A stretch of DNA of 64,000 nt from Paraspadella gotoi (taxonomy: Eukaryota > Animalia > Chaetognatha). Where the stretch lies: NCBI GenBank assembly GCA_051294375.1, contig CM119265.1:10743042-10807041 (forward strand), read 5' to 3'. The position numbers were made by a program, and so were the translations under genes. Below are positions 1-64,000 of this stretch, one piece after another; positions within the stretch are counted from its first letter, which is position 1, and each line of letters begins with the position of its first letter. The notes under the pieces are model-generated. The model did no database searches. It was not told where the DNA came from and worked only from the letters and a program-made list of their open reading frames with translations.

Positions 1-1839
1 GCGGTTTCTGATAATTTTGGTTCCTAGCAATTTTTGCACCAGTAGCGCAGTAAATATTACAAAACCATGGATGATTTCTGAAACTGCAGTGTTTGGGCTA
101 TCCAACGCTGCCGGAACAAAGAAAATAAACACGGCACTTAGTCTGATTTCTTTTTAAATTTTTTTTATTTGGGGGTATTTACTGTATAAATCAAATATAC
201 AGCGGTCATGCACTGATTCCAATGCTCTTCGGTTTAGCCTAACTTTCAAGCACATAACGAAAAAAATAAATTGATGTCATAGTAAGAAATAATAGCAATT
301 AATCCTAATTTTTTTTAAAAAATTTGTTGTCATTTTTGTTTCTTACTGTTTTTGCCAAAGAAGATTGAAGAGAAGTCGTGATGATAATGTCCCGGAAATG
401 TATATGTTGAAATACGCTTTTTTTACATGATGAGTTTTCTAGCGCGAAAAAACCTCTTTGCCGTTTTTCTTTTGAAGTTTTTGATCTTCTCTTTAAAATA
501 TAGGATTAATATGAATCGTTTTTCAGGAAGTGTATTTTTAACTACGTTTTCGCAAAATACTTTTTTCATCACTAAGCAGAGAATAGCTGATATATAATAT
601 GCGTATTTTTCGAGTAACTTTAATATTAAGATCGTTTTTATGTATCCTCCCTCATTGAGAGTAGGAGACGTTCTCAGAATAGCATTTCAGTACACACATG
701 AATTAAATTTAGAGAGAAAAGAGAGAGAGAAGCATTGGTAGAGAGAGCCATAATGAACAACTAGAGGAAGAAAACGGAAATTCATATGAAAATAGGTAAG
801 GTTGGATCTAAAAGATATTTAAATGTATAGAGCATTAGTCTGCTCTCGCATCACACCGCCGCTTAGAAAAATATTATATCTAACCTGAATTCGTAATCAT
901 CGACAAGAAACGAATGCAGGTTCTGATAATCTGAGTTCCTGAGTCAATTTTATTGCTATTCTCTCTATTTCATGCTATGCAAAATAATATATCGTTTCAC
1001 CAAAGAGCGTCTATTAGGATGATATCTTGTAAACTTGCAAGTGATTCTTGGCGTCTATATTACAACGGATGTGCGATGCGAATCTGAAACAGCAGTTTTT
1101 CTTGTGCTTCTATAGCTAATAAAGTAAAATGTAATACGCACTGCACTTAGTCTGATTTCTTTTTAAAATTTTTTCATTTGGGTATTACTGTATAAAATCA
1201 AATTAATACAGCGGTCGATGCACTGATTCCAATGCTCTTCGGTTTAGCCTAAACTTTCAAAGCACATAACGAAAAAAATAAATTGAGTCATAAAGAAGAA
1301 TAAAGCAATTAATCCAAATTTTTTTCTGAAAAATTGTGTTGTATCATTTCTCTGTTCTTTACTGTTTTGCCAAACATGCCCTATTTAAATTATAAAAAAT
1401 ATAAAGAATTAGCTATGAAACTACAATGTCTTAAGTACATTTCGTTCGTCGCCGAAAATAGAAAATTCATTGAAGCTATCATAGGTATCCAAAAGGAGCC
1501 TTCGAAATAACCTCACTTTTCTTTGCAATATTACCCTATTAAATTGATAAAAGCCTGTATCTCATAGATAAAAAATAAAAACAACAATGTTTATCCAAGC
1601 AGCGGACATGGCATTAGCGTGTTATATAAAAGATTGTATGGTCTTCTTTAAATAAAAAAGGGCCACAGTCATTGAGGCTCTTTCTTCTCCTTATATTTCA
1701 CTTTCCTATCCTCAGCTAATATCAACTAATCCTTTCACATTTCAAAATTTCATAACTGCATCGTTAACTAATCCTTTAGTCTAACATATTTAAGATTAAG
1801 ATAATTGTTAAACTCTTACTGACATTTAGTTGTTCAAAT

Positions 1840-2260
1840 TTTACTCTTGTGTTGTACATTACACAAATGTAGTCTTTAATACTTTTTATTTATCCCTGTA
1901 TGTCCCTCTCTCTCATCTCGCCTCCTCTCTCTCCTCTAACAAATTTCATTTCTTTTTACAACTCACTCAATCTGTCCAAACTTCAGGCCTGTTCTCCTCT
2001 CATCTGACCAACATATTCTGTCCTGACGCCACTTTGTTGAGAAACCTTACCCATCTAGCCTCTCATCTCTCTCTCTCTCTCTCTCTCCAACACCCTTACT
2101 TTTTGCACCAAATTACTTTCGCTTATGTGCGAAACGCTGATGAAGGCTCGTCGAAATGTTGAGCCGAAACATTGTCCGGTATCTCCATTTATAATTTCGT
2201 TTGTAGCCACAATTAAAAAACTTTGTTTTTCTCTAAATCTCTTAATATACAATCTGAGAA
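1840..2260 (+). mobile_element. Penelope-like/retrozyme-type dispersed repeat: (CT)n-rich body followed by a minimal hammerhead motif (2131-2180)
   Basis: CTGATGA-AGGCTC...GAGCC-GAAAC-ATT-GTC at 2137-2176. The same body and motif recur at ~36960-37300 (+), ~39780-40140 (-) and ~46885-47130 (-). Confidence 0.6.
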
Positions 2261-3180
2261 ACGAAAGGGTTTATTCACATAAAAATTGTTATATTAATAT
2301 AGCTATTGAGCATTATGAAAAGGTTTATAATTTGCACCTGAAAGATGACAAAAAATTTTAAAATCTTGATAATACAGCTTTTACCCCTATTGTCAGTAGT
2401 TTTTAAATCAGCCGGAACAAAGTTTGAACTCCTAAATAATTCATATTTAAATCATATGTTTTTAAGGTTCCGACATGAATTTTAAAATTTTTTTTTTTCA
2501 ACAAAATGATAAATTCATTATCCTTAGTAATTACATAACCATTTGAAGTATAGAAATTTTTTGTTTATATCAGAAACATAAATTCAATCTTTTCTCTTTC
2601 AGAATCTATATTTATTTATTTTTTAAATACGCCAAGTGTGTTAAATTTAATTTCCAAAAGTTGTTATAACTTTTGACTAAGATTCCGATCCAGATATTAA
2701 AAATATCCTTTGAAAACATTTGAGAAAAATTATATGGAAAAGATGCCCCATAATCATGGCTTTAATATGATACCAGTCTCATCGTTCTAGTCATTTTGGT
2801 CTCAAAAGATATCAAAGAAAATCAATTTTTTTATTACCCAATTAAGTCACTCGACCGAAGCTAAAAATTTAAAGTGAACCAAAAAGAAAAATTTAAGAAC
2901 GCAGATTTATTTAAAAAATTGGGCGTCGGAAAATGACCATTTTTGTAGATTATTTTTAAATGCGTGGGTCAATTGATTTGAAATGTTACATCCACAATAT
3001 TGACAGCAATATTCCTATCAAGTAAAATGTAAAAATATTTAAAATAACATTATAAACGACCAGGTAACTTGGCTATCTAGACAATGCTATTGTAATCCTG
3101 AAACAGATCTAAAGTTGTTTATTTTTCATTTTGTTTCTCTGTTTTTTTGATGGCCCATGAATCTTTTGTTTTTGCTTTCA

Positions 3181-3425
3181 GTGAGTTGGTCAATGAATTT
3201 GCTCCATTCAGTTTATTATCTAGGACCATCCCAAGCAGTTTAAATTCATGTTGAAAACGTTGTCATCGCCGAGGTAAAGTTCTAGAGAACCATTATGATG
3301 GCTTGTGACGCATGGACACCTACTAAATATGGTTGCAACTGATTTACCTGGTGATAATTGTAATTGCCAGGTTTCACATCATCTTACAATTTGTTGAACT
3401 AGTGTAGTTTGTCTTTTGCTTCATC
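3181..3425 (-). mobile_element. Non-LTR retrotransposon (LINE) reverse-transcriptase C-terminal remnant, copy 1
   Basis: Minus-strand translation gives WQLQLSPGKSVATIFSR and HEFKLLGMVLDNKLN, matching the LINE RT motifs W.L..NP.KS and FKYLG..LD..L. Near-identical to 4840-5082. Confidence 0.65.
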
Positions 3426-3612
3426 TAGAGAGAGAGAGAGAGAGCGATAAAAAATCCTGACCAACCCATTCCATTCTATTTCTTGACACTTGTCATAGGT
3501 TGACTCGAACCGCATGTCTCACCCTGTGTCGCCGAGACGAGGACGAATGCCTCCCGGCCAAATTTTCGGCCAACAGCAGCACCAACCGAGCGTGGAGAAG
3601 GAGATCGAGGAA

Positions 3613-3637
3613 NNNNNNNNNNNNNNNNNNNNNNNNN
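3613..3637. other. Assembly gap, exactly 25 N
   Basis: N run. Same length as the gaps at 18622-18646 and 62285-62309, typical of long-read gap-filling output. Confidence 0.95.
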
Positions 3638-4839
3638 ACATGCCCTTTAAAATTATAAAAATAAGATTAGCTAATGAACTACAATGTCTTAAGTACATTT
3701 CGTTGCCCGAACAAAGAAAATTCATTGATATCATAGTATCAATATGGAGCCTTCAATAATCATTTTCTTTGCAATTTACCCCTTTATTGATAAAAGCCTT
3801 GTATTATAATAAAAAATAAAAACAACATTTTACCATACAGCTACATGCATTAGCGTGTTATTAAAAGATTGTAGTGGTTTTTTAATAAAAATTTTTATTA
3901 ATATAGCTATTGAGCATTATGCAAAGGTTTTAATTGCACCTGAGATGACAAAAATTTTAAAATTTCGTGATAATATACAGTCTTTAGGCCCTTGTTCAGT
4001 ATGTTTTTTAATCATTGCCTGGAAACAAGTTTGAACTTCCTAAATTTCATAATTTAATATCATTATGTTTTTTAAGGTTTCCGACTGATTTTTTTGAAAT
4101 TTTTTTTGTTTTTTCAACATAAATGATAATTTTTTCATTATCCTAGTAATTACATAAACCATTTGAAGTATATTGAAATTATTTTTTGATTTATTATGCA
4201 GAACACATTACACTTCAATCTTTCGTCTTTCAGAAATCTATATTTACTTTATTCTTTTAAATACGGCAATGTGTGGTTAAATTTAATTTCGGCAGAAGTT
4301 GTTTATACTTTTGACTAAGATTCCGATCGTCTAGATATTATAAAATATGCCTTTGATTAACATTTAGGAAAATTATATTGGTAAAAGTTTTATGCTCGTT
4401 CCATAATCGATGGCTTTATATGATACCAGTTCTCATTCTGTCTCTCACGCCTCATTTTTCGGTTCAAACAGATATCAAAGAAAATCATTTTTTTATTCAC
4501 CAATTAAGTCAGCTCGACGCAAGCTAAAAATTCTAAGATGGAACCAAAAAGAAAAGTTAATGAACGAGAGTTCTATTTTAAAAATCTGGGCGTGGAAACT
4601 GACATTTTTTGTAGATTATTTTTAAATGCGTGGGTCAATTGATTTGAAATGTTACATCCACAATATTGACATCATCTTCCTATCAAGTAAATGTAAAAAA
4701 TATTAAAATAACATTAAAACGACCAGGTAACTTGGCTATCTAGACAATGCTATTGTAATCCTGAAACAGATCTAAAGTTGTTTATTTTTTCATTGTTTCT
4801 GTTTTTTTTGATGGCCATGATTTTTGTTTTTGCTTTCAG

Positions 4840-5082
4840 TGAGTTGGTCAATGAATTTGCTCCATTCAGTTTATTATCTAGGACCATCCCAAGCAGTTTA
4901 AATTCATGTTGAAAACGTTGTCATCGCCGAGGTAAAGTTCTAGAGAACCATTATGATGGCTTGTGACCATGGACACCTACTAAATATGGTTGCAACTGAT
5001 TTACCTGGTGATAATTGTAATTGCCAGGTTTCACATCATCTTACAATTTGTTGGAACTAGTGTAGTTTGTCTTTTGCTTCAT
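4840..5082 (-). mobile_element. LINE reverse-transcriptase remnant, copy 2
   Basis: Same WQLQLSPGKS / FKLLGMVLDNKL motifs, with stops and frameshifts. Confidence 0.65.
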
Positions 5083-5155
5083 CTAGAGAGAGAGAGAGAG
5101 AGCGATAAAAAATCCTGACAACCCATTCCATTCTATTTCTTGACACTTGTCATAG

Positions 5156-5583
5156 GTTGACTCGAACGCATGTCTCACCCTGTGTCGCCGAGACGAGGAC
5201 GAATGCCTCCCGGCCAAATTTTCGGCCAAACAGCAGCACCATACCGAGCGTGGAGAAGGAGATCGAGGAAGAGCCCAGCTGGCCGCCAATCTCCAAGTGG
5301 AGCATCTACGAGGTTTTATTCTCGTAATCCGCGGCGCTTAATGTGACCGCGATTGTAACCTAATCCTATCATTGCAGATCCTCGACCAGCATCGACTTCA
5401 GCATCATTTCGGAAGGCGTGTCCGGCGCGTCTCCGACCAGGGCGTCCATGTTCGGTCGTCACGACGTCGACGGGGAAGCGTCCCGATTCTGAAATGTCGG
5501 TCGCAGTGACGCCTTCAGCGATCTTGGGGACTTCACGAGGTCCCTCGCCGCCGCTACGGCCTCCCAAAGAGTTCTTTGCTCAG
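5156..5583 (+). CDS. Two internal exons (5156-5312, 5378-5583) of an unidentified Pro/Ser-rich protein gene
   Basis: GC-rich blocks bounded by ag/gt. The spliced frame is open (VDSNACLTLCRRDEDECLPAK...PSPPLRPPKEFFAQ) and ends in phase 0. Redundant noisier copies lie at ~3498-3612 and ~11213-11537. Confidence 0.55.
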
Positions 5584-5620
5584 GTATAGAGAACGAGAAA
5601 ATATGTGAAGGCTTCATATT

Positions 5621-7428
5621 ATAAAATGTGGTACCCTTTTTTGTGACCAGAATACTGTTCCACCAAACTACCTGAGCGAATTTAATGAATTTTTACATTA
5701 AGAGTGCGAATTTTGATATTCAACCCTGACAGAGAACAAAAATAATGCTAAATTTTTTTTTTTCATTTTCAAAATTTTTTAGTAGCATCAAGGTAACTAA
5801 CATAGGTAATGAAATACGTTTTTAGGTAATATTTGTGGACAAGTAAACGTCTGAAACCCGATCGGTAAGCTTGGGGAGAAATCACTGAAATGGAAATCGA
5901 GCTCTCTGGATAACCAAAGATTAGATATGTCGCTCCGCGCTTAAAAAAAAATCCGAAAGAACGAAGCGGTTTCTGATAATTTTGGTTTCCTAGCAATTTT
6001 TGCACCAGTAGCGCAGTAAATATTACAAAACCATGGATGATTTCTGAAACTGCCAGTGTTTGCGGCTATCCAACGCCGCCGGACAAGAAACTAAAGCGTA
6101 CAATATAAATAAACACGACCTTGGTCTGATTCTTTTTAAATTTTTTTTATTTGTGCGGTATTTACTGTATAAGTCAATTAAATATACAGCGGTCATGCAC
6201 TGATTCCATTCTGTGGGTTTAGCCTAACTTTCAAAGCACATAACGAAAAAAATAAATTGAGACATAGTAAGAAATAATAGCAATAATCCAAATTTTTTTT
6301 CTCACAAATTTGTTGTCATATTTTGTTTTTACTGTTTTTGCCAACATGCCTTTAAAATTATAAAATAAAGATAGCTAATGAAACTACAATGTCTTAGGTA
6401 CATTTCGTTGCTGGAACAAAGAAAATTCATTGATATCATAGTATCAATATGGAGCCTTGAAATAACTTATTTTCTTTGCAATTGACCACCCTTTATTGAT
6501 AAAAGGCCTTGTATATATAATAAAAAATAAAAACAACAATTTTAACCATACAGCTACATGCTTGCGTGTTTATTAACAGAATTGTTATGCTTTTTTTAAT
6601 AAAAAATACTTATACTTAATATAGCTAATAGGGCATTAGCAAAGGTTTTTAATTTTGCACCTGAAGATGACATAAAATTTAAAAATCTGATAATAGAGCC
6701 TTTTTAGCCCTCTGTCAGTAGTTTTAATCAGCCGGAACAAAGTTAAAACTCCTAAATTTTCATACTTTTAAATCATATCGTTTTTTAAGGTTCCTTCTAT
6801 TGAATTTTTTAATTTTTTTGTTTTCAACAAAATGATAATCATTTCCTTAGTAATTAATTAACATTTGAGGTATAGAAATTTGTTTATATCAGAAACATTA
6901 ATTCAATCTTTTACTCTTTCAGAATCTATATTCACTCTTATTTTAAATTACAGCCCAAGTGTGTTTTAAATTTAATTTCAAAAGTTGTTATACTTTTACT
7001 AGATCGCATCCAGATTTTTAAAAAATCCGTATGGAAATATTGAGAAAAAATATTATGGGAAAAGATGCCCCATAATTTGGCTTAATATGATACCAGTCTC
7101 ATCGTTCTATCATTTTTGCTTTTCAAAAGATTATCAAAGAAAATCAATTTTTTTATTACCAATGAAGTCACTCGGCAAAAAGCTAAAAAAATTTTGTGGC
7201 AACCAAAAGAAAATTTAACGATCACAGCATTTTTTTTTAAAAAACTTGGTGAAAAGACCATTTTTTGTTGATTATTTTTTCAACGTGTGGGGTCGATTTT
7301 GATTTGAATGTTACATCAACAATATGACATCATTCTTATCAGTAAATGTAAAAAATACTTAAAATAACATTATAAACGACCAATAACTTGTCTATCTACA
7401 AAGATAACGGATCAGAGGCTCCGAAGAA
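5621..7428 (+). mobile_element. AT-rich DNA-transposon/Helitron-like repeat in the intron (redundant copies at 1-360, ~915-1660, 2260-3070, 3640-4730, 11575-12630, 13365-13616)
   Basis: Starts ATAAAATGTGGTACCCTTTTTTGTGACCAGAA; the inverted counterpart is at ~21135-21210. Long near-identical blocks are repeated several times. Confidence 0.5.
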
Positions 7429-8283
7429 ATTTCTATCATGTTGCTCTCTCCACCACGCAGATGCTCTTTTGTTCCAGATGTCGTGTGTCCACAAGGAAGA
7501 TACAAAAGATTATCGCGGGGCGCAACAGACCTCAGGGCGTCAGAATTCAGCCCTTCTCTCTCATTGCCAAGAGTTGAAGCATTCTCTCACTGGTTCCGTT
7601 ACGAAGCGGCTTGCGAAGTTCTTCGTCTCTTTCCTTTCGAGGTCGGACCTTCGAGAGATCAAGCTTCTGTGAAGATGTGCTGGATATCTCGCCATCTTAG
7701 TGACAACAGATTGTCCTATAGCACCATCAAATTGCATAGATCGCCGCGATTTTGCGGATTTTGCCTTTGTGTGGAGGGTGGCTCCTATCGGTCAGCAACC
7801 CATTGGTTTGCCGTCTACTCAAAGGAGTTTTTTCAGCTATGGCTCCTTCGCGCCGGATCTACAGCTTGGAGTGTGGCTGCGGTACTGATCTTTGCGCGTT
7901 TTCTGATGTTGATGCCTTTCCTTTATCCTTGATATATATTCGCAAGGACTTTGTTTCTTCTTGCTTTTGGCTTCCACAGTCGACCTTTTCTGAATTGGGT
8001 CTCCTTGCGATGTGGTCCGGACCACATGGTTTTGGTGAGGATTCACATACTGTTTCGTGCCCTCCAGGCTTTCCAGACGGATCGATTCGTCATCTTGGCC
8101 CTGTTTTTCGTTTGGATCGACTGACGGTTCTGTTTGATGCCCGCGTCCTGCCTTGCGTCCTGCGTCAGACAAGTTCTACGGGCCTAGCAACAATTTTCTT
8201 TTCCTCTTCCCCGGCGCCGCCTTCATTGGACCTTTTCTCTCCAGAACGTTTTTCCGCTCTGATCAATCAGTCTTTAGAGATGC

Positions 8284-8630
8284 TGTAGTAGGTAGTATTT
8301 CATACCCACTACTCGTCCGAGATCAGCAGCACCTATGATATGCGTCGGACGGGTACACGAGCTTCCTTCCACCCAAAGGACTCGGGTTCGCGTCCCTGCT
8401 GATTCACACAGTAAAAGCGGGACGGGGGTCTAACCCACCTGTATGTGTGGACTACAGCCCGATTCCAAAGTTCGACCTTGTGCGCAACGGACGGTTAAAA
8501 TGCTCGCGGGCATTCGTCTTTCCACATTGGTGAGCCACACGAACACGCTGGCACGTTAATACACCTCTGCCCGTGCATGTTAACACACCTCTGCCTCGAC
8601 CATCGTGGGGTGAAAGACGGCGAGCAGGAA
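8284..8630 (+). mobile_element. Truncated small LTR element (sister family of the 26724-27377 element): LTR 8284-8526, PBS and partial internal region
   Basis: TG...CA LTR of ~243 bp followed by TTGGTGAGCC (same PBS start as 26958). Same order of 5' hairpin, tRNA-like unit and twister-like fold. Interrupts the DIRS YR frame. Confidence 0.7.
8407..8482 (+). ncRNA. Twister (type P5)-like ribozyme, divergent/noisy copy
   Basis: CACAG..GCGG-GA-CGG-GGGTC-T^AA-CCC-AC-[CTGTA..TACAG]-CCCGA-TTCCAAA-GT-TCGA..CTTGTG. T1 is AC/GT here versus GC/GC in the other family. Confidence 0.55.
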
Positions 8631-10394
8631 TACGGGCAGCTATGGCAGTTCGGATGGCCCTTCGCTAAAGAGAGTGACTTGGACGTCATCTTCGTGCTGG
8701 AGATTGGTTTGGGCACTCACGACTTTTCTTCCGCTTTATTGTCGGGAGTTCGTTGGGTTTCTCTAGCGGTGGTTCTTCGTGGATGAGTGATTTCCTTTCT
8801 GATTCCATCCCGAAAAGATGGAGCTTGAGAGGAGGAGGAGGAGCTCTACTCCCTTTTCTGCTTTTCTCTTTGTATTTCTTGTGGACACACAACATCCTGG
8901 AACAAAAGAGCATCTGCGTGGTGGAGAGGAGCCATGAAGGAATCCTGGTTCCATTTCTGGAAACCATAAATTACCAAATGGAATCGAGCTCTTCTGCATT
9001 GGTCGAGACTTCAATGGAAGCTCCAATGGGTTGAGAAGGCAGGAAACTTTGCCCAACGGTTTCTGATCCACAAGTGGGGTGTCAAATCCATTCCTGTCAC
9101 CACATTTAAGTAAGTAGACGGGGATTTCAAAACATTAACCAAGGTAAAATTATTGATAAAAAAGAGATAAAAAGACGGTGTCCAATTTTGGACAGAATGC
9201 TCAGATACAAGATTACATCTATTTATACAGTGCAAGTGAGATCAGATCAGGCCTCTTCACCCATTGGGCCGCTTCCATTTGGGTCATCGACCAATCAGGA
9301 AAGACAATTCAATATTTAGTTTTATTTTTATATATTTTATCGGGGTCCCGCGAAGGATGATATTTCCCAATATTCACTGCCAAAAAACCGTTTTTTAAAT
9401 TCCTACAAATGAGTTTCCGCGATATAGTCATTAAACGTCAGCTTGAAAGGCAAAATTTGTTCAGATATAAAATTTTCGAGTTTCTCTTAGATTCTACGCC
9501 GCTAGTACAAACTATTTAAAAAAAAGAGGAAAAACGTTTTTGCTGATTTTTCCAGCATAATCCATAAATGTATAAGACGATGGGTACACCTGAAAGTGAT
9601 ATGTCTCTAGAAGAAGTGAAAATTCTTCCTTTAGTTTTATTTAAAATTTAGGTATTGTACCCAATAGGATAAATTGAGATACTCCGCTTTGCCGAAATTT
9701 TATTTAACAAAAAGATTTGTTTCTGGGTAGTTCAAATCTTAGTTTCTCTAACTGTAAAAAAAGTTATTTTCTGAATAACTTTGAAAAGAAAAGAGGTTAG
9801 GATGTGCGTAGGTATTCCAAATTAAAGCCCAATTCATGGACACCTTTTTCTAAATAGCTTTTTATTAAATTATCCATAAATCTTTACACAGCTTTTATTA
9901 AATCGGAAACAGTTAAAAGTTTTATAACAGTTTTTTGCAATTAAAAATTTTCAATGACAGGCATTGTGAATTTTTTCTTCTTTCAAATTTGAAAAAGGTC
10001 AAAGACATAAATTACATTTGATTACCATTTAAATTGCTTGTATTTTTTTAGTTAAGAAAACAAGCAAAAATTATCGAAGTAGCTGGCATAAAATGTTTTT
10101 TTAATATGAAAAATGATAAATAAAAAACATATTTTTCAAGATTGATATAAAAGTCTGAACGTCATACCTTCTTGTCTGTGAAAAAAAATTGTCATTTTTT
10201 CATTATCTACAACTGCAAACAAAAAGCTTGACACGCTGCTTGTTTCTTCTTCATAATAAAATTTCTTAATTTAAAAATGACCATTGCTGGCCGACATATT
10301 TGGACACAAAGCAAGACATTCATTGTGTTATTTGTAATAAACAATTTTTTCTTTTAAATATAACAACCTTCTAGTTACAAGGAATTTAATCTTA

Positions 10395-10960
10395 CTATCT
10401 AGGAAAAAAGTTAGAAACATTTTTAAATTGCAGGATATGCTAACTCGAAAAACATGCCTCGGATTTTTTTTAAAAAATCAGGATGTTTCAGATTCTAACT
10501 AAATTTCCTTTCAGTTGTTTCCTTCCATTTTCTTACGGTAGATCCAACCGTATAGAAGTTAGAGGCAAAATAAGAATTGCTTCCTCAAGTTGAAAAAAAT
10601 TGGCGGAAAAAAATCGCCTTTAGTTTTCCACAATTCTTGGATTTGAGTTATTTGTTATCTATTTCAAATTTGAGTTAGTTATTTTTTTTCATTTTTTTAA
10701 ATTTGGTTATTCCGAAATTAGACAGCCCCTCTCTTTGGTTCATAAGGTTGCAATTGTAGCTCGAGAAAGAGGGAAAGACATCAACATCAACATCGGGCTG
10801 AACAAGATATGCGCCAAAGGTGGAAAAAACATCCACTCGACCCCAAGCACAAGCAGCCCAGACGTAAGCACTCAGGCCGCCCGATGCCGAGGGGAGAGGC
10901 ATACCAAATATGAGAATGTTACCATGATGGTATATGTAAAATAGAACTTAGAAATAGAAA
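10395..10960 (+). mobile_element. Tc1-derived non-autonomous element (noisy copy)
   Basis: TA followed by TIR CTATCTAGGAAAAAAGTTAGAAACA. Remnant ...HTKY C-terminus near 10890-10912. Homologous to 26090-26703. Confidence 0.7.
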
Positions 10961-12630
10961 TGTTCAACGCCTAAAGAACTATCAGTGCTAAAAGAAAAAG
11001 AATCGGCGGAATAGCCCATTGGAAAGGGTCATTGACTGACTTAAGATCAAAAGTCACCCCCCTCACACAAACATAAAAAGGTCATGATTATCGTGTCCAA
11101 TATGTCCAGAAATCTGACCCAGTCAACCGCCATTCTGAATTTTTCTTTTTTTCCTTTCAAATGTATTTAAATAAAAAAATATTTAGGAGCAACGATCAGT
11201 GTGGAGGATGCTAATCGAGGAAGAGCCCAGCTGGCCGCCAATCTCCAAGTGAGCATTACGAGGTTTTTATTCTCGTAATCCGTGGCGCTTTAATGTGACC
11301 GCGATTGTAACCTAATCCTATCATTGCAGATCCTCGACCAGCATCGACTTCAGCATCATTTCGGAAGGCGTGTCCGGCGCGTCTCCGACCAGGGCGTCCA
11401 TGTTCGGTCGTCACCGACGTTCGACGGGGAAGCGTCCCGATTCTGAAATGTCGGTCGGCAGTGACGCCTTCAGCGATCTGGGGACTTCACCGGGTCCCTC
11501 GCCGCCGCCTACGGCCTCCAAAGAGTTCTTTGCTCAGGTATAGAGAACGAGAAAATATGTGAAGGCTTCATATTATAAAATGTGGTACCCCTTTTTTGTG
11601 ACCAGAATCTGTTCCCACCAAACTACCTGATCGAATTTAATGAAATTTTACATTTAGAGTGCGAATTTTGATATTCAACCCCTGACAAGAGACAAAATAT
11701 GCTAAATTTTTTTTTTTCATTTTTCAAAATTTTTTAGTAGCATCAGGTAATAAATGAGGTAATAAATACGTTTTTGTGGAACAGTAAACGTCTGAACCGG
11801 ATCGGAAGCTTGGGGAGAAATCACTGAAATGGAATCGAGCTCTCTGATACAAAGATTAGATATGTCGCTCCGCGCTTAAAAAAAAATCCGAATGAAATTA
11901 AAACCTTGTGCAATAATGCCCTATTAGCTATATTAATATATATTTTTTTTAAAAAAAAGCATAACAATCTTTTAATAACACGCAAGTCGATGTAGCTGTA
12001 TGGTCTTAAAATTGTTGTTTTATTTTTTATTATAATTACAAGGCTTTTATCAATAAAAGCTGGCAAATGCAAAGAAAACTAAGTTTATTTCAAGGCGTCA
12101 TATGATACTATATATCAATGAATTTTCTTTGTCTCCAGCAACGAAATGTACCTAAGAACATTTGTAGTTTCAAGCTAATCTTTTTTTTATAATTTTTAAA
12201 GGGCATGTTGGCAAAAACAGTAAAAACAAAAATGACAACAAATTTGGAGAAAAAAATTTGAGATAATTGACATTATATTCTTACTATTGTTCGTCAAATT
12301 TTTTTTTCGTTATGTGCTTCATAAGTTAGGCTAAACCCAACGAATCGAATCATGTGCATGAACCGCTGTGTAATATTTTAGTGACTTATATACAGTGAAT
12401 ACCGCAAAATAAAAAAAATTTAAAAAGAATTCAGGGCACCAAGCGTCGTTTTGTATTTTTCGTATTGTTTAGTCAAGACCTTATTGGATTTTTCTTTGTT
12501 CACGGCGGCGTTGGATATAGCCCAAACACTGCAGTTTTCAGAAAATCATCCATGGGTTTTGTAATATTTACTGCGCTAATGGTGCAAAAATTGTCTAGGA
12601 ACCAAGAATTTCAGAAACCGTCGTTCTTTC

Positions 12631-13364
12631 NNNNNNNNNNNNNNNNNNNNNNNNNNNNNNNNNNNNNNNNNNNNNNNNNNNNNNNNNNNNNNNNNNNNNN
12701 NNNNNNNNNNNNNNNNNNNNNNNNNNNNNNNNNNNNNNNNNNNNNNNNNNNNNNNNNNNNNNNNNNNNNNNNNNNNNNNNNNNNNNNNNNNNNNNNNNNN
12801 NNNNNNNNNNNNNNNNNNNNNNNNNNNNNNNNNNNNNNNNNNNNNNNNNNNNNNNNNNNNNNNNNNNNNNNNNNNNNNNNNNNNNNNNNNNNNNNNNNNN
12901 NNNNNNNNNNNNNNNNNNNNNNNNNNNNNNNNNNNNNNNNNNNNNNNNNNNNNNNNNNNNNNNNNNNNNNNNNNNNNNNNNNNNNNNNNNNNNNNNNNNN
13001 NNNNNNNNNNNNNNNNNNNNNNNNNNNNNNNNNNNNNNNNNNNNNNNNNNNNNNNNNNNNNNNNNNNNNNNNNNNNNNNNNNNNNNNNNNNNNNNNNNNN
13101 NNNNNNNNNNNNNNNNNNNNNNNNNNNNNNNNNNNNNNNNNNNNNNNNNNNNNNNNNNNNNNNNNNNNNNNNNNNNNNNNNNNNNNNNNNNNNNNNNNNN
13201 NNNNNNNNNNNNNNNNNNNNNNNNNNNNNNNNNNNNNNNNNNNNNNNNNNNNNNNNNNNNNNNNNNNNNNNNNNNNNNNNNNNNNNNNNNNNNNNNNNNN
13301 NNNNNNNNNNNNNNNNNNNNNNNNNNNNNNNNNNNNNNNNNNNNNNNNNNNNNNNNNNNNNNNN
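12631..13364. other. Assembly gap (734 N)
   Basis: N run. Confidence 0.98.
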
Positions 13365-13616
13365 AGCTAAAAATTTAAGTGGAACCAAAAAGAAAATTTA
13401 ACGATCACAGATTTGTTTTAAAAATTGGGCGTGGAAAATGACCATTTTTTGTTGATTATTTTTCAACGCGTGGGTCGATTGATTTGAAATGTTACATCAA
13501 CAATATTGACATCATTTCCTATCAGTAAATGTAAAAATATTTTAAAATAACATTATAAACGACCAGATAACTTGTCTATCTACAAAGATGGAACCGGATC
13601 AGAGGCTCGGGAAGAA

Positions 13617-14392
13617 ATTCTATCATGTTGCTCCTCTCCACCACGCAGATGCTCTTTTGTTCCAGATGTCGTGTGTCCACAAGAAATACAAAAGATTATC
13701 GGCGGGCGCACAGACTCTCAGGCGTCAGAAATTCAGCCTTCTCTCTCATTGCCAAGAGTTGAAGATTCTCCACTGGTTCCCGTTACGAAAGGGCTTGGAA
13801 GTTCTTCGTCTCTTTCCTTCGAGGTCGGGACCTTCGAGGAGATCAAGCTTCTGTGAAGGATGTGCTGGATTATCTCGCCCATCTTAGTGACAACAGATTG
13901 TCCTATAGCACCATCAATTTGCATAGATCGGCGATTTCTGCGACTTTGCCTTTGGTGGAGGGTGCTCCTATCGGTCAGCACCCATTGGTTTGCCGTCTAC
14001 TCAAAGGAGTTTTTCAGCTATGGCCTCCTTCGCGCCGGATCTACCCAGCTTGGAGTGTGGCTGCGGTTTTGCGCGTTTTTGATGTGATGCCATTTCCTTT
14101 TTCACCTTATGATATTTTACGCAAGACTTTGTTTCTTCTTGCTTTGGCTTCCATCAGGCGACCTTCTGAATTGGTCTCCTTGCGATGTGGTCCGGACCAC
14201 ATGTTTTTGGTTGAGGATCACATATGTTTCGTGCCCTCCAGGCTTTCCAAGACGGATCGGATTCGTCATCTTGGCCCTGTTTTTCGTTTGGATCGACTGA
14301 CCGGTTCTGTTTGATGCCCGGTCCTGGCCTTGCGTTCCTGGTCAGACAAGTTCTACGGCCTCAGCACAATTTTCTTTTCTCTTCCCCGGCGG
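13617..14392 (+). mobile_element. DIRS miniature element, 5' half, with tyrosine recombinase ORF 13853-14314
   Basis: YSTINLHRSAIS...IGQHPLVCRLLKG...W.V..VL...KTLFLLALASIRRPSEL...LSKT is the DIRS YR N-terminal/catalytic region (catalytic R and K). Left ITR from 13617. Confidence 0.85.
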
Positions 14393-15067
14393 CATTCCGC
14401 GACGCCCACGTCGGTGTCCTCGATCACGCCAGCACTCCGACGCGGGACCATCCAAACCGGGCAGAAAGAGAACCAAGGGCCTCGGCCGCAAAGCAACCAA
14501 GACAATGACAAGACTCCTCCGGGCCATCTTCCCGCGAAAAGAATCGCGACGATGAATTTAAAATTGAACTTTTTGATTTTACGCCCCACTCGATTCTCGC
14601 CCGTTTAGTGTGATTTTTGACGGCTCAAAACCCCAAATATGATTTCCCCACCCCATTCACCAATATCGGGGGACGATTCATCTTTCACGCCTCCAATCGA
14701 CTGGCGACCGAACGGAAACGCCTCCACGATCAATCTTTCACCATGAACCTTAAGATTAGCTTTTTTACTTATCGGTACTTTGGTTGACAATCTTTCTGAA
14801 AAGTTTTCGCAATTTAGTGGTTTACACATATTTTTAAACTTCTATTTAATAAATCCGTTAGATCGTCTGCAGAGTAATGAGTTTTTTTGCCATGGGAAAT
14901 TAGATTTGTAACTCTGCGGCAAATTCCATTAATTTGGTCCGTCAGAAGGAAATCCCGGTTTTTAAGCTTCCAGATAATTTGTTTGTTTAGAAGTGTAAAA
15001 CCAGTTGAAAATTTTTTAGCACGAGTTTCGCAAAGGTTTGCTTTTTGTTTGTGACATTTTTAGTTAT

Positions 15068-16212
15068 TCAATTGTCGCGTTCAGGATCTACGCCTCGTTT
15101 GGCCGTTGCTCTTTCGGCAGCAAACGCGGGAACGGCGCAGACACCGCAGAGAGAGTAGGTCGTATCGCCATTCCGCCAGCTTCTCGATGTTCGGTGGCTG
15201 CGAATGGATGATTTCCTGTAGTTCAGCGTTGTTAGAATTCCGACGCCGTCGTTAGTATTGTATTTCTCAACCACTGCGTCAGGCGAGGAGCCAGACAAAC
15301 ATGAAGGCTTTCTGGCGCTTTCTTCTTCGAACGGGCGCGTCCTTTCCGACGCGCTTAGCCAAGTCTCCTTCGACTGTTCTCGGTCTCGGGGATTCTCTCC
15401 TACCCAAAGTTTAACCTTCGTGGCAAGCGTCTCTTCAAGCGATTGCAGCAACTCGGAGCGGAGCCTTTCCAAAGAGCTTGGACTTGCGACGATCAACACG
15501 GCATCTTGGGGTCGGATGGCTGCTGTCGCGGCTCCCTTGGATCAGCGCTTCAAGGCTTATCTCTCCCACAGCGTTTCCACAGCCAGATGGTGTTGATCCC
15601 AATGCGCCGGACGGGTCCCTGTCTACCTTCGCTTTTAATGTCGAGTGTGTTGCCCGACGTAGTGAGGCATAACGTTGTTGCCACTCCAACGAGTCAAACG
15701 AGCGGTCCTCGGCTGAATCTTCCATTTCAGCGAGAATTTACTGCAATGATCGGCGTCACCGAGCTCTGGAACATTGGAAGATGACGTCAATGATTTGCAT
15801 TCGTGTGATTCTGGTATTTCGTATCGACCGGTGACGTCGTTGTTATTCCGTCCCCGCAATTCCGAGGAAAGCGGTCTCGCGTTTTTTTTGCAACTGGCTC
15901 AACCTCGATCCGTCGGAAAGTTTCGCCTTTCGCGCCAATAACCGGCATGGTATTACACGAGCCGTTTGCCCAATCCACTGTTTCCGTCCTTACCTCGTCG
16001 AAAATTATCTCGATATGCAACGGATTCCTCTGCCATCTACTTTTGGGAACTCCTAGCGGCTTTCACGGACGACGAAAACAGAAAAGAAAAGCCTCGAGGG
16101 TTTCTCCACTCCTGAAGGAACCCAAGATTTGTGATTACTGCACCGGATGGGGCACTGCGTCGAAGTGCTCCATTGATTTTCCACATGCCGCTAAGCAAAG
16201 TTCCGTTCGCAT
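15068..16212 (-). CDS. Probable intronless gene broken by frameshifts, product unidentified
   Basis: ~1.1-kb GC-rich block covered by overlapping minus-strand ORFs (15068-15499, 15435-15725, 15635-15859, 15787-16020). ATG near 16212. Confidence 0.4.
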
Positions 16213-16300
16213 ATTTGTCATCTTAGTGGGTAATTTTTTTTTGGGTGAAAAAGGGTCCATTTGATGCAGTTTTAAGAAAATTAATTTTTATTTTAAACAG

Positions 16301-16981
16301 ATATCTTTTTGATCTCATCCCGCGCTACAACTCGCTATTCTCCATAGCTTCTTCCGCCGAGGAAGACGGGGACGTCTTGGAAATCCTTGTCGCGGTGGTC
16401 AATACCGGACCAAGTATAATGGAGCGCGATCGTGTTCTGTTCAATTTGGCTCGCCCTTCGCCGCCCGGCAATGACTGCACGCCTTTTGTGGACTTGCGAA
16501 GGAACCCATCGACTTCCCGCGCCATTCGACGCGCTCATAATGATCGGTCCCGGAACTGGAGTAGCGCCGTTTCGCAGCCTCATCCACGAGCGGACCCTCA
16601 CTGCCGAGACCAAACAGAAGCAACTTGTTTCTTTTTTTTCGGATGCCGGTCACGAGACGAAAACTGTTACTGCGCCGAAGAGTGGGCCAGTCCTCTTCAG
16701 GTTCCAAGGACTTCTTCGAATTTTCACCGCTTTTCTCGAGACGGCGATGAAAGGTCTACGTGCAGACAAACTGTTGGAGGAATCTCGCTGTTTGGCAACT
16801 GTACACACAAAGGGAGGCATCGTATGTTTTTTTAGCCGGAAAACGCCAAGCGAATACCCGAGACATTTGGCGATTTCGGAAAATTGTAGTGAAGGAAGAA
16901 GATTATCTGAGCTCGAAGACTGAACGTAAAAATTTAAAAGACATGGAAAGAACGGAACAATCAACAGAAAACGTGGTCTGA
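16301..16981 (+). CDS. NDOR1: NADPH-dependent diflavin oxidoreductase 1 (NR1), terminal exon (FNR-like FAD/NADPH domain), many indels
   Basis: Motifs across frames: YLFDLIP..FSIASS, LEILVAVV, IMIGPGTGVAPFRS, FFGCR, FTAFSR, KVYVQ, LAG, C-terminal TWS-stop. Acceptor aaacag at 16300. Confidence 0.8.
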
Positions 16982-17084
16982 CTGTTTGAAAAATTTACTT
17001 ATTCTTTTAATTTTTAAATTTTAATTTTACATCATATAGAAAACATTGTTTTGTTTTTTTTTATTTTTTAGATAAAAGTAAAAA

Positions 17085-18116
17085 TGTATTCTCAAAAACG
17101 ATCGTTGCTTTTTTTCTCCTTGTCGCGATTTTCAGGCGAGTATTGATAATAATTAATAACCTTTAAAGAGGCTTTAAAGAGGCTTTTAAAGTGAAAGGGG
17201 AGGGTTATTGAATATGAACTTTTTTAGCATGCACATGCCTACGAAAGCTTCACCGCCACTTCCGTGTATAAAATTGGAATCTGTCAGATCTCACATGCAT
17301 AGCGTTAATAGCCGAATATTGGATTATGTCCATTCCAAAGAAAAACTTGTTTTCTCACAAGGTATTTGGATCTTCGGGGGATAATTAAACTTGCATTGTT
17401 TTTACTTGTTTAATAGATTTGGTTTAAAAAAAGGTTTCTACAGTTTTTGTTTTAGGTTCCATTCCTGGTTTCCAGAGCCTTTGTCGAACTACATGGATGC
17501 GCAATTACTATGTCGATATCTGGGTTACGCCCACCACAATTCTTTTTAAAGTTATTTCGATACAGGTGGATTCAAAACCATTAAAATATATTTTTTATTT
17601 TATCTATTAGCTGTTTCCTAAATCTAGGTCGTCACTCTCGTGGGTGCAGTCAAAAAATGTTCTCTAACGACATTGCCTGCCTGCTCATAAACAAGTACAA
17701 CAGTTGTCCGCTTCGTCGACGTACGTCAAAAACGGCACGACTGTCGCATTCCGTTATGGGACCGGAAGTCTTCAAGGTTTCTATCCACCGAACACCACTG
17801 ACAAATTGGAGGCGTCGCCCGTCAAGGGGCAACTTTGCTGTAGGCTACAACGTGGAACCCAGGCCTTACTTTTGTCGCCGCCAAATTCGACGGCATTCTC
17901 GGAATGGGTGTGCGTTGTGATGATTTTGATCATTAGTTGCATACATACAGTATTTGGTTTTATTTATAATATTAAATGGGTATATTTTATTTAAGGTATG
18001 AACAAATATGCCGTGGGATGGTGGTTGTTCCTCTTTTACAACATGGTTTCCCAGGAAGCTGGTTCCTTCGCCCGTTTTTCTTTTTATTTGAGTCGGATCC
18101 AGGGCCAAGAAAGGAG
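17085..18116 (+). CDS. CTSD: Cathepsin D-like aspartic protease, 5' exons (partial, many indels)
   Basis: PEPLSNYMDAQ...FDTG (17475-17565), DIACLL..KY..SSTYVKNGT..F.YGTGSL.GF, PGLTFVAAKFDGILGMG, V.P.FYNMVSQ..FSFYL. Continuation lost after the DIRS insertion and gap. Confidence 0.8.
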
Positions 18117-18188
18117 GTAACTTTGATGGACGATGTTTACTATGTAAATAATTGTATCAATAGGATAATTGAGATTTATAATTATTTT

Positions 18189-18621
18189 AATTTATGGTTC
18201 CAAGTGGAACCGGGATTCTTCATGGCTCCTCTCCACCACGCCAATGCTCTTTTGTTCCAGATGTCGTGTGTCCACAAGAAGACAAAGAGAAAAGCAGAAG
18301 GAGCAGACTCCTCCTCCTCTCCTCCTCTTCCTCCTCTCAGCTCCATCTTCCAGGATGCATCGGAAAGAGAAAATCACTCATCCACAAGACCCCGCTGAGA
18401 GAAACCCCAAGCCGACTCCCGACAATAAAAGCGGAAGAAAGTCTGAGCGCGCCGACCAATCTCCAGCACGAAGAATGACGTCCAAGTCCACTCCTTTAGC
18501 GAAGGCCTCTGAAACTGCCATAGCGCGAGTTGATCCAGGAGGCGCGTCAATGTCCGCATCTCTAAAGACTGACTTGATCAGAGCGGAAAAACGCTGGAGA
18601 GACAAAGGTCATGAGGCGGCG
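18189..18621 (-). mobile_element. DIRS miniature element, 3' half (YR C-terminus and right ITR), in a cathepsin D intron
   Basis: ORF 18378-18605 SVFRDADIDAPPGSTRAMAVSEAFAKGVDLDVILRAGDWS. Ends ...GGTTCCACTTGGAACCATAAATT like the 8972 end. Confidence 0.8.
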
Positions 18622-19543
18622 NNNNNNNNNNNNNNNNNNNNNNNNNGCTCTCTGATTGGTCGAGACTCAAATGGAAGCTGCCAATGGGTGAAGAGGCAGG
18701 AAACTTTGCCCACGTCTCTGATCCACAAGTGGGGTGTCAAATCCATTCCTGTCACCACATTTAAGTAAGTAGACGGGGATTTCAACATGAAACCAAGGTA
18801 AAATTTATTGATAAAAAAGAGATAAAAAGACGGTGTCAATTTTGGACAGAATGCTCAGATACAAGATCTACATCTATTTATACAGTGCAAGTGGATCAGA
18901 TCAGGCCTCTTCACCCATTGGCCGCTTCCATTTGGGTCTCGACCAATCAGAAAGATCAATTCCGGCAGTAAAGAAACCTAAAAAATTTGATCATTAAGTC
19001 AGTCAATGAACCCTTTCCAATGGGCTATTCGCGAATTTTTTTTTCTTAATTAAAACGATGAATTTCTAGAGTAATAGAATTAAATTGCCTTGTATAAAGG
19101 TTGTTATATTTAAAAGAAAATTGTTATTACAATAAACACAATGATGTCTTGCTTTGTCAAATATGTCGCCAGCAATGTCATTTTTTAAAATTTTATTATG
19201 ATAACAAGCAGCGTGTCAAGCTTTTTGTTTGCAGTTGTAGATAATGAAAAATGACAATTTTTTTTTTCACAGACAAGAAGGTAGACGTTCAGACTGTTTA
19301 TATCAATCTGAAAATATTTTTTATTTATCATTTTTCATATTTAAAAAAACATTTATCCCAGCTACTTCATAAATTTTTGCTTGTTTTTACTTTAACTAAA
19401 AATACAAGCAAATTTAATGGTAATCAAAATGTAATTTAGTCTTTCTCCTTTTCAATTACGAAAGAAGAAAAAAAATTTACATGCCTTCATTGAAATTTTT
19501 ATGCAAAAAACTGTTATACTTTTAACTCCGATTTAAATAAAAA

Positions 19544-20511
19544 NNNNNNNNNNNNNNNNNNNNNNNNNNNNNNNNNNNNNNNNNNNNNNNNNNNNNNNNN
19601 NNNNNNNNNNNNNNNNNNNNNNNNNNNNNNNNNNNNNNNNNNNNNNNNNNNNNNNNNNNNNNNNNNNNNNNNNNNNNNNNNNNNNNNNNNNNNNNNNNNN
19701 NNNNNNNNNNNNNNNNNNNNNNNNNNNNNNNNNNNNNNNNNNNNNNNNNNNNNNNNNNNNNNNNNNNNNNNNNNNNNNNNNNNNNNNNNNNNNNNNNNNN
19801 NNNNNNNNNNNNNNNNNNNNNNNNNNNNNNNNNNNNNNNNNNNNNNNNNNNNNNNNNNNNNNNNNNNNNNNNNNNNNNNNNNNNNNNNNNNNNNNNNNNN
19901 NNNNNNNNNNNNNNNNNNNNNNNNNNNNNNNNNNNNNNNNNNNNNNNNNNNNNNNNNNNNNNNNNNNNNNNNNNNNNNNNNNNNNNNNNNNNNNNNNNNN
20001 NNNNNNNNNNNNNNNNNNNNNNNNNNNNNNNNNNNNNNNNNNNNNNNNNNNNNNNNNNNNNNNNNNNNNNNNNNNNNNNNNNNNNNNNNNNNNNNNNNNN
20101 NNNNNNNNNNNNNNNNNNNNNNNNNNNNNNNNNNNNNNNNNNNNNNNNNNNNNNNNNNNNNNNNNNNNNNNNNNNNNNNNNNNNNNNNNNNNNNNNNNNN
20201 NNNNNNNNNNNNNNNNNNNNNNNNNNNNNNNNNNNNNNNNNNNNNNNNNNNNNNNNNNNNNNNNNNNNNNNNNNNNNNNNNNNNNNNNNNNNNNNNNNNN
20301 NNNNNNNNNNNNNNNNNNNNNNNNNNNNNNNNNNNNNNNNNNNNNNNNNNNNNNNNNNNNNNNNNNNNNNNNNNNNNNNNNNNNNNNNNNNNNNNNNNNN
20401 NNNNNNNNNNNNNNNNNNNNNNNNNNNNNNNNNNNNNNNNNNNNNNNNNNNNNNNNNNNNNNNNNNNNNNNNNNNNNNNNNNNNNNNNNNNNNNNNNNNN
20501 NNNNNNNNNNN
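19544..20511. other. Assembly gap (968 N)
   Basis: N run. Confidence 0.98.
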
Positions 20512-21324
20512 CCCATTTCACAAGACATAAAAGGTCATGATTATCGTGTCAATATGTCCAGATAATCTGTATCCTTTCAGCAACCTGCATTCTGAATTTT
20601 CTTTTTTTACCTTTCAAATGTATTAAATAAAAAAAATTATTTAGAGAACGATCAGTGTGGAGGATGCTATTGGTAAGCCTTAGTTACCCCACTTCCCGAT
20701 GGAATTTTTAAACGAGGTTTTTTCCCCATCTATTCGAGACATAACACTAACTATTGGTACTATTATTTTTTTTATTTTTTTCATGAAATTTTGCGTAATC
20801 AGAGAAACGTTTAGCGTGTCAAAAAATATGGAAAAAAAAGAGAAAAACGTTTTGACAAATTTAAAAATTTATGGAGGAATCTAATTTTGGTAATTTCTTC
20901 CCGAGCCTCTGATCCGGTTCCATCTCTGTATCAGAGCTCAATTCCATTTCGGTGATTTCTCCCGGAGCTTCCGATCCGGTTCCATTTCTGTATCTCCTGT
21001 AATAACCAAAAAAAAAAATTTTAAAACAATTTTTGACCATTTTTTGCCCCCATGGGTGACCCCCCGGGGGGCCCATATCTCGGCTCAGCGGTCAAATATT
21101 GTTTTATTAGTATTCACATAGGGATCGTTCATTCCAAATTTCAATAAATTTGGTCCAGTAGTTTTCTCGGAACGAGTTCTGGTCACAAAAAAGGGGGTAC
21201 CTCATTTTATATGTTTTATTTTATATGTTTTATTTTATATGTTCGTCCACAATATGAAGCTTTCTGTAATGCAAAAAAAAATTATACTGAATTTTGCAAA
21301 ATATTCCATTTTTTGGTTCGTCAG

Positions 21325-21723
21325 AACGAAGCTGGATCCGCCGCCATCACTCTCGACGATACCGCCATCGATTTGCTCAAACCATCCGGCTTCGATCCAT
21401 CGGCGTTTCGTTCGCTACCAGCGACGCCGGCTCCTCACGCGCCGAGTGCGGCGTCGGCCCCAGCTCTCGACGCCAACGAACCGCTCGTAGTGATTTCGAG
21501 CGAAATTCAGCCACCACCTTCGCCGTCTGTGACGAATTCTCTGTTACCGCCAACGATTCGAGTGACACAGGCCACGCCCACGAGTCCCGGCGCTAAGATC
21601 CATTCCATCCCACAACTTCCGGGGCCGCCTTACTTCTCGTCTCGTCGAGGCTCAAACGCCGGATCGACGTCGTTGCCGACGCAGCCCGCCGATCCCACCG
21701 GGCGGGACGATTTGTTGGAATGA
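21325..21723 (+). CDS. Terminal Pro/Ser-rich exon, probably of the same gene as 5156-5583
   Basis: Acceptor ttcgtcag, phase 0, open to TGA at 21723 (NEAGSAAITLDD...RDDLLE). Convergent with ARAP copy A. Confidence 0.6.
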   Translation, partial: NEAGSAAITLDDTAIDLLKPSGFDPSAFRSLPATPAPHAPSAASAPALDANEPLVVISSEIQPPPSPSVTNSLLPPTIRVTQATPTSPGAKIHSIPQLPGPPYFSSRRGSNAGSTSLPTQPADPTGRDDLLE

Positions 21724-22703
21724 AACGTCACGGCTCTATGAAAAGGTTCGCGGAACAACGTTGTGTGCGAGAAACCATAAAAAAACTATGGAAAAGATCA
21801 TCCAAAGAAATAACTAAACTGACGATGATTTGGCGGGAGAGTCCATTCGAAAGCAATGTCTAGCGATTAAAATTCCGACCATACGAATTTCATTTTTTAC
21901 ATTTTTTCGTTCAATATATATTAAAAAAATGACGATTTATACTATAAATTATAGTTGCCTTTATCGTAGCGCCCCGATCGTATTCCGCGGGAATTTTCCT
22001 AGAGCGGTGACGCTCCAATCATCTTTCCTGTATTTATTTCTGGTGATTTTTCTTTTTATTTTTTGTGAACGTGTGTTTTTTTAAAGATTTTTCAATTTAT
22101 ACCCGTCATGCCTCATGGTTGGTTTTAAATTCACGGTTTGTTTAAGATCCAGTTTAAGGGGATAAAAATCATTGGAATTTACCGTGGTAGTTTCACGGGA
22201 ATTTATGGTTATAGTTATATTCCAGTTATATATTTAAGACTTAATTTTTTTTAAAAAAGGATGGTGCTTTCCTACAGTATTAGCATTTATCTACCTACTT
22301 GATTCACCAAAAGATTTTAACTGTAATTTAAAAAAATAACTTAGTTAAAGTATTATTGTGAAGAGACTTACTAAAGTGTGTTTGTTGTAAAAAGATATGA
22401 AAAAATTATTTTCGCGTTTTATTACCTTGTTATCAAAGGTCACATTTCTTAGCTAAAAAGGCATATATTTCGAATTAGATATCTACAGTTGAGGTAGTAA
22501 AAATATAAAAAAGCTTCACCTGGAACTCTCTTCGTCATTGAACCGAACACCAATATTTTATTTCGGTTTTACAGATAGGCTTTCCAATACTAGTATTTAA
22601 AAATAATATGCTCTGCTACATAGTTTGCTAATATGGAAATTAAGACAAGGCGGCAATAAAAGATATCAATGATAATTGGTCTTTACTTGATTGTCTACTG
22701 ATC

Positions 22704-25700
22704 TCATTCCCTCCTGTTGGCCATCCTTCTTTGCAGATCTTGCTCGACATTTTCTCTCAATAGTGAGACGGCGCCGGGAACGTGAGCCGGATGGTTCGGT
22801 CGTCTTGGTCCCATTCCATTCCTTGGGTCCACCGGCGGACGGGCGGAAGGCGCCGGAATGGAGTCGGGCGCGGAAAGAGCATGTCGTTTGGCGAGCAATA
22901 AGAAACCCGCCAACCATTGAAAATAAGTCATTGTGTCGGGAATGTCGAGGCTGTGACCCACGAAGGGGGTGTCCCTTGAGACGACGACCGGCTCTCCTCT
23001 GATTTAGAAGAAAGGCGGACGTGAGCGGTTTTAAAGTTTAAAAATGGCGTGGATCATCAGAGCATCAGAGTACTATCGACCTAATTTTTCATTTTTTAGT
23101 CCGATGCCAACGGAAGTAGGGAGTGCGGAACCTCAGTGACCGCCTCCTATCGCTGCCATGTTTAAATTGGCCTCGTCACGTTTAAGCCAAAACTAATATA
23201 TCATTTCGCCCGCTCAGCCATTCAGGGTAAGGACGGACAGCGGTGAGGCTGCAGTCGTAGACGGCAACCATTTTCGCTCTCCTTGGCTTCTAACCTTTTA
23301 ACGAAGGTGATTCCGGAAGACTTTGCAGCGCGAGATTTGTTCTGACGCGAACCACGGCGATCTAATCTTTTCTCTTCCACGCCGAGATAAAAGTTCAACT
23401 CCTTGACTTCCCATCGTTCTTGAGTAAAGAAAAAAGAATAAACATTAGTATATGGATTTACGTACAGCGGTACAGGAGCATGTTTTTTTATTTTTTTTTA
23501 TTTCGAATTAAATGGTGGACGAATAATTCTTCAAGGCAGACCAGACAGACAGAGAGGAAGAGGAAAAAATGGGGAGATAGAAAATGCACCTGAAAATAAA
23601 CCTATGAATTGCCAAATAATATTATTTAGAATTTGTGCATCTGTGCATCACAGCTAAAAGTTTCGTTGGATCAAAGAAACTAGACACGATCCAACCTATC
23701 GTCGATATTTCTATCCAGCACTCACCGTAAACTCGTTTATTTCTTCCGTACAAGACTAAGAAGTCTTGACTCAATTCCACAGAGTACGGCTTCCAATCTG
23801 TCTTCTCGCTAAAATAAATTTCTTCCGCTGTCAAGGACTCCGGAGCCGTCAGAAGATTCAACGAGCGCAACGTCTATAGCGAAAAAAGGGCTTATTTTTA
23901 CATTCGCCGACCGGGATTTTGCGGTCGGTTATTTTTTTTTTTCGCTTTGTATATAGAAATCTCGTTACGCAAAACTAAAAAAAGGACATTGGTAAGGGTA
24001 GTAAAACTTTTTATTGCAAAATCCTAACCACCCCTAATCCCTAACCAACCTTAACACAATTGCTAACCGTTTAAAAAAAATAATACAAAAATATTATTTT
24101 CCCTTCTTTTCATCGTTTGTTTACGTACAACGAATTTTATTCAGAAACATAAATTTCGGACTTTTTTTGGCTTCAATCAGCTTCATTAGCGCAAAAACGA
24201 ATTAATTTATAAAAAGAATATTTTTACAGACTATGAAGTTTGAAGAGAGAAAGAAAGAGTCAGTGAAAATATTTTTTTTATAAATAAATTCGTTTTTGCA
24301 CTGATAAAAGCTTACATTGAAGCTGAAACATGTCCAAAATTTGTTTCTTTATAAAACTCTTACATTTTGATGCTAGTGCGGAGTACAATATAGTATTCCC
24401 CGATCTAATACTTAAGGGAGTGGTCTTTTCATACAATTGAAACATTCTTTGAAATATTATACCACTTCATTGATAGGGAAGCCAGGTTCACTGGGAGTGA
24501 ATAAATAAGACTGTGAGAGAGTCTTGATTGAAAGCTTGCAGAAACCTGCTATGTTATTATCTTGTAAGTGTGATGGAGGCCTTAAACCACCAAAGCCTGT
24601 CCAAAGTCAGGGACAAGATAGCTTATTTATTAAATGAATGGATAATTTTTATATTGGTTGTACCAATTTCATAAACAAACAACTCATTTTCTACTTCAGA
24701 CATATAAAAATAGAAACTAAAATAAATTTAAAATTATTATTTATTATAAAATTTATATTGCTGAACAAAAAATAATATAGTGCGGAGTACAATAAGTATT
24801 CCCTGATCTAATACTTAAAGGAGTGGTCTTTTCATACAATTAAAACATTCTTTGAAATATTCTCCACTTCTTTGATTGAGAAGCCAGGTACTCTGGGAGT
24901 GAATAAACGAGACTGAGAGAGTCTTGATTGAAAGCTTGCAGGGATTATGTCATTATCTTGTAAGAGTGATGAAGGCCTTAAACTACCAAAGCCTGTCCTT
25001 ATTTATTAAATGAATGGATAATTTTTATATTGGTTGTAGCAATTTCATATATTATTGCCAAAGTGAGACTCGACGCTAGAGGGAAAACAAAATTATATAG
25101 ATTAACAAAGCACCGACCGGTGGTACCTAAGGTTGGTTACGGACGTCGAATAGTAAAGTTATCTGAAAAAAGATTAGTGACTGGCTGACTGCGGAATTCA
25201 TTTTCCTTAACCGATAATGAAAATCTCGTGTAGGTATAATGTTGAAAGAAAGTAACATCTGACGTCAAACATTTTGAGATTGCAAATCTCATTTTGACCT
25301 ATATTATCAACTCGTCTTCCCGAATTTTTTTAAAACAATGACAAACCTCTTTAACGTGGTTTCTCTTGACCACTAACTGAGGCAAGTCCTCCGCCGAGTT
25401 CAAACTCCAGATTTGCCATGTCGATATGAGGGCATAAACGTCCTCCTCGTAGTGGACGAGGCGTTCCAACTGATTATTGGCGAGGGATTCAAAGAGAGCG
25501 AAGCGCTTAGGATCCGATTGCGTGACGCCGGCACCGGTTAAGGCTTGATACGTCGTTTCATGGGCCGACATTCCGGGCAGCAGCCGAATCTGGGGTGATT
25601 GGTTTATCGACGATCAAGGTTCAGTTAAGAATTTGCAAAGAATATAGCAGTTTGTGGTATTGCGGTTTATTCGCACTGCCTCACTTTCAGCTTCGTTCAC

Positions 25701-28700
25701 TAAATCTCATTGGCTCAGAGGGAGAACGCACCATCACAAGCGTTACATGTCAACCACAGTCCTAACGAGTTGGCAAAGCCAGACCGTCCTAGGGTAACCG
25801 CGCCAGTGGCAGGCGGCGCTACTGAGGGTCGGAGCCCCTAAAGCCCCCAAAGCCTCAACCCAATGGGCATTCTCGCATGGCTGTTGTATTTAGTAAGGTT
25901 TGAGGTTTGATGAAGAAACCTGTACTTCCCGCCTTCTCGCTTTCCCCGTCAGTGGTTGACCGTCTCGATTCGAAAAGTTACTGACAGATGTTCGTCAGTC
26001 GTTGGTACTTGCACAGTCTCTTGTCAGTCTTTGAGGAGTAAAGGTAAATCTTTAGTTTAACCATCACCACTAACCAGGTTTAGATTTGACTATCTAGGAA
26101 AAAAGTTAGAAACATTTTTAATTGAGGATATCTACTCGAAAACTTGCTCGATTTTTAAAAAAATCAGGATGTTTTAGATTCTACACTAAATTTCCTTTCA
26201 GTTGCTTTCTTCCATTTTTTCGTAGAATCCAACCGTATAGAAGTTAGAGGCAAAATAAGATTACTACCTCAAGTGAAAAATGGCGGAAAAAATCGCCTTT
26301 AGTTTTCCACAATTCTTGGTATTGAGTTATTTGTTTTATTTCAAATTGAGTTAGTTTATTTTTTCATTTTTTTAAATTTGGTTATGCCGAATAGACAGCC
26401 CCTCTCTTTGGTTCATAAAGGTGGCAATTGAATCGCTTTGGTCGCAGATGAAAAAGATGCAAAGTCGAGAACGCGCAACATCAACATCGGGGCTGAAAAG
26501 ATTGCGCTAAAGGTGTGAAAAAACATTTCACCTTCGTACCTCAATTCGCTTTACGAGAGCATGCCCAGACGAATGCAGGCAGTGGTCAATGCCGAGGGAG
26601 GGCATACCAAATATTGAGAATGTTTTACCCATGTTTCTGTATATTTTTTATTGAATAAATGAACTTTAAAAAAAAAAATGTTTCTAACTTTTTTCCTAGA
26701 TAGTACATACGTAAATAACCTAGTATGGTGGACTAAAATCCACCAACCGTTCATCAGCGGCCATTGGTGCCGGAGGCAAGTCATTCACCTCCCAACCCAC
26801 AGGTTCGGGGTTCTAGCCCGGTGGTCGTCTGGCAGTTAAGAGGGACGGGGCGCTTAACCCGCCTGTAACTCGGTGTTACAGCCTGATCCGAAGCTCAGGG
26901 ACTGCTTATATTGAACGGTTCTATCACTAACACATAATAATAATTACTGTCTCTTCATTGGTGAGCCCGACTTCTGAACACAACAGCAACAACAACACTT
27001 TCAGGCGACATGCCTCAACCTGGCGATGCACTTTCCGCCCACAACACATCAGGCGACATGCCTCAACTTGGTGACGACTTTCCACCAACAACAACAATTC
27101 ACTAAAGAGACGAAACAGACTTCTCCCTATGGGAGGGGGGATGTATGGTGGACTAAAATCCACCAACCGTTCATCAGTGGCCATTGGTGCCGGAGGCAAG
27201 TCATTCACCTCCCAACCCACAGGTCCGGGGTTCTAGCCCGGTGGTCGTCTGGCAGTTAAGAGGGACGGGGCGCTTAACCCGCCTGTAACTCGGTGTTACA
27301 GCCTGATCCGAAGCTCAGGGACTGCTTATATTGAACGGTTCTATCACTAACACATAATAATAATTACTGTCTCTTCACTAGATGCATTTGCTCACTGGAT
27401 CAAACGCACGATATCCTCGAATTCCTTTCTCTCCTTGGCAGCTTCTTGACGAGTTATGCTGAAAAGCCACTCGCGATGCTGAAGAAGGAAGGCTATCGTC
27501 TCCGCCTTTTGACTAAATCGTAAATTGTTCGAGCCCATCAGCGTCAGTGCCAAGATTGTGCTCTGATTTTCGTAGGGCTGTTAGAAATTACTAAAATTAA
27601 TTTTCATTCCTCCATGAATTTCACATAATTATAAGACTTTCCATTTTGTTTTCTTCGCTTTTGGAAGCGATCCTTTGAAGATGCAACAGCAGCGCTTTCA
27701 GCGTGGCTCGATTGACGACGGGAAGTTGATCCACAAGAGACTTGACGCTCCGCATCTGTTCCATCTCGTCCCTTTTGTCCTTTGTCATCATCAGGTCGCA
27801 CCATTTGTCGTGGAGAGCCGACGTCAAAAGAGAATCTGGTAATTCTCGAAAAAACCTGTAAAAGAGAGTTGTTAGAGTAAATTCAACCTTACCCTTAGTA
27901 ATTTTAACTTTGTAATTTTACCGTTTCAAAACATTGGCGACGTCATTGACGTGGACTTGGTCATCCTTCTTGCCTTCATCGTCCGATTTCACGCGGAGCT
28001 TGACTGCGCGCGCGTCGTCACGAAAACGCGCCAACAGGGCGCTCACAGCTGATTCCGTCCCGGATTCTCGATAAATGCCCTTAGATGATAATCCGTGAAG
28101 AAGGACGAAGTCCATGCAACTCTCAACAATCACTGGCACGTCGTTCTTAAGAAAGGTTCACTACAAGTTACTTAACCTCGCCTTTATCACCCGAATAATC
28201 TCACGACTCACCTTCGACAATAATTGCTCCTCGATTCTTTCTCCCGGTTTTTTGGCTTCCATGATAAAGTGGAGCCAACCTTGAGTTTCTTTTTTATCTC
28301 TCGCTTTAAGAGACACGACCCGGCCCTCCGAAAGAGTGAGGAGAATTTGAAGCCCAATTTGTTTATATCCTTGAATAAATCATATTTAAAAAATGCAATT
28401 GAAACAGTTAATACAAATATATCAATAATTGCTTTAAAAAAAACGTCAAGAACCTAAATTCTCAAATTTCCCCGATGCTCTTTTGTTCTTTTTTGCTGAC
28501 ATAAAAAATGCCTCCGTTCTAGCGATCACAGCGACATCTTTAGTTAAGATTATGTATTAAGGTATATATACTTAAGTACAGTTTTCCGAGGCAGTGCACA
28601 GCTGATTCTGATTGGTTTCCGTGATTTCGATAGATTCTAATCGAATTCTGTCCACGTGGAATCTTCAAGTCTTTTAGTTGTCACTGAGTTTTTAGTGCTT

Positions 28701-31700
28701 TTTAAAGTATTTTAGACTCTTTTTAGCCCTTTTTAGTCGGATCTGCTTATCAGCAGATTCCGACTCTATAATTCACTTTGTCGGTCCGTCGGTCCCACCC
28801 CAAAATATTGTCGGTAAATCATTATTATCATATCAGAACCTCGAATTTTGATAATTTATGCAAAAAAAATGATGTCCGTACATCCGTCTGTCCCCCCTTA
28901 GCAAAAAACTCCAATTACTCGTGATTGGATGAATGGATTGGTATGAAATTTTGTGTGTGGGTAGAAAACTGTATGAGTGAGATGGATATGAAGTTTCGAT
29001 GGAATCGTGCGAGTGGAAATTGGTTTAAATGGAAAAAACAAAAAAATCTATTTCACTATTTGAACGCCAATTGCTCATGAGCGGATAGAGCAATTGACTT
29101 GAAATTTTGTATGATGGTAGGAAAGTGTGTGATTGAGCTGGATATAAAGTTTCGATGGAATCGTGCGAGTGGAAATTAGTTAAAATGGAAAAAACAAAAG
29201 TCATATTTACTTGAAATATTTTTACTTAAATTTATTCATAATTATTATGTTTATTAAAAATTGGATAGATAAATTGAAATAGAATTTTGTGTGTGGGTAG
29301 GAAAGTATGTGATAAAGCTGGATATAAATTTTTTGATGGAATCGTAGGAGTGGAAAAGAGTTTAAATTAGAAAAGCAAAAGATACATTTATTTGAATTTT
29401 TTATAGTTTCTATCTCTTTCTGATTGATTGATTGATGGACTGACCAAATTATGCCAATTGATAAAAATATGCCAGTTGACCAAATTCTGCAAGTTGACCA
29501 AATTATGCCATTTGACCAAATTATGCTAGTTGACTAAATTATGAAATCAAGGACAGCCACTTCTCCGAACTTAGTTCACTTCAGCTATGTTATTAACTTA
29601 TTAGAGATTTGAAGGCCTAAACCCAACATATCCTGCTCAAAGTCAGGAGGCATCATATGCATCTTGATTTTTATAATGGTTGCGCTACTTTCAAAAGCTA
29701 ACAATTATTAACAGAATTAACAGAATTATCACGCTTACAAGCAGGAGAAAATCTGAATTCTCTTTATTACCTAGAAGCTCGTGAGAGACGTCTCCGCTAA
29801 TTTCTTCATCGGTTACTTGGTAGACGGTTTTACGCAATTGCATGTCGAAAACTTTTTCTTCTTTTATCGTGTAAATCGTGAGAGCTGATCCCTGCACCAT
29901 CCCAAAAACCAAAGGTGTTAAAAAGTTAACCGATTTTGTTTCCATTCCCGACAATCCGCTTATCTCTCGATTCACGGTCTGAAACTTCTCTCTGTCTCGA
30001 CCGTCTCGATTTACAATCGCGGTTTATTTTCCAAACTTACTTTGAGAACAACCCACGATTCCGTAGAGTCAATTCCCATCGACATATCCTTTACCATCAT
30101 CTTTCCAAATCTGGTGGAGCCGCTATCGGTGGCTACGAAAAGTTGTGGGGGTAGCAGGTTTCTAGCCAGACCTCGTTTCCACTCTCTCTACGTCGAAAAA
30201 CAAAAGGATATATCGAAATATTAGTTATCCATATATATGCAGTAATTAGAATTTTTCACTTAACCAATTTTTCGACCGTTTCCGCTGCGTAGATATAAGT
30301 GTGGCCCGGCACGTCGACGGAGAAGTGGTAAAGGTCATCCCTAATTTTGTATAAACATTTTGAGTTCTATAAATGTTGTTGTCTGTACTAGCTCTTAAAA
30401 ATTATCTCGATTATGAATGGAATTTTTAGTGAATGTACTTTCATTTACCGCAAGACTTTAGGCGATGGCATCGCGAGTTCTGTAACTAACCACGCCTCTG
30501 ACAATGAGACCTCTCCCTTTCCAAATAACGTTCCGTCCAAATCTTCAAAGTATGTCATCAATCCACCTTTCAGCACCCCGACGTATTTGGTATAGTTTCC
30601 GCGGGGAAGTGAAGTTTGAAAAAGGACTTCCTTGGTTTGTTCAGTGGATTCTTAAAAAAAAACAACTTATTGCTTTAGTATTTCATTATTATTATTATTA
30701 TTATTTAATTTTGTGAAGATTTTCTCTCACTTTCTTTCTTTCTTTCTGTCTTTCTTTCTTTCTTTCTTTCTTTCTTTCCTAGGCGATTTAATTCAACAGA
30801 TATGTTTGTATATTATATAATTATTATAATTATCTCACTCTCTTTTCCAGATAATGTGTCTGATTGGTCAAACTTTTGTTTTACAACTGTTACAGAGCCG
30901 GGAAGCTGGAATGGGTTTTTACGGTGCAACTTGAGAAGAGTTTCTTGCAGATATTGTCCAGATCTAAATAAAATTTGGAAATAAAGGATGATTTTTATGA
31001 AAAAAAATTCAAATAAACAAAAAATAATGTTTTAACTGGTTTATTTACAAAAATAAGAATTACTTTCGTGCTATTTCAATAGTTGAACATCCTCCCTTCA
31101 ATGAGTTGACATTGGCGCCCGTAACAATGAGTTGTATTGAAGTTAACAGATGTGGTTTCTGAACAACATTGTTAAAAAATCCAATAAGCGTAATAATTAC
31201 AAATAATAGTGGGGTTTTTTCATACCTGCACGTTGTCGTTTAGTGTTTTGTCTAAATCGTCTTGTTCTTTCATAGGGAACAGTAAACAAAATTGTCGCAT
31301 TTTGTACTTCATTACTATAAAATTAGTACGTTCTCGGAACGAAGCATTGACGCTAATTTTTTCTTGACCAAGGTGATGTTCCCACATTTTATTCGCGTTG
31401 TCATTTCCTATAAAATAACTTTTTTAACTCTATATTCTCGTATTGTTATCAATATCTTTTTTTACCTATTTCAACTAACAGCTCAACTAGTGACTTCGTC
31501 CATGACTCTCTTTCCCCCAAAAGAGGCTTAACTTTGGAATATGTTTCGCCGAGCTCTTTGTGGGCGAGAGAACAATTTTGGCAAACAACAATTCCCCAGT
31601 TCACGATTGCAAAGAGTGGATCATGTTGTCCGCAATCGGCGCAACGACGATTGGAAGGATTCTTTTGTATTTGACTCCAAACGCTTTTGTAAATTCGGAT

Positions 31701-34426
31701 GTTATTGTTAATTACGAGTTATTGGTCAAAAATTGATGGTAAAATTGTTACCTCTCCGGATCGGAAGAATGAGCTTTTCTAGATGCATCATCTACCGCAA
31801 CCCGCCAATGCGGCAACTCTGCCTCATCTTCAACAGAAAATGTTAATTTTATTACATTTTTAAAGACGATGATTAAGTGACGTGAAGGTGTATCCTGTTC
31901 GGAAGGCAATTATTATTGATGATAGATAAAAAAAACAGAAACAACAAATAAAAGTTATGTAACTCACCTGTACAACGGCATCTTTTACATCGAGTTCAAA
32001 TATTGGATTACAATCGAAATGATCTTCATCTTTGTAGACGGAGATGAAAGCTCGACTAACAGACACAAACCTTGACCCTAAGACATCTTTGCCACTCTCT
32101 TCGGGTTCTATCATTTTTAACTGCAAATACCCTGTTGTGATTGTTAAATGAATTTATAAATCCATCAAGCTTATAAATTTTCGTAAATATCTCACCGACT
32201 TTGTCGTGGTGAATAACCCTTGTCTCCGATTTCTTGTCGTCTATCACCGTCTGTTGAATTAGGTTCAAAATTTCCCAACTTTTTTGTCTCAAGTAATTTA
32301 CTGTCAATGCCCAATATATATTAAAAATACCTTCATAATGTTCATACTCCATTCGCACATTTCCTTGGCCGTTGGAACCGAAAAAACGTATTCTCGGTTT
32401 TTAATGGCGACAACAACTCGAAACGGCCGACTCTCATCACCCTTACATTCCATCGTTTTCACATCCATACGACTGCCGCGTATCACAAGTCTAGTAAAAT
32501 TCGTTATTATTCGTTATTTTTTTCATGATATAACATATTGATGACTCCTTTTCCGTTTTTGATTTCTTTTGGGGTTACTTTTTTTTACAACGTGAGTAAC
32601 ATTTACAGTTGATAAAGTAATAGGTGAAGGAGACTATACAATACTTAGTAGTACAATATATAGTATACATACTTCGAAAGAATATCCTTTTCATTTGCAT
32701 ACAGTTGTAGACTCGATCCAATCTCTTTGGATGAGATTAGACGGCCCCAGTAAGGCTTCCATTGAGTTAATCCTGTTAATAAAAATTGTGGCAGTTATTG
32801 TAAATTCTGCACAAATGTATTGCTGACAGTATTACCGACAGTTGTTTTCAATTGCCAGCAAAGCGTTCCTTCTTTAACTGTTGTCATCCTCGAGTAATGG
32901 CCTTTGTCATCCCGGGTCGGCTCTCGAGGGGTCCCATTTGATTCATGATCTTAATGATTGAGATTAAACACAACATACAGTAAAACTGCTATCGAACAAG
33001 TTTGAGCAAACAATGTCGGATCTGCCTACAAATAATTAGGAGGTAATAAGCTAACTTTGGTCAACTTGCATAATTTAATCAACTTGCATTATTTGGTCAA
33101 CTGGCATAATTTGGTCAACTGACATAATTTTGTCAGCTGGCATAATTTGGTCAACTGACATATTTAGTTAACTAACATAATTTCGTCAACTGATATAATT
33201 TGGTAAACTGACATAATTTGGTCAACTGACTTAATTTGTTTGACATAATTTGGTTAACTGACATAATTTGTTCAACTGACATAATTTGGTCAACTGAGTA
33301 ATATTGGTCAACTGACATAATTTGATCAATTAACATAATTTGGTCAACCGGCATAATTTGGTCAACTTGGCATAATTTTATCAACTGGCATAATTTTATC
33401 AACTGCATAATTTGGTCAACTGGCATAATTTACTCAACTAGCATAATTTGGTCAAATGGCATAATTTGGTCAACTTGCAGAATTTGGTCAACTGGCATAT
33501 TTTTGTCAATTGGCATAATTTGGTCAATCAATCAATCATGAGAGAGATAGAGAGAGAAAAACTTTAAATAATTCAAATAAATGGTCTTTTGGTTTTCTAA
33601 TTTGAACTCTTTTCCTCTCCTATGATTCCATCAAAAAAATTTATATCCAGCTTTATCACATACTTTCCTACCCACACACAAAATTCTATTTCAATTTTAT
33701 CTATCCAATTTTAATAAACATAATAATTATGAATAAATTTAAGTATAAAATACTTCAAGTAAATATGACTTTTGTTTTTTCCATTTTAACTCATTTCCAC
33801 TTGCACGATTCCATCGAAACTTATATCCAGCTCAATCACACATTTTCCTACCCACACACAAAATTTCATACCAATCCATCCATCTAATCACGAGTAATTG
33901 GAGTTTTTTGCTAAGGGGGGACGGACGGACGGACATTTTTTTTGGCATAATTTATCATAAATCGAGGTTCTGATATGATAACAATGATTTACCGACAATA
34001 TTTTGGGGTGGGACCTACAGACCGACAAAGTGAATTATAGAGTCGGAATCTGCTGATAAGCAGATCCGACTAAAAACTAAGAGAAAATTTATTACTATTT
34101 GGTTATATTATTAACAAAAGGAAGAGACAGTAATAATAGTAAACCTGTTCTACCTTTAAAAATGACTTCCGCATACTCGCTCTCCCCATTTTCTATGTCA
34201 AGTATCTGCTGATGATCATGATGTTCCTAAATATACATGTAAAATATTTTTATTAAAACTTTTTTTCGGATATATGGTAATTTTATACTATTCTGTTAAA
34301 ACAATTTTGCGCAGGTCCACTGTTGTTGTTTTCTTGAGTCGTGGCGACATTTTCAAAAGCCTTTGCCAACGCTGCCACGCGTGTTTGAGCACATAGAACG
34401 TCGTCGTATATCTCATCATCATCCAT
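22704..34426 (-). CDS. ARAP: ARAP/centaurin-delta-like gene, copy A (multi-exon; PH-PH-ArfGAP-ANK-PH-PH-RhoGAP-RA-PH)
   Basis: Exons spliced by eye: PH1 ~32948-32331, PH2 ~32132-31752, ArfGAP ~31683-31226 (CADC-x16-CQNC), ANK 31158-30839, PH3/4 30650-28212, RhoGAP 28146-27396 (GIYRESG, VLKRFFRELP), RA 25589-25347, PH5 23873-23726, 23418-23295, 22998-22704. Start ATG 34426 is tentative. Confidence 0.88.
23882..25163 (+). mobile_element. 5'-truncated copy of the TIR element at 34960-35882, with an inverted hammerhead pair and an internal tandem duplication (24374-24675 / 24778-25045)
   Basis: Colinear with 35180-35882. Right TIR at ~25060-25163. Hammerhead-like motif at 24301-24334. Confidence 0.6.
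26090..26703 (+). mobile_element. Tc1-derived MITE-like element, complete
   Basis: TIRs CTATCTAGGAAAAAAGTTAGAAACATTTTT at both ends, TA after the right end. Retains the Tc1 transposase C-terminus ESMPRRMQAVVNAEGGHTKY* (~26555-26617). Confidence 0.88.
26758..26827 (+). promoter_or_regulatory. tRNA-like unit with degenerate Pol III A/B boxes inside LTR1 (repeated at 27178-27247)
   Basis: 70 nt. Acceptor-like stem CGGCCAT/GTGGTCG, A-box-like TGGTGCCGGAGG, B-box-like GGTTCTAGCCC. The anticodon stem does not pair. Confidence 0.55.
26832..26905 (+). ncRNA. Twister ribozyme, type P5, in LTR1 (predicted cleavage U26855/A26856)
   Basis: P5 GCAGTT/GACTGC; P2' GAGG then GA; T2' CGG; U^AA; P2 CCC; T1 GC; P3 CTGTAAC/GTTACAG; P4 CCTGA/TCAGG; L4 TCCG-AA-GC. 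Same element order as known twisters. Confidence 0.78.
27252..27325 (+). ncRNA. Twister ribozyme, type P5, in LTR2 (predicted cleavage U27275/A27276)
   Basis: Identical to 26832-26905, 420 nt downstream. Confidence 0.78.
28735..29550 (+). mobile_element. Helentron-associated (HINE/DINE-1-like) non-autonomous element, 3'-truncated
   Basis: 5' subTIR hairpin AGTCGGATCTGC-TTATCA-GCAGATTCCGACT after a T-run, (GTCC)-type microsatellite, internal repeats, 18-bp GTTGACCAAATTATGCCA units. Confidence 0.75.
32995..34071 (-). mobile_element. HINE/DINE-1-like element, complete, with 18-bp satellite array (~33055-33530)
   Basis: 5' subTIR hairpin at 34041-34071. 3' subTIR GCAGATCCGAC plus hairpin GTTTG-CT-CAAAC at 32995-33026. 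T-rich ends. Confidence 0.8.
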
Positions 34427-34959
34427 CGTTTGTATTTGACGTGGAGTAACTTGTAGATATCTACTATGAAATTAAAATCAAAAGGGGCAGGAGTTCAAAA
34501 CTTTAGTCTTGATGTCTACTTTCAGGTAGAATAATTTTTTTTAAAAAAATTCAATTTTCAGTAAGAGAAGTTAATTGCCGGCGAAGGTTAAATTCGATGG
34601 TCAGTCGGGTAAGTCATTGTACAATGTACAGTACAGTACAGTGGGCAAGATGTAAATTTCGTATTTCGTTTCATTTTTTTTTCCGGTTTTTTTGAGTAAT
34701 CGTCGACGAGCGATAGTAGGAAGTTTGTTGAAACCTGTTTTGATCCAATACAACTTGAATTTACGCCAAAGTGATGCCGCTTCGTTTTTTTTTTTCAGTC
34801 AACTCTACGGGTTTTGTACATTTGTTCTTTCATCTGATTATTCAAATCATAAAAGATTTAAAGAGGGCGCCCTTTCTTACTAGATTCCTTACTACTAGTA
34901 CTACTCGTACTTGAAATAAAAGTTGAAGTTGTATTTCACTTCAGTTAAAGTCTTTCCAG

Positions 34960-35882
34960 CGTTACTTTAACTATTCGACGTCCGCTATCGACCTGAGCTA
35001 CCTACGGTCGGTGCTTTGTTAATCCATTGACTTTTGTTTTCCTCTAGCATCGAGTCTCAGTTTACTCAAGAAAACACACTTTTTTAGGGCAGTAATATAA
35101 ATTTTTGGCTAAATTTTACTTTCACCGACCGCGGTTTTGACGGCTTTTGAAAAACTATTTAAAAATACTTATTTTTTAAAAAAAGGCTTATTTATATATT
35201 CGCCGAGATTTTGCGGTCGGTTATTTTTTTTCTCTTTTAATGAGCGACATATAAAAATATCGCTACGCAAAACTAAAAAAAGGACACTGGTAAAGGTAAA
35301 AAAACTTTTTAATACAAATCCCTCACTACCCCTAACCCTAAATACCCTTAATCCCTAACCAACCTTAACCCAATTGCTAACCGTTTAAAAAATATAACAT
35401 AAAAATATTATTTTTCTTTTTCCTTTCCTTATTTGTTTACGCACAACAAATTTTATTAAGAAACAAATTTAAGACATGTTTCCGCTTCAATGTAAACCTT
35501 CATCAGCGCAAAAACGAATTGATTTGTGAAACAAATATTTTCACAGACTTTGAAGAGAAAGAGAGAAAGAGTCTAAAAATATTTGTTTTACAAATCAATT
35601 CGTTTTTGCGCAGATGAAAGCTTACAATAAAGCTGAAACATGTCCAAAATTTATGTTTCTTTATAAAACTCATATGTAAACAAACAATTCATTTTCTACC
35701 TCAAACATAAAAATAGCAATTAAAATAATAATAATATTTATTAAAAATTAATATTACTGACCAAAAAATATATCTATTATTGCACAAACTGACGCAAGAG
35801 GGAAAACAAAATTAAATGGATTAACAAAGCACCGACCGGTGGGAGCTAAAGATGGTTGCGGACGTCAAATAATAAAATTACC
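34960..35882. mobile_element. MITE-like element with ~100-bp TIRs enclosing a palindromic pair of hammerhead motifs
   Basis: 34960-35065 is the inverse of 35785-35882. Central palindrome 35430-35690 has hammerhead motifs at 35473-35510 (-) and 35605-35648 (+). Confidence 0.65.
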
Positions 35883-37442
35883 AAAACAATTTTAAAAAAT
35901 ATTACCTAATTACCCTAACCCTAAACCTTCCAAACCCTAACCACTGGTTAGTAACCACCCCTGACCCTAAACCACCCCTAACCTTAACCTTGGTCGCCGA
36001 AATAAAAATTATGGCGATAATCGAATTTTGTAGTTATTTTCTTATAAATTTCTGGTGATTTGAGGTGTTCACTGGAGAAGCTTATATCTCGCTTCAAACG
36101 CAAAACGGAGGATACCCAATTACCCATATAAAACAGACCACATATTGATTAATAAACATGAGCAGAAGAATTTATGGTCGGGATAAACCGCAATAAACGG
36201 GAAAATGCAAGTTGACAAATTTTCTTGGTAAATCGTAGTTATTTAATTATATATTCTCTTAAATATTCTCTATAAGATATGTTTATCGGGAAAAATCACT
36301 TCTCTTAAAAGGGTCAAAATCGGAAATAACGGGATTGCGACGAGACTCACAAAAGTTGCCGTATGACGTATGACGGAGCAGCGAATCTCTCTTGCTCTCT
36401 CTCTCTCTCTCTCTGACTGGATGACTCAGTCAAGATCGGGATCGACAAAAACGACAATGTATTAATTGTTTAGGGTTTCGGTTAGGGATAGATTAGGGGA
36501 TAGAAATTAGGGTTAGGGATTAAGGTTCGGGTATAGGGTTGTCTTTCCCTTCGCTACTTTAAAAAAAAAAATTCTGTCTTGCTTGGTGACTCATCGGTCA
36601 GTATCGAGATCGACAGAAACGACGACGATAATTTGAACGATGGAGGAAGCAGTTGCGAGTTGTATTAATAAATAAAATAATCAATTAATTAATCAATTAG
36701 TCAATTAATTAATCAATAATTAATTAATCAGTCAATCAATCAAGTCAGTTGTTATCGACATTATTCTTATCGTCGTCATTGCTTTTATCGTGGTTAGTGA
36801 CGAAAAGACCTAAAAACAAACATTTGGGATTTAATTAATTAATTAACTTGAATTATTTAATTATTAATGAATTAACTACCGATAATGATCGTGGGCAGAT
36901 CCGACATTGTTTGCTCAAACTTGTTCTTTCAAAAATTGCACAAACAATAATTTATTACCAAATCTTTGTTATGATTAAGTTTTTCACCACCATTTATCTT
37001 TGTTGTACATTACCAAATGTATATTTTTGCACTATGATTCTCTCTCTCTCCACCAATTTCAAATTCACTCTCTCTTCACCTCTGTCCTCAACTTCACCTG
37101 TCCTCACATCTAACCACTTTCTTTTACTCAATTCTTTGTTGGAAACTCTCTCGCTCTCTCTCTCACCAACTCAATGTTTGTGAAAATTATTTGTGATTTT
37201 CAATGATGAAGGATCGAAATCTGAGCCGAAACATGTCCAATTTCATCCAAAATTAAATTGTTGTTTCACGAAAATTTCGTTTCACTTAAAACTCAATTTA
37301 TTTATCCAAACATAAGTAATAAGACTTTAAAAGTACGGGATAAAGGACGGACGGACAGACAGACAGATGGAAAGACAAATGTTTGAAGTTTTTGATATTG
37401 AACGACGGCTTTAACAGAGGAGATTCTGACTGTATTGTTTTT

Positions 37443-37994
37443 AGTCGGATCTGCTCTATAATTCACTTTGTCGGTCCGCCCCCTCATCCGCCGCCCTCAA
37501 TCTTATCGGGGATTCACTTATATCATATCAGAACCTCGAATTATGATAAATTATACCAAAAAAATAATGTCGGTTTGTCTGTCTGTCCGTACGCCCCACC
37601 TTAGCAAAAAACACCAATTACTCGCGATGGATGGATGGATTTGAATTAAATTTTGTATGTGGGTAGGAAAATGTGTGATTAAGCTGGAAATCAAGTTTCT
37701 ATGGAATCGTTTGAGTGGACATGAGTTTAAATGTAAAAATACAAAAAACCTGTTTTACTAATTGATTATGCTTCTTTTTCTTTTTATATTAAATGCAAAT
37801 GCAAGATGTATTAATTAATCAAATAATTAATCAGTTAATTAATCAATTTGTCAATTAATTAATCAATCAAAGCAAACATTTCAGATCAAATTAATCAATT
37901 GCTTAATAAATTAATTAATTCACTTGAATTAATTAATTATTAATTAATTACCGATAATGATCGTGGGCAGATCCGACATTGTTTGCTCAAACTT
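37443..37994 (+). mobile_element. HINE/DINE-1-like element (short variant); another 3' end at 36895-36925
   Basis: AGTCGGATCTGC start, GGCAGATCCGACATTGTTTGCTCAAACTT end, (AATT)-rich tract. Confidence 0.75.
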
Positions 37995-38437
37995 ATTTAA
38001 GAGATATGGTGTTCACACATTACAGAATAAACCAATCTTCTTTTTAGTTTGAATTCTGACGGCATTTATGTATTTAACTGTATCTTGAGAGCTTTAAGAG
38101 ATTTTGCATTAATTTCTATACATAACATTCACGGAGTTATGACCTAGGATGAGAAACAATAAAAAATCAATAATGAATTTTTTATAACTGCATAGTTTAT
38201 TCTACGAGACTGTACATCGCGTCATACCCCGTTTTATGCGTGATGAAAATATTTATTTTTAAAAAAGCAAAGACGAATTCAAACCAACAGAAAAATATCG
38301 TTTCTTGACCGACGGGCGTTTCTTTTGTTTTTTCCATTCCCAAATAACGCTAGGCAGTTTTTAGTTGGGTCCCGAATTCCCGTAAGCGAAACGGACAAAA
38401 GGCAAACGATTTCATCTACGGATATATCCGATCAGTC

Positions 38438-39888
38438 TTAGGACGAGTCGCTGTCATCCTGCTCAATCGAGTATTGCGTCGACAGTCGTCCGTCGTGTTT
38501 GAGGTGGAGAAAAGAGGCCATCCATTGAAAGTAGGAGGATTCGTCCGGAAACATGATGCTGTGCCCGATGTAAGGCCTATCCTTTCCCGTGTCGTGGACA
38601 ATGGGATGTTCGCTGAAAAGTTTGTGGTTTCGTATAGAAATTATTGTTTACGTATATTAAGTTTTTAAAACCCTACGCATTTATTCGGGCGACCTGTCGA
38701 TGACGGTGAGCGCAAGGGGCTTCCCAGGCATCTTCGATCCTTTCGCGAGTCGCCGCCTCTTTTCGACCCCGAAATAAACGTTCATTCCTCGCAGTGACCA
38801 AGAATCTGACCCAGGAGCAAAGAAAGTTAAAAAAGCTTGGCTAATGCCGACTGCCTCTGGTCTTGGTAAAATTCTGTTTAAATATCTAATCTAGAGAAAA
38901 TGAAACAAGTTTAGGCTTATTTACATTCGGCAACCATCCAAAGATGTGATCGAGCATTCACGTTTCTTTCATTATCATTATTATGATTATATAACTCACG
39001 TCTCTCTTTTCCTTTTGAGAACAAAATGAGCGATCGTCCTCGAATTTGCACCGTGTACTTTTTCCATTTGTCCTTCCGACACACGTCCACATCCAACGTC
39101 ATCCCGAAGGTATTTGACGGAGTCAAAAGGGAAAGACGACGCAGCTCCTGTTGGTGAGCAACAAAAGTAATTGACAATCGTAAATCATAATACATTGTAC
39201 ATTATACAATGTACATATTGTTATGTAGTGTGCCAGGTGACTAAAGAGTGACTGATAGTTGAGGAAAAAACGTTTCCTAAATTTTCGATTAAGAAAGGCA
39301 ACAATTTAAAAATTAAATATAACCTGTTGGACATGATTCATCTTGACCACGAGTTGGAGCTCGTTTTCCCATCCTTCCCATTTACTCCAACCGGTTACAA
39401 TCTCGTAAATGTCCTCTTCGTCGGTCACGAGTCGCTCTAAATCTTGGCCCACGGATTCGAAGATTGCGAAGTCGGCCGCCTTGTCAGAGAGGTCAGCACG
39501 CTCTAATGCCTTTAAGTTCACTTGTCGCCCGGTGATGCCTGGATGAAGTTTAACCTGACCCCAGAATTAAGTTGGGTTTTTTACCGTAAGTTCAGTGATA
39601 CGGCTCCTATCAGTTATGTTGCTTTTCAAAACAAGTTTTTCTAAAACGAATTTTGAGCCCTTAGTTTTGCTGGTCAATAATTTGGTTGTATTTATTGTTT
39701 AATTTTCGAATATTTTACCTTAGATATTATAATCCTTTCCTTTCGTTGTGGTTGAAATTTAGAGAAAAGTTTGAAGTGGATTCAACAACGATTTATTTGA
39801 AATAATAATAACAGACATGTTTCGGCTCTTGTTCAAGCCTTCATCAGCGTTTGAATAGATTAGAAATTCTTTGTGCAAGAGAGAGAGA

Positions 39889-39921
<33 letters not shown>

Positions 39922-42900
39922 GAGAGAGAGGGGGCAAAGTTTTCAACACAGAGTTGAGTAAAGGATAGTGGTCAGTTTGAGGACAGGCTAAGGTGATGAC
40001 AGACAGAGTGAGTTGGGTGAAAGAAATTGGAAATGGTGAGAGAGAGAGAGAGAGAGACATTAAGAAAAATAATACATTTTTGTAATGTACTACAAAGATA
40101 AAAATTATAAACTAATGTGACAATAAATAATGTTAACAATTAACTACTTTAAATTAGTGAAAGTGAAAAGGAAAATTTGAGTGTGAAATTGAAAAAAAAA
40201 ACCAATAAATCGTTGTTGAATCCATTTCAAACTTTTCTCTAAATATTTTACCTGAAAAAGATTTCTTTCTTTGCCGCCTTGATCCTGCAGCTTTTCGACC
40301 GAGACAGAGAAGTTCACTTGTTCTGTTTTTACCGCTTGCGGCGAGACAGGAGGCGTTTCCATGCGTCTGGGTATGACGAAGTTAAATTTAAACTTTGCGT
40401 CGCACGTGACCAAGAAAACTAGAGATTAAATACAAACGAACGTTTGAAGTTCAATGATCCCTTCAAATTCGCGTTTTTCTTTTTCCGCATTTTCGCCAGA
40501 AACGTCGAAGAGAAAGTCGCGATGCGTCGTTAAATATTTGACGGAAGCGATTTTCGCGTTAAAGTCCCGAGAACTGGTTCCCATCAACGCGTTGGCAAAG
40601 ATGATGCTCAGATTTAGTAGATCCTTTTATTTGTGCACCGTTGATAAAATAGAAAGTTAATGAATAAAAATTTAAATGTGATTTAATCCCAACATTTAAA
40701 TTCTAATGCTAACAAAATTTAACAGTAAAACTAAAAGTTAAATCTCACCACTTTATTAAATTCACTTTCCGAGGAGATGCGCCGAAAGTGCAGCAACAGC
40801 GCCTTCAGCGTCGCCAGACGAACAGGCGACAGAAGCCGCAGCAGCTTTTTGACTCTAAGGTGCGATTCATCTGCCTTCAATTCCTGCTCCATTAAAGCGC
40901 AGATTTCGTCGCGAAATGAGGGAGGCAAGAGACGCTCGCGTAATTTTTGCAAGAATCTTAAAATGGATAACGAAAGACGTTATAAAGTAATAAACATTAT
41001 AAAGTAAAAGTGATAAACACTCTGCATTCAACATACCCCAGTAACACTTTGGCGACAACGTACGCCGAACTCGAAGAAAGTTCGACTGCGGTGGCGTCGT
41101 CACGGAACTGCTGCAGTAGCGACGAAACGTGGTCCTTGTCTGTTGAATCGCGTTTGTAGATTCCGGGACTTCTCCGGCCGTAAATGAGCACGTAATTCAT
41201 GCATTCTTTAACGATAACCGGAACGTTATCCTTAAAAAATAATTCATCGTTAAAAGCAACTTTGAAACTTGCTGTGCTATTATAGAAAAACTTTATCTTG
41301 GACGATTGCTTTTTGTATGACGGACGCACCCTCGTCAACAGCTGCTCCTCGATTCCCTCGCCCGCCCGTCTGGCGTCGTTTATAAAGCCGCACCACTGCT
41401 CCGTCTCCGCCGCGCTCTTCGCTCGCAAAGAAACTTTCCTGCCACGCAAATTAAGACAGAGTTCAGATTCGCCTCGACGCGATCGCTCAACTTTGGCCGC
41501 GCTCGATGTTTTCCTTAGGTTCAGGCGGATTATTCTTTCTTCAAAAACGACGAAAATGAGCAAACTGGATCCCTGAAGAACAAAAAGGTACTCAAAAAGT
41601 GCGATAATTTTCAGTTGGTTAAGAGCCTGGTATTTTTTTAAAGAAGAGAAATGACTTACTTGGAGCACTACCCAAGCATCTCTGGATATCGTTTCTGAAT
41701 CGAAAATAATTTTTTCGAATCTCGTGTAGCCTTGAGGTATAACGAGATGGAACATTTGAGGAGGCAAAAAATTTAACGCCAGACAACATTTCCAGTTTTC
41801 CTAATAAAGAAAGTAAAAATATTTGTAATGTTATAACATGGACTAACATGCGGACGTGGAACAGACCAGTTTCTAAATCAACTCTCAGAGTATCCAATAT
41901 CCATCTTTATTGGTTTTCCCCTAAACCTGAGAGAAACTGTCGAGTTACTATGTTCCTCGGTACGTTTTTTGATAAAAGGATTCTGTCCGCAAAATAAAGT
42001 AAAATGTCTGATCAAGTTAACCTTAATAACCTTATCGTCGTCTTGTTTCGCGGATAGTAAGTGCGTCTGATTCGGGGTCTTAATTTCAAACAGGTTTTTC
42101 CTGTAAAAGTTAAAAAATTTATAGTTTTCATGACTATAGTTTTGGTTATGATTATCATATTTTCATTCGATTCGAAGTTAAAATTATGACACTTAATATC
42201 ATTCTCTTCATCATCTGCATCTTCTGAGCTTCTCTATTAATGAATGTAAAGCGGGATTAAGTAAGATAAATACTTCAATAAAAAAAATTTTGTTTACAGT
42301 CCTGTGCAAAAAATACGCGTCACTTTATTTCAGACTTTCCTACGATAATCAGATGGGATGTCCGATGAATGTGATAAGAAAATTTATAAATAAATTGAGA
42401 GAGAAAAACATAACTATTAACTAATGATAACTAGATCATAACATTATAAATCATAAAAGATTTATAAATTAATCAATCATTTAACCATATTAACAATCAA
42501 TCAATCAATCAGAGAAACTTTTAAAAATTCAAATAAATATGTATTTTGGTTTCCTAATCTCAACTCTTTTTCACTTTTCCATCAAAAATTTTTATCCAGC
42601 TTGATTCCATACTTTCCTACCCACACACAAAATTTCAATTTATCAATACAATTTTTGATAAATAAAATAATTATGAGTAAATATAAGTAACAAAAAGTAA
42701 ATGTCACTTTTGTTTTTTCCATTTAAACTAATTTCCACTCGCACGATTCTTTCGAAACTTTATATCCAGCTCAATCACGCACTTTCCTACTAACACACAA
42801 AACTTTATTCCAACCCATCCATCCAATAACGAGTAATTGGATTTAATACTAAGGGGGGATGGACGGACGGACAGATATCATTTTTTTTGCATAATTTATC

Positions 42901-43172
42901 AGCATCCCCCATTGTTGACCCCGGGGGGGGGAGCCCATTTTGAGCTTTTTTTTCTTATTTTTCACTTACTCTTTCACTTACCTATCCCTCAACATCTTTA
43001 TTTCCATTTCATCTAAATTTCACTTCTTTATTCATTTTATATTAATCTGAATTAATTTAAATCTTTAAGATGGTTTATGTCGGTTTACTTATTTATTAAA
43101 TTTATTAGTGTTATACATTATCCAATGTATTTTCTTACCAAATGTTAACCTCTGCTTCTCTGTCTCTCTCTC

Positions 43173-43212
<40 letters not shown>

Positions 43213-46200
43213 ACAAAAAAATGAAAATGTGAATTGTCAAAGCACTGATGAAGGCTTGAATGTAAGCCGAAACTTGTCTGTACCATTAAAAATAAAATCG
43301 TTGATGTAAAAAGACTTCGTCTTTAATCTCAAATAACACAAACACAACGAAAGAAAGATTAATCACAATGCATAATTTATCATAATTTGAGGTTCTAATA
43401 CTAACTGACAAGATTTTTGGTGGGACCAACGGACCGACAAAGTGAATTATAGAGTCGGAATCTGCTGATAAGCAGATCCGACTAAAAAAAATCTTAAAAG
43501 CATAAGGATCGAGCCAGCTTTCGATGGTATCCAAATATTGATGCGATGATAACCAAATATTGATGCGATGATAACCAATAATTGATGCGATGATAACGAA
43601 ATGACTGATGTGATGACAATCAAATGATTTATGCGATGATAGTCATTCATTGATGTGATGATAAACATTCATTGATACGATGATAGTCATTCATTGATGC
43701 GATGATTGTCATTCATCGCGATGACTCATAAATAAAACAAACAAATGCGTGTATGAGTGAGAGAGAGAGAGAGGCTGGACAGTTTTCCCGCCAACGAGAC
43801 GCATTATTAGGTCACTCTCGTTTATATAAAGAATAATCAGAATTTTTAGGAAAAAAATCTACAAAAATCTCGTATGTAAATTTGGGATTTTGTATTGAGA
43901 AAAAAGCGCGGTATAAATGGCGATAATAAAAGTTTTTAAAAGAAAAAAAAAAGAGAGAGAGAGAGAGATAGAGAGAAGCTGGACAGCCGCTGGACCGCCG
44001 CTGCAGAGCTGAACTCGTTTTTTGACGAATCTTAGTAGGGACGAACTCTTTTCCTTTTTATAAAAAAAATATTAAAATATAAATATTTGGGTATAGAGCC
44101 ATATAAGAAATTTTTTGTACATTGAAAGTATACTAAAAAATGCATAAATCTTCGTTTGAGCATATTCCCATACTAAATTTTTGACTCACTCCATTGAGAG
44201 GGGCTACCCCTATTCAGAAGAAAGAGAGAGAGACCTGACAGCCGCTGGACAGCCGCTGCAGAAAGAGAGAGAGAAGCTCAACAGCCCCTTTAATCGTCCA
44301 AATAGTCAAAGTACTTATGCCATAAGTTATAGCGCCAGAGGTAGCACGAGCTCCTCCAAACCCAAAGGATTCGGGTTCGTCCTTTGCTGATTCACACAAG
44401 AAAAACGAAAAATAAAATAAAAGGAGAACGGATGGTGAACTCCTCTCGGCATCGTCTTTTACATTGGTGAGTCCACAATATATATATAAATTTTTTTTTT
44501 TTAAAAAGAGAGAGAAAGAGAGAGAGAGAGAAAGTGAGAGTGAAAGAAGCAGGACAGACGCTGCAGAGCCGGAACTCGTTTTTAGACAAATCAGAAGTCA
44601 CTGCGACTGAGAAAAAGAGAGAGAGAGAGTGAGCGACATATAATTAAAAGAAAGAGAGAGAGAAAGCGACATAATAATTAAAAGGTTTTGTTTGTAAATA
44701 AAACATAAACAAATACGAATATTGATATGAAACATGATAATTTTAAAGACGACAATAATGCCGATTGACTTGATTGATCAAATAATTAATCAATTTATTT
44801 GTTTGAATAATTAATTAATAGATAACTAAATAATTGATTGACCGGTTAATTAATTATTTATTAATTAATTGACTAATTGATTAATTAACTGATTAATTAG
44901 TTGATTAATTAATACATTTTGCATTAACATTTAATATAAAAAAAGAAGCATAATCAATTACTGAAACAGGTTTTTGGTTTTTTCCATTTAAACTCATTTC
45001 CACTTGCACGATTCCATCGAAACTTCATATATCCAGTTTTCTTGCTAAGGTGGGACGGACGGACAGACTGACAGACGGCTCTATAATTCACTTTGTTGGT
45101 CCATCGGTCCGCCCCCCAATCTTGTCGGGCATGTACTTAATATCATGTCAGAACATCGAATTATAATAACTTATGCCAAAAAAATGTATGTCCGTCCATC
45201 TGTCCGTCACACTTTAGCAAAAAACACCAATTACTCGTGATTTGATGGATGGATTGGAATGAAATTTTTGTATAGGAAAGTGTTTGATTGAGCTGAAAAT
45301 CCAGTTTCGATGGAAACAAGTTAAAATGGAAAAAAAATATATATTTCACTATTTGAACGCCAATTACTGATGAGTGAATGAGGTGATTGACTTCAAATTT
45401 TGTATGTGGGTAGGAAAGTGTGTGATTGAGCAGGAAATCAAGTTTTGATGGAATCATCCAAGTAGAAATAAGTTAAAATAGAAAAACAAACAATCTATTT
45501 CTCTATTTGAATATGCTTTTTTTATTTTTATATTAAATGTAAATTCAAGCTACATTAATGATTATTAAATAAATAAGTAATTAATTAATTATTAACTATT
45601 TGTAATTAATTAATTAATTAATTTTGTGATGAAGATTGTTGTTTTATGATTGAGAGGGCGAGACAAAGTGGAAAACGATTTTGACATGCTTACCGCTAAG
45701 GATCGTTGGCAGATCCGGCATGGTTTGCTCAAACTTGTTTTTGCATAATTTATCATAATTCGATGTTTTGCATGAATATAAGTGAAAATTGAGGGGGCGG
45801 ACCGACGGACCGACAAAGTGAATTATAGAGTCGGGATCTGCTATTAAGCAGATCCGACTAAAAATAATACTAGACATCCGGAGTGATAGCTGGATAACTT
45901 GATTGTCCAAGATATAAAAATAAAATGATCCAATACTGTGGCTAAATTATCTGATGTAGCGACTTCAGATTTTGCACTCTGGTAAAAAAATCGCTGACGT
46001 TTTTTATTTTCCAACTCCCAGTAGTCCAGCTTACTTACTTTTTTAGTTATGTGCTCATCAATGGCATTATCCAATTTCAAAAAAAAATATTTGCATTTGA
46101 ATAGGACCTTCCAATTATAAGATATATTTTTATAAAAAAAATGAAATGTTTCAAAATTTTGGTTCATCTTAATGATCCTACAGATATAGACATTGCAATA

Positions 46201-47708
46201 GCAATCAGAAAGTCAAAAGCTTTTTCACAACCACAATGACAGCCTTTTTCATTTTATAGTCTTTCTAGCTTGAAAAAAGTTTAAATTACCATCTATGAAA
46301 AAACTATATCACATTTTTAGTTGAGAATATCTACTCGAAAAGTTGTTCAATTTTTAAAAAATCAGAATGTTTTAGAATTTATTAATATAAATTTCCTTTC
46401 AAAAGGTTCCTTTAATTTTTCAAACGTCAAATCGTTTAAAAGTTAGAGGCAAAAAATTATTGCTAACTCACGTAAAAAATAGCCAAAAAAATTATATTTA
46501 GTTTTTTACTATTTTTGTTATTAAATTATTTATTTTTAGTTTAAATTAAGTTAGTTATTTTTAGTTTTTTTAAATTTGGGAATGCCAAAGGCAGCCCACC
46601 TTTTTTTAGTTCATAAAGTTGCTATTGGAGCTCGCCAAAAAGAAGGAAAGATGCATAATATCAGTGGCGGGGCTGAAAAAAATCATGTTAAAGGTGTGGA
46701 AAAACATTTATCCATCATACCTCAATTCGCTGTTCGAGAGCATGCTCAGATGAATGCAGGCAATAGTCAATGCTAAAGGAAGGTATACCAAATATTGAGA
46801 ATGTTTTACCAATATTTTATATATTTTTTATTGAACAAAGGAACTTTCCAACAATCATGTGATATACTTTTTTCATAAATAGTAGATTCAACAATGATTT
46901 ATTTTTCAGATTGTGTACATGTTTTGACTTTAATTTCAAGTCTTCATCAGCACTTGTGATTCAATAAGCCAATTTCATATTACAGGAAATGTGTCTGTGA
47001 GAGAGAGAGGGAAAGCGAAAAAGGTTATCAACAAAGATTTTAAGAAAGGGACAGTGGTTAAAGTTGATGACAGGGTAAGTTTAGACTAGAGAGAGAGAGA
47101 GAGAGACATGTATAAGTTTTAAATCACTACCCTGTATAATTTTAAAAAATGTCTTTATAGAGCGTCAGGAATTTAAAGTTATCAAGTGGCGCGTTTTTTT
47201 TGCACAGGACTGTATAATGTATACACTATACAGTATACTATACAGTATACAGTGTATATCGTCTGACTTACCCGCGTTGCCCGGCCTCAGAGACAAGAGT
47301 GACTTCCCCCAAAGTCATCCGCGGTATCGAGTCGCCGTCTTCATCGAACCACTGAAAGACTCCGTCTGCGAGAACGCAAAATCGCCTCACATCTCGCGAA
47401 GGCCCAAATTTGAGGAAACCTTTTAAGGTGGACCGGTCGAAGTAGCAAGGAATTTGTGGATCCGCCAAGTTTGGCTCACCGACCAGTTCTGTAAATTAGA
47501 ATTTCAATTTCAAGTTCTCTAAGTAGTAATTGACTTGTTTTGTTATCATTAATTTACGAGGATTATTTTTCAATTTCGGTCATTTCACCTAAATGAGCTC
47601 AAGTTCCAGTCGTTACGTTGATCTCATTTCATTATTCACACATGCTTTTTTTTATTCTTTCATAATTTATTTATTATTTAATTCTTTCTCTTACTTTCTT
47701 TCTTTCTC

Positions 47709-47756
<48 letters not shown>

Positions 47757-50700
47757 TTTTTAAAGTTTTTTAGTTAATATTTTTTATTATTTTTGTTTTG
47801 TTTACCGTCGTCGTCCAATTTCGTATTTTTTAGGCGAAATCCGTCTACCGCAAACGCCAACAGAGCAGCTTGGAGATATTGTTCTGAACTAGTATGTAGA
47901 GGTTGTAAATTTATATAAATTTAAATCAAACTATTTTTTTTTTTCGTTATTACTTTTTAACGAGATCAATTGCAGATAAACCATGAATCTTTGCCGAAGG
48001 ATCCGCGCCCGAAGCCAGGAGTCGTACCGTCTCCTCGACATCCGGGGTCTATTTGACGGGGAAATAGCGTTTCGAGGGTATGGAAAGCGACTAAAATAAA
48101 AGGACCAAAAACCTGCACGATTTCGGCAAGTGCTTCGTTTAACTCTCGCCCATTTTCTCGCGCTGGATGAAGCTTGCAGAAAAGTCTCTCCTTGTACTTG
48201 AGAAGAATAAAGTTGAATCGATCCCTGGTTGAGGATTCTGACGTTATCTTTGAACCCGTCATCCGCGCTTCCCAAAATCGGTTAGAGCGTTCGTTTCCTA
48301 TTATCCAAACATATTTTGAAAAGCGTCGAGGGGATTCTCTCAGCCGAAATGAAGCGAGACCGCGCCACTGAGGGTCATAAGCGCCTAACGCCAACTTAAC
48401 CCTGCTGGACAACCCGCCCGACGCTTTAGCTTTGAGTTTTACTTACCTTATAGGTATAAGTATTACCTATGGCCAGGTGGAGCTTAATGACGTCATCGCT
48501 CCAGACATTGTCAAGTAGGATCGACTTGACCTTCGAGTATGAGACTCCTAGTTTCCTGTGATCGCTGGAACAGTCCATGCAGACGACGATGCCCCAGTTG
48601 ACAACGGTCCATTCGGGGTTGGGTCGTCTGCAGTCGGCGCAGAAAAGGTTTGAAGGATTTTCACGGATAAGAGACAAGATTCTGGACGAGAGGCTGAATC
48701 GGTGAGATGAAAGGGTAAAATAATTATCACGCTCCACGCTCTCTTTACCGTCTAGCCTCTTATGATTGACTCACTCTTTAGAGGACAATCCTTTGACGAT
48801 AGCCTCTTCCATCTGCAAACTCCACTTCTCCGCTTCCTCAGGAGTTTCTGCTTCGAAGCTTAACTTAACTTTTGGTCCGATAAAAAGATTGAATAGGCGC
48901 TCCTTATTTTCGTGCAGCTAATAACGGATAAATGAATGCTCTCGTCTCTCTCGGTTAAATCAAATTAAATTGCCATCGCTTTATTTTCCTATTCTCTTAA
49001 TTTATTTTGTTACCTTGACGTTTCCTAGTTTCATTTCGAGTTGAAACAGAGGTAGGTCGACTTTAAAATCCTTCTCTTCTCTGTAGACACAAACTTCATC
49101 GCCTTTGACGGCGACGAACCTCCTTCCCAACAATTCCTTCGAATTCTCTACCGGTTCGATCGAAGAGAGTTGAAGATATCCTGTAAAAAAGAAAGACACG
49201 ATTTGTTCGTTTATAATTTATATGAAATTGATACAACCAATATGAATATAATACTCACCTGCTCTGTCTGGATCGTGCATTTCACCACCTAATGGATATT
49301 CTTCCTTGAAAAATGCCTGCGAGTCAGAATCAATTTTTTTTAAGGGCTATTGTTTAGCAAAATGGTCAAACACACTTTCAATGCACTGTCTCCAAGAAAA
49401 CTGCACAGACAAAATTGCCTAATAATTACTGCTAAGGCGCCTACGATGACTTTGCAACTGAATCTAAAAAACAATTTTTACCATAATCACCTCCTGAATG
49501 CTGGCAAAGCTTGAACTCCACTGGTGAATCTCTTCAAGAGATTCTGCAGTGAAAACGAAGTCTCGTCCTCGTGTTTTGACGATGATGTTGTAGGAGCCTG
49601 AACTACTGTCATGAACTACCTCGGTGATGGCACGGCCCCGTATCAAACCCCTAAAAAAATGTTTTCAAACTGAAAATTTTTGATCTTGACATAATTTTTT
49701 CTCTTAATAGTGCTATTTGGCTTGCGGACTGCGGGACAGTGGATCAGAGATGTTAACAAGAGGGCACAGGCTGAATGAGACAGCTGGGCACTAGCTGAGA
49801 GAGATATTTCAGTATACGTCGGTTTCTCATTCGACCACTAAACTGATGCAAATTGCTATTTAGATCTCCTAAAAAATTAAAATGTATGACTTGTATAACT
49901 TCTCACCTAGAAATAAGATCGTCCTTTCCGGAAAAGTAAGTAATGGTTCCTCCTGAATCTTCGCTGTGAGGTGAGTCTACACGAACCCAACGCCTTTTCG
50001 CTTTACCTGAGAACAAATATATCCTTAACGGAAGGTAGAGGACGTAATCTTCTTTTCCGATGATAAAATAGTTAAACATGTATTTTGAACTTTGTTTTTA
50101 TTGTGTTTTAACTTTGTTTTCGTTGTGTTACATAATTAATGCGAACATTTTTTCGTATTTCTAATCGTTTAGAAGTTACAGGCAAAAAAGATCACTACTT
50201 CAAATAAAAAATGATGAAAAAAAATTATATTTAATTTTTTACTATTATTTGTATTTAGTTATTTACTTTTATTTCGAAAGGAATTAGTTATTTTTTGTTA
50301 ATTTGGCAATGCTAAAGGTATTGCACTTTTTTTTGTTCAAAAAATGTTATTATTGCTCTCAGAAAAGAGGCAAAGACGCACAACATCAATATCGTGGCTG
50401 AAAAGAATAGCATTAAAGGTGTGGAAAACATTTTACTGTCACACCTCAATTTGCTGTAAGAAAGCATGCCCAGACAAATGAAAGCAGTAGTCGATGCAGA
50501 GGGAAGGCATACCAAATATTGAAAATGTTTTACCCATTTTTAAAAATATTTTTCATTGAATAAATGATGTGATATACTTTTTTCCTAGATAGTAATATCC
50601 TTATAAATTTCAAATTAATTTTTTATAAATTTTAATAACAGATTCGGATTCGTCAGAAAAAAATAAGAAACTTTTATAAAATATGATATATGATATTTTA

Positions 50701-53700
50701 ATGTTAACGCTACAATAAGCGACATAAACGGTTTCTTATATAATAGTTTCTACTACAGAAAATAAAAAAGTGAAAAATATTGACCATTTTTATAAATTTT
50801 GACACTGAAGACATGGGAATTTTTGTTTTAGTGAAAAAAAAAAACGTTTTTTTTTATGTTAATAAAAAATTGTTGTTTCTGCCAATAAAAACTTTCGTTT
50901 TTTCACTAAATCTAAAAATACAACGAAAAGAAAGATAACTTTTTATGAAAAATCTGAATCTTAAATAAAAATTTCAAAACAATTATTTTAATTTTTTTTT
51001 ATTTTATAAGGATATACTATATATATATATATATACTATAAATATATTATATTTTGCTTTTCTGTTCGCGAAACAATATTTAAAAAATACTTTTTGTGTT
51101 CAATAATTATACCATCTCGCATAAAATTATTATTGTTAATTGACTCAAATCAAATTTTTGTTCTCAAGTTCTCAATGGACAATTGGACATGTTTCGGCTT
51201 TAGTTCAAGCCTTCATCAGCGCTTTTGGAAGTTGTTTTTATTTTAATTTAAATTTGTTTACCTGTTGTTTTTATAAACTTGTTGAGATATCCTTCCTTAA
51301 TGACTGATTTTCGCGTTAAGCTCTCTTTGATCGGAGGCATTGTGGGACTGTGATATTTTCGATTAAAAATTATTAATTCAATTAACTAAAAAAAATATGG
51401 GTGCAACTAGATTTCAAGAAAATTAGTTACCATGAAGGCAAATCTAACGAACATATTGAAGGAACTGAATCAGATCTTGAAAAAAATCGAGTTAAACTTA
51501 AAGTCACCAGTGGCTACATTTAAATCACTTTCAAGGGCTTAAACTGAACTGTTACTGTGGCACTAATATCATTTTTTAAATCAAAATAATATTATTTTTG
51601 TTTCAAAGTATGATATATGATTAGAATGATTTTATCAAAACATAGAATAAGAAATAGAATAAAATAAAATAGAATAAGAAAAAAATATAAATATAAAAAA
51701 TATAAAAAAATAATTATTAAAAGACTTAAGATAATAAAAGTTTACAAAAACATTTGCTACTTTGTTGAATAGCAGGTGCAAGTGAAGATCTAGTGGGTGC
51801 AGCTAAAATTTATTTTAAATGTTCCTTCGTCTTACAAAAAGCTTCCTTTTTTGTAGAGCCCCCTAGTAGAATGTGGTGAAAAAAAATATTAAAACCTCTG
51901 GTGGATGTACTTAAATTAAATTTTAATACTATATTGTTTTTAAAAATTGTACAGTCAACTTGTTTATTAAGACTAAAAAATAGAAAAAATTGCTATTTTG
52001 TATAAAGCAATGCAAGTGAAGATCTAGTGGGTGCAAAAAGAAGAGCAAATTTCTATAGAAAGTAAAAAAATGCTCATAGTAGAGAAAGTGAGAGACAAAT
52101 CCTAGTAGGAGAAAAGAAAAGTTAAGTAACCGAAACCAAAAAAAATTAAAAAAAAAAGAAAAAAGGAAAAAAATTGTACAATTCGGGGGGTAAGTTAATC
52201 TAAATTGTTTTACAATAATCTATACGTAATTTTTCAATTAATATTTTATGGTATCTACCCTGAATAGCCGCTGTCGACGCTTCCCGTTGATTTTCCTAAC
52301 AAAATAAAAAAGTTGACTTTATATTTGTAATGAGAAGAGAATAAACCAATAAATTTAAATTGACTCCGAACTTCGAAGTGAGATTCTTGCAGGGGCCCGA
52401 GGTTCAAGCCCACCTCGTTACGATCCCTGCATACTGCAGTGCACCGGTGTGACGGGCCTTTTGGCGGCCTGCCAGCGAGCCTTTCGCGGGATCAAAACTT
52501 CCGGGATGAAAGTTATCTTCCGGACACACTAGGTCGGGGCAAACCACCAAGTAAAAAACTGAAAGAGGACTAGTTGGCTCCTCTTTTCTCGGACACTTGA
52601 ATATTGATATAATCTTTCTTTGTTTTTAAGTCGGATCTGCTTATCAGCAGATTCCGACTCTATAATTCACTTTGTTGGTCCGTCGGGCCACCCTCTAAAT
52701 CCTGTCGGTAAATAATTATTATATCAGAATATTGAAGTATGATAAAATATGCAAAAAAAATGATGTCCATCCGTCCCCCTTAGCATTAAACTCCAATTAC
52801 TCGTGATTGGATGGATGGATTGGAATGAAATATTGTGTGTGGGTAGGAAAGTGTGTTATTAAGCAGGATATAAAGTTTTGATGGAATCGTGCAAGTGAAA
52901 ATAAGTTTAAATGGAAAAAACAAAACTCATATTAACGAGAAGCATTTTACTTATATTTACTAATAATTATTATGTTTACAAAAAAGTGGATAGATAAATT
53001 GAAATAAAATTTTGTGTGTGGGTAGGAAAATAGGAGATTAAGCTGGATATAAGTTTTTGATAGAATCGTAGGAGTAGAAAAAAGTTTAAAACAGAAAACC
53101 AAAAGACACATTTATATAAATTTTTAAAAATTTCTCTCTATCTCTCTCTGAGTGATTGATTGATTGATTAACCAAATTATGTCAGATGACCAAATTATGC
53201 TAGTTGAACAAATTACATCAATTGACCAAATTATTATGCAAGTGGACCAAATTTTGCCAGTTGACCAAATTTTGCCAGTTGACCAAATTATGCTATTTAC
53301 CAAATTATGCCAGTTGACCAAATTATACCAGTTGACCAAATTATGCCAGTTGACCAAATTATATCAGTTGACCAAATTATGCCAGTTGACAAAATTATCC
53401 CAGTTGACCATATTATGCCAATTGTCCAGATTATGCACAGCTACTGGTAATGATTGATAGATCAATTGATTTATATATTTTTTCATAGATTTATTAAGAT
53501 GTCTCTTATGATTTGTCATAATCACAACTTGAAAGTCAGAAAAATTATCATGATTTATCATAGGATTAGGTTATTACCGCTTAATTATCGTAGGCAGATC
53601 CGACATTGTTTGCTCAAACTTGTTTTCTTTTCACTAACTCGGTCTGGGTTTTTCCGCTGCCATCGATGTCAACGTCGAAGGTGGGGGTGGCGGACGCGTC

Positions 53701-55542
53701 GACATGGCGCGAGCTGGGGTCGGTGCGTCTTCTCCAGCTTTCGCGTTGGGTTTTAAAATAAAATGTGTCAAAATAAAATAATTATAAGAAGATAGCTATT
53801 TAGCAATTTAGAAAAAATGATAATTATGATAAATTGATAATACTACGTACATGTCGTACATGGGTTACCTTGGTCTAGTCTCCGTATAGAAATTTTGTAT
53901 GGTGTATATTATTAATTTCGTACCCTTTTCATGAGTTAAAAACGCACTTCCGTCGTCGTATATGTCGTCTCTCTCTTTATTTTCGAACGAGGTACCCCGA
54001 GGTGGCGGCGTGATTACGGATAAGGAGACTGCTGAACAGTTTGGTTGGTAAAAAAAAGCATAGAAACAATGATAATAACTTGTCTTTCATTTAGCATTAC
54101 CCGCGTCGTCGTATTGGCCATCATTTTCCGCTGAGGCGGATGTTTCTTCTCTCGTCGGTTTTAAATTCAGAGATTCAAAGGAGTCCTGAGATTGGGCACG
54201 CGGTGGTGGAAGCTTCGGTGGAGAAACTAGTTGATGAATTAAACGATTATCCAGGAAAACGTCAGATTTTTAAAATCTTTTACTAATTTAGAAACTCCCA
54301 ACTTATTTTGGTTTAAAATCTACATTTATAATTTTATTGCTTGACGGTTATGCAGCACCTGCTCCAATGTTTCGATTTGAAGGTTTGTCGTAAACGTTTT
54401 CATCTGTCGATGATATTGAAGTACTGCTTTCAATTTTCTTTGCAGTCAATCGGAAAGGCACACTGTCGTAATTTGACTCTTGGGAAGTATCTGGAAACAT
54501 TTCCGCGGAACCAATACGTTTCCAAGACTTCGTTTTATTTCTATCGTCGCGCATGAGTGTCCTTATTTTTCTTTCTTGCGTGGACTGTCCTTCGGAACCC
54601 GGCATCAGAGCAGCGGAATCCCTGGGATTTCGGTCGGTGGGAGGAACGTCATAATCGCTCTTCTTTGTTCCCTGTTTTATCCTCTTGGGAATGTCGTAAT
54701 GAGCGTTGCGCGAAACATTGTGAGGACCATCTGACGAACATGAGACCAACGTGACTTGCTTGCCTTATATATATATACACCATATATATAATTATATATA
54801 TATATTATATATATTTATATATATACACCATATACATTATAGGCCGGAACAGGTTGAAAACTAAAAGTTCTCTCAAATATATAATGGTTAAGTGACTGTT
54901 AGAGATAATGAAAATGATAATAATTTTTAAAATTTATCTTATTAATTAGCGCACGGAAGCATTTAAAGATTATTTTATTACTTTATAAAGTTTAATTTTT
55001 CATTTTTTTTAAATAGATTCTGATAGAGCCTAAGTTAGATAAAGGTTATTAATACAATTTTTTAAAAATGTTTTGTTTTATTGATGAAAATTTTAAAAAA
55101 CCTTTAAATTCAGCTAATGATGATGATGATTATGATTTTTTAAAGTTTTTTCTATTTTTAACCAATTTATTGTCAAAATTTGAAAAAATTGTAGTACTAA
55201 CCTTCATTTAACTTTTGAAGCTCTATAGGAATCCGTTCTTAAAAAATATAATTTTTAAAAAAAATTTATTTGTTATATATTAATAAATATTTAAAAGCTT
55301 CAGTTCAACAACCCAATGAACTAATTCAAAAAGTTACATTGAAAATCGATTTAGTAATAGAAGGAAAAAAGGAATTTTTTTGAGAGAACTAAAAGTTATA
55401 AAAAGTGTACAATTTTGTATACACCATATTAATTAGATTTTTAAAGGCAAAGAAGATAACTACCTTCGCCCATGGTCCCTGGCGTGTTTTCTTTCGATAA
55501 GGCGTCGCGACGTACACCCATTATATCCTCTTCCTCGCTCAT
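38438..55542 (-). CDS. ARAP: ARAP/centaurin-delta-like gene, copy B (multi-exon; Tyr/Pro-rich N-terminus, PH-PH-ArfGAP-ANK-PH-PH-RhoGAP-RA-PH)
   Basis: ATG 55542. Exons 55542-55464, 54763-54359, 54226-54101, 54031-53948, several micro-exons, PH1 ~51349-49491 (VIKEGYLNK, KRRWVRV), PH2 49316-48774, ArfGAP ~48693-48113 (CADC-x16-CMDCSSDHR), ANK 48048-47806, PH3 47488-47272 and ~42100-42031, PH4 41800-41329, RhoGAP 41231-40440, RA 39554-39324, PH5 39147-38438 (FQWMASFLHLKHDG). Stop TAA 38440-38438. Confidence 0.9.
39809..39851 (-). ncRNA. Minimal type-I hammerhead ribozyme (Penelope-type)
   Basis: AACG-CTGATGA-A-GGCTT-GAACAA-GAGCC-GAAA-CATG-TC^TGTT: intact core, stems I and II pair, palindromic CATG loop III. 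Confidence 0.8.
42480..43483 (-). mobile_element. HINE/DINE-1-like element interrupted by a hammerhead-bearing repeat
   Basis: 5' subTIR hairpin at 43453-43483. The body resumes at ~42900 after an insert. Confidence 0.65.
43241..43281 (+). ncRNA. Minimal type-I hammerhead ribozyme
   Basis: GCA-CTGATGA-A-GGCTT-GAATGT-AAGCC-GAAA-CTTG-TC^TGT, downstream of a (CT)n tract. Confidence 0.75.
43537..43725. repeat. ~22-bp minisatellite (ATTGATGCGATGATAACCAAAT and variants)
   Basis: About 8 degenerate tandem units. Confidence 0.8.
44325..44478 (+). mobile_element. Deleted remnant of the 8284-type LTR (tRNA-like head, LTR end and PBS; ribozyme core missing)
   Basis: TAGCGCCAGAGGTAGCACG..CTCCAAA..GGGTTCG..TGCTGATTCACACA and CATCGTCTTTTACA-TTGGTGAGTC match 8350-8410 and 8505-8537. 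Confidence 0.65.
45066..45859. mobile_element. Rearranged HINE/DINE-1-like pieces in both orientations
   Basis: 3' end at 45708-45740 (+) abuts a 5' end at 45745-45859 (-). Confidence 0.65.
46289..46882 (+). mobile_element. Tc1-derived MITE-like element (diverged relative of 26090-26703)
   Basis: TA-flanked TIRs; remnant ESMLR.MQAIVNAKGRYTKY*. Confidence 0.8.
50145..50592 (+). mobile_element. Tc1-derived MITE-like element, 5'-truncated
   Basis: SMPR.MKAVVDAEGRHTKY* remnant; right TIR ...TTCCTAGATAG followed by TA. Confidence 0.75.
51186..51222 (-). ncRNA. Minimal type-I hammerhead ribozyme motif (isolated, in an ARAP-B intron, sense strand)
   Basis: CTGATGA-A-GGCTT-GAACTA-AAGCC-GAAA-CATG-TC; stem I weak. 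Confidence 0.7.
52629..53624 (+). mobile_element. HINE/DINE-1-like element, complete, with 18-bp satellite array (~53165-53435)
   Basis: Both subTIRs, 5' hairpin, microsatellite, 3' hairpin, T-rich ends. Confidence 0.8.
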
Positions 55543-57104
55543 TTTCGACGGCGAAAATTTTTTTTAAAACAATTTTTAGGCTTTCAAATAAACCTACATA
55601 GTTGAAACTGTGAACCAGCTGAAAAACCACATTATTTAAAATGTTAATTACCAGTCAGTCTGGTCTGGAAATTTGATGACGAAAGGTTTTACTCCTGAGA
55701 ATGGCTTCCCGGGATTAGTAAACCGCCCGGTTTGAGGTATTCTTTTAATTCTTTTTTAGGGTGGCTCAGTAACAGAGATAAAATATAAAAGGGTGTTTCC
55801 TCATAAGGGGTATAATATAATATAAAAAAATATACTAGTAAAGTAGCTGTGATTTTAGTCATGGTTGATATCATTTGACAATGGGTGATAAAAATTAAAC
55901 TTATAAAAACTTTGGCATTCAAATTATTTTCTGGGTAAATTATGCTAATTTAATTATATGGTTTACTTGTAAACATTTTATTTTTTTTTCTTTTTCGTTT
56001 ACTTGTAATATAATTTTCTTCGTCTAAATTTTTCCTTGCATTTCACCTCAATTTCCTCCTTGTTTAAAACCGTTGTATAAGGTAAAAAGTTTAATATTCT
56101 TTTCATTGTTCAATGTATGTTCATTAGCGTGGAGCACAGGGGAACATAAATTTTATTTGAGTGAACAAACAAGGATATTTAGACATAAGATAGTATGATT
56201 ATTAATTAAGGTATATAAAAATATTTTTTTTAACACTATCATTAATTATAATATATTTATAGTAATATCCTTACAAAATAATAAATTTTCAAAATATTTT
56301 TTAAAAAAATTTATTAAAGATTTTGATTCTTCATAAAAAGTTAGATCAAAAATAAGTTATTAGATGTAATAAGCAAAATAATTTAAAAAAAATAATATAT
56401 ATAATTAAATATTAAAGTTTAAATAGTAAAACATTCATAAAATATAAAATATAAAACAAGTAATTTTGAAAATTTTTTTAAAATATGTTATTAAAAAATT
56501 AAATGTTTTCAGCATAAAAAATAGAAAAAAAGGTCAAAATTCTTTACTTTTTCACGCTCTGTAATCAAATCTATTATATGGTAATGTGGCGGTATATTCA
56601 CACTGCCTCACATCCACCATCGTTTAACCAAATCTATTGGCTCAATATTTTCATCACTCCACCCTATAAAAACCTTTCTGATTTATTTCTTTGTATAGAT
56701 CTAACATACCGCATATATGTCTTTTTTGTTGAATTTATCTCGTCAAACGGTCTATCCTCTTACTTTCTTCAATTTTTTTCTGGATTTAATCAACCTATTT
56801 GTAAAATAGACCCCGTTTGATTTTCCGGTTTTTTCCCGTTTGGGAATGAGCGTACGTTTTTTCTCAAAGATGTTGTCAGTGCAAAACTAATTTGTGTGTA
56901 ATTAAAAGTACCTTCTAACACAACGATGTTGTATAATAGGAGTTCCATTATTTTTTGTCACTTTAAGAGGAAAGGTCATTTAACTTAACAATACCCTAAA
57001 ATCGCCAAATAGCGACTTAGCCATGACGCCCTCGCCATTTGGCGATTTAGCTGTGAACTACATCTAGCGTCCTTGTTATGGCGATTTCGCCTAAACAAAT
57101 CAGA

Positions 57105-57540
57105 TAAGGGTTAGGGTTGAAATTGTTTAGGGTTAGGGTTGAGTTGGTAGTAGTTAGGGTTAGGGTTGAGTAATTTAGGGTTAGGGTTGAGTAGTTTAGG
57201 GTGGAGTTAATTTTATTTTAGGCTTAATGTTAATGTTAATTTTAGGGTTAGGGGTAGGGAGGGTGTTGTTGATGAACAGGAGGCCCGTGTTAGGGTTAGG
57301 GAAGGTACTGGCGAGGGACATTAGGGATTAGGGTTGAGGCACGGAGATGTACGGAAGGCCTGGGCTCGGTTTAGGGTTGGGAGAGAGGCCCGTGGGTAAT
57401 AAATCGAAGGCGATTAGGGTTAGGGTTGAGGTACGGAGATGTACGGGAGGCCGAGCCTGGGTTAGGGTTAGGGGAGAGGTATGGAGTTGAACAGGAGGCT
57501 CGGTTTAGGGTTAGGGTTGGGGGAGGGGCCCGTGGTTGAT
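57105..57540. repeat. Degenerate TTAGGG-containing repeat (interstitial telomere-like)
   Basis: Many TTAGGG/TTAGGGTTGAG units interleaved with GC-rich spacers. Confidence 0.75.
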
Positions 57541-58679
57541 GCATCAAAGGCGGATACAAGTTGAAGTTTAAAAATGTTTCTCTATTACATTTTTCTAATT
57601 CACTAATAAAAAATTCAAAAAATATCAGATGGATTGGCCTTTTCGTTTGACCTGAAACTCTTCAGATAGGTTTCTTTTATTTTATATTATAATTAAAACC
57701 GATATAAAATGGGGTAGAATGCATCAAATGTTTAAAGTGAATACATTTTTGGAATCGTCAGAAGCTCAGCTTATTGAATCTGTACTTCTTTTTTGGCTTA
57801 TTTTCAAGTTGATTTGAATGACCCTTTTTCTTTAAGGAAGAAGTGTTTTTTTTTTCTTTTTAATATTTTCATTAATTTTCAAATATAAATCGTTTTTCTG
57901 CACTTTTCGTCACTAACTTTATGGATGTAGAATGAGTATGCGAGAAGTGAAACAGTAGCATATAATCAACGATTATCTAGTTGTATCTTGGAACATGGAC
58001 GAGAAATCCTTGCCGGTCTGCCGTTTTAATCCGGTTTTTTTTTATTATTATTATTATCTTGTTATGTTTGGAGGTTCAAAAAGATTTATATTTTAATATT
58101 AATCGTCAGTTTCACTGTCTTGCGTCGAATGGTAAAATTGTAAAGATTTTCTGCCAAGCTTCTTATAACATTAAAACAGAGAATTTGAATCAATTATGAA
58201 CTTTATTTCATATTAAAGCTAAAAGAGGTAAGCAAATCAAAAACAATTGTAAAAGAAAACTATAAACAGACGTATAAAAAATTTTACACAAATATAATTA
58301 ACCGAATTGAGAAAATGAGATTTATGGTTTGTAAATAATTTTCATAAAATGATACATAATATGCATACATACATACACAATATCCAAAACAAGACAACAA
58401 CTGTTATTAACTCGCAACAATATCAATTCTTAATATATTTTGAATTTCGGTTTTGCAATAAAGAGGCCCATCGCTTTGTATTTTCAAATACAATGAATGG
58501 ATTTGAGCACAAAATCGAAACATTGATTGAATATGGAGATTAGTGTAGATTTCTGAAGTAACAAAAAAAATCTTAAAAGCATAAGGATCGTCGCAATTGC
58601 ATAAGAAAAATCTGGATTGACGACAAATTTTGATAATAAAAAAAATAAAATTTGAAAAAAAAAATTAATTTCTAAACAG

Positions 58680-58810
58680 AAAGAAAAAGAAGAAAAGAAT
58701 AAATAAAGAATAGAAAGGAAAGAAAGAAAAGAAAGGAAAGAAAGAATAGAAAGGAAAGAAAGAATAGAAAGGAAAGAAAGAATAGAAAGGAAAGAAAGAA
58801 TAGAAAGGGG
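58680..58810. repeat. Purine-rich minisatellite (AATAGAAAGGAAAGAAAG)n
   Basis: Direct inspection. Confidence 0.85.
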
Positions 58811-59241
58811 AAAAAAAGAAAATTAATTTATAAACAGAAAGAAAAATTCTATTTTGCGATTGTCAATTTACAGTTACAGTTTCTGAAAAAAAAGAAAAAA
58901 AAAACTTTTTCATTGTCAAAAGAATAAATATAAAACAGTAAAATAACTTATTTTCGAGTTTAATTTTTAGCAAGTGCTAAGACTGGAGTAACATTATTGA
59001 AGGTACTTTTGTTTTACTTTAAGTACGCATAAGCGAGCAGTTTGATCGAATGCGACCTCTCTAAACACTGTCAGCATTCTCAGACAAAAGACAAAGTGAA
59101 ACTTGAATCAGACTGACGAAGTGAATTAAAGACTAAAGTGAAATAAAAACCCGATGTAACTATAGCAAAATGATAACATGCACGAATGCGATGCTTAATT
59201 TTATGAGTTCAATCCCAATTCAAATTTTTTTTAAAATAAAA

Positions 59242-59286
<45 letters not shown>

Positions 59287-60008
59287 AAAGAAATCAAATG
59301 GCAGTAGCAAAAGCAGAAGGAGAAAAGAGAGAAAAAGAGAGAGCCCCTGCAGAGCCAGCTGCAGACTCAAAAGGCAGCAGCAAAAGCAGCAGGAGAAAAT
59401 AGAGAAAAAGAATTAGCCCCTGCAGAGCCAGCTGCAGACTCTTTTTTTTTCCCTATGATTATGAATCAGTGAATAAAGAAAAGAGAGAGGGAGAGAGACA
59501 TGTACTTAAAAGAAAAAAGAGAGAGAGAGAGAGAAATATGAAAATAAAACAGAGAAAATTTGTTTGTTTTGATAAAACGTAAACAGAACATATTTAATAA
59601 CTGGCCAGACTCAATTTTAAGCACATCGATGATGAGAAGCTGTATATAAATTTTCAGCTTCATAAACCCAAATTTAATCATAAAAAAGGTGATCTATAAT
59701 TTGGAACGCCGACGACGACGACGACGACGCCGACGCCACTTATGCGCAAAAGTGTTACAATATAAAAAGATAAAAAGAATATTGACCGTTGTTTTTTCTA
59801 GTTATTAAAACTTATTAACTCTTTTTTTCTGTTACTCGAAAAATTTTTTTCTAATATTGTGCCTCCCTAAGCTTATGCATGTGGAAGCCAAACGCCTTGC
59901 CAATGGATCAGCATATTGTCTTCCACATGAAAATTATATTTCTTAATTAATAAATTTACGAATAATGAATTTTTTATTAATTAAAGACAAAAGATAAAAT
60001 CATTGTAC

Positions 60009-60496
60009 CTCATGTGAAGAATTCTTTCGAAGACGGACTTATCCTTTGCCGCTTCTTCCGCGGTCACATTAAAGAGTCTCTCTCGATGCAACAATAAAAA
60101 CAGGAGGATATCTCGTTGCTCCGAGCAACGACTTGGATCTCCGCCCATCAAGATCGGCCCCATGATGGTGCAGAGGTTGTCCAAACTCTGGGAGGCGATA
60201 GAAGTGAAAGGAGCAAAATGACAAGAAAGGTCATTATCGTTAGCATTTAGTCCATTTGTGATTTAGTGATAGAATTCGTTTTCTGAGCACTTACCATTAA
60301 ATTGACATCTTCCTTTGAGGCAATTCTGGCGAAATGTAACAACAGTGCATTCAGCGTCATGTAATTGACGAGCGGAAGTTTTTGCAATAAATTCTTGACG
60401 CCACGAAAAGTTATTTTGCTGTTCTTTTTACCGGAACTCGTCAGTGTTACCCATTCATCGAACTTCAAAAGTGCCTCTGGTAATTGACCGAGGAAC
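60009..60496 (-). CDS. ARAP: ARAP-like copy C, RhoGAP C-terminal exons (60496-60295, 60187-60009)
   Basis: FLGQLPEALL...LPLVNYMTLNALLLHFARIASKEDVNLM / SLDNLCTIMGPILMG...HRERLF..AAKDK. Same intron positions as copies A and B. Confidence 0.8.
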
Positions 60497-60691
60497 CTTT
60501 TGTGTATGAATGAAGATGTTGTATGGAAAATCATCATCTTTGGCATAATTTTACTTTCGCCGATCGGGGTTTGGGGTGGTTTAGCGGTGGGTTAGGGTAA
60601 TTAGGAAATAATTTTTAAAATTTAAAAAAAAATACAGATCTGGTAAAAAAATGTTTAATAGTTATGGTAAAAGCTTTTTATTTCGTTTTAT

Positions 60692-63547
60692 CAGATCCCG
60701 ACTCTAGAATTCACTCTGTCGGTCCGTCGGTCCGCCCCCTCGATATTGTCGGGCACTCACTTATATCATGTCAGAACATCGAATTATGATAAATTATGCA
60801 AAAAAACGATGTCCATTCGTCCGTCTGTCTGTCCGTCCGTCCCACCTTAGCAAAAAACACCAATTACTCGTGATTGGATGGATGGATTGGAATGAAATTT
60901 TGTTTTTTGCTAAGGGGGGACGGACAGACGGATGGATGGACGAACGGACATCACTTTTTTTGCATAATTTATCATAATTCGAGGTTCTGATATGATAATA
61001 ATGATTTACCGACAATATTTTGGGGTGGGACCGACAAAGTGAATTATGAGTTTAAATGGAAAAAATATAATAAATAAATAAATAAATACTATAGTAGAAA
61101 TAATTACAAATAAAGTACAAATAATTTTTTTTATTATTTTTTTACTTGCATCAATTTTTCAACTTGCATCAATTTTTCAACTTCCATCAATTTTTCAACT
61201 TGCAACATTTTTTTAAATCGCATACTTTTTTCAACTTGTATACTTTTTTCAACTTGCATCATTTTTAAAATTTTCATAATTGTTTTAACTCATATCATTT
61301 TTTTAACTCGCATCATTTTTCAAATTTGCATCATTTTTTCAACTAGCATAATTTTTTTAACTTGTTTCTTTTTTTTTTTAACTTGCATCATTTTTTTAAC
61401 TCGCATCATTCTTTCAACTTGCATCATTCTTTCAACTTGCATCATTCTTTCAACTTGCAACAATCTTTCAACTTGCATTATTCTTTCAATTTGCAACAAT
61501 CTTTCAACTCGCATCATTTTTTCAATATGCATAATTTTTAAATGAGTTTAGGGAGAGACTTGAGCAAGCTTTTCGGATTTGGGAGTTTCAGGTATTTGAA
61601 GTGTGAATATGACTTGTTTTTATCAGGTAAAATAAAAACAGATACAACACCTCCTTTGTTTCAGCTTAAATTATACTTATTCTGTTATCTTTTCCTTTTT
61701 TTAAGTTCATTTATAATTGATAGTGCGCTTGCAGGATTTGAGTGTATATGAGAGATTCAAAATTTTTTAAGTAGATTCAGTTAATAATCAAATTTTAGGT
61801 GTCATCTTAATTAATACACAATTAAGTTGATATAAACGTCAGTTTCCAATCAATCCGACCATCCGTCCCACCTTACAAAAAGGCCCCAATAACTTCGATG
61901 TGATTGGCTGGTTGGATCGGAATAAGAACTTTGTGTAGTGGTAGGGAACTGTGTGATGAAGCTGGATATAAAGTTTCGCACGGAATGCGTGTGAGTGATA
62001 TGAGTTTAAATGAAAAAACATAAGTCGCATTTCTAAAATCTTTTTACTTATTTTAACCAAATAATACCCTAATTATCATAATTGGATGGATAGATTGAGT
62101 TCAAATTTTTTGGGTAGGATAAATGTGACGGATAGTAGGAAAATGAGTTTAAAGGAAAAAAATATGAGTCACATTAACTTGACTCTTTTACATTTATTTT
62201 AACCACTAAATAGATTGAGATGAATTTTGTGAGCGGGAAGGAAAGTTTGTGAAGAAAGCTAGATATAAGGTTGGAAACCGGAATNNNNNNNNNNNNNNNN
62301 NNNNNNNNNAATGGAAAAAACAAAAAACCTGTTTCACTAATTTTATTATGATTTTTTTTCCTTTATATTAAATGTGTTTGAGCTGCCTCGGTTTAATAAT
62401 ATCAAAATTGTTTATTTTGCTGATTCTCTTAGACGACGACCGAGAATCCAACGATGTTTTAAAATGTTTATTGATATTGATGCAATCGGCGATAGTTCAA
62501 GTTGTTTCAAAACAAAACATGATTTAAAAACGATAAAAACCTTTAAAAGCACAACCTTAAAATCAACGTGAAAACGTTCGACGTCGCGGCTTAAACGAGG
62601 CAACTGCCTCTGACTTTTCTTAAATTTCAACGTTAAAAATAACCCAGATATTTGCTTTCTTCTTCATATTAAATCGTTGTCGTTCGTCGTCGCGACGTTC
62701 CGTCGCGAATCAGGAAACTTGGACTTCGGATGTCGAAATCTCTGCCGTCGAACGTTGAGCCGTCCTGCCCTACGGCGACGCCGCGTTGCGCACCGCGAAC
62801 GCCAATACAAAATGTATATGCAGGAGTAATTAATAAATCAAATAATTAACAGTTAATTAATCAATTATCAATTAATTAATCATCTAATTAATTAATCAGT
62901 CAATCAATCCGACCATCCGTCCCACCTTAACAAAAAGGCCCCAATAACTCGTGATTGGCTGGTTGGATCGGAATGAAACTTTGTGTATGGTAGGAACATG
63001 TGTGATGAAGCTGGATATAAAGTTTCGACGGAATCGTGTGAAGTGGATATGAGTTTAAAATGAAAAAAAACATAAGTCGCATTTGCTAAAATCTTTTTAC
63101 TTATTTTAACCAATAAATACTCTAATTAATCATAATTGGATGGATAGATTGAGTTCAAATTTTGTGTGTGGTAGGAAAATGTGACGAAGCTTGATATAAA
63201 GTTTCGGTATGAGTGGAAAATGAGTTTAAAGGAAAAAAATATGAGTCACATTTACTTGACTCTTTTTACTTATTTTAACCCATAATAGATTGAGATGAAA
63301 TTTTGTGAGCGGGAAGGAAAGTTTGTGAAGAAAGCTAGATATAAAGTTTTGACGGAATTGTGCAAGTGGAAATGAGTTTAAATGAAAAAATATAAGTCAC
63401 GTTTACTTTATTTAAGGACATCGATGATGATAAGCTGTATATAATTTATAATTAATTATTAAATATTAAAATTAATTAATTAATTAATCGATTAATTAAT
63501 TAATTAATTTTCGTAGGCAGATCCGACATTGTTTCCTCAAACTTGTT
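60692..63547. mobile_element. Cluster of HINE-related pieces (partly duplicated across the 25-N gap), including a diverged 18-bp satellite at 61140-61540
   Basis: Body motifs at 60692-61060, 61850-62280 and 62900-63400. 3' subTIR/hairpin at 63516-63547. Satellite unit TTGCATCATTCTTTCAAC. Confidence 0.65.
62375..62825 (-). CDS. Possible ANK/PH3 exons of ARAP copy C, frameshifted
   Basis: GC-rich. Fragments LAFAV (cf. copy B LLAFAV), KVRGSCLV..RD and NFDIIKP (cf. copy B LFEIKTP). Confidence 0.35.
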
Positions 63548-64000
63548 TCTTAACCTCCAGCCAGTGGCATGTAAGAGAATTGGCGGGCTACTCCACATTT
63601 TGGTTCGTCCTGAGCCTCCCAGTAAGCTAGGCTCATCCAACCCTCTACAATTAACAATAGAAGTTAAAAAAAAAAAAGGTTTTCATTGATTGGGACTTTT
63701 AAAAATGACATATTACATTTTATATCATTCAAAGACCCCAAGAGCTTTTCCAGGACCCCCCTTTGCTTTGTGGAAGGTTTCTAACCCCTCGATACACCCC
63801 TGCCCCCACCATTTCCAGAGTGAGTATACTTTTTACAATTATAAACTACAAGCCTGAACCTTCTTATATTTTACCTTATTTCCTGACAGCCTTACAAGAC
63901 TAGTATAAAACAACTTATGCCCCACTAACTTTAATTTATATAAAATCTAGCATTTATATGGTGGCTTTTATCCGAAAAGACTTTTTATTACCTCTAACTA

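Follow-up and report, generated by a model that had tools for sequence, protein, structure and literature searches.

Short non-coding LTR elements with a tRNA-like head and a predicted type-P5 twister in Paraspadella gotoi

Features of the locus

The window (the whole stretch of 64,000 nucleotides analysed here, a noisy, gapped assembly) contains three families of short repeats that share a twister-like domain (Table 1). At 8284 lies a single LTR of family 2, with the start of a PBS and some 110 nt of internal sequence behind it. The element breaks off near 8640, and the locus has no 3′ LTR, PPT or TSD. The insertion is hosted by a DIRS-like repeat, and the homologues of that repeat at 13369-14391 and 18621-18188 have an empty site with about 30 nt extra. 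The DIRS-like fragments (7187-8973, 13369-14391 and 18188-18621) are 46-50% identical to their closest database proteins. Among the contigs listed from short-read runs, two runs show the empty site at 8284 and the junctions at 8283 and about 8640 are unbridged; the locus may be polymorphic or chimeric. The family-2-like copy at 44284-44477 terminates just past its PBS start.

Family 1 is represented by a complete element. It spans 654 bp (26724-27377), is non-coding, and has two LTRs of 234 nt each (26724-26957 and 27144-27377) that differ at 2 positions; both differences fall in the tRNA-like head, and the two twister domains are identical. Between the LTRs lies an internal region (26958-27143) with a PBS at 26959-26971 and a PPT at 27131-27141, and the whole is flanked by the 4-bp TSD CTAG (26720-23 and 27378-81), seen at this one locus only. 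The termini are fixed by contigs with loose ends, as one DNA run holds 118 contigs with unlike flanks beyond 26724 and 60 beyond 27377. The element has a summed depth of 0.6-3.4 million, its flank one of 212; this quantity is not a copy number and is read only as “very many copies”. The order LTR-PBS-internal region-PPT-LTR with a 4-bp TSD is thus seen in family 1, and both family 1 and family 2 exist in many copies. Family 3 is less complete: in 24374-24671 no tRNA head, PBS or PPT was recognised. The family-3 copies (24374-25047 and 29581-29692) terminate in a TGGTTG...TTTCA motif resembling a PBS.

The family-1 element sits antisense in an intron of a host GAP gene, 14 nt from the donor; the gene has animal-like ArfGAP, RhoGAP and RA exons. 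A RhoGAP exon pair of this gene encloses a 64-nt GA-AG intron (27578-27641, minus strand, in frame), which is skipped by a contig of one run and present as GA in a DNA run; introns of this type are frequent in Eurytemora and Oikopleura (PMC7072748, in the accessible sections). Elsewhere the window holds an oxidoreductase NAD-binding fragment (16420-16920, a weak Pfam match) and dispersed MITE- or Helitron-like repeats that contain 18-nt tandem units and lie in both orientations, at 28730-34090, 37449-37750, 42590-42870, 45069-45500, 52611-53460 and 60692-63390.

Table 1. Positions of the repeats and their parts within the window
Position	Strand	Feature	Basis or remark
7187-8283	+	DIRS-like tyrosine-recombinase repeat hosting the insertion; continues at 8639-8973	DIRS label inferred from integrase-SAM match
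8284-8526	+	Family-2 LTR (TG...CA), the copy of the original prediction, noisy or decayed	Homology and contigs
8285-8312	+	5′ hairpin of family-2 LTR	z -3.37; 0 of 200 shuffles equally stable
8322-8403	+	tRNA-like head with 8-bp closing stem; GGTTC (box-B core) at 8385-8389; probable internal promoter for Pol III	
8407-8482	+	Twister-like domain of type P5; G8421 as general base; predicted cut 8431/8432	P4, 3-bp pseudoknot and P1 defective in this copy
8527-8640	+	PBS (tRNA-Trp-like start) and 3′-truncated internal region	
24374-24671	+	Family 3, with a 5′ hairpin and, at 24558-24620, an intact twister-like domain	
24778-25047	+	Second family-3 copy; lacks L4 and the 3′ side of P4 through a 20-nt deletion; palindromic P1 retained	
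26720-27381	+	Complete family-1 TRIM with TSD	Contig loose ends and sequence
26758-26827	+	tRNA-like head of family 1; box A degenerate, GGTTC as box-B core	z -2.33; 3 of 200 shuffles
26832-26905	+	Family-1 twister-like domain, 5′ LTR; G26844; palindromic P1 at 26849-26854; predicted cut 26855/26856	
27252-27325	+	Family-1 twister-like domain, 3′ LTR; predicted cut 27275/27276, giving a 420-nt unit	
29581-29692	+	Decayed family-3-like fragment; P1 palindrome and P4 kept	
44284-44477	+	Family-2-like LTR with tRNA head, 3′ tail and PBS start; A-rich spacer replaces the twister domain	

Two diverged LTR families

The original prediction held that the LTR at 8284 is a diverged sister of the one at 26724 that preserves the same RNA architecture through compensatory base changes. 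As an observation it stands in part, with partial support for its interpretation; the motifs that it quoted all occur where it placed them. The two LTRs are indeed diverged homologues: they are identical at 145 of 243 positions globally (about 60%), nhmmer connects them in both directions (E=1.6e-5 and 2.6e-6), and their alignment score of 127 compares with 55.7 ± 9.9 (maximum 88) for 200 shuffles. Both follow the same order of 5′ hairpin, tRNA-like head and type-P5 twister-like domain. Each 5′ hairpin beats all 200 of its shuffles (z -3.4 and -3.8), but their dimensions are unlike (a 9-bp stem containing a mismatch, with an 8-nt loop, versus a 7-bp stem with a 6-nt loop), so that what they share is an architecture and not pair-by-pair covariation. 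The covariation proposed for the closing stem of the tRNA-like head does not hold, as the quoted stems are offset: ATCAGCAG of family 2 matches ATCAGCGG of family 1 (26753-26760) at 7 of 8 positions, and not CGGCCAT. The base changes in the 2-bp pseudoknot (GC/GC in family 1, AC/GT in family 2) and in P5 were read correctly. The heads of both families have a cloverleaf-like fold, with the box-B core present and box A degenerate. Neither ARAGORN nor Rfam calls a tRNA in them (ARAGORN specifically at the family-2 head, 8322-8403), and within the window ARAGORN reports 0 genes and Rfam 0 hits at gathering level.

The prediction also noted that the 3-bp pseudoknot and P4 are imperfect at 8284, and they are: the pseudoknot has 1 mismatch, P4 is out of register, and P1 is 5 nt. 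The relaxed twister score of this copy, 25.0, falls inside the shuffle maxima (24.75-26.5, 12 shuffles) and is at chance level taken alone, and folding of its whole LTR is not above shuffles (z -0.75). Four short-read runs contain 139, 104, 52 and 21 family-2-like contigs, 0 of which are at least 99% alike to the 8284 copy. In three of the four runs the contig loose ends, among those listed, have P4 fully paired and the 3-bp pseudoknot intact, and the family-2 variants listed have P5 complete and P1 at six bases. The check attached to the prediction, whether accurate reads fail to form P4 and the pseudoknots, therefore came out in its favour. Family 2 is multi-copy, and the defects at 8284 are specific to that copy. 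Flank differences at 8284 are mostly indels, as expected of noisy reads (one contig has 0 substitutions and 5 gaps in 63 nt), which suggests read error, with decay as the alternative. Contigs of families 1 and 2 with many different flanks also occur in one run that looks RNA-like for its spliced contig, with no discrete element RNA, and they are given no weight here; none of the runs containing the families is on record as RNA. Another organism and a biofilm metagenome yielded 2 and 1 low-depth contigs, too few to use.

Evidence for a twister fold

In the proposed fold, PK1 is the 2-bp and PK2 the 3-bp pseudoknot. The conserved GA, the U/AA site and the L4 U...A residues are present, and P2, P4, PK1 and PK2 are fully paired in families 1 and 3, and in family 2 in the read contigs, not in the 8284 copy. 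A type-P5 descriptor finds three matches in the window (both family-1 LTRs and a locus at 24572) and 0 in 18.6 Mb of shuffled window, and a relaxed twister score gives 30.5 for both family-1 LTRs and for family 3; descriptor and score were written after the sequences had been seen, which inflates the contrast with shuffles. As a positive control, 13 of 240 fetched loci passed the first version of the descriptor. Ten of those 13 were given to Rfam (two near-duplicates and one loose match were left out), and nine are twisters, eight of type P5 and one of type P1. On family 3, Rfam Twister-P5 is the top match (25.6 bits, E=0.004, below the gathering score of 37.6). For families 1 and 2, Rfam at E<=10 returns no twister, only unrelated weak matches. 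MFE folding does not recover the twister, which is the usual outcome with pseudoknots.

Families 1 and 3 can be compared pair by pair. The twister domain of family 3 has a P5 of 8 bp unrelated to that of family 1, lacks P3, and has AGGCCT as P1; core pairs are kept in 12 of 12 cases, with double-sided changes in P2 (C-G/A-U), PK2 (C-G/U-A) and PK1 (G-C/A-U). Three P4 differences were not counted as compensations, since one added pair explains them. Read in this way, all twister helices and both pseudoknots appear with compensating changes across three families. The suggestion in the original prediction that this is a family under selection for structure fits the many family-2 copies with intact helices, and the third family with its double-sided changes and its Twister-P5 match. 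Among the variants listed, those common in family 1 fall in the P3 loop, the linkers or the tail, or turn G-U into Watson-Crick pairs; one common variant, which makes up 15% of depth in a single run, disrupts PK2 pairing at one position.

The domains depart from the twister consensus in two respects. P2 has 3 bp and a bulge, not 4 bp, and P4 is closed by A-U in families 1 and 2, not by the near-invariant G-C (consensus features as given in accessible sections of PMC5408937). A screen of about 2600 natural twister candidates found that defects in P1, P2 and P4 are tolerated, and that pseudoknot or catalytic defects are not (PMC11662667, from the accessible text). Pseudoknots and catalytic residues are intact in families 1 and 3, and intact copies probably cleave. 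No relatives were found elsewhere, in collections that are mostly prokaryotic and whose blanks carry little information. In metagenomes a strict pattern had 0 matches; a looser one had about 2500, mostly by chance, and among 120 of these that were fetched the descriptor accepted 1, with no Rfam match. Two strict viral scans gave 0, and short-P1 scans passed none of 4 loci in genome contigs and 1 of 240 viral loci, whose P1 is non-palindromic. This viral contig (L401:401-435, minus strand; P1 of 6 nt) is possibly a chance match.

Some observations run against the retrozyme reading favoured below: the family-2-like copy at 44284 has no twister, the LTR status of family 3 is only putative, and box A is degenerate. 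The twister could be a passenger of an ancestral SINE-like insertion, no longer needed, with the families spreading regardless. The copy at 44284, with its head, tail and PBS, would be expected under such an account, as would the decayed family-3 copies and the result of text searches, which find no such motif in most published Helenus LTRs (in the accessible supplement). A passenger should not, however, keep its structure over 40% sequence divergence with double changes, nor would one expect an intact young family-1 element whose common variants lie mostly outside the core, and we consider this explanation very unlikely.

A self-complementary P1

Neither the class of element nor this stem was named in the original prediction. 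P1 consists, in each family, of a self-complementary word of six bases that lies between PK2 and U/AA; 5.3% of hexamers have this property. The word cannot form a hairpin in any of the three families, as P1 does in type-P5 twisters, and its self-duplex is worth -8.3 kcal/mol in family 1 and -9.1 kcal/mol in family 3. The word has CG at its centre in family 1 and GC in family 3; two decayed family-3 copies retain it. By comparison, P1 segments are 15-24 nt in the 8 Rfam-confirmed phage P5 twisters.

A stem of this kind suggests that the twisters of two LTRs pair with one another. They could share one 6-bp P1 in a “double twister”, an arrangement argued by analogy, and from a palindrome with about two independent origins, to which we give somewhat less than an even chance. 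The analogy is with hammerheads of Penelope-like elements and amphibian retrozymes, which have short palindromic stems and cleave as dimers (PMC6765202 and PMC7229834, accessible sections). P1 is reported to be dispensable in twisters (PMC5408937 and PMC11662667, likewise in part), so monomers may cut as well.

The palindrome also lends itself to a reading in which the fold persists for some role other than catalysis, such as that of a dimerisation or packaging signal, and cleavage is slow or absent. The retroviral dimer-initiation site is an analogue of such a GC-rich palindrome. The presence of the palindrome in all three families would suit a signal of this sort, as would the departures of P2 and P4 from consensus and the lack of an Rfam match for families 1 and 2. 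Pairing alone would not explain why the catalytic G, the U/AA site and both pseudoknots are kept with compensation, or why an unrelated ribozyme class occupies the same slot in the wasp element Helenus-2 (see below); we regard a purely non-catalytic role as quite improbable.

A proposed replication cycle

The reading that we favour, with a probability of roughly 55%, is that the stretch at 8284 is an LTR of a family of non-coding mini LTR retrotransposons: Pol III-driven LTR retrozymes of animals, with a type-P5 twister predicted to self-cleave. Transcription by Pol III would start in the head of the 5′ LTR and read through the element, in which no T4 run occurs (26756-27377 in family 1 and 8284-8645 in family 2). 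The twisters of both LTRs would then cut between U and A; cuts at 26855/26856 and 27275/27276 would release a unit of 420 nt without a terminal repeat, that is, one lacking an R region. Plant retrozymes manage without an R region by becoming circular and serving in that form as templates for reverse transcription (PMC4918200, in its accessible sections). Here a host ligase would circularise the 420-nt unit (folding of the predicted circle is moderate, with z -2.1 against 40 shuffles), tRNA-Trp would prime the circle, and a Gypsy-type element would copy it and insert the copy, along the lines proposed for plant retrozymes. In contigs, the junction of such a circle would have the sequence of an LTR. 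More speculatively, the six-base P1 might pair between the two LTR copies and give a domain-swapped double twister that favours cuts in two-LTR transcripts.

The same layout could serve a linear RNA. An active twister might act as a 3′-end former, with transcription starting in the 5′ head, cutting confined to the 3′ LTR, about 100 nt of R kept, and ordinary strand transfer without a circle. The element has no T4 terminator and so needs another 3′-end signal, the distance from head to cut gives a usable R, and the MFE fold of the full transcript has alternative pairings around the domains. The two twister domains are identical, however, so that selective cutting would require an extra mechanism, and circles are known from plant LTR retrozymes with the same two-ribozyme layout (PMC4918200, accessible part). 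We hold the linear route to be unlikely.

The retrozyme reading can be widened into an animal class of LTR retrozymes, transcribed by Pol III, in which one slot accepts different ribozymes (a twister here, a hammerhead in the wasp Helenus-2) and a domain-swapped palindromic-P1 dimer that cuts mainly full-length two-LTR transcripts. This composite is doubtful taken whole; if true, it would be the first case of a dimeric twister in nature and of an LTR element built on a twister. In tRNA-Trp-primed elements two unrelated ribozyme folds appear to occupy the same slot, and no other observation hints as strongly at self-cleavage as the selected function.

Relation to known systems

The closest relatives by layout are the Helenus elements, TRIMs with a tRNA-like LTR containing GGTTC and a 4-bp TSD in animals, 311-1263 bp long and probably mobilised by a Gypsy helper (Kojima, 2024; PMC10886601, accessible sections). 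Family 1 resembles Helenus/TRIMp3 in being non-coding and below 1.3 kb (654 bp), with two LTRs, PBS, PPT, GGTTC and a 4-bp TSD, and its PBS agrees with that of Helenus-2_SyJa, for tRNA-Trp, at 13 of 14 positions (from the available part of PMC10886601); family 2 is represented at 8284 by a single LTR with the PBS and a portion of the internal region. The present elements differ in the twister-like domain after the tRNA head, in the start of the family-1 LTR (TA, not TG), and in a box A that is not exactly TRGCY..YGG. In the accessible text of the Helenus paper no ribozyme is mentioned, the word occurring once, in a reference title. A literal search of its supplement, as far as accessible, with eight L4 variants gave 7 matches, 1 of them in an LTR and none in a twister context by eye, and line breaks in that file can hide matches. 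In the same supplement (PMC10886601, DataS1), the Helenus-2_SyJa and Helenus-2_SyUm LTRs of two Synergus wasps contain by eye, after the tRNA head, a type III hammerhead unremarked in the accessible text: a CUGAUGA and GAAA core, a GUC site, a 7-bp stem I, a 4-bp stem II and a 12-nt loop-loop complement.

With plant LTR retrozymes (Cervera, 2016; PMC4918200, accessible sections) the elements share a ribozyme motif in the same place of both LTRs (in family 1, at the level of the motif), PBS, PPT, a 4-bp TSD, the lack of an ORF, a predicted R-less unit and a likely Gypsy helper. They differ in their animal host, in having a twister and not a type III hammerhead (Rfam gives no hammerhead match in the window or in families 1 and 2), in the tRNA-like head, and in a PBS for tRNA-Trp, not tRNA-Met. 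The unit would be 420 nt here against about 600-800 nt in plants, where circles are known; here they are predicted (plant data from the accessible text of PMC4918200). Metazoan retrozymes and Penelope-like elements (PMC7229834 and PMC6765202, in part) are likewise animal repeats whose ribozyme has a short palindromic stem and needs two tandem copies, but they are Penelope-like or without LTR, PBS and PPT, and they carry hammerheads.

As a ribozyme, the domain resembles Rfam RF02684 in its order (P5-P2-GA-PK2-P1-UAA-P2-PK1-(P3)-P4-L4-P4-P5), its catalytic G and A and its 8-nt L4. It differs in the 6-nt palindromic P1 in place of a 15-24-nt hairpin, in the 3-bp bulged P2, in a first PK2 pair that is C-G or U-A, and in its eukaryotic LTR setting. 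The Schistosoma Perere-3 twister variants (PMC8501958) are also tied to a retroelement, but that element is an autonomous non-LTR one with a single ribozyme at its 5′ end. In the literature searched, with few subscription journals and some sources accessible in part, no LTR with a twister, no LTR retrozyme of an animal and no dimeric twister of natural origin was found. Animal retrozymes are described as non-LTR (PMC7229834, accessible sections), and LTR retrozymes have been described from plants, with hammerheads.

The biological role of twisters is mostly open (PMC8501958), and the elements would give them a specific job, as well as explain how the RNA of a terminator-less Pol III TRIM is defined. 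A natural twister with a palindromic P1 would be a new ribozyme architecture missed by standard Rfam scans, and for that reason more may hide in repeat libraries. The elements would join Helenus and the retrozymes, extending LTR retrozymes to animals: the feature itself is real and combines traits of both with a different class of ribozyme, its activity, circles and dimers being predictions of the model.

Follow-up and report, generated by a model that had tools for sequence, protein, structure and literature searches.

Self-cleaving LTR retrozymes have so far been placed in plants, with hammerhead ribozymes, and metazoan retrozymes are described in the available parts of PMC4918200 and bioRxiv 10.64898/2026.07.22.740005 as being without LTR features. 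The plant elements (PMC4918200, PMC9695139, in the portions available) are non-coding, possess a PBS, a PPT and a 4-bp TSD, and carry a self-cleaving ribozyme in each LTR; their product lacks an R repeat, the ribozyme is predicted to be blocked in the circle, and a Gypsy partner has been proposed. The element described here, located in a window of 64,000 nucleotides (the whole stretch of DNA analysed), matches this description, with a predicted twister in each LTR and an equally putative product, blockage and partner. Plant LTR retrozymes, as those sources present them, differ in their type III hammerhead, Met PBS and length of 600-1000 nt from the twister fold, Trp-type PBS and predicted 420 nt found here. 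The present element is further distinguished by a tRNA-type Pol III head, a less self-paired predicted RNA and an apparently animal host. Its layout is retrozyme-like, yet it falls outside the original retrozyme definition, as it lacks a type III hammerhead.

Helenus/TRIMp3 elements (PMC10886601, available parts) are TRIMs of 311-1263 bp, a range that includes the 654 bp found here. Compared by described features, they likewise have LTRs with tRNA-like A and B boxes, a PBS, a PPT, many solo LTRs, the 4-bp TSD of animal families and a PBS matching a tRNA 3' end, Trp in the case of Helenus-2_SyJa. Pol III transcription of Helenus is unvalidated in that source. No ribozyme is described for Helenus in its available text, where the word 'ribozyme' is confined to the reference list, and the twister L4 motif, searched in four variants, is present in no LTR given there; most Helenus LTRs given there also differ by a T run after the tRNA head, which is missing here. 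The LTRs of Helenus-2_SyJa and Helenus-2_SyUm (wasp, Synergus), as given there, nevertheless contain, when read by eye, a tRNA head and a type III hammerhead, together with a Trp PBS.

In the literature available to us only one role in a retroelement is documented for the twister, and that element is of the non-LTR kind. The Perere-3 twister T-variants of Schistosoma (PMC8501958, in part) have a weak or absent P1 within a retroelement, as here, but differ in type-P1 topology, a single copy at the 5' end, an autonomous non-LTR carrier and no circle. Amphibian non-LTR retrozymes carry dimeric hammerheads (PMC7229834, available sections), which likewise have one reduced helix with a palindrome and are expected to act as dimers; in the axolotl hammerhead, which is active in dimeric form, this helix consists of a single pair with a palindromic tetraloop as its cap (section 15). 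These hammerheads belong to another ribozyme class, in tandem arrays without LTR, PBS or PPT, and are linked to Penelope-like elements (PMC7229834 and bioRxiv 10.64898/2026.07.22.740005, available parts).

Structure of the LTR element and its family

The complete non-coding LTR element spans 654 bp (26724-27377, + strand), with the following features:

26720..26723 and 27378..27381, no strand: TSD CTAG, 4 bp, flanking both element ends
26724..26957, +: 5' LTR, 234 bp, with TA...CA ends; family contigs diverge exactly at both edges
26726..26745, +: predicted 7-bp hairpin at the LTR 5' end
26745..26920, +: predicted 9-bp outer stem (26745-53 with 26912-20) around tRNA-like head and twister
26757..26828, +: tRNA-like head (A/B-box motifs, closing stem 26757-64/26821-28)
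26831..26906, +: putative type-P5 twister of the 5' LTR (descriptor match, pairs checked base by base)
26849..26854, +: self-complementary hexamer replacing P1; would give a 6-bp P1 between two copies
26856..27275, +: predicted double-cleavage product and circle template, 420 nt
26959..26971, +: PBS of tRNA-Trp type (sequence match)
26958..27143, +: non-coding internal region, 186 nt
27131..27141, +: PPT of 11 purines, then 2 nt (TG) to the 3' LTR
27144..27377, +: 3' LTR, 234 bp, with a second tRNA-like head (A box 27185) and a second twister
27251..27326, +: putative type-P5 twister of the 3' LTR (descriptor match), predicted cut 27275/27276

This agrees with the first-pass annotation, which had described LTRs of ~235 bp with two substitutions, a CTAG TSD, a PBS, a PPT and an internal part of ~185 bp without a real ORF. 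The LTRs, spaced by 420, reach 235 bp if a shared G is counted and differ by 26758C/27178T and 26805T/27225C; the longest ATG-ORF of the element has 85 codons. Twelve of 13 PBS bases equal the Trp PBS of Helenus-2_SyJa and of Gypsy-32_NVi, the latter a Gypsy element of another species (PMC10886601 Fig S2, in the available supplement). Within the internal region, a 26-nt repeat lies at 27001-26 and 27049-74, and 27103-11 can pair with the 3' end of the LTR. A hammerhead-like stretch at ~27107-18 was discarded, with no matching core strand visible and most copies differing at 27113, and Rfam hammerhead models have no match in the element. The unique flank is intronic, an ARAP-like gene being the host gene of the insertion, and it is this gene alone that points to an animal; protein searches aimed at placing the host returned no match, and the Atlas clusters obtained were generically eukaryotic.

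The LTR also possesses, judging by its motifs, a tRNA-derived Pol III head, which the first-pass annotation had overlooked. The A box (26765-76) and B box (26809-19) lie 44 nt apart, start to start, as in tRNAs, with one mismatch per box against the consensus motifs, and 6 of 3000 shuffles do as well. The head contains GGTTC, as the available parts of PMC10886601 describe for Helenus, and the family variants 26825T>C and 26828T>C convert G.U to G-C in its closing stem. ARAGORN calls it a tRNA only at a lowered threshold, and there is no Rfam tRNA match in it. With this head upstream of the twister, the element is of the Helenus/TRIMp3 type. A T4 run is absent from the + strand of the element (as in 26% of shuffles), so that transcription would proceed through both LTRs into the flank.

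The element belongs to a young, high-copy family with sharp ends. Contigs diverge right before 26724 (91 in X1, 118 in X3, 20 in X9) and right behind 27377 (49, 60 and 21, respectively), and family contigs also leave the element behind 26957, the 5' LTR end. The summed depth of the internal part is ~3,900 times that of the unique flank in X1 and X3 and ~190 times in X9, a ratio that does not equal copy number. Contigs of X9, which is only presumed to be RNA, cover the intron flank too, and X9 therefore says nothing on expression; among runs recorded as RNA, none contains the element. X10 (two contigs) and X11 (one contig) are of low depth and, like X12 and X13, which gave no contigs, were not counted as evidence.

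The twister fold

Each LTR carries an intact type-P5 twister core, which supports the twister assignment of the first-pass annotation. In the 5' LTR, stems comprise a P5 of 7 bp (including 2 G.U), a P3 of 7 bp and a P4 of 5 bp; the catalytic GA lies at 26844-45 (G26844), U^AA at 26855-57, and the L4 motif is present. The earlier claim that every type-P5 element occurs holds for these, but the closed P1 hairpin is absent, with only 6 nt (26849-54) between pseudoknot and cut, and P2 is imperfect (two Watson-Crick pairs plus a C.A opposition). Both pseudoknots were confirmed base by base as complementary, with Watson-Crick pairing throughout (3 bp, 26846-48/26888-90; 2 bp, 26861-62/26893-94). The proposed cut sites (26855/26856 and 27275/27276) and the 420-nt monomer likewise agree in position and length. 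The closing pair of P4 is A-U, and G-C in 8 of 8 natural examples. According to the available text of PMC11662667, ~94% of tested natural twisters cleave, imperfections in P1, P2 and P4 are tolerated, and P1 is dispensable. The short P2 is no lesion of this one copy, as indels are absent at ≥1% of the family.

The first-pass annotation had also proposed a check against the Rfam twister-P5 model, and this fails as set: there is no twister match in the element at E up to 10, and the LTR twisters do not reach the gathering score of RF02684 (37.6 bits). Strand order, GA, U^AA, L4 and the two pseudoknots are common to RF02684 and the LTR fold, which differ in the self-complementary hexamer in place of the P1 hairpin, the presence of P3, the A-U pair closing P4 and the sub-threshold score; the miss is attributable to a model that expects a P1 hairpin of ~20 nt and no P3. 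A twister model of our own gives only 21.2 bits (E=0.021), with the middle misaligned and the procedure partly circular.

A loose P5 descriptor matches only the two LTRs within the 64-kb window. The pattern search yielded 242 inspected matches in 239 sequences, of which 11 pass a filter on P4 and pseudoknots, one being the window itself. Four pattern-found loci hold six P5 twisters that pass Rfam (41.6-53.7 bits), five of these six with the same 3-nt P2 as the LTR twister, whose core letters are identical to those of the Rfam-passing twisters in L026 and L027. Four other filter-passing matches (L046, L159, L179, L184) have no Rfam match and were dropped as chance. A type-P1 twister pattern found six loci, none with an Rfam match; exact element motifs have no match in metagenome or viral contigs, nor does the short-P1 module pattern in viral contigs. 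That the twister-like match itself arose by chance in a structured LTR, a reading to which the Rfam miss lends some weight, is very improbable and largely refuted: the descriptor finds nothing in 60,000 LTR shuffles or in window shuffles of 7.5 Mb and 10 Mb, the core is identical to that of twisters passing Rfam, and a covaried homologue with an Rfam P5 match exists (below).

Variation within the family was assessed in X3 (7,041 contigs). Variants at ≥1% are absent from all 5 invariant positions of the core that are C or G but occur at 17 of the 32 remaining C/G positions (one-sided p=0.036), and the commonest family variants either lie in the loop of P3 or turn G.U pairs into tighter ones. 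G26890>A, at 13.5%, would disrupt one pair of a pseudoknot if C26846>T (6.6%) does not accompany it; both are CpG sites. In stems, C>T and G>A changes do not differ significantly in frequency (p=0.10 with CpG sites left out, 0.13 overall).

A second repeat family and the palindromic hexamer

A second repeat family, 2 kb from the LTR element and, like the palindromic hexamer, overlooked in the first-pass annotation, contains the same module in three copies:

24374..24671, +: copy a, 298 bp
24557..24621, +: putative twister of copy a, with a perfect 6-nt palindrome (24577-82) replacing P1
24778..25047, +: copy b, 84% identical to copy a; palindrome kept, 20 nt of L4/P4/P5 missing
29584..29693, +: copy c, decayed; palindrome and P4 kept, end coordinate by eye

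The copy a twister matches Rfam Twister-P5 with 25.6 bits (E=0.0019), below the gathering score. This family keeps every helix through compensatory change: relative to the LTR twister, P2 has changed from GC to UA, the 3-bp pseudoknot from CG to UA and the 2-bp pseudoknot from GC to AU, a between-family covariation that compares two sequences only. Its hexamer differs from that of the LTR at 3 of 6 positions, including a CG>GC swap of neighbouring bases, and is still self-complementary, as 5.9% of random triple changes would be.

These comparisons bear on the reading that the twister is a passenger, brought in by a SINE-like unit of tRNA plus ribozyme that inserted into an ancestral TRIM LTR, and now weak or dead in an element with plain Helenus mobility. 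SINE insertion into an LTR has been proposed as the origin of Helenus (PMC10886601, available parts), and the missing Rfam match, the missing P1, the pseudoknot change in 13.5% of copies and a family too young for strong covariation are all consistent with such a remnant. The catalytic bases and both pseudoknots are, however, intact and under-varied, the diverged second family retains the fold by compensatory change, and another, independent Helenus lineage has a hammerhead (by-eye reading) in the equivalent place, which makes a mere passenger quite improbable.

As the hexamer is self-complementary, the twisters of the two LTRs could pair as a 'double twister'. Only 1.1% of hexamers pair with themselves as well as that of the LTR, and folding calculations favour the strand-swapped dimer skeleton over two monomers without P1 by 6.4 kcal/mol. 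For the two-LTR transcript, the unconstrained fold is 14.5 kcal/mol more stable than the one held to the double twister, and in 2-D folding the swapped P1 reaches a probability of only ~0.1; dimerisation may moreover be unnecessary, since P1 is dispensable in twisters. Whether cleavage is fastest with strands swapped and hexamers paired into a 6-bp P1 is, on these models, evenly balanced. A decoy hairpin is predicted in the circle with a probability of 0.98-0.99.

Proposed life cycle and significance

The element is probably an LTR retrozyme, which upholds the first-pass reading; Pol III-type transcription from the tRNA-like head and twister cleavage in both LTRs would supply a 420-nt circular template to a Gypsy-type partner. 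Transcription would start near 26755, and cuts at 26855/6 and 27275/6 would free the 420-nt RNA, the LTR twisters swapping strands for what may well be the fastest cleavage. The decoy hairpin is predicted to silence the single twister in the circular form, whose junction would read exactly like LTR sequence and which would serve the Gypsy-type partner as copying template; tRNA-Trp-primed reverse transcription and integration by the Gypsy element would leave the 4-bp TSD. RT or integrase domains were not found among the 117 ORFs scanned in the window, which contains no second PBS.

The twister could instead be active in end-trimming only, giving a defined end to a Pol III transcript without terminator, with a singly cut linear RNA and its R repeat copied in the style of ordinary TRIMs. 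If the 3' LTR alone were cut, an RNA starting at ~26755 would still be terminally redundant over ~100 nt, self-pairing in the predicted circle falls short of that in plant retrozymes (z=-2.0), and a T run directly follows the tRNA head in most Helenus LTRs of the PMC10886601 supplement, as available, and is absent here and in the two Synergus LTRs. Yet, with two identical twisters, a cut in just one calls for an explanation, the palindrome suggests that both LTRs are cleaved in concert, and the cut would strip the downstream part of the 3' LTR and leave a 2',3'-cyclic phosphate. We regard end-trimming as rather unlikely and favour the circular template.

The literature search, with Repbase, Dfam and the supplements of PMC11662667 (~2,600 twisters) outside its scope, turned up neither an LTR element with a twister nor a dimeric twister, and no ribozyme was reported for Helenus. 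Tentatively, and with some doubt, it may be generalised that animals have true LTR retrozymes, i.e. Pol III-driven mini LTR elements that recruit any small ribozyme for a circular template (the twister in this case, a hammerhead of type III in the Helenus-2 of gall wasps), and that the double twister is active here only via the palindromic P1 between LTRs and silent in solo LTRs and in the circle. If active, the twister would gain a role in LTR retrotransposition, LTR retrozymes would extend to animals and join the Pol III TRIMs, for which ribozymes are so far unreported, and the life cycle with a circular template would have more than one origin, involving different ribozymes. The double twister with its swapped strands, if true, would add a new architecture to the natural ribozymes and would be of use as a switch in circularising RNA.

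Element structure and twister fold

The layout proposed in the first-pass annotation, a non-coding element with paired LTRs differing by two substitutions, CTAG duplication, PBS, PPT, an interior of about 185 bp and no real ORF, was recovered when coordinates were rechecked. The LTRs (26724-26957 and 27144-27377, 234 bp each) differ at two positions, CTAG borders the element on both sides (4-bp TSD) and 186 nt lie between the LTRs. The PBS starts at 26959, the polypurine tract comprises 11 purines (27131-41), and the longest ATG-initiated ORF has 85 codons. The element is antisense to a host gene with ArfGAP, RhoGAP and RA domains, between its RhoGAP exon (27624-27917) and RA exon (25302-25613); this domain order is ARAP-like and suggests an animal host. 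At least two, perhaps three, such genes with ArfGAP, RhoGAP and RA exons stand in tandem (25302-31718, 39309-48770 and 60250-60591, all minus strand). A MITE-like element (26089-26704), whose 31-nt terminal inverted repeats are perfect, ends 15 bp short of the LTR element and has relatives at about 10385-10920, 46279-46887 and 50146-50594. Tyrosine-recombinase-like fragments at 13763-14311 (+) and about 7408-8288 (Phage_int_SAM, weak) suggest a decayed DIRS- or Crypton-type element.

Predicted twister in the LTR, every pair or base checked individually
26831-37/26900-06, plus strand: P5
26842-43/26858-59, plus strand: P2, with an additional C.A opposition
26844-45, plus strand: catalytic GA
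26846-48/26888-90, plus strand: 3-bp pseudoknot
26855-57, plus strand: U^AA, predicted cut
26861-62/26893-94, plus strand: 2-bp pseudoknot
within the LTR twister, plus strand: P3 of 7 bp and P4 of 5 bp

The twister elements and complementary pseudoknots ascribed to each LTR are present. With a loose twister descriptor the two LTRs are the sole matches in the window, and none occur in 60,000 LTR shuffles or 7.5 Mb of window shuffles. The Rfam twister-P5 check suggested earlier gave no twister match, the LTRs lying below threshold; that model has 58 positions, a P1 hairpin of about 20 nt and no P3, versus a 6-nt P1 and a 19-nt P3 in the LTR RNA. A chance resemblance would agree with the Rfam result, and the empty shuffles make it extremely improbable.

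Natural P5 twisters and a second repeat family

Public contigs were scanned with a core-derived pattern, asking whether a short P2 occurs naturally. Filtering on P4 and the pseudoknots retained 11 of 242 matches, the window included. Loci L012, L026 (three copies), L027 and L101 exceed the Rfam threshold (41.6-53.7 bits), and five of these six twisters have a 3-nt P2; L009 and L114 score 25.3 and 21.5 bits, and four filtered loci have no Rfam match. Core letters of L026 and L027 are identical to those of the LTR twister. These eight natural twisters show the expected covariation (both sides changed in 10 of 20 pairs), with a G-C closing pair of P4 in 8/8 versus A-U in the LTR. According to the part of PMC11662667 consulted, about 94% of natural twisters are active, flaws in P1, P2 and P4 being tolerated and pseudoknots and catalytic bases being sensitive; these sensitive parts are intact in the LTR twister. 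The L026 metagenome contig carries its three Rfam-passing type-P5 twisters on the same strand, about 470 nt apart (228-284, 697-753 and 1170-1233, all minus). The P5 twister of L009 (147-201, minus), on a 178-kb viral contig, has a 3-nt P2, and its P1 region could alternatively pair with the catalytic strand as an 8-bp hairpin, a possible off state.

A covariance model of the eight natural twisters, partly circular as six training sequences were picked with the LTR-core pattern, gave the LTRs 21.2 bits (E=0.021) with the middle misaligned. It also matched a third site, 24570-24611, which is an Rfam Twister-P5 match (25.6 bits, E=0.0019) in a second repeat family.

Copies of the second family (plus strand)
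24374-24671: copy a, 298-bp repeat containing the twister site 24570-24611
24778-25047: copy b
near 29584 (29584-29693): decayed copy c

A 30-bp piece at 49223-49252 (minus) resembles the 3' end of this family. Only within the ribozyme does the family resemble the LTR (local score 35, against a maximum of 31 in 300 shuffles). When pseudoknots were left free and P5 was set to at least 6 bp, the descriptor matched exactly three window sites, the two LTRs and the second-family site, and nothing in 10 Mb of shuffles. Two-sided changes between the families affect P2 (GC>UA), the 2-bp pseudoknot (GC>AU) and the 3-bp pseudoknot (CG>UA), the last yielding exactly the pair expected if the two leading core variants in the element's family occurred together. 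On this comparison of two sequences, the second family provides independent support for the LTR twister module. Its ends, TA...TTCA, are LTR-like; PBS, PPT, clean TSD and A/B boxes were not found. It is older than the element's family and could represent solo LTRs or Penelope-type tails.

Family size and variation

Contigs of three public runs from one organism (X1, X3, X9) were compared with 981 bp spanning the element and about 160 bp of sequence on either side; 3,527, 18,030 and 1,125 matched, respectively. They diverge from the element at constant positions: before 26724 (91, 118, 20), behind 26957 (44, 62, 20) and behind 27377 (49, 60, 21). Summed depth relative to unique flank, which is not copy number, is about 3,900 internally and 19,000-33,000 in the LTR for X1 and X3, and about 190 and 1,500 for X9; it is taken to show only that the family has very many members, with LTRs in excess. 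Both LTRs of the window copy carry the minority letter at five positions, which places this copy in a recently mobile sub-lineage. In X1 and X3, one contig each at single-copy depth joins an LTR end to another LTR's start (26959/27141); the joint keeps a few bases just outside the LTR ends and looks like an LTR-LTR junction. Loose-end consensus behind 26957 and 27377 begins with ATAT in all three runs (agreement 0.42-0.46), a weak hint of AT-rich target preference.

Across 26814-26924, 7,041 X3 contigs gave 19 variant rows at ≥1%, near-end rows set aside. None is an indel, so that the short P2 and short P1 are family traits. The commonest variants either fall at 26870 and 26871, within the loop of P3, or replace a G.U pair by a Watson-Crick one (26831, 26900, 26825, 26828). 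Strand asymmetry of stem transitions is not significant (p=0.10). Invariant-core C/G positions vary in 0/5 cases, versus 17/32 other C/G (X3, p=0.036). Against constraint on the twister counts 26890G>A (13.5%), which disrupts one pseudoknot pair if it does not occur together with 26846C>T (6.6%); the two positions are CpG sites, and contig data do not show whether the changes are linked. A twister carried as a passenger would accord with 26890G>A, less so with the five unvarying positions, and is improbable.

Possible dimer, Helenus features and proposed life cycle

In cis, the P1 hexamer GGCGCU can form no more than a single G.U pair, but all of it can pair with another copy; self-pairing of this strength is found in 1.1% of hexamers. 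In the second family P1 likewise consists of a hexamer, AGGCCU, which is perfectly palindromic in 3/3 copies. The hexamers differ at three positions, including a swap of two central neighbours, bases whose pairing is possible between copies only; self-complementarity survives 5.9% of random triple changes, and a one-base shift is another possible path. Strand exchange between LTRs would give a nested double twister (skeleton -50.4 kcal/mol; two monomers lacking P1, -44.0). The predicted probability of a decoy hairpin (26846-49/26858-61) is 0.98-0.99 in the circle and about 0.6 in a solo LTR; the consulted parts of the literature describe a blocked ribozyme predicted in plant retrozyme RNAs (PMC4918200) and an axolotl hammerhead with palindromic tetraloop that cuts well only as a dimer (PMC7229834). 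Against a dimer, the free fold lies 14.5 kcal/mol below the constrained double twister in pseudoknot-free modelling, the swapped P1 reaches a probability of about 0.1 in such folding, and P1 is reported as dispensable in twisters (PMC11662667, in part). That activity would require a dimer of two LTRs is an even call on this modelling; a literature search found no dimeric twister.

Upstream of the twister, A and B boxes at 26765-76 and 26809-19, 44 nt apart, each differ from the consensus motif at one position, a result equalled by 6 of 3,000 shuffles. ARAGORN calls the tRNA-like head at a lowered threshold only and Rfam gives no tRNA match, as expected of a decayed SINE-like head. Downstream of the head, the first T4 run on the plus strand occurs at 27507, though 26% of shuffles likewise contain none. 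With TRIM layout, A/B boxes and 4-bp TSD, the element's sequence fits what is described for animal Helenus (PMC10886601, as far as consulted). In the consulted parts of that paper and its supplement, ribozymes appear solely within a reference, a T run follows the head in most animal Helenus LTRs (read by eye), and the tRNA-Trp PBS given for Gypsy-32_NVi and Helenus-2_SyJa shares 12 of 13 bases with ours. Four twister L4 variants gave one match there, in an internal part. Read by eye, the LTRs of Helenus-2_SyJa and -2_SyUm (DataS1) have a type III hammerhead in place of the T run, directly behind the tRNA-like head. It is complete, with the core strands CUGAUGA and GAAA, a GUC site, 12-nt complementarity between loops and all three helices; both elements have a Trp PBS and 4-bp TSD. 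They are candidate insect LTR retrozymes, unrecognised in the part of PMC10886601 consulted.

Metazoan retrozymes are described as non-LTR in the consulted parts of PMC7229834, PMC4918200 and bioRxiv 10.64898/2026.07.22.740005, and our literature search found no twister in an LTR element. The element would work like plant LTR retrozymes, but with a twister in place of their hammerhead. Double cleavage in the LTRs would release a 420-nt RNA without terminal redundancy; once circularised, a tRNA-primed reverse transcriptase could proceed from the PBS over the junction and rebuild the full LTR, a route argued for plant retrozymes (PMC4918200, in part). Cleavage might instead simply trim RNA ends, no circle being formed, which we consider unlikely. 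Use of a retrozyme life cycle, with double cut and circle template, is the probable reading for this chaetognath family.
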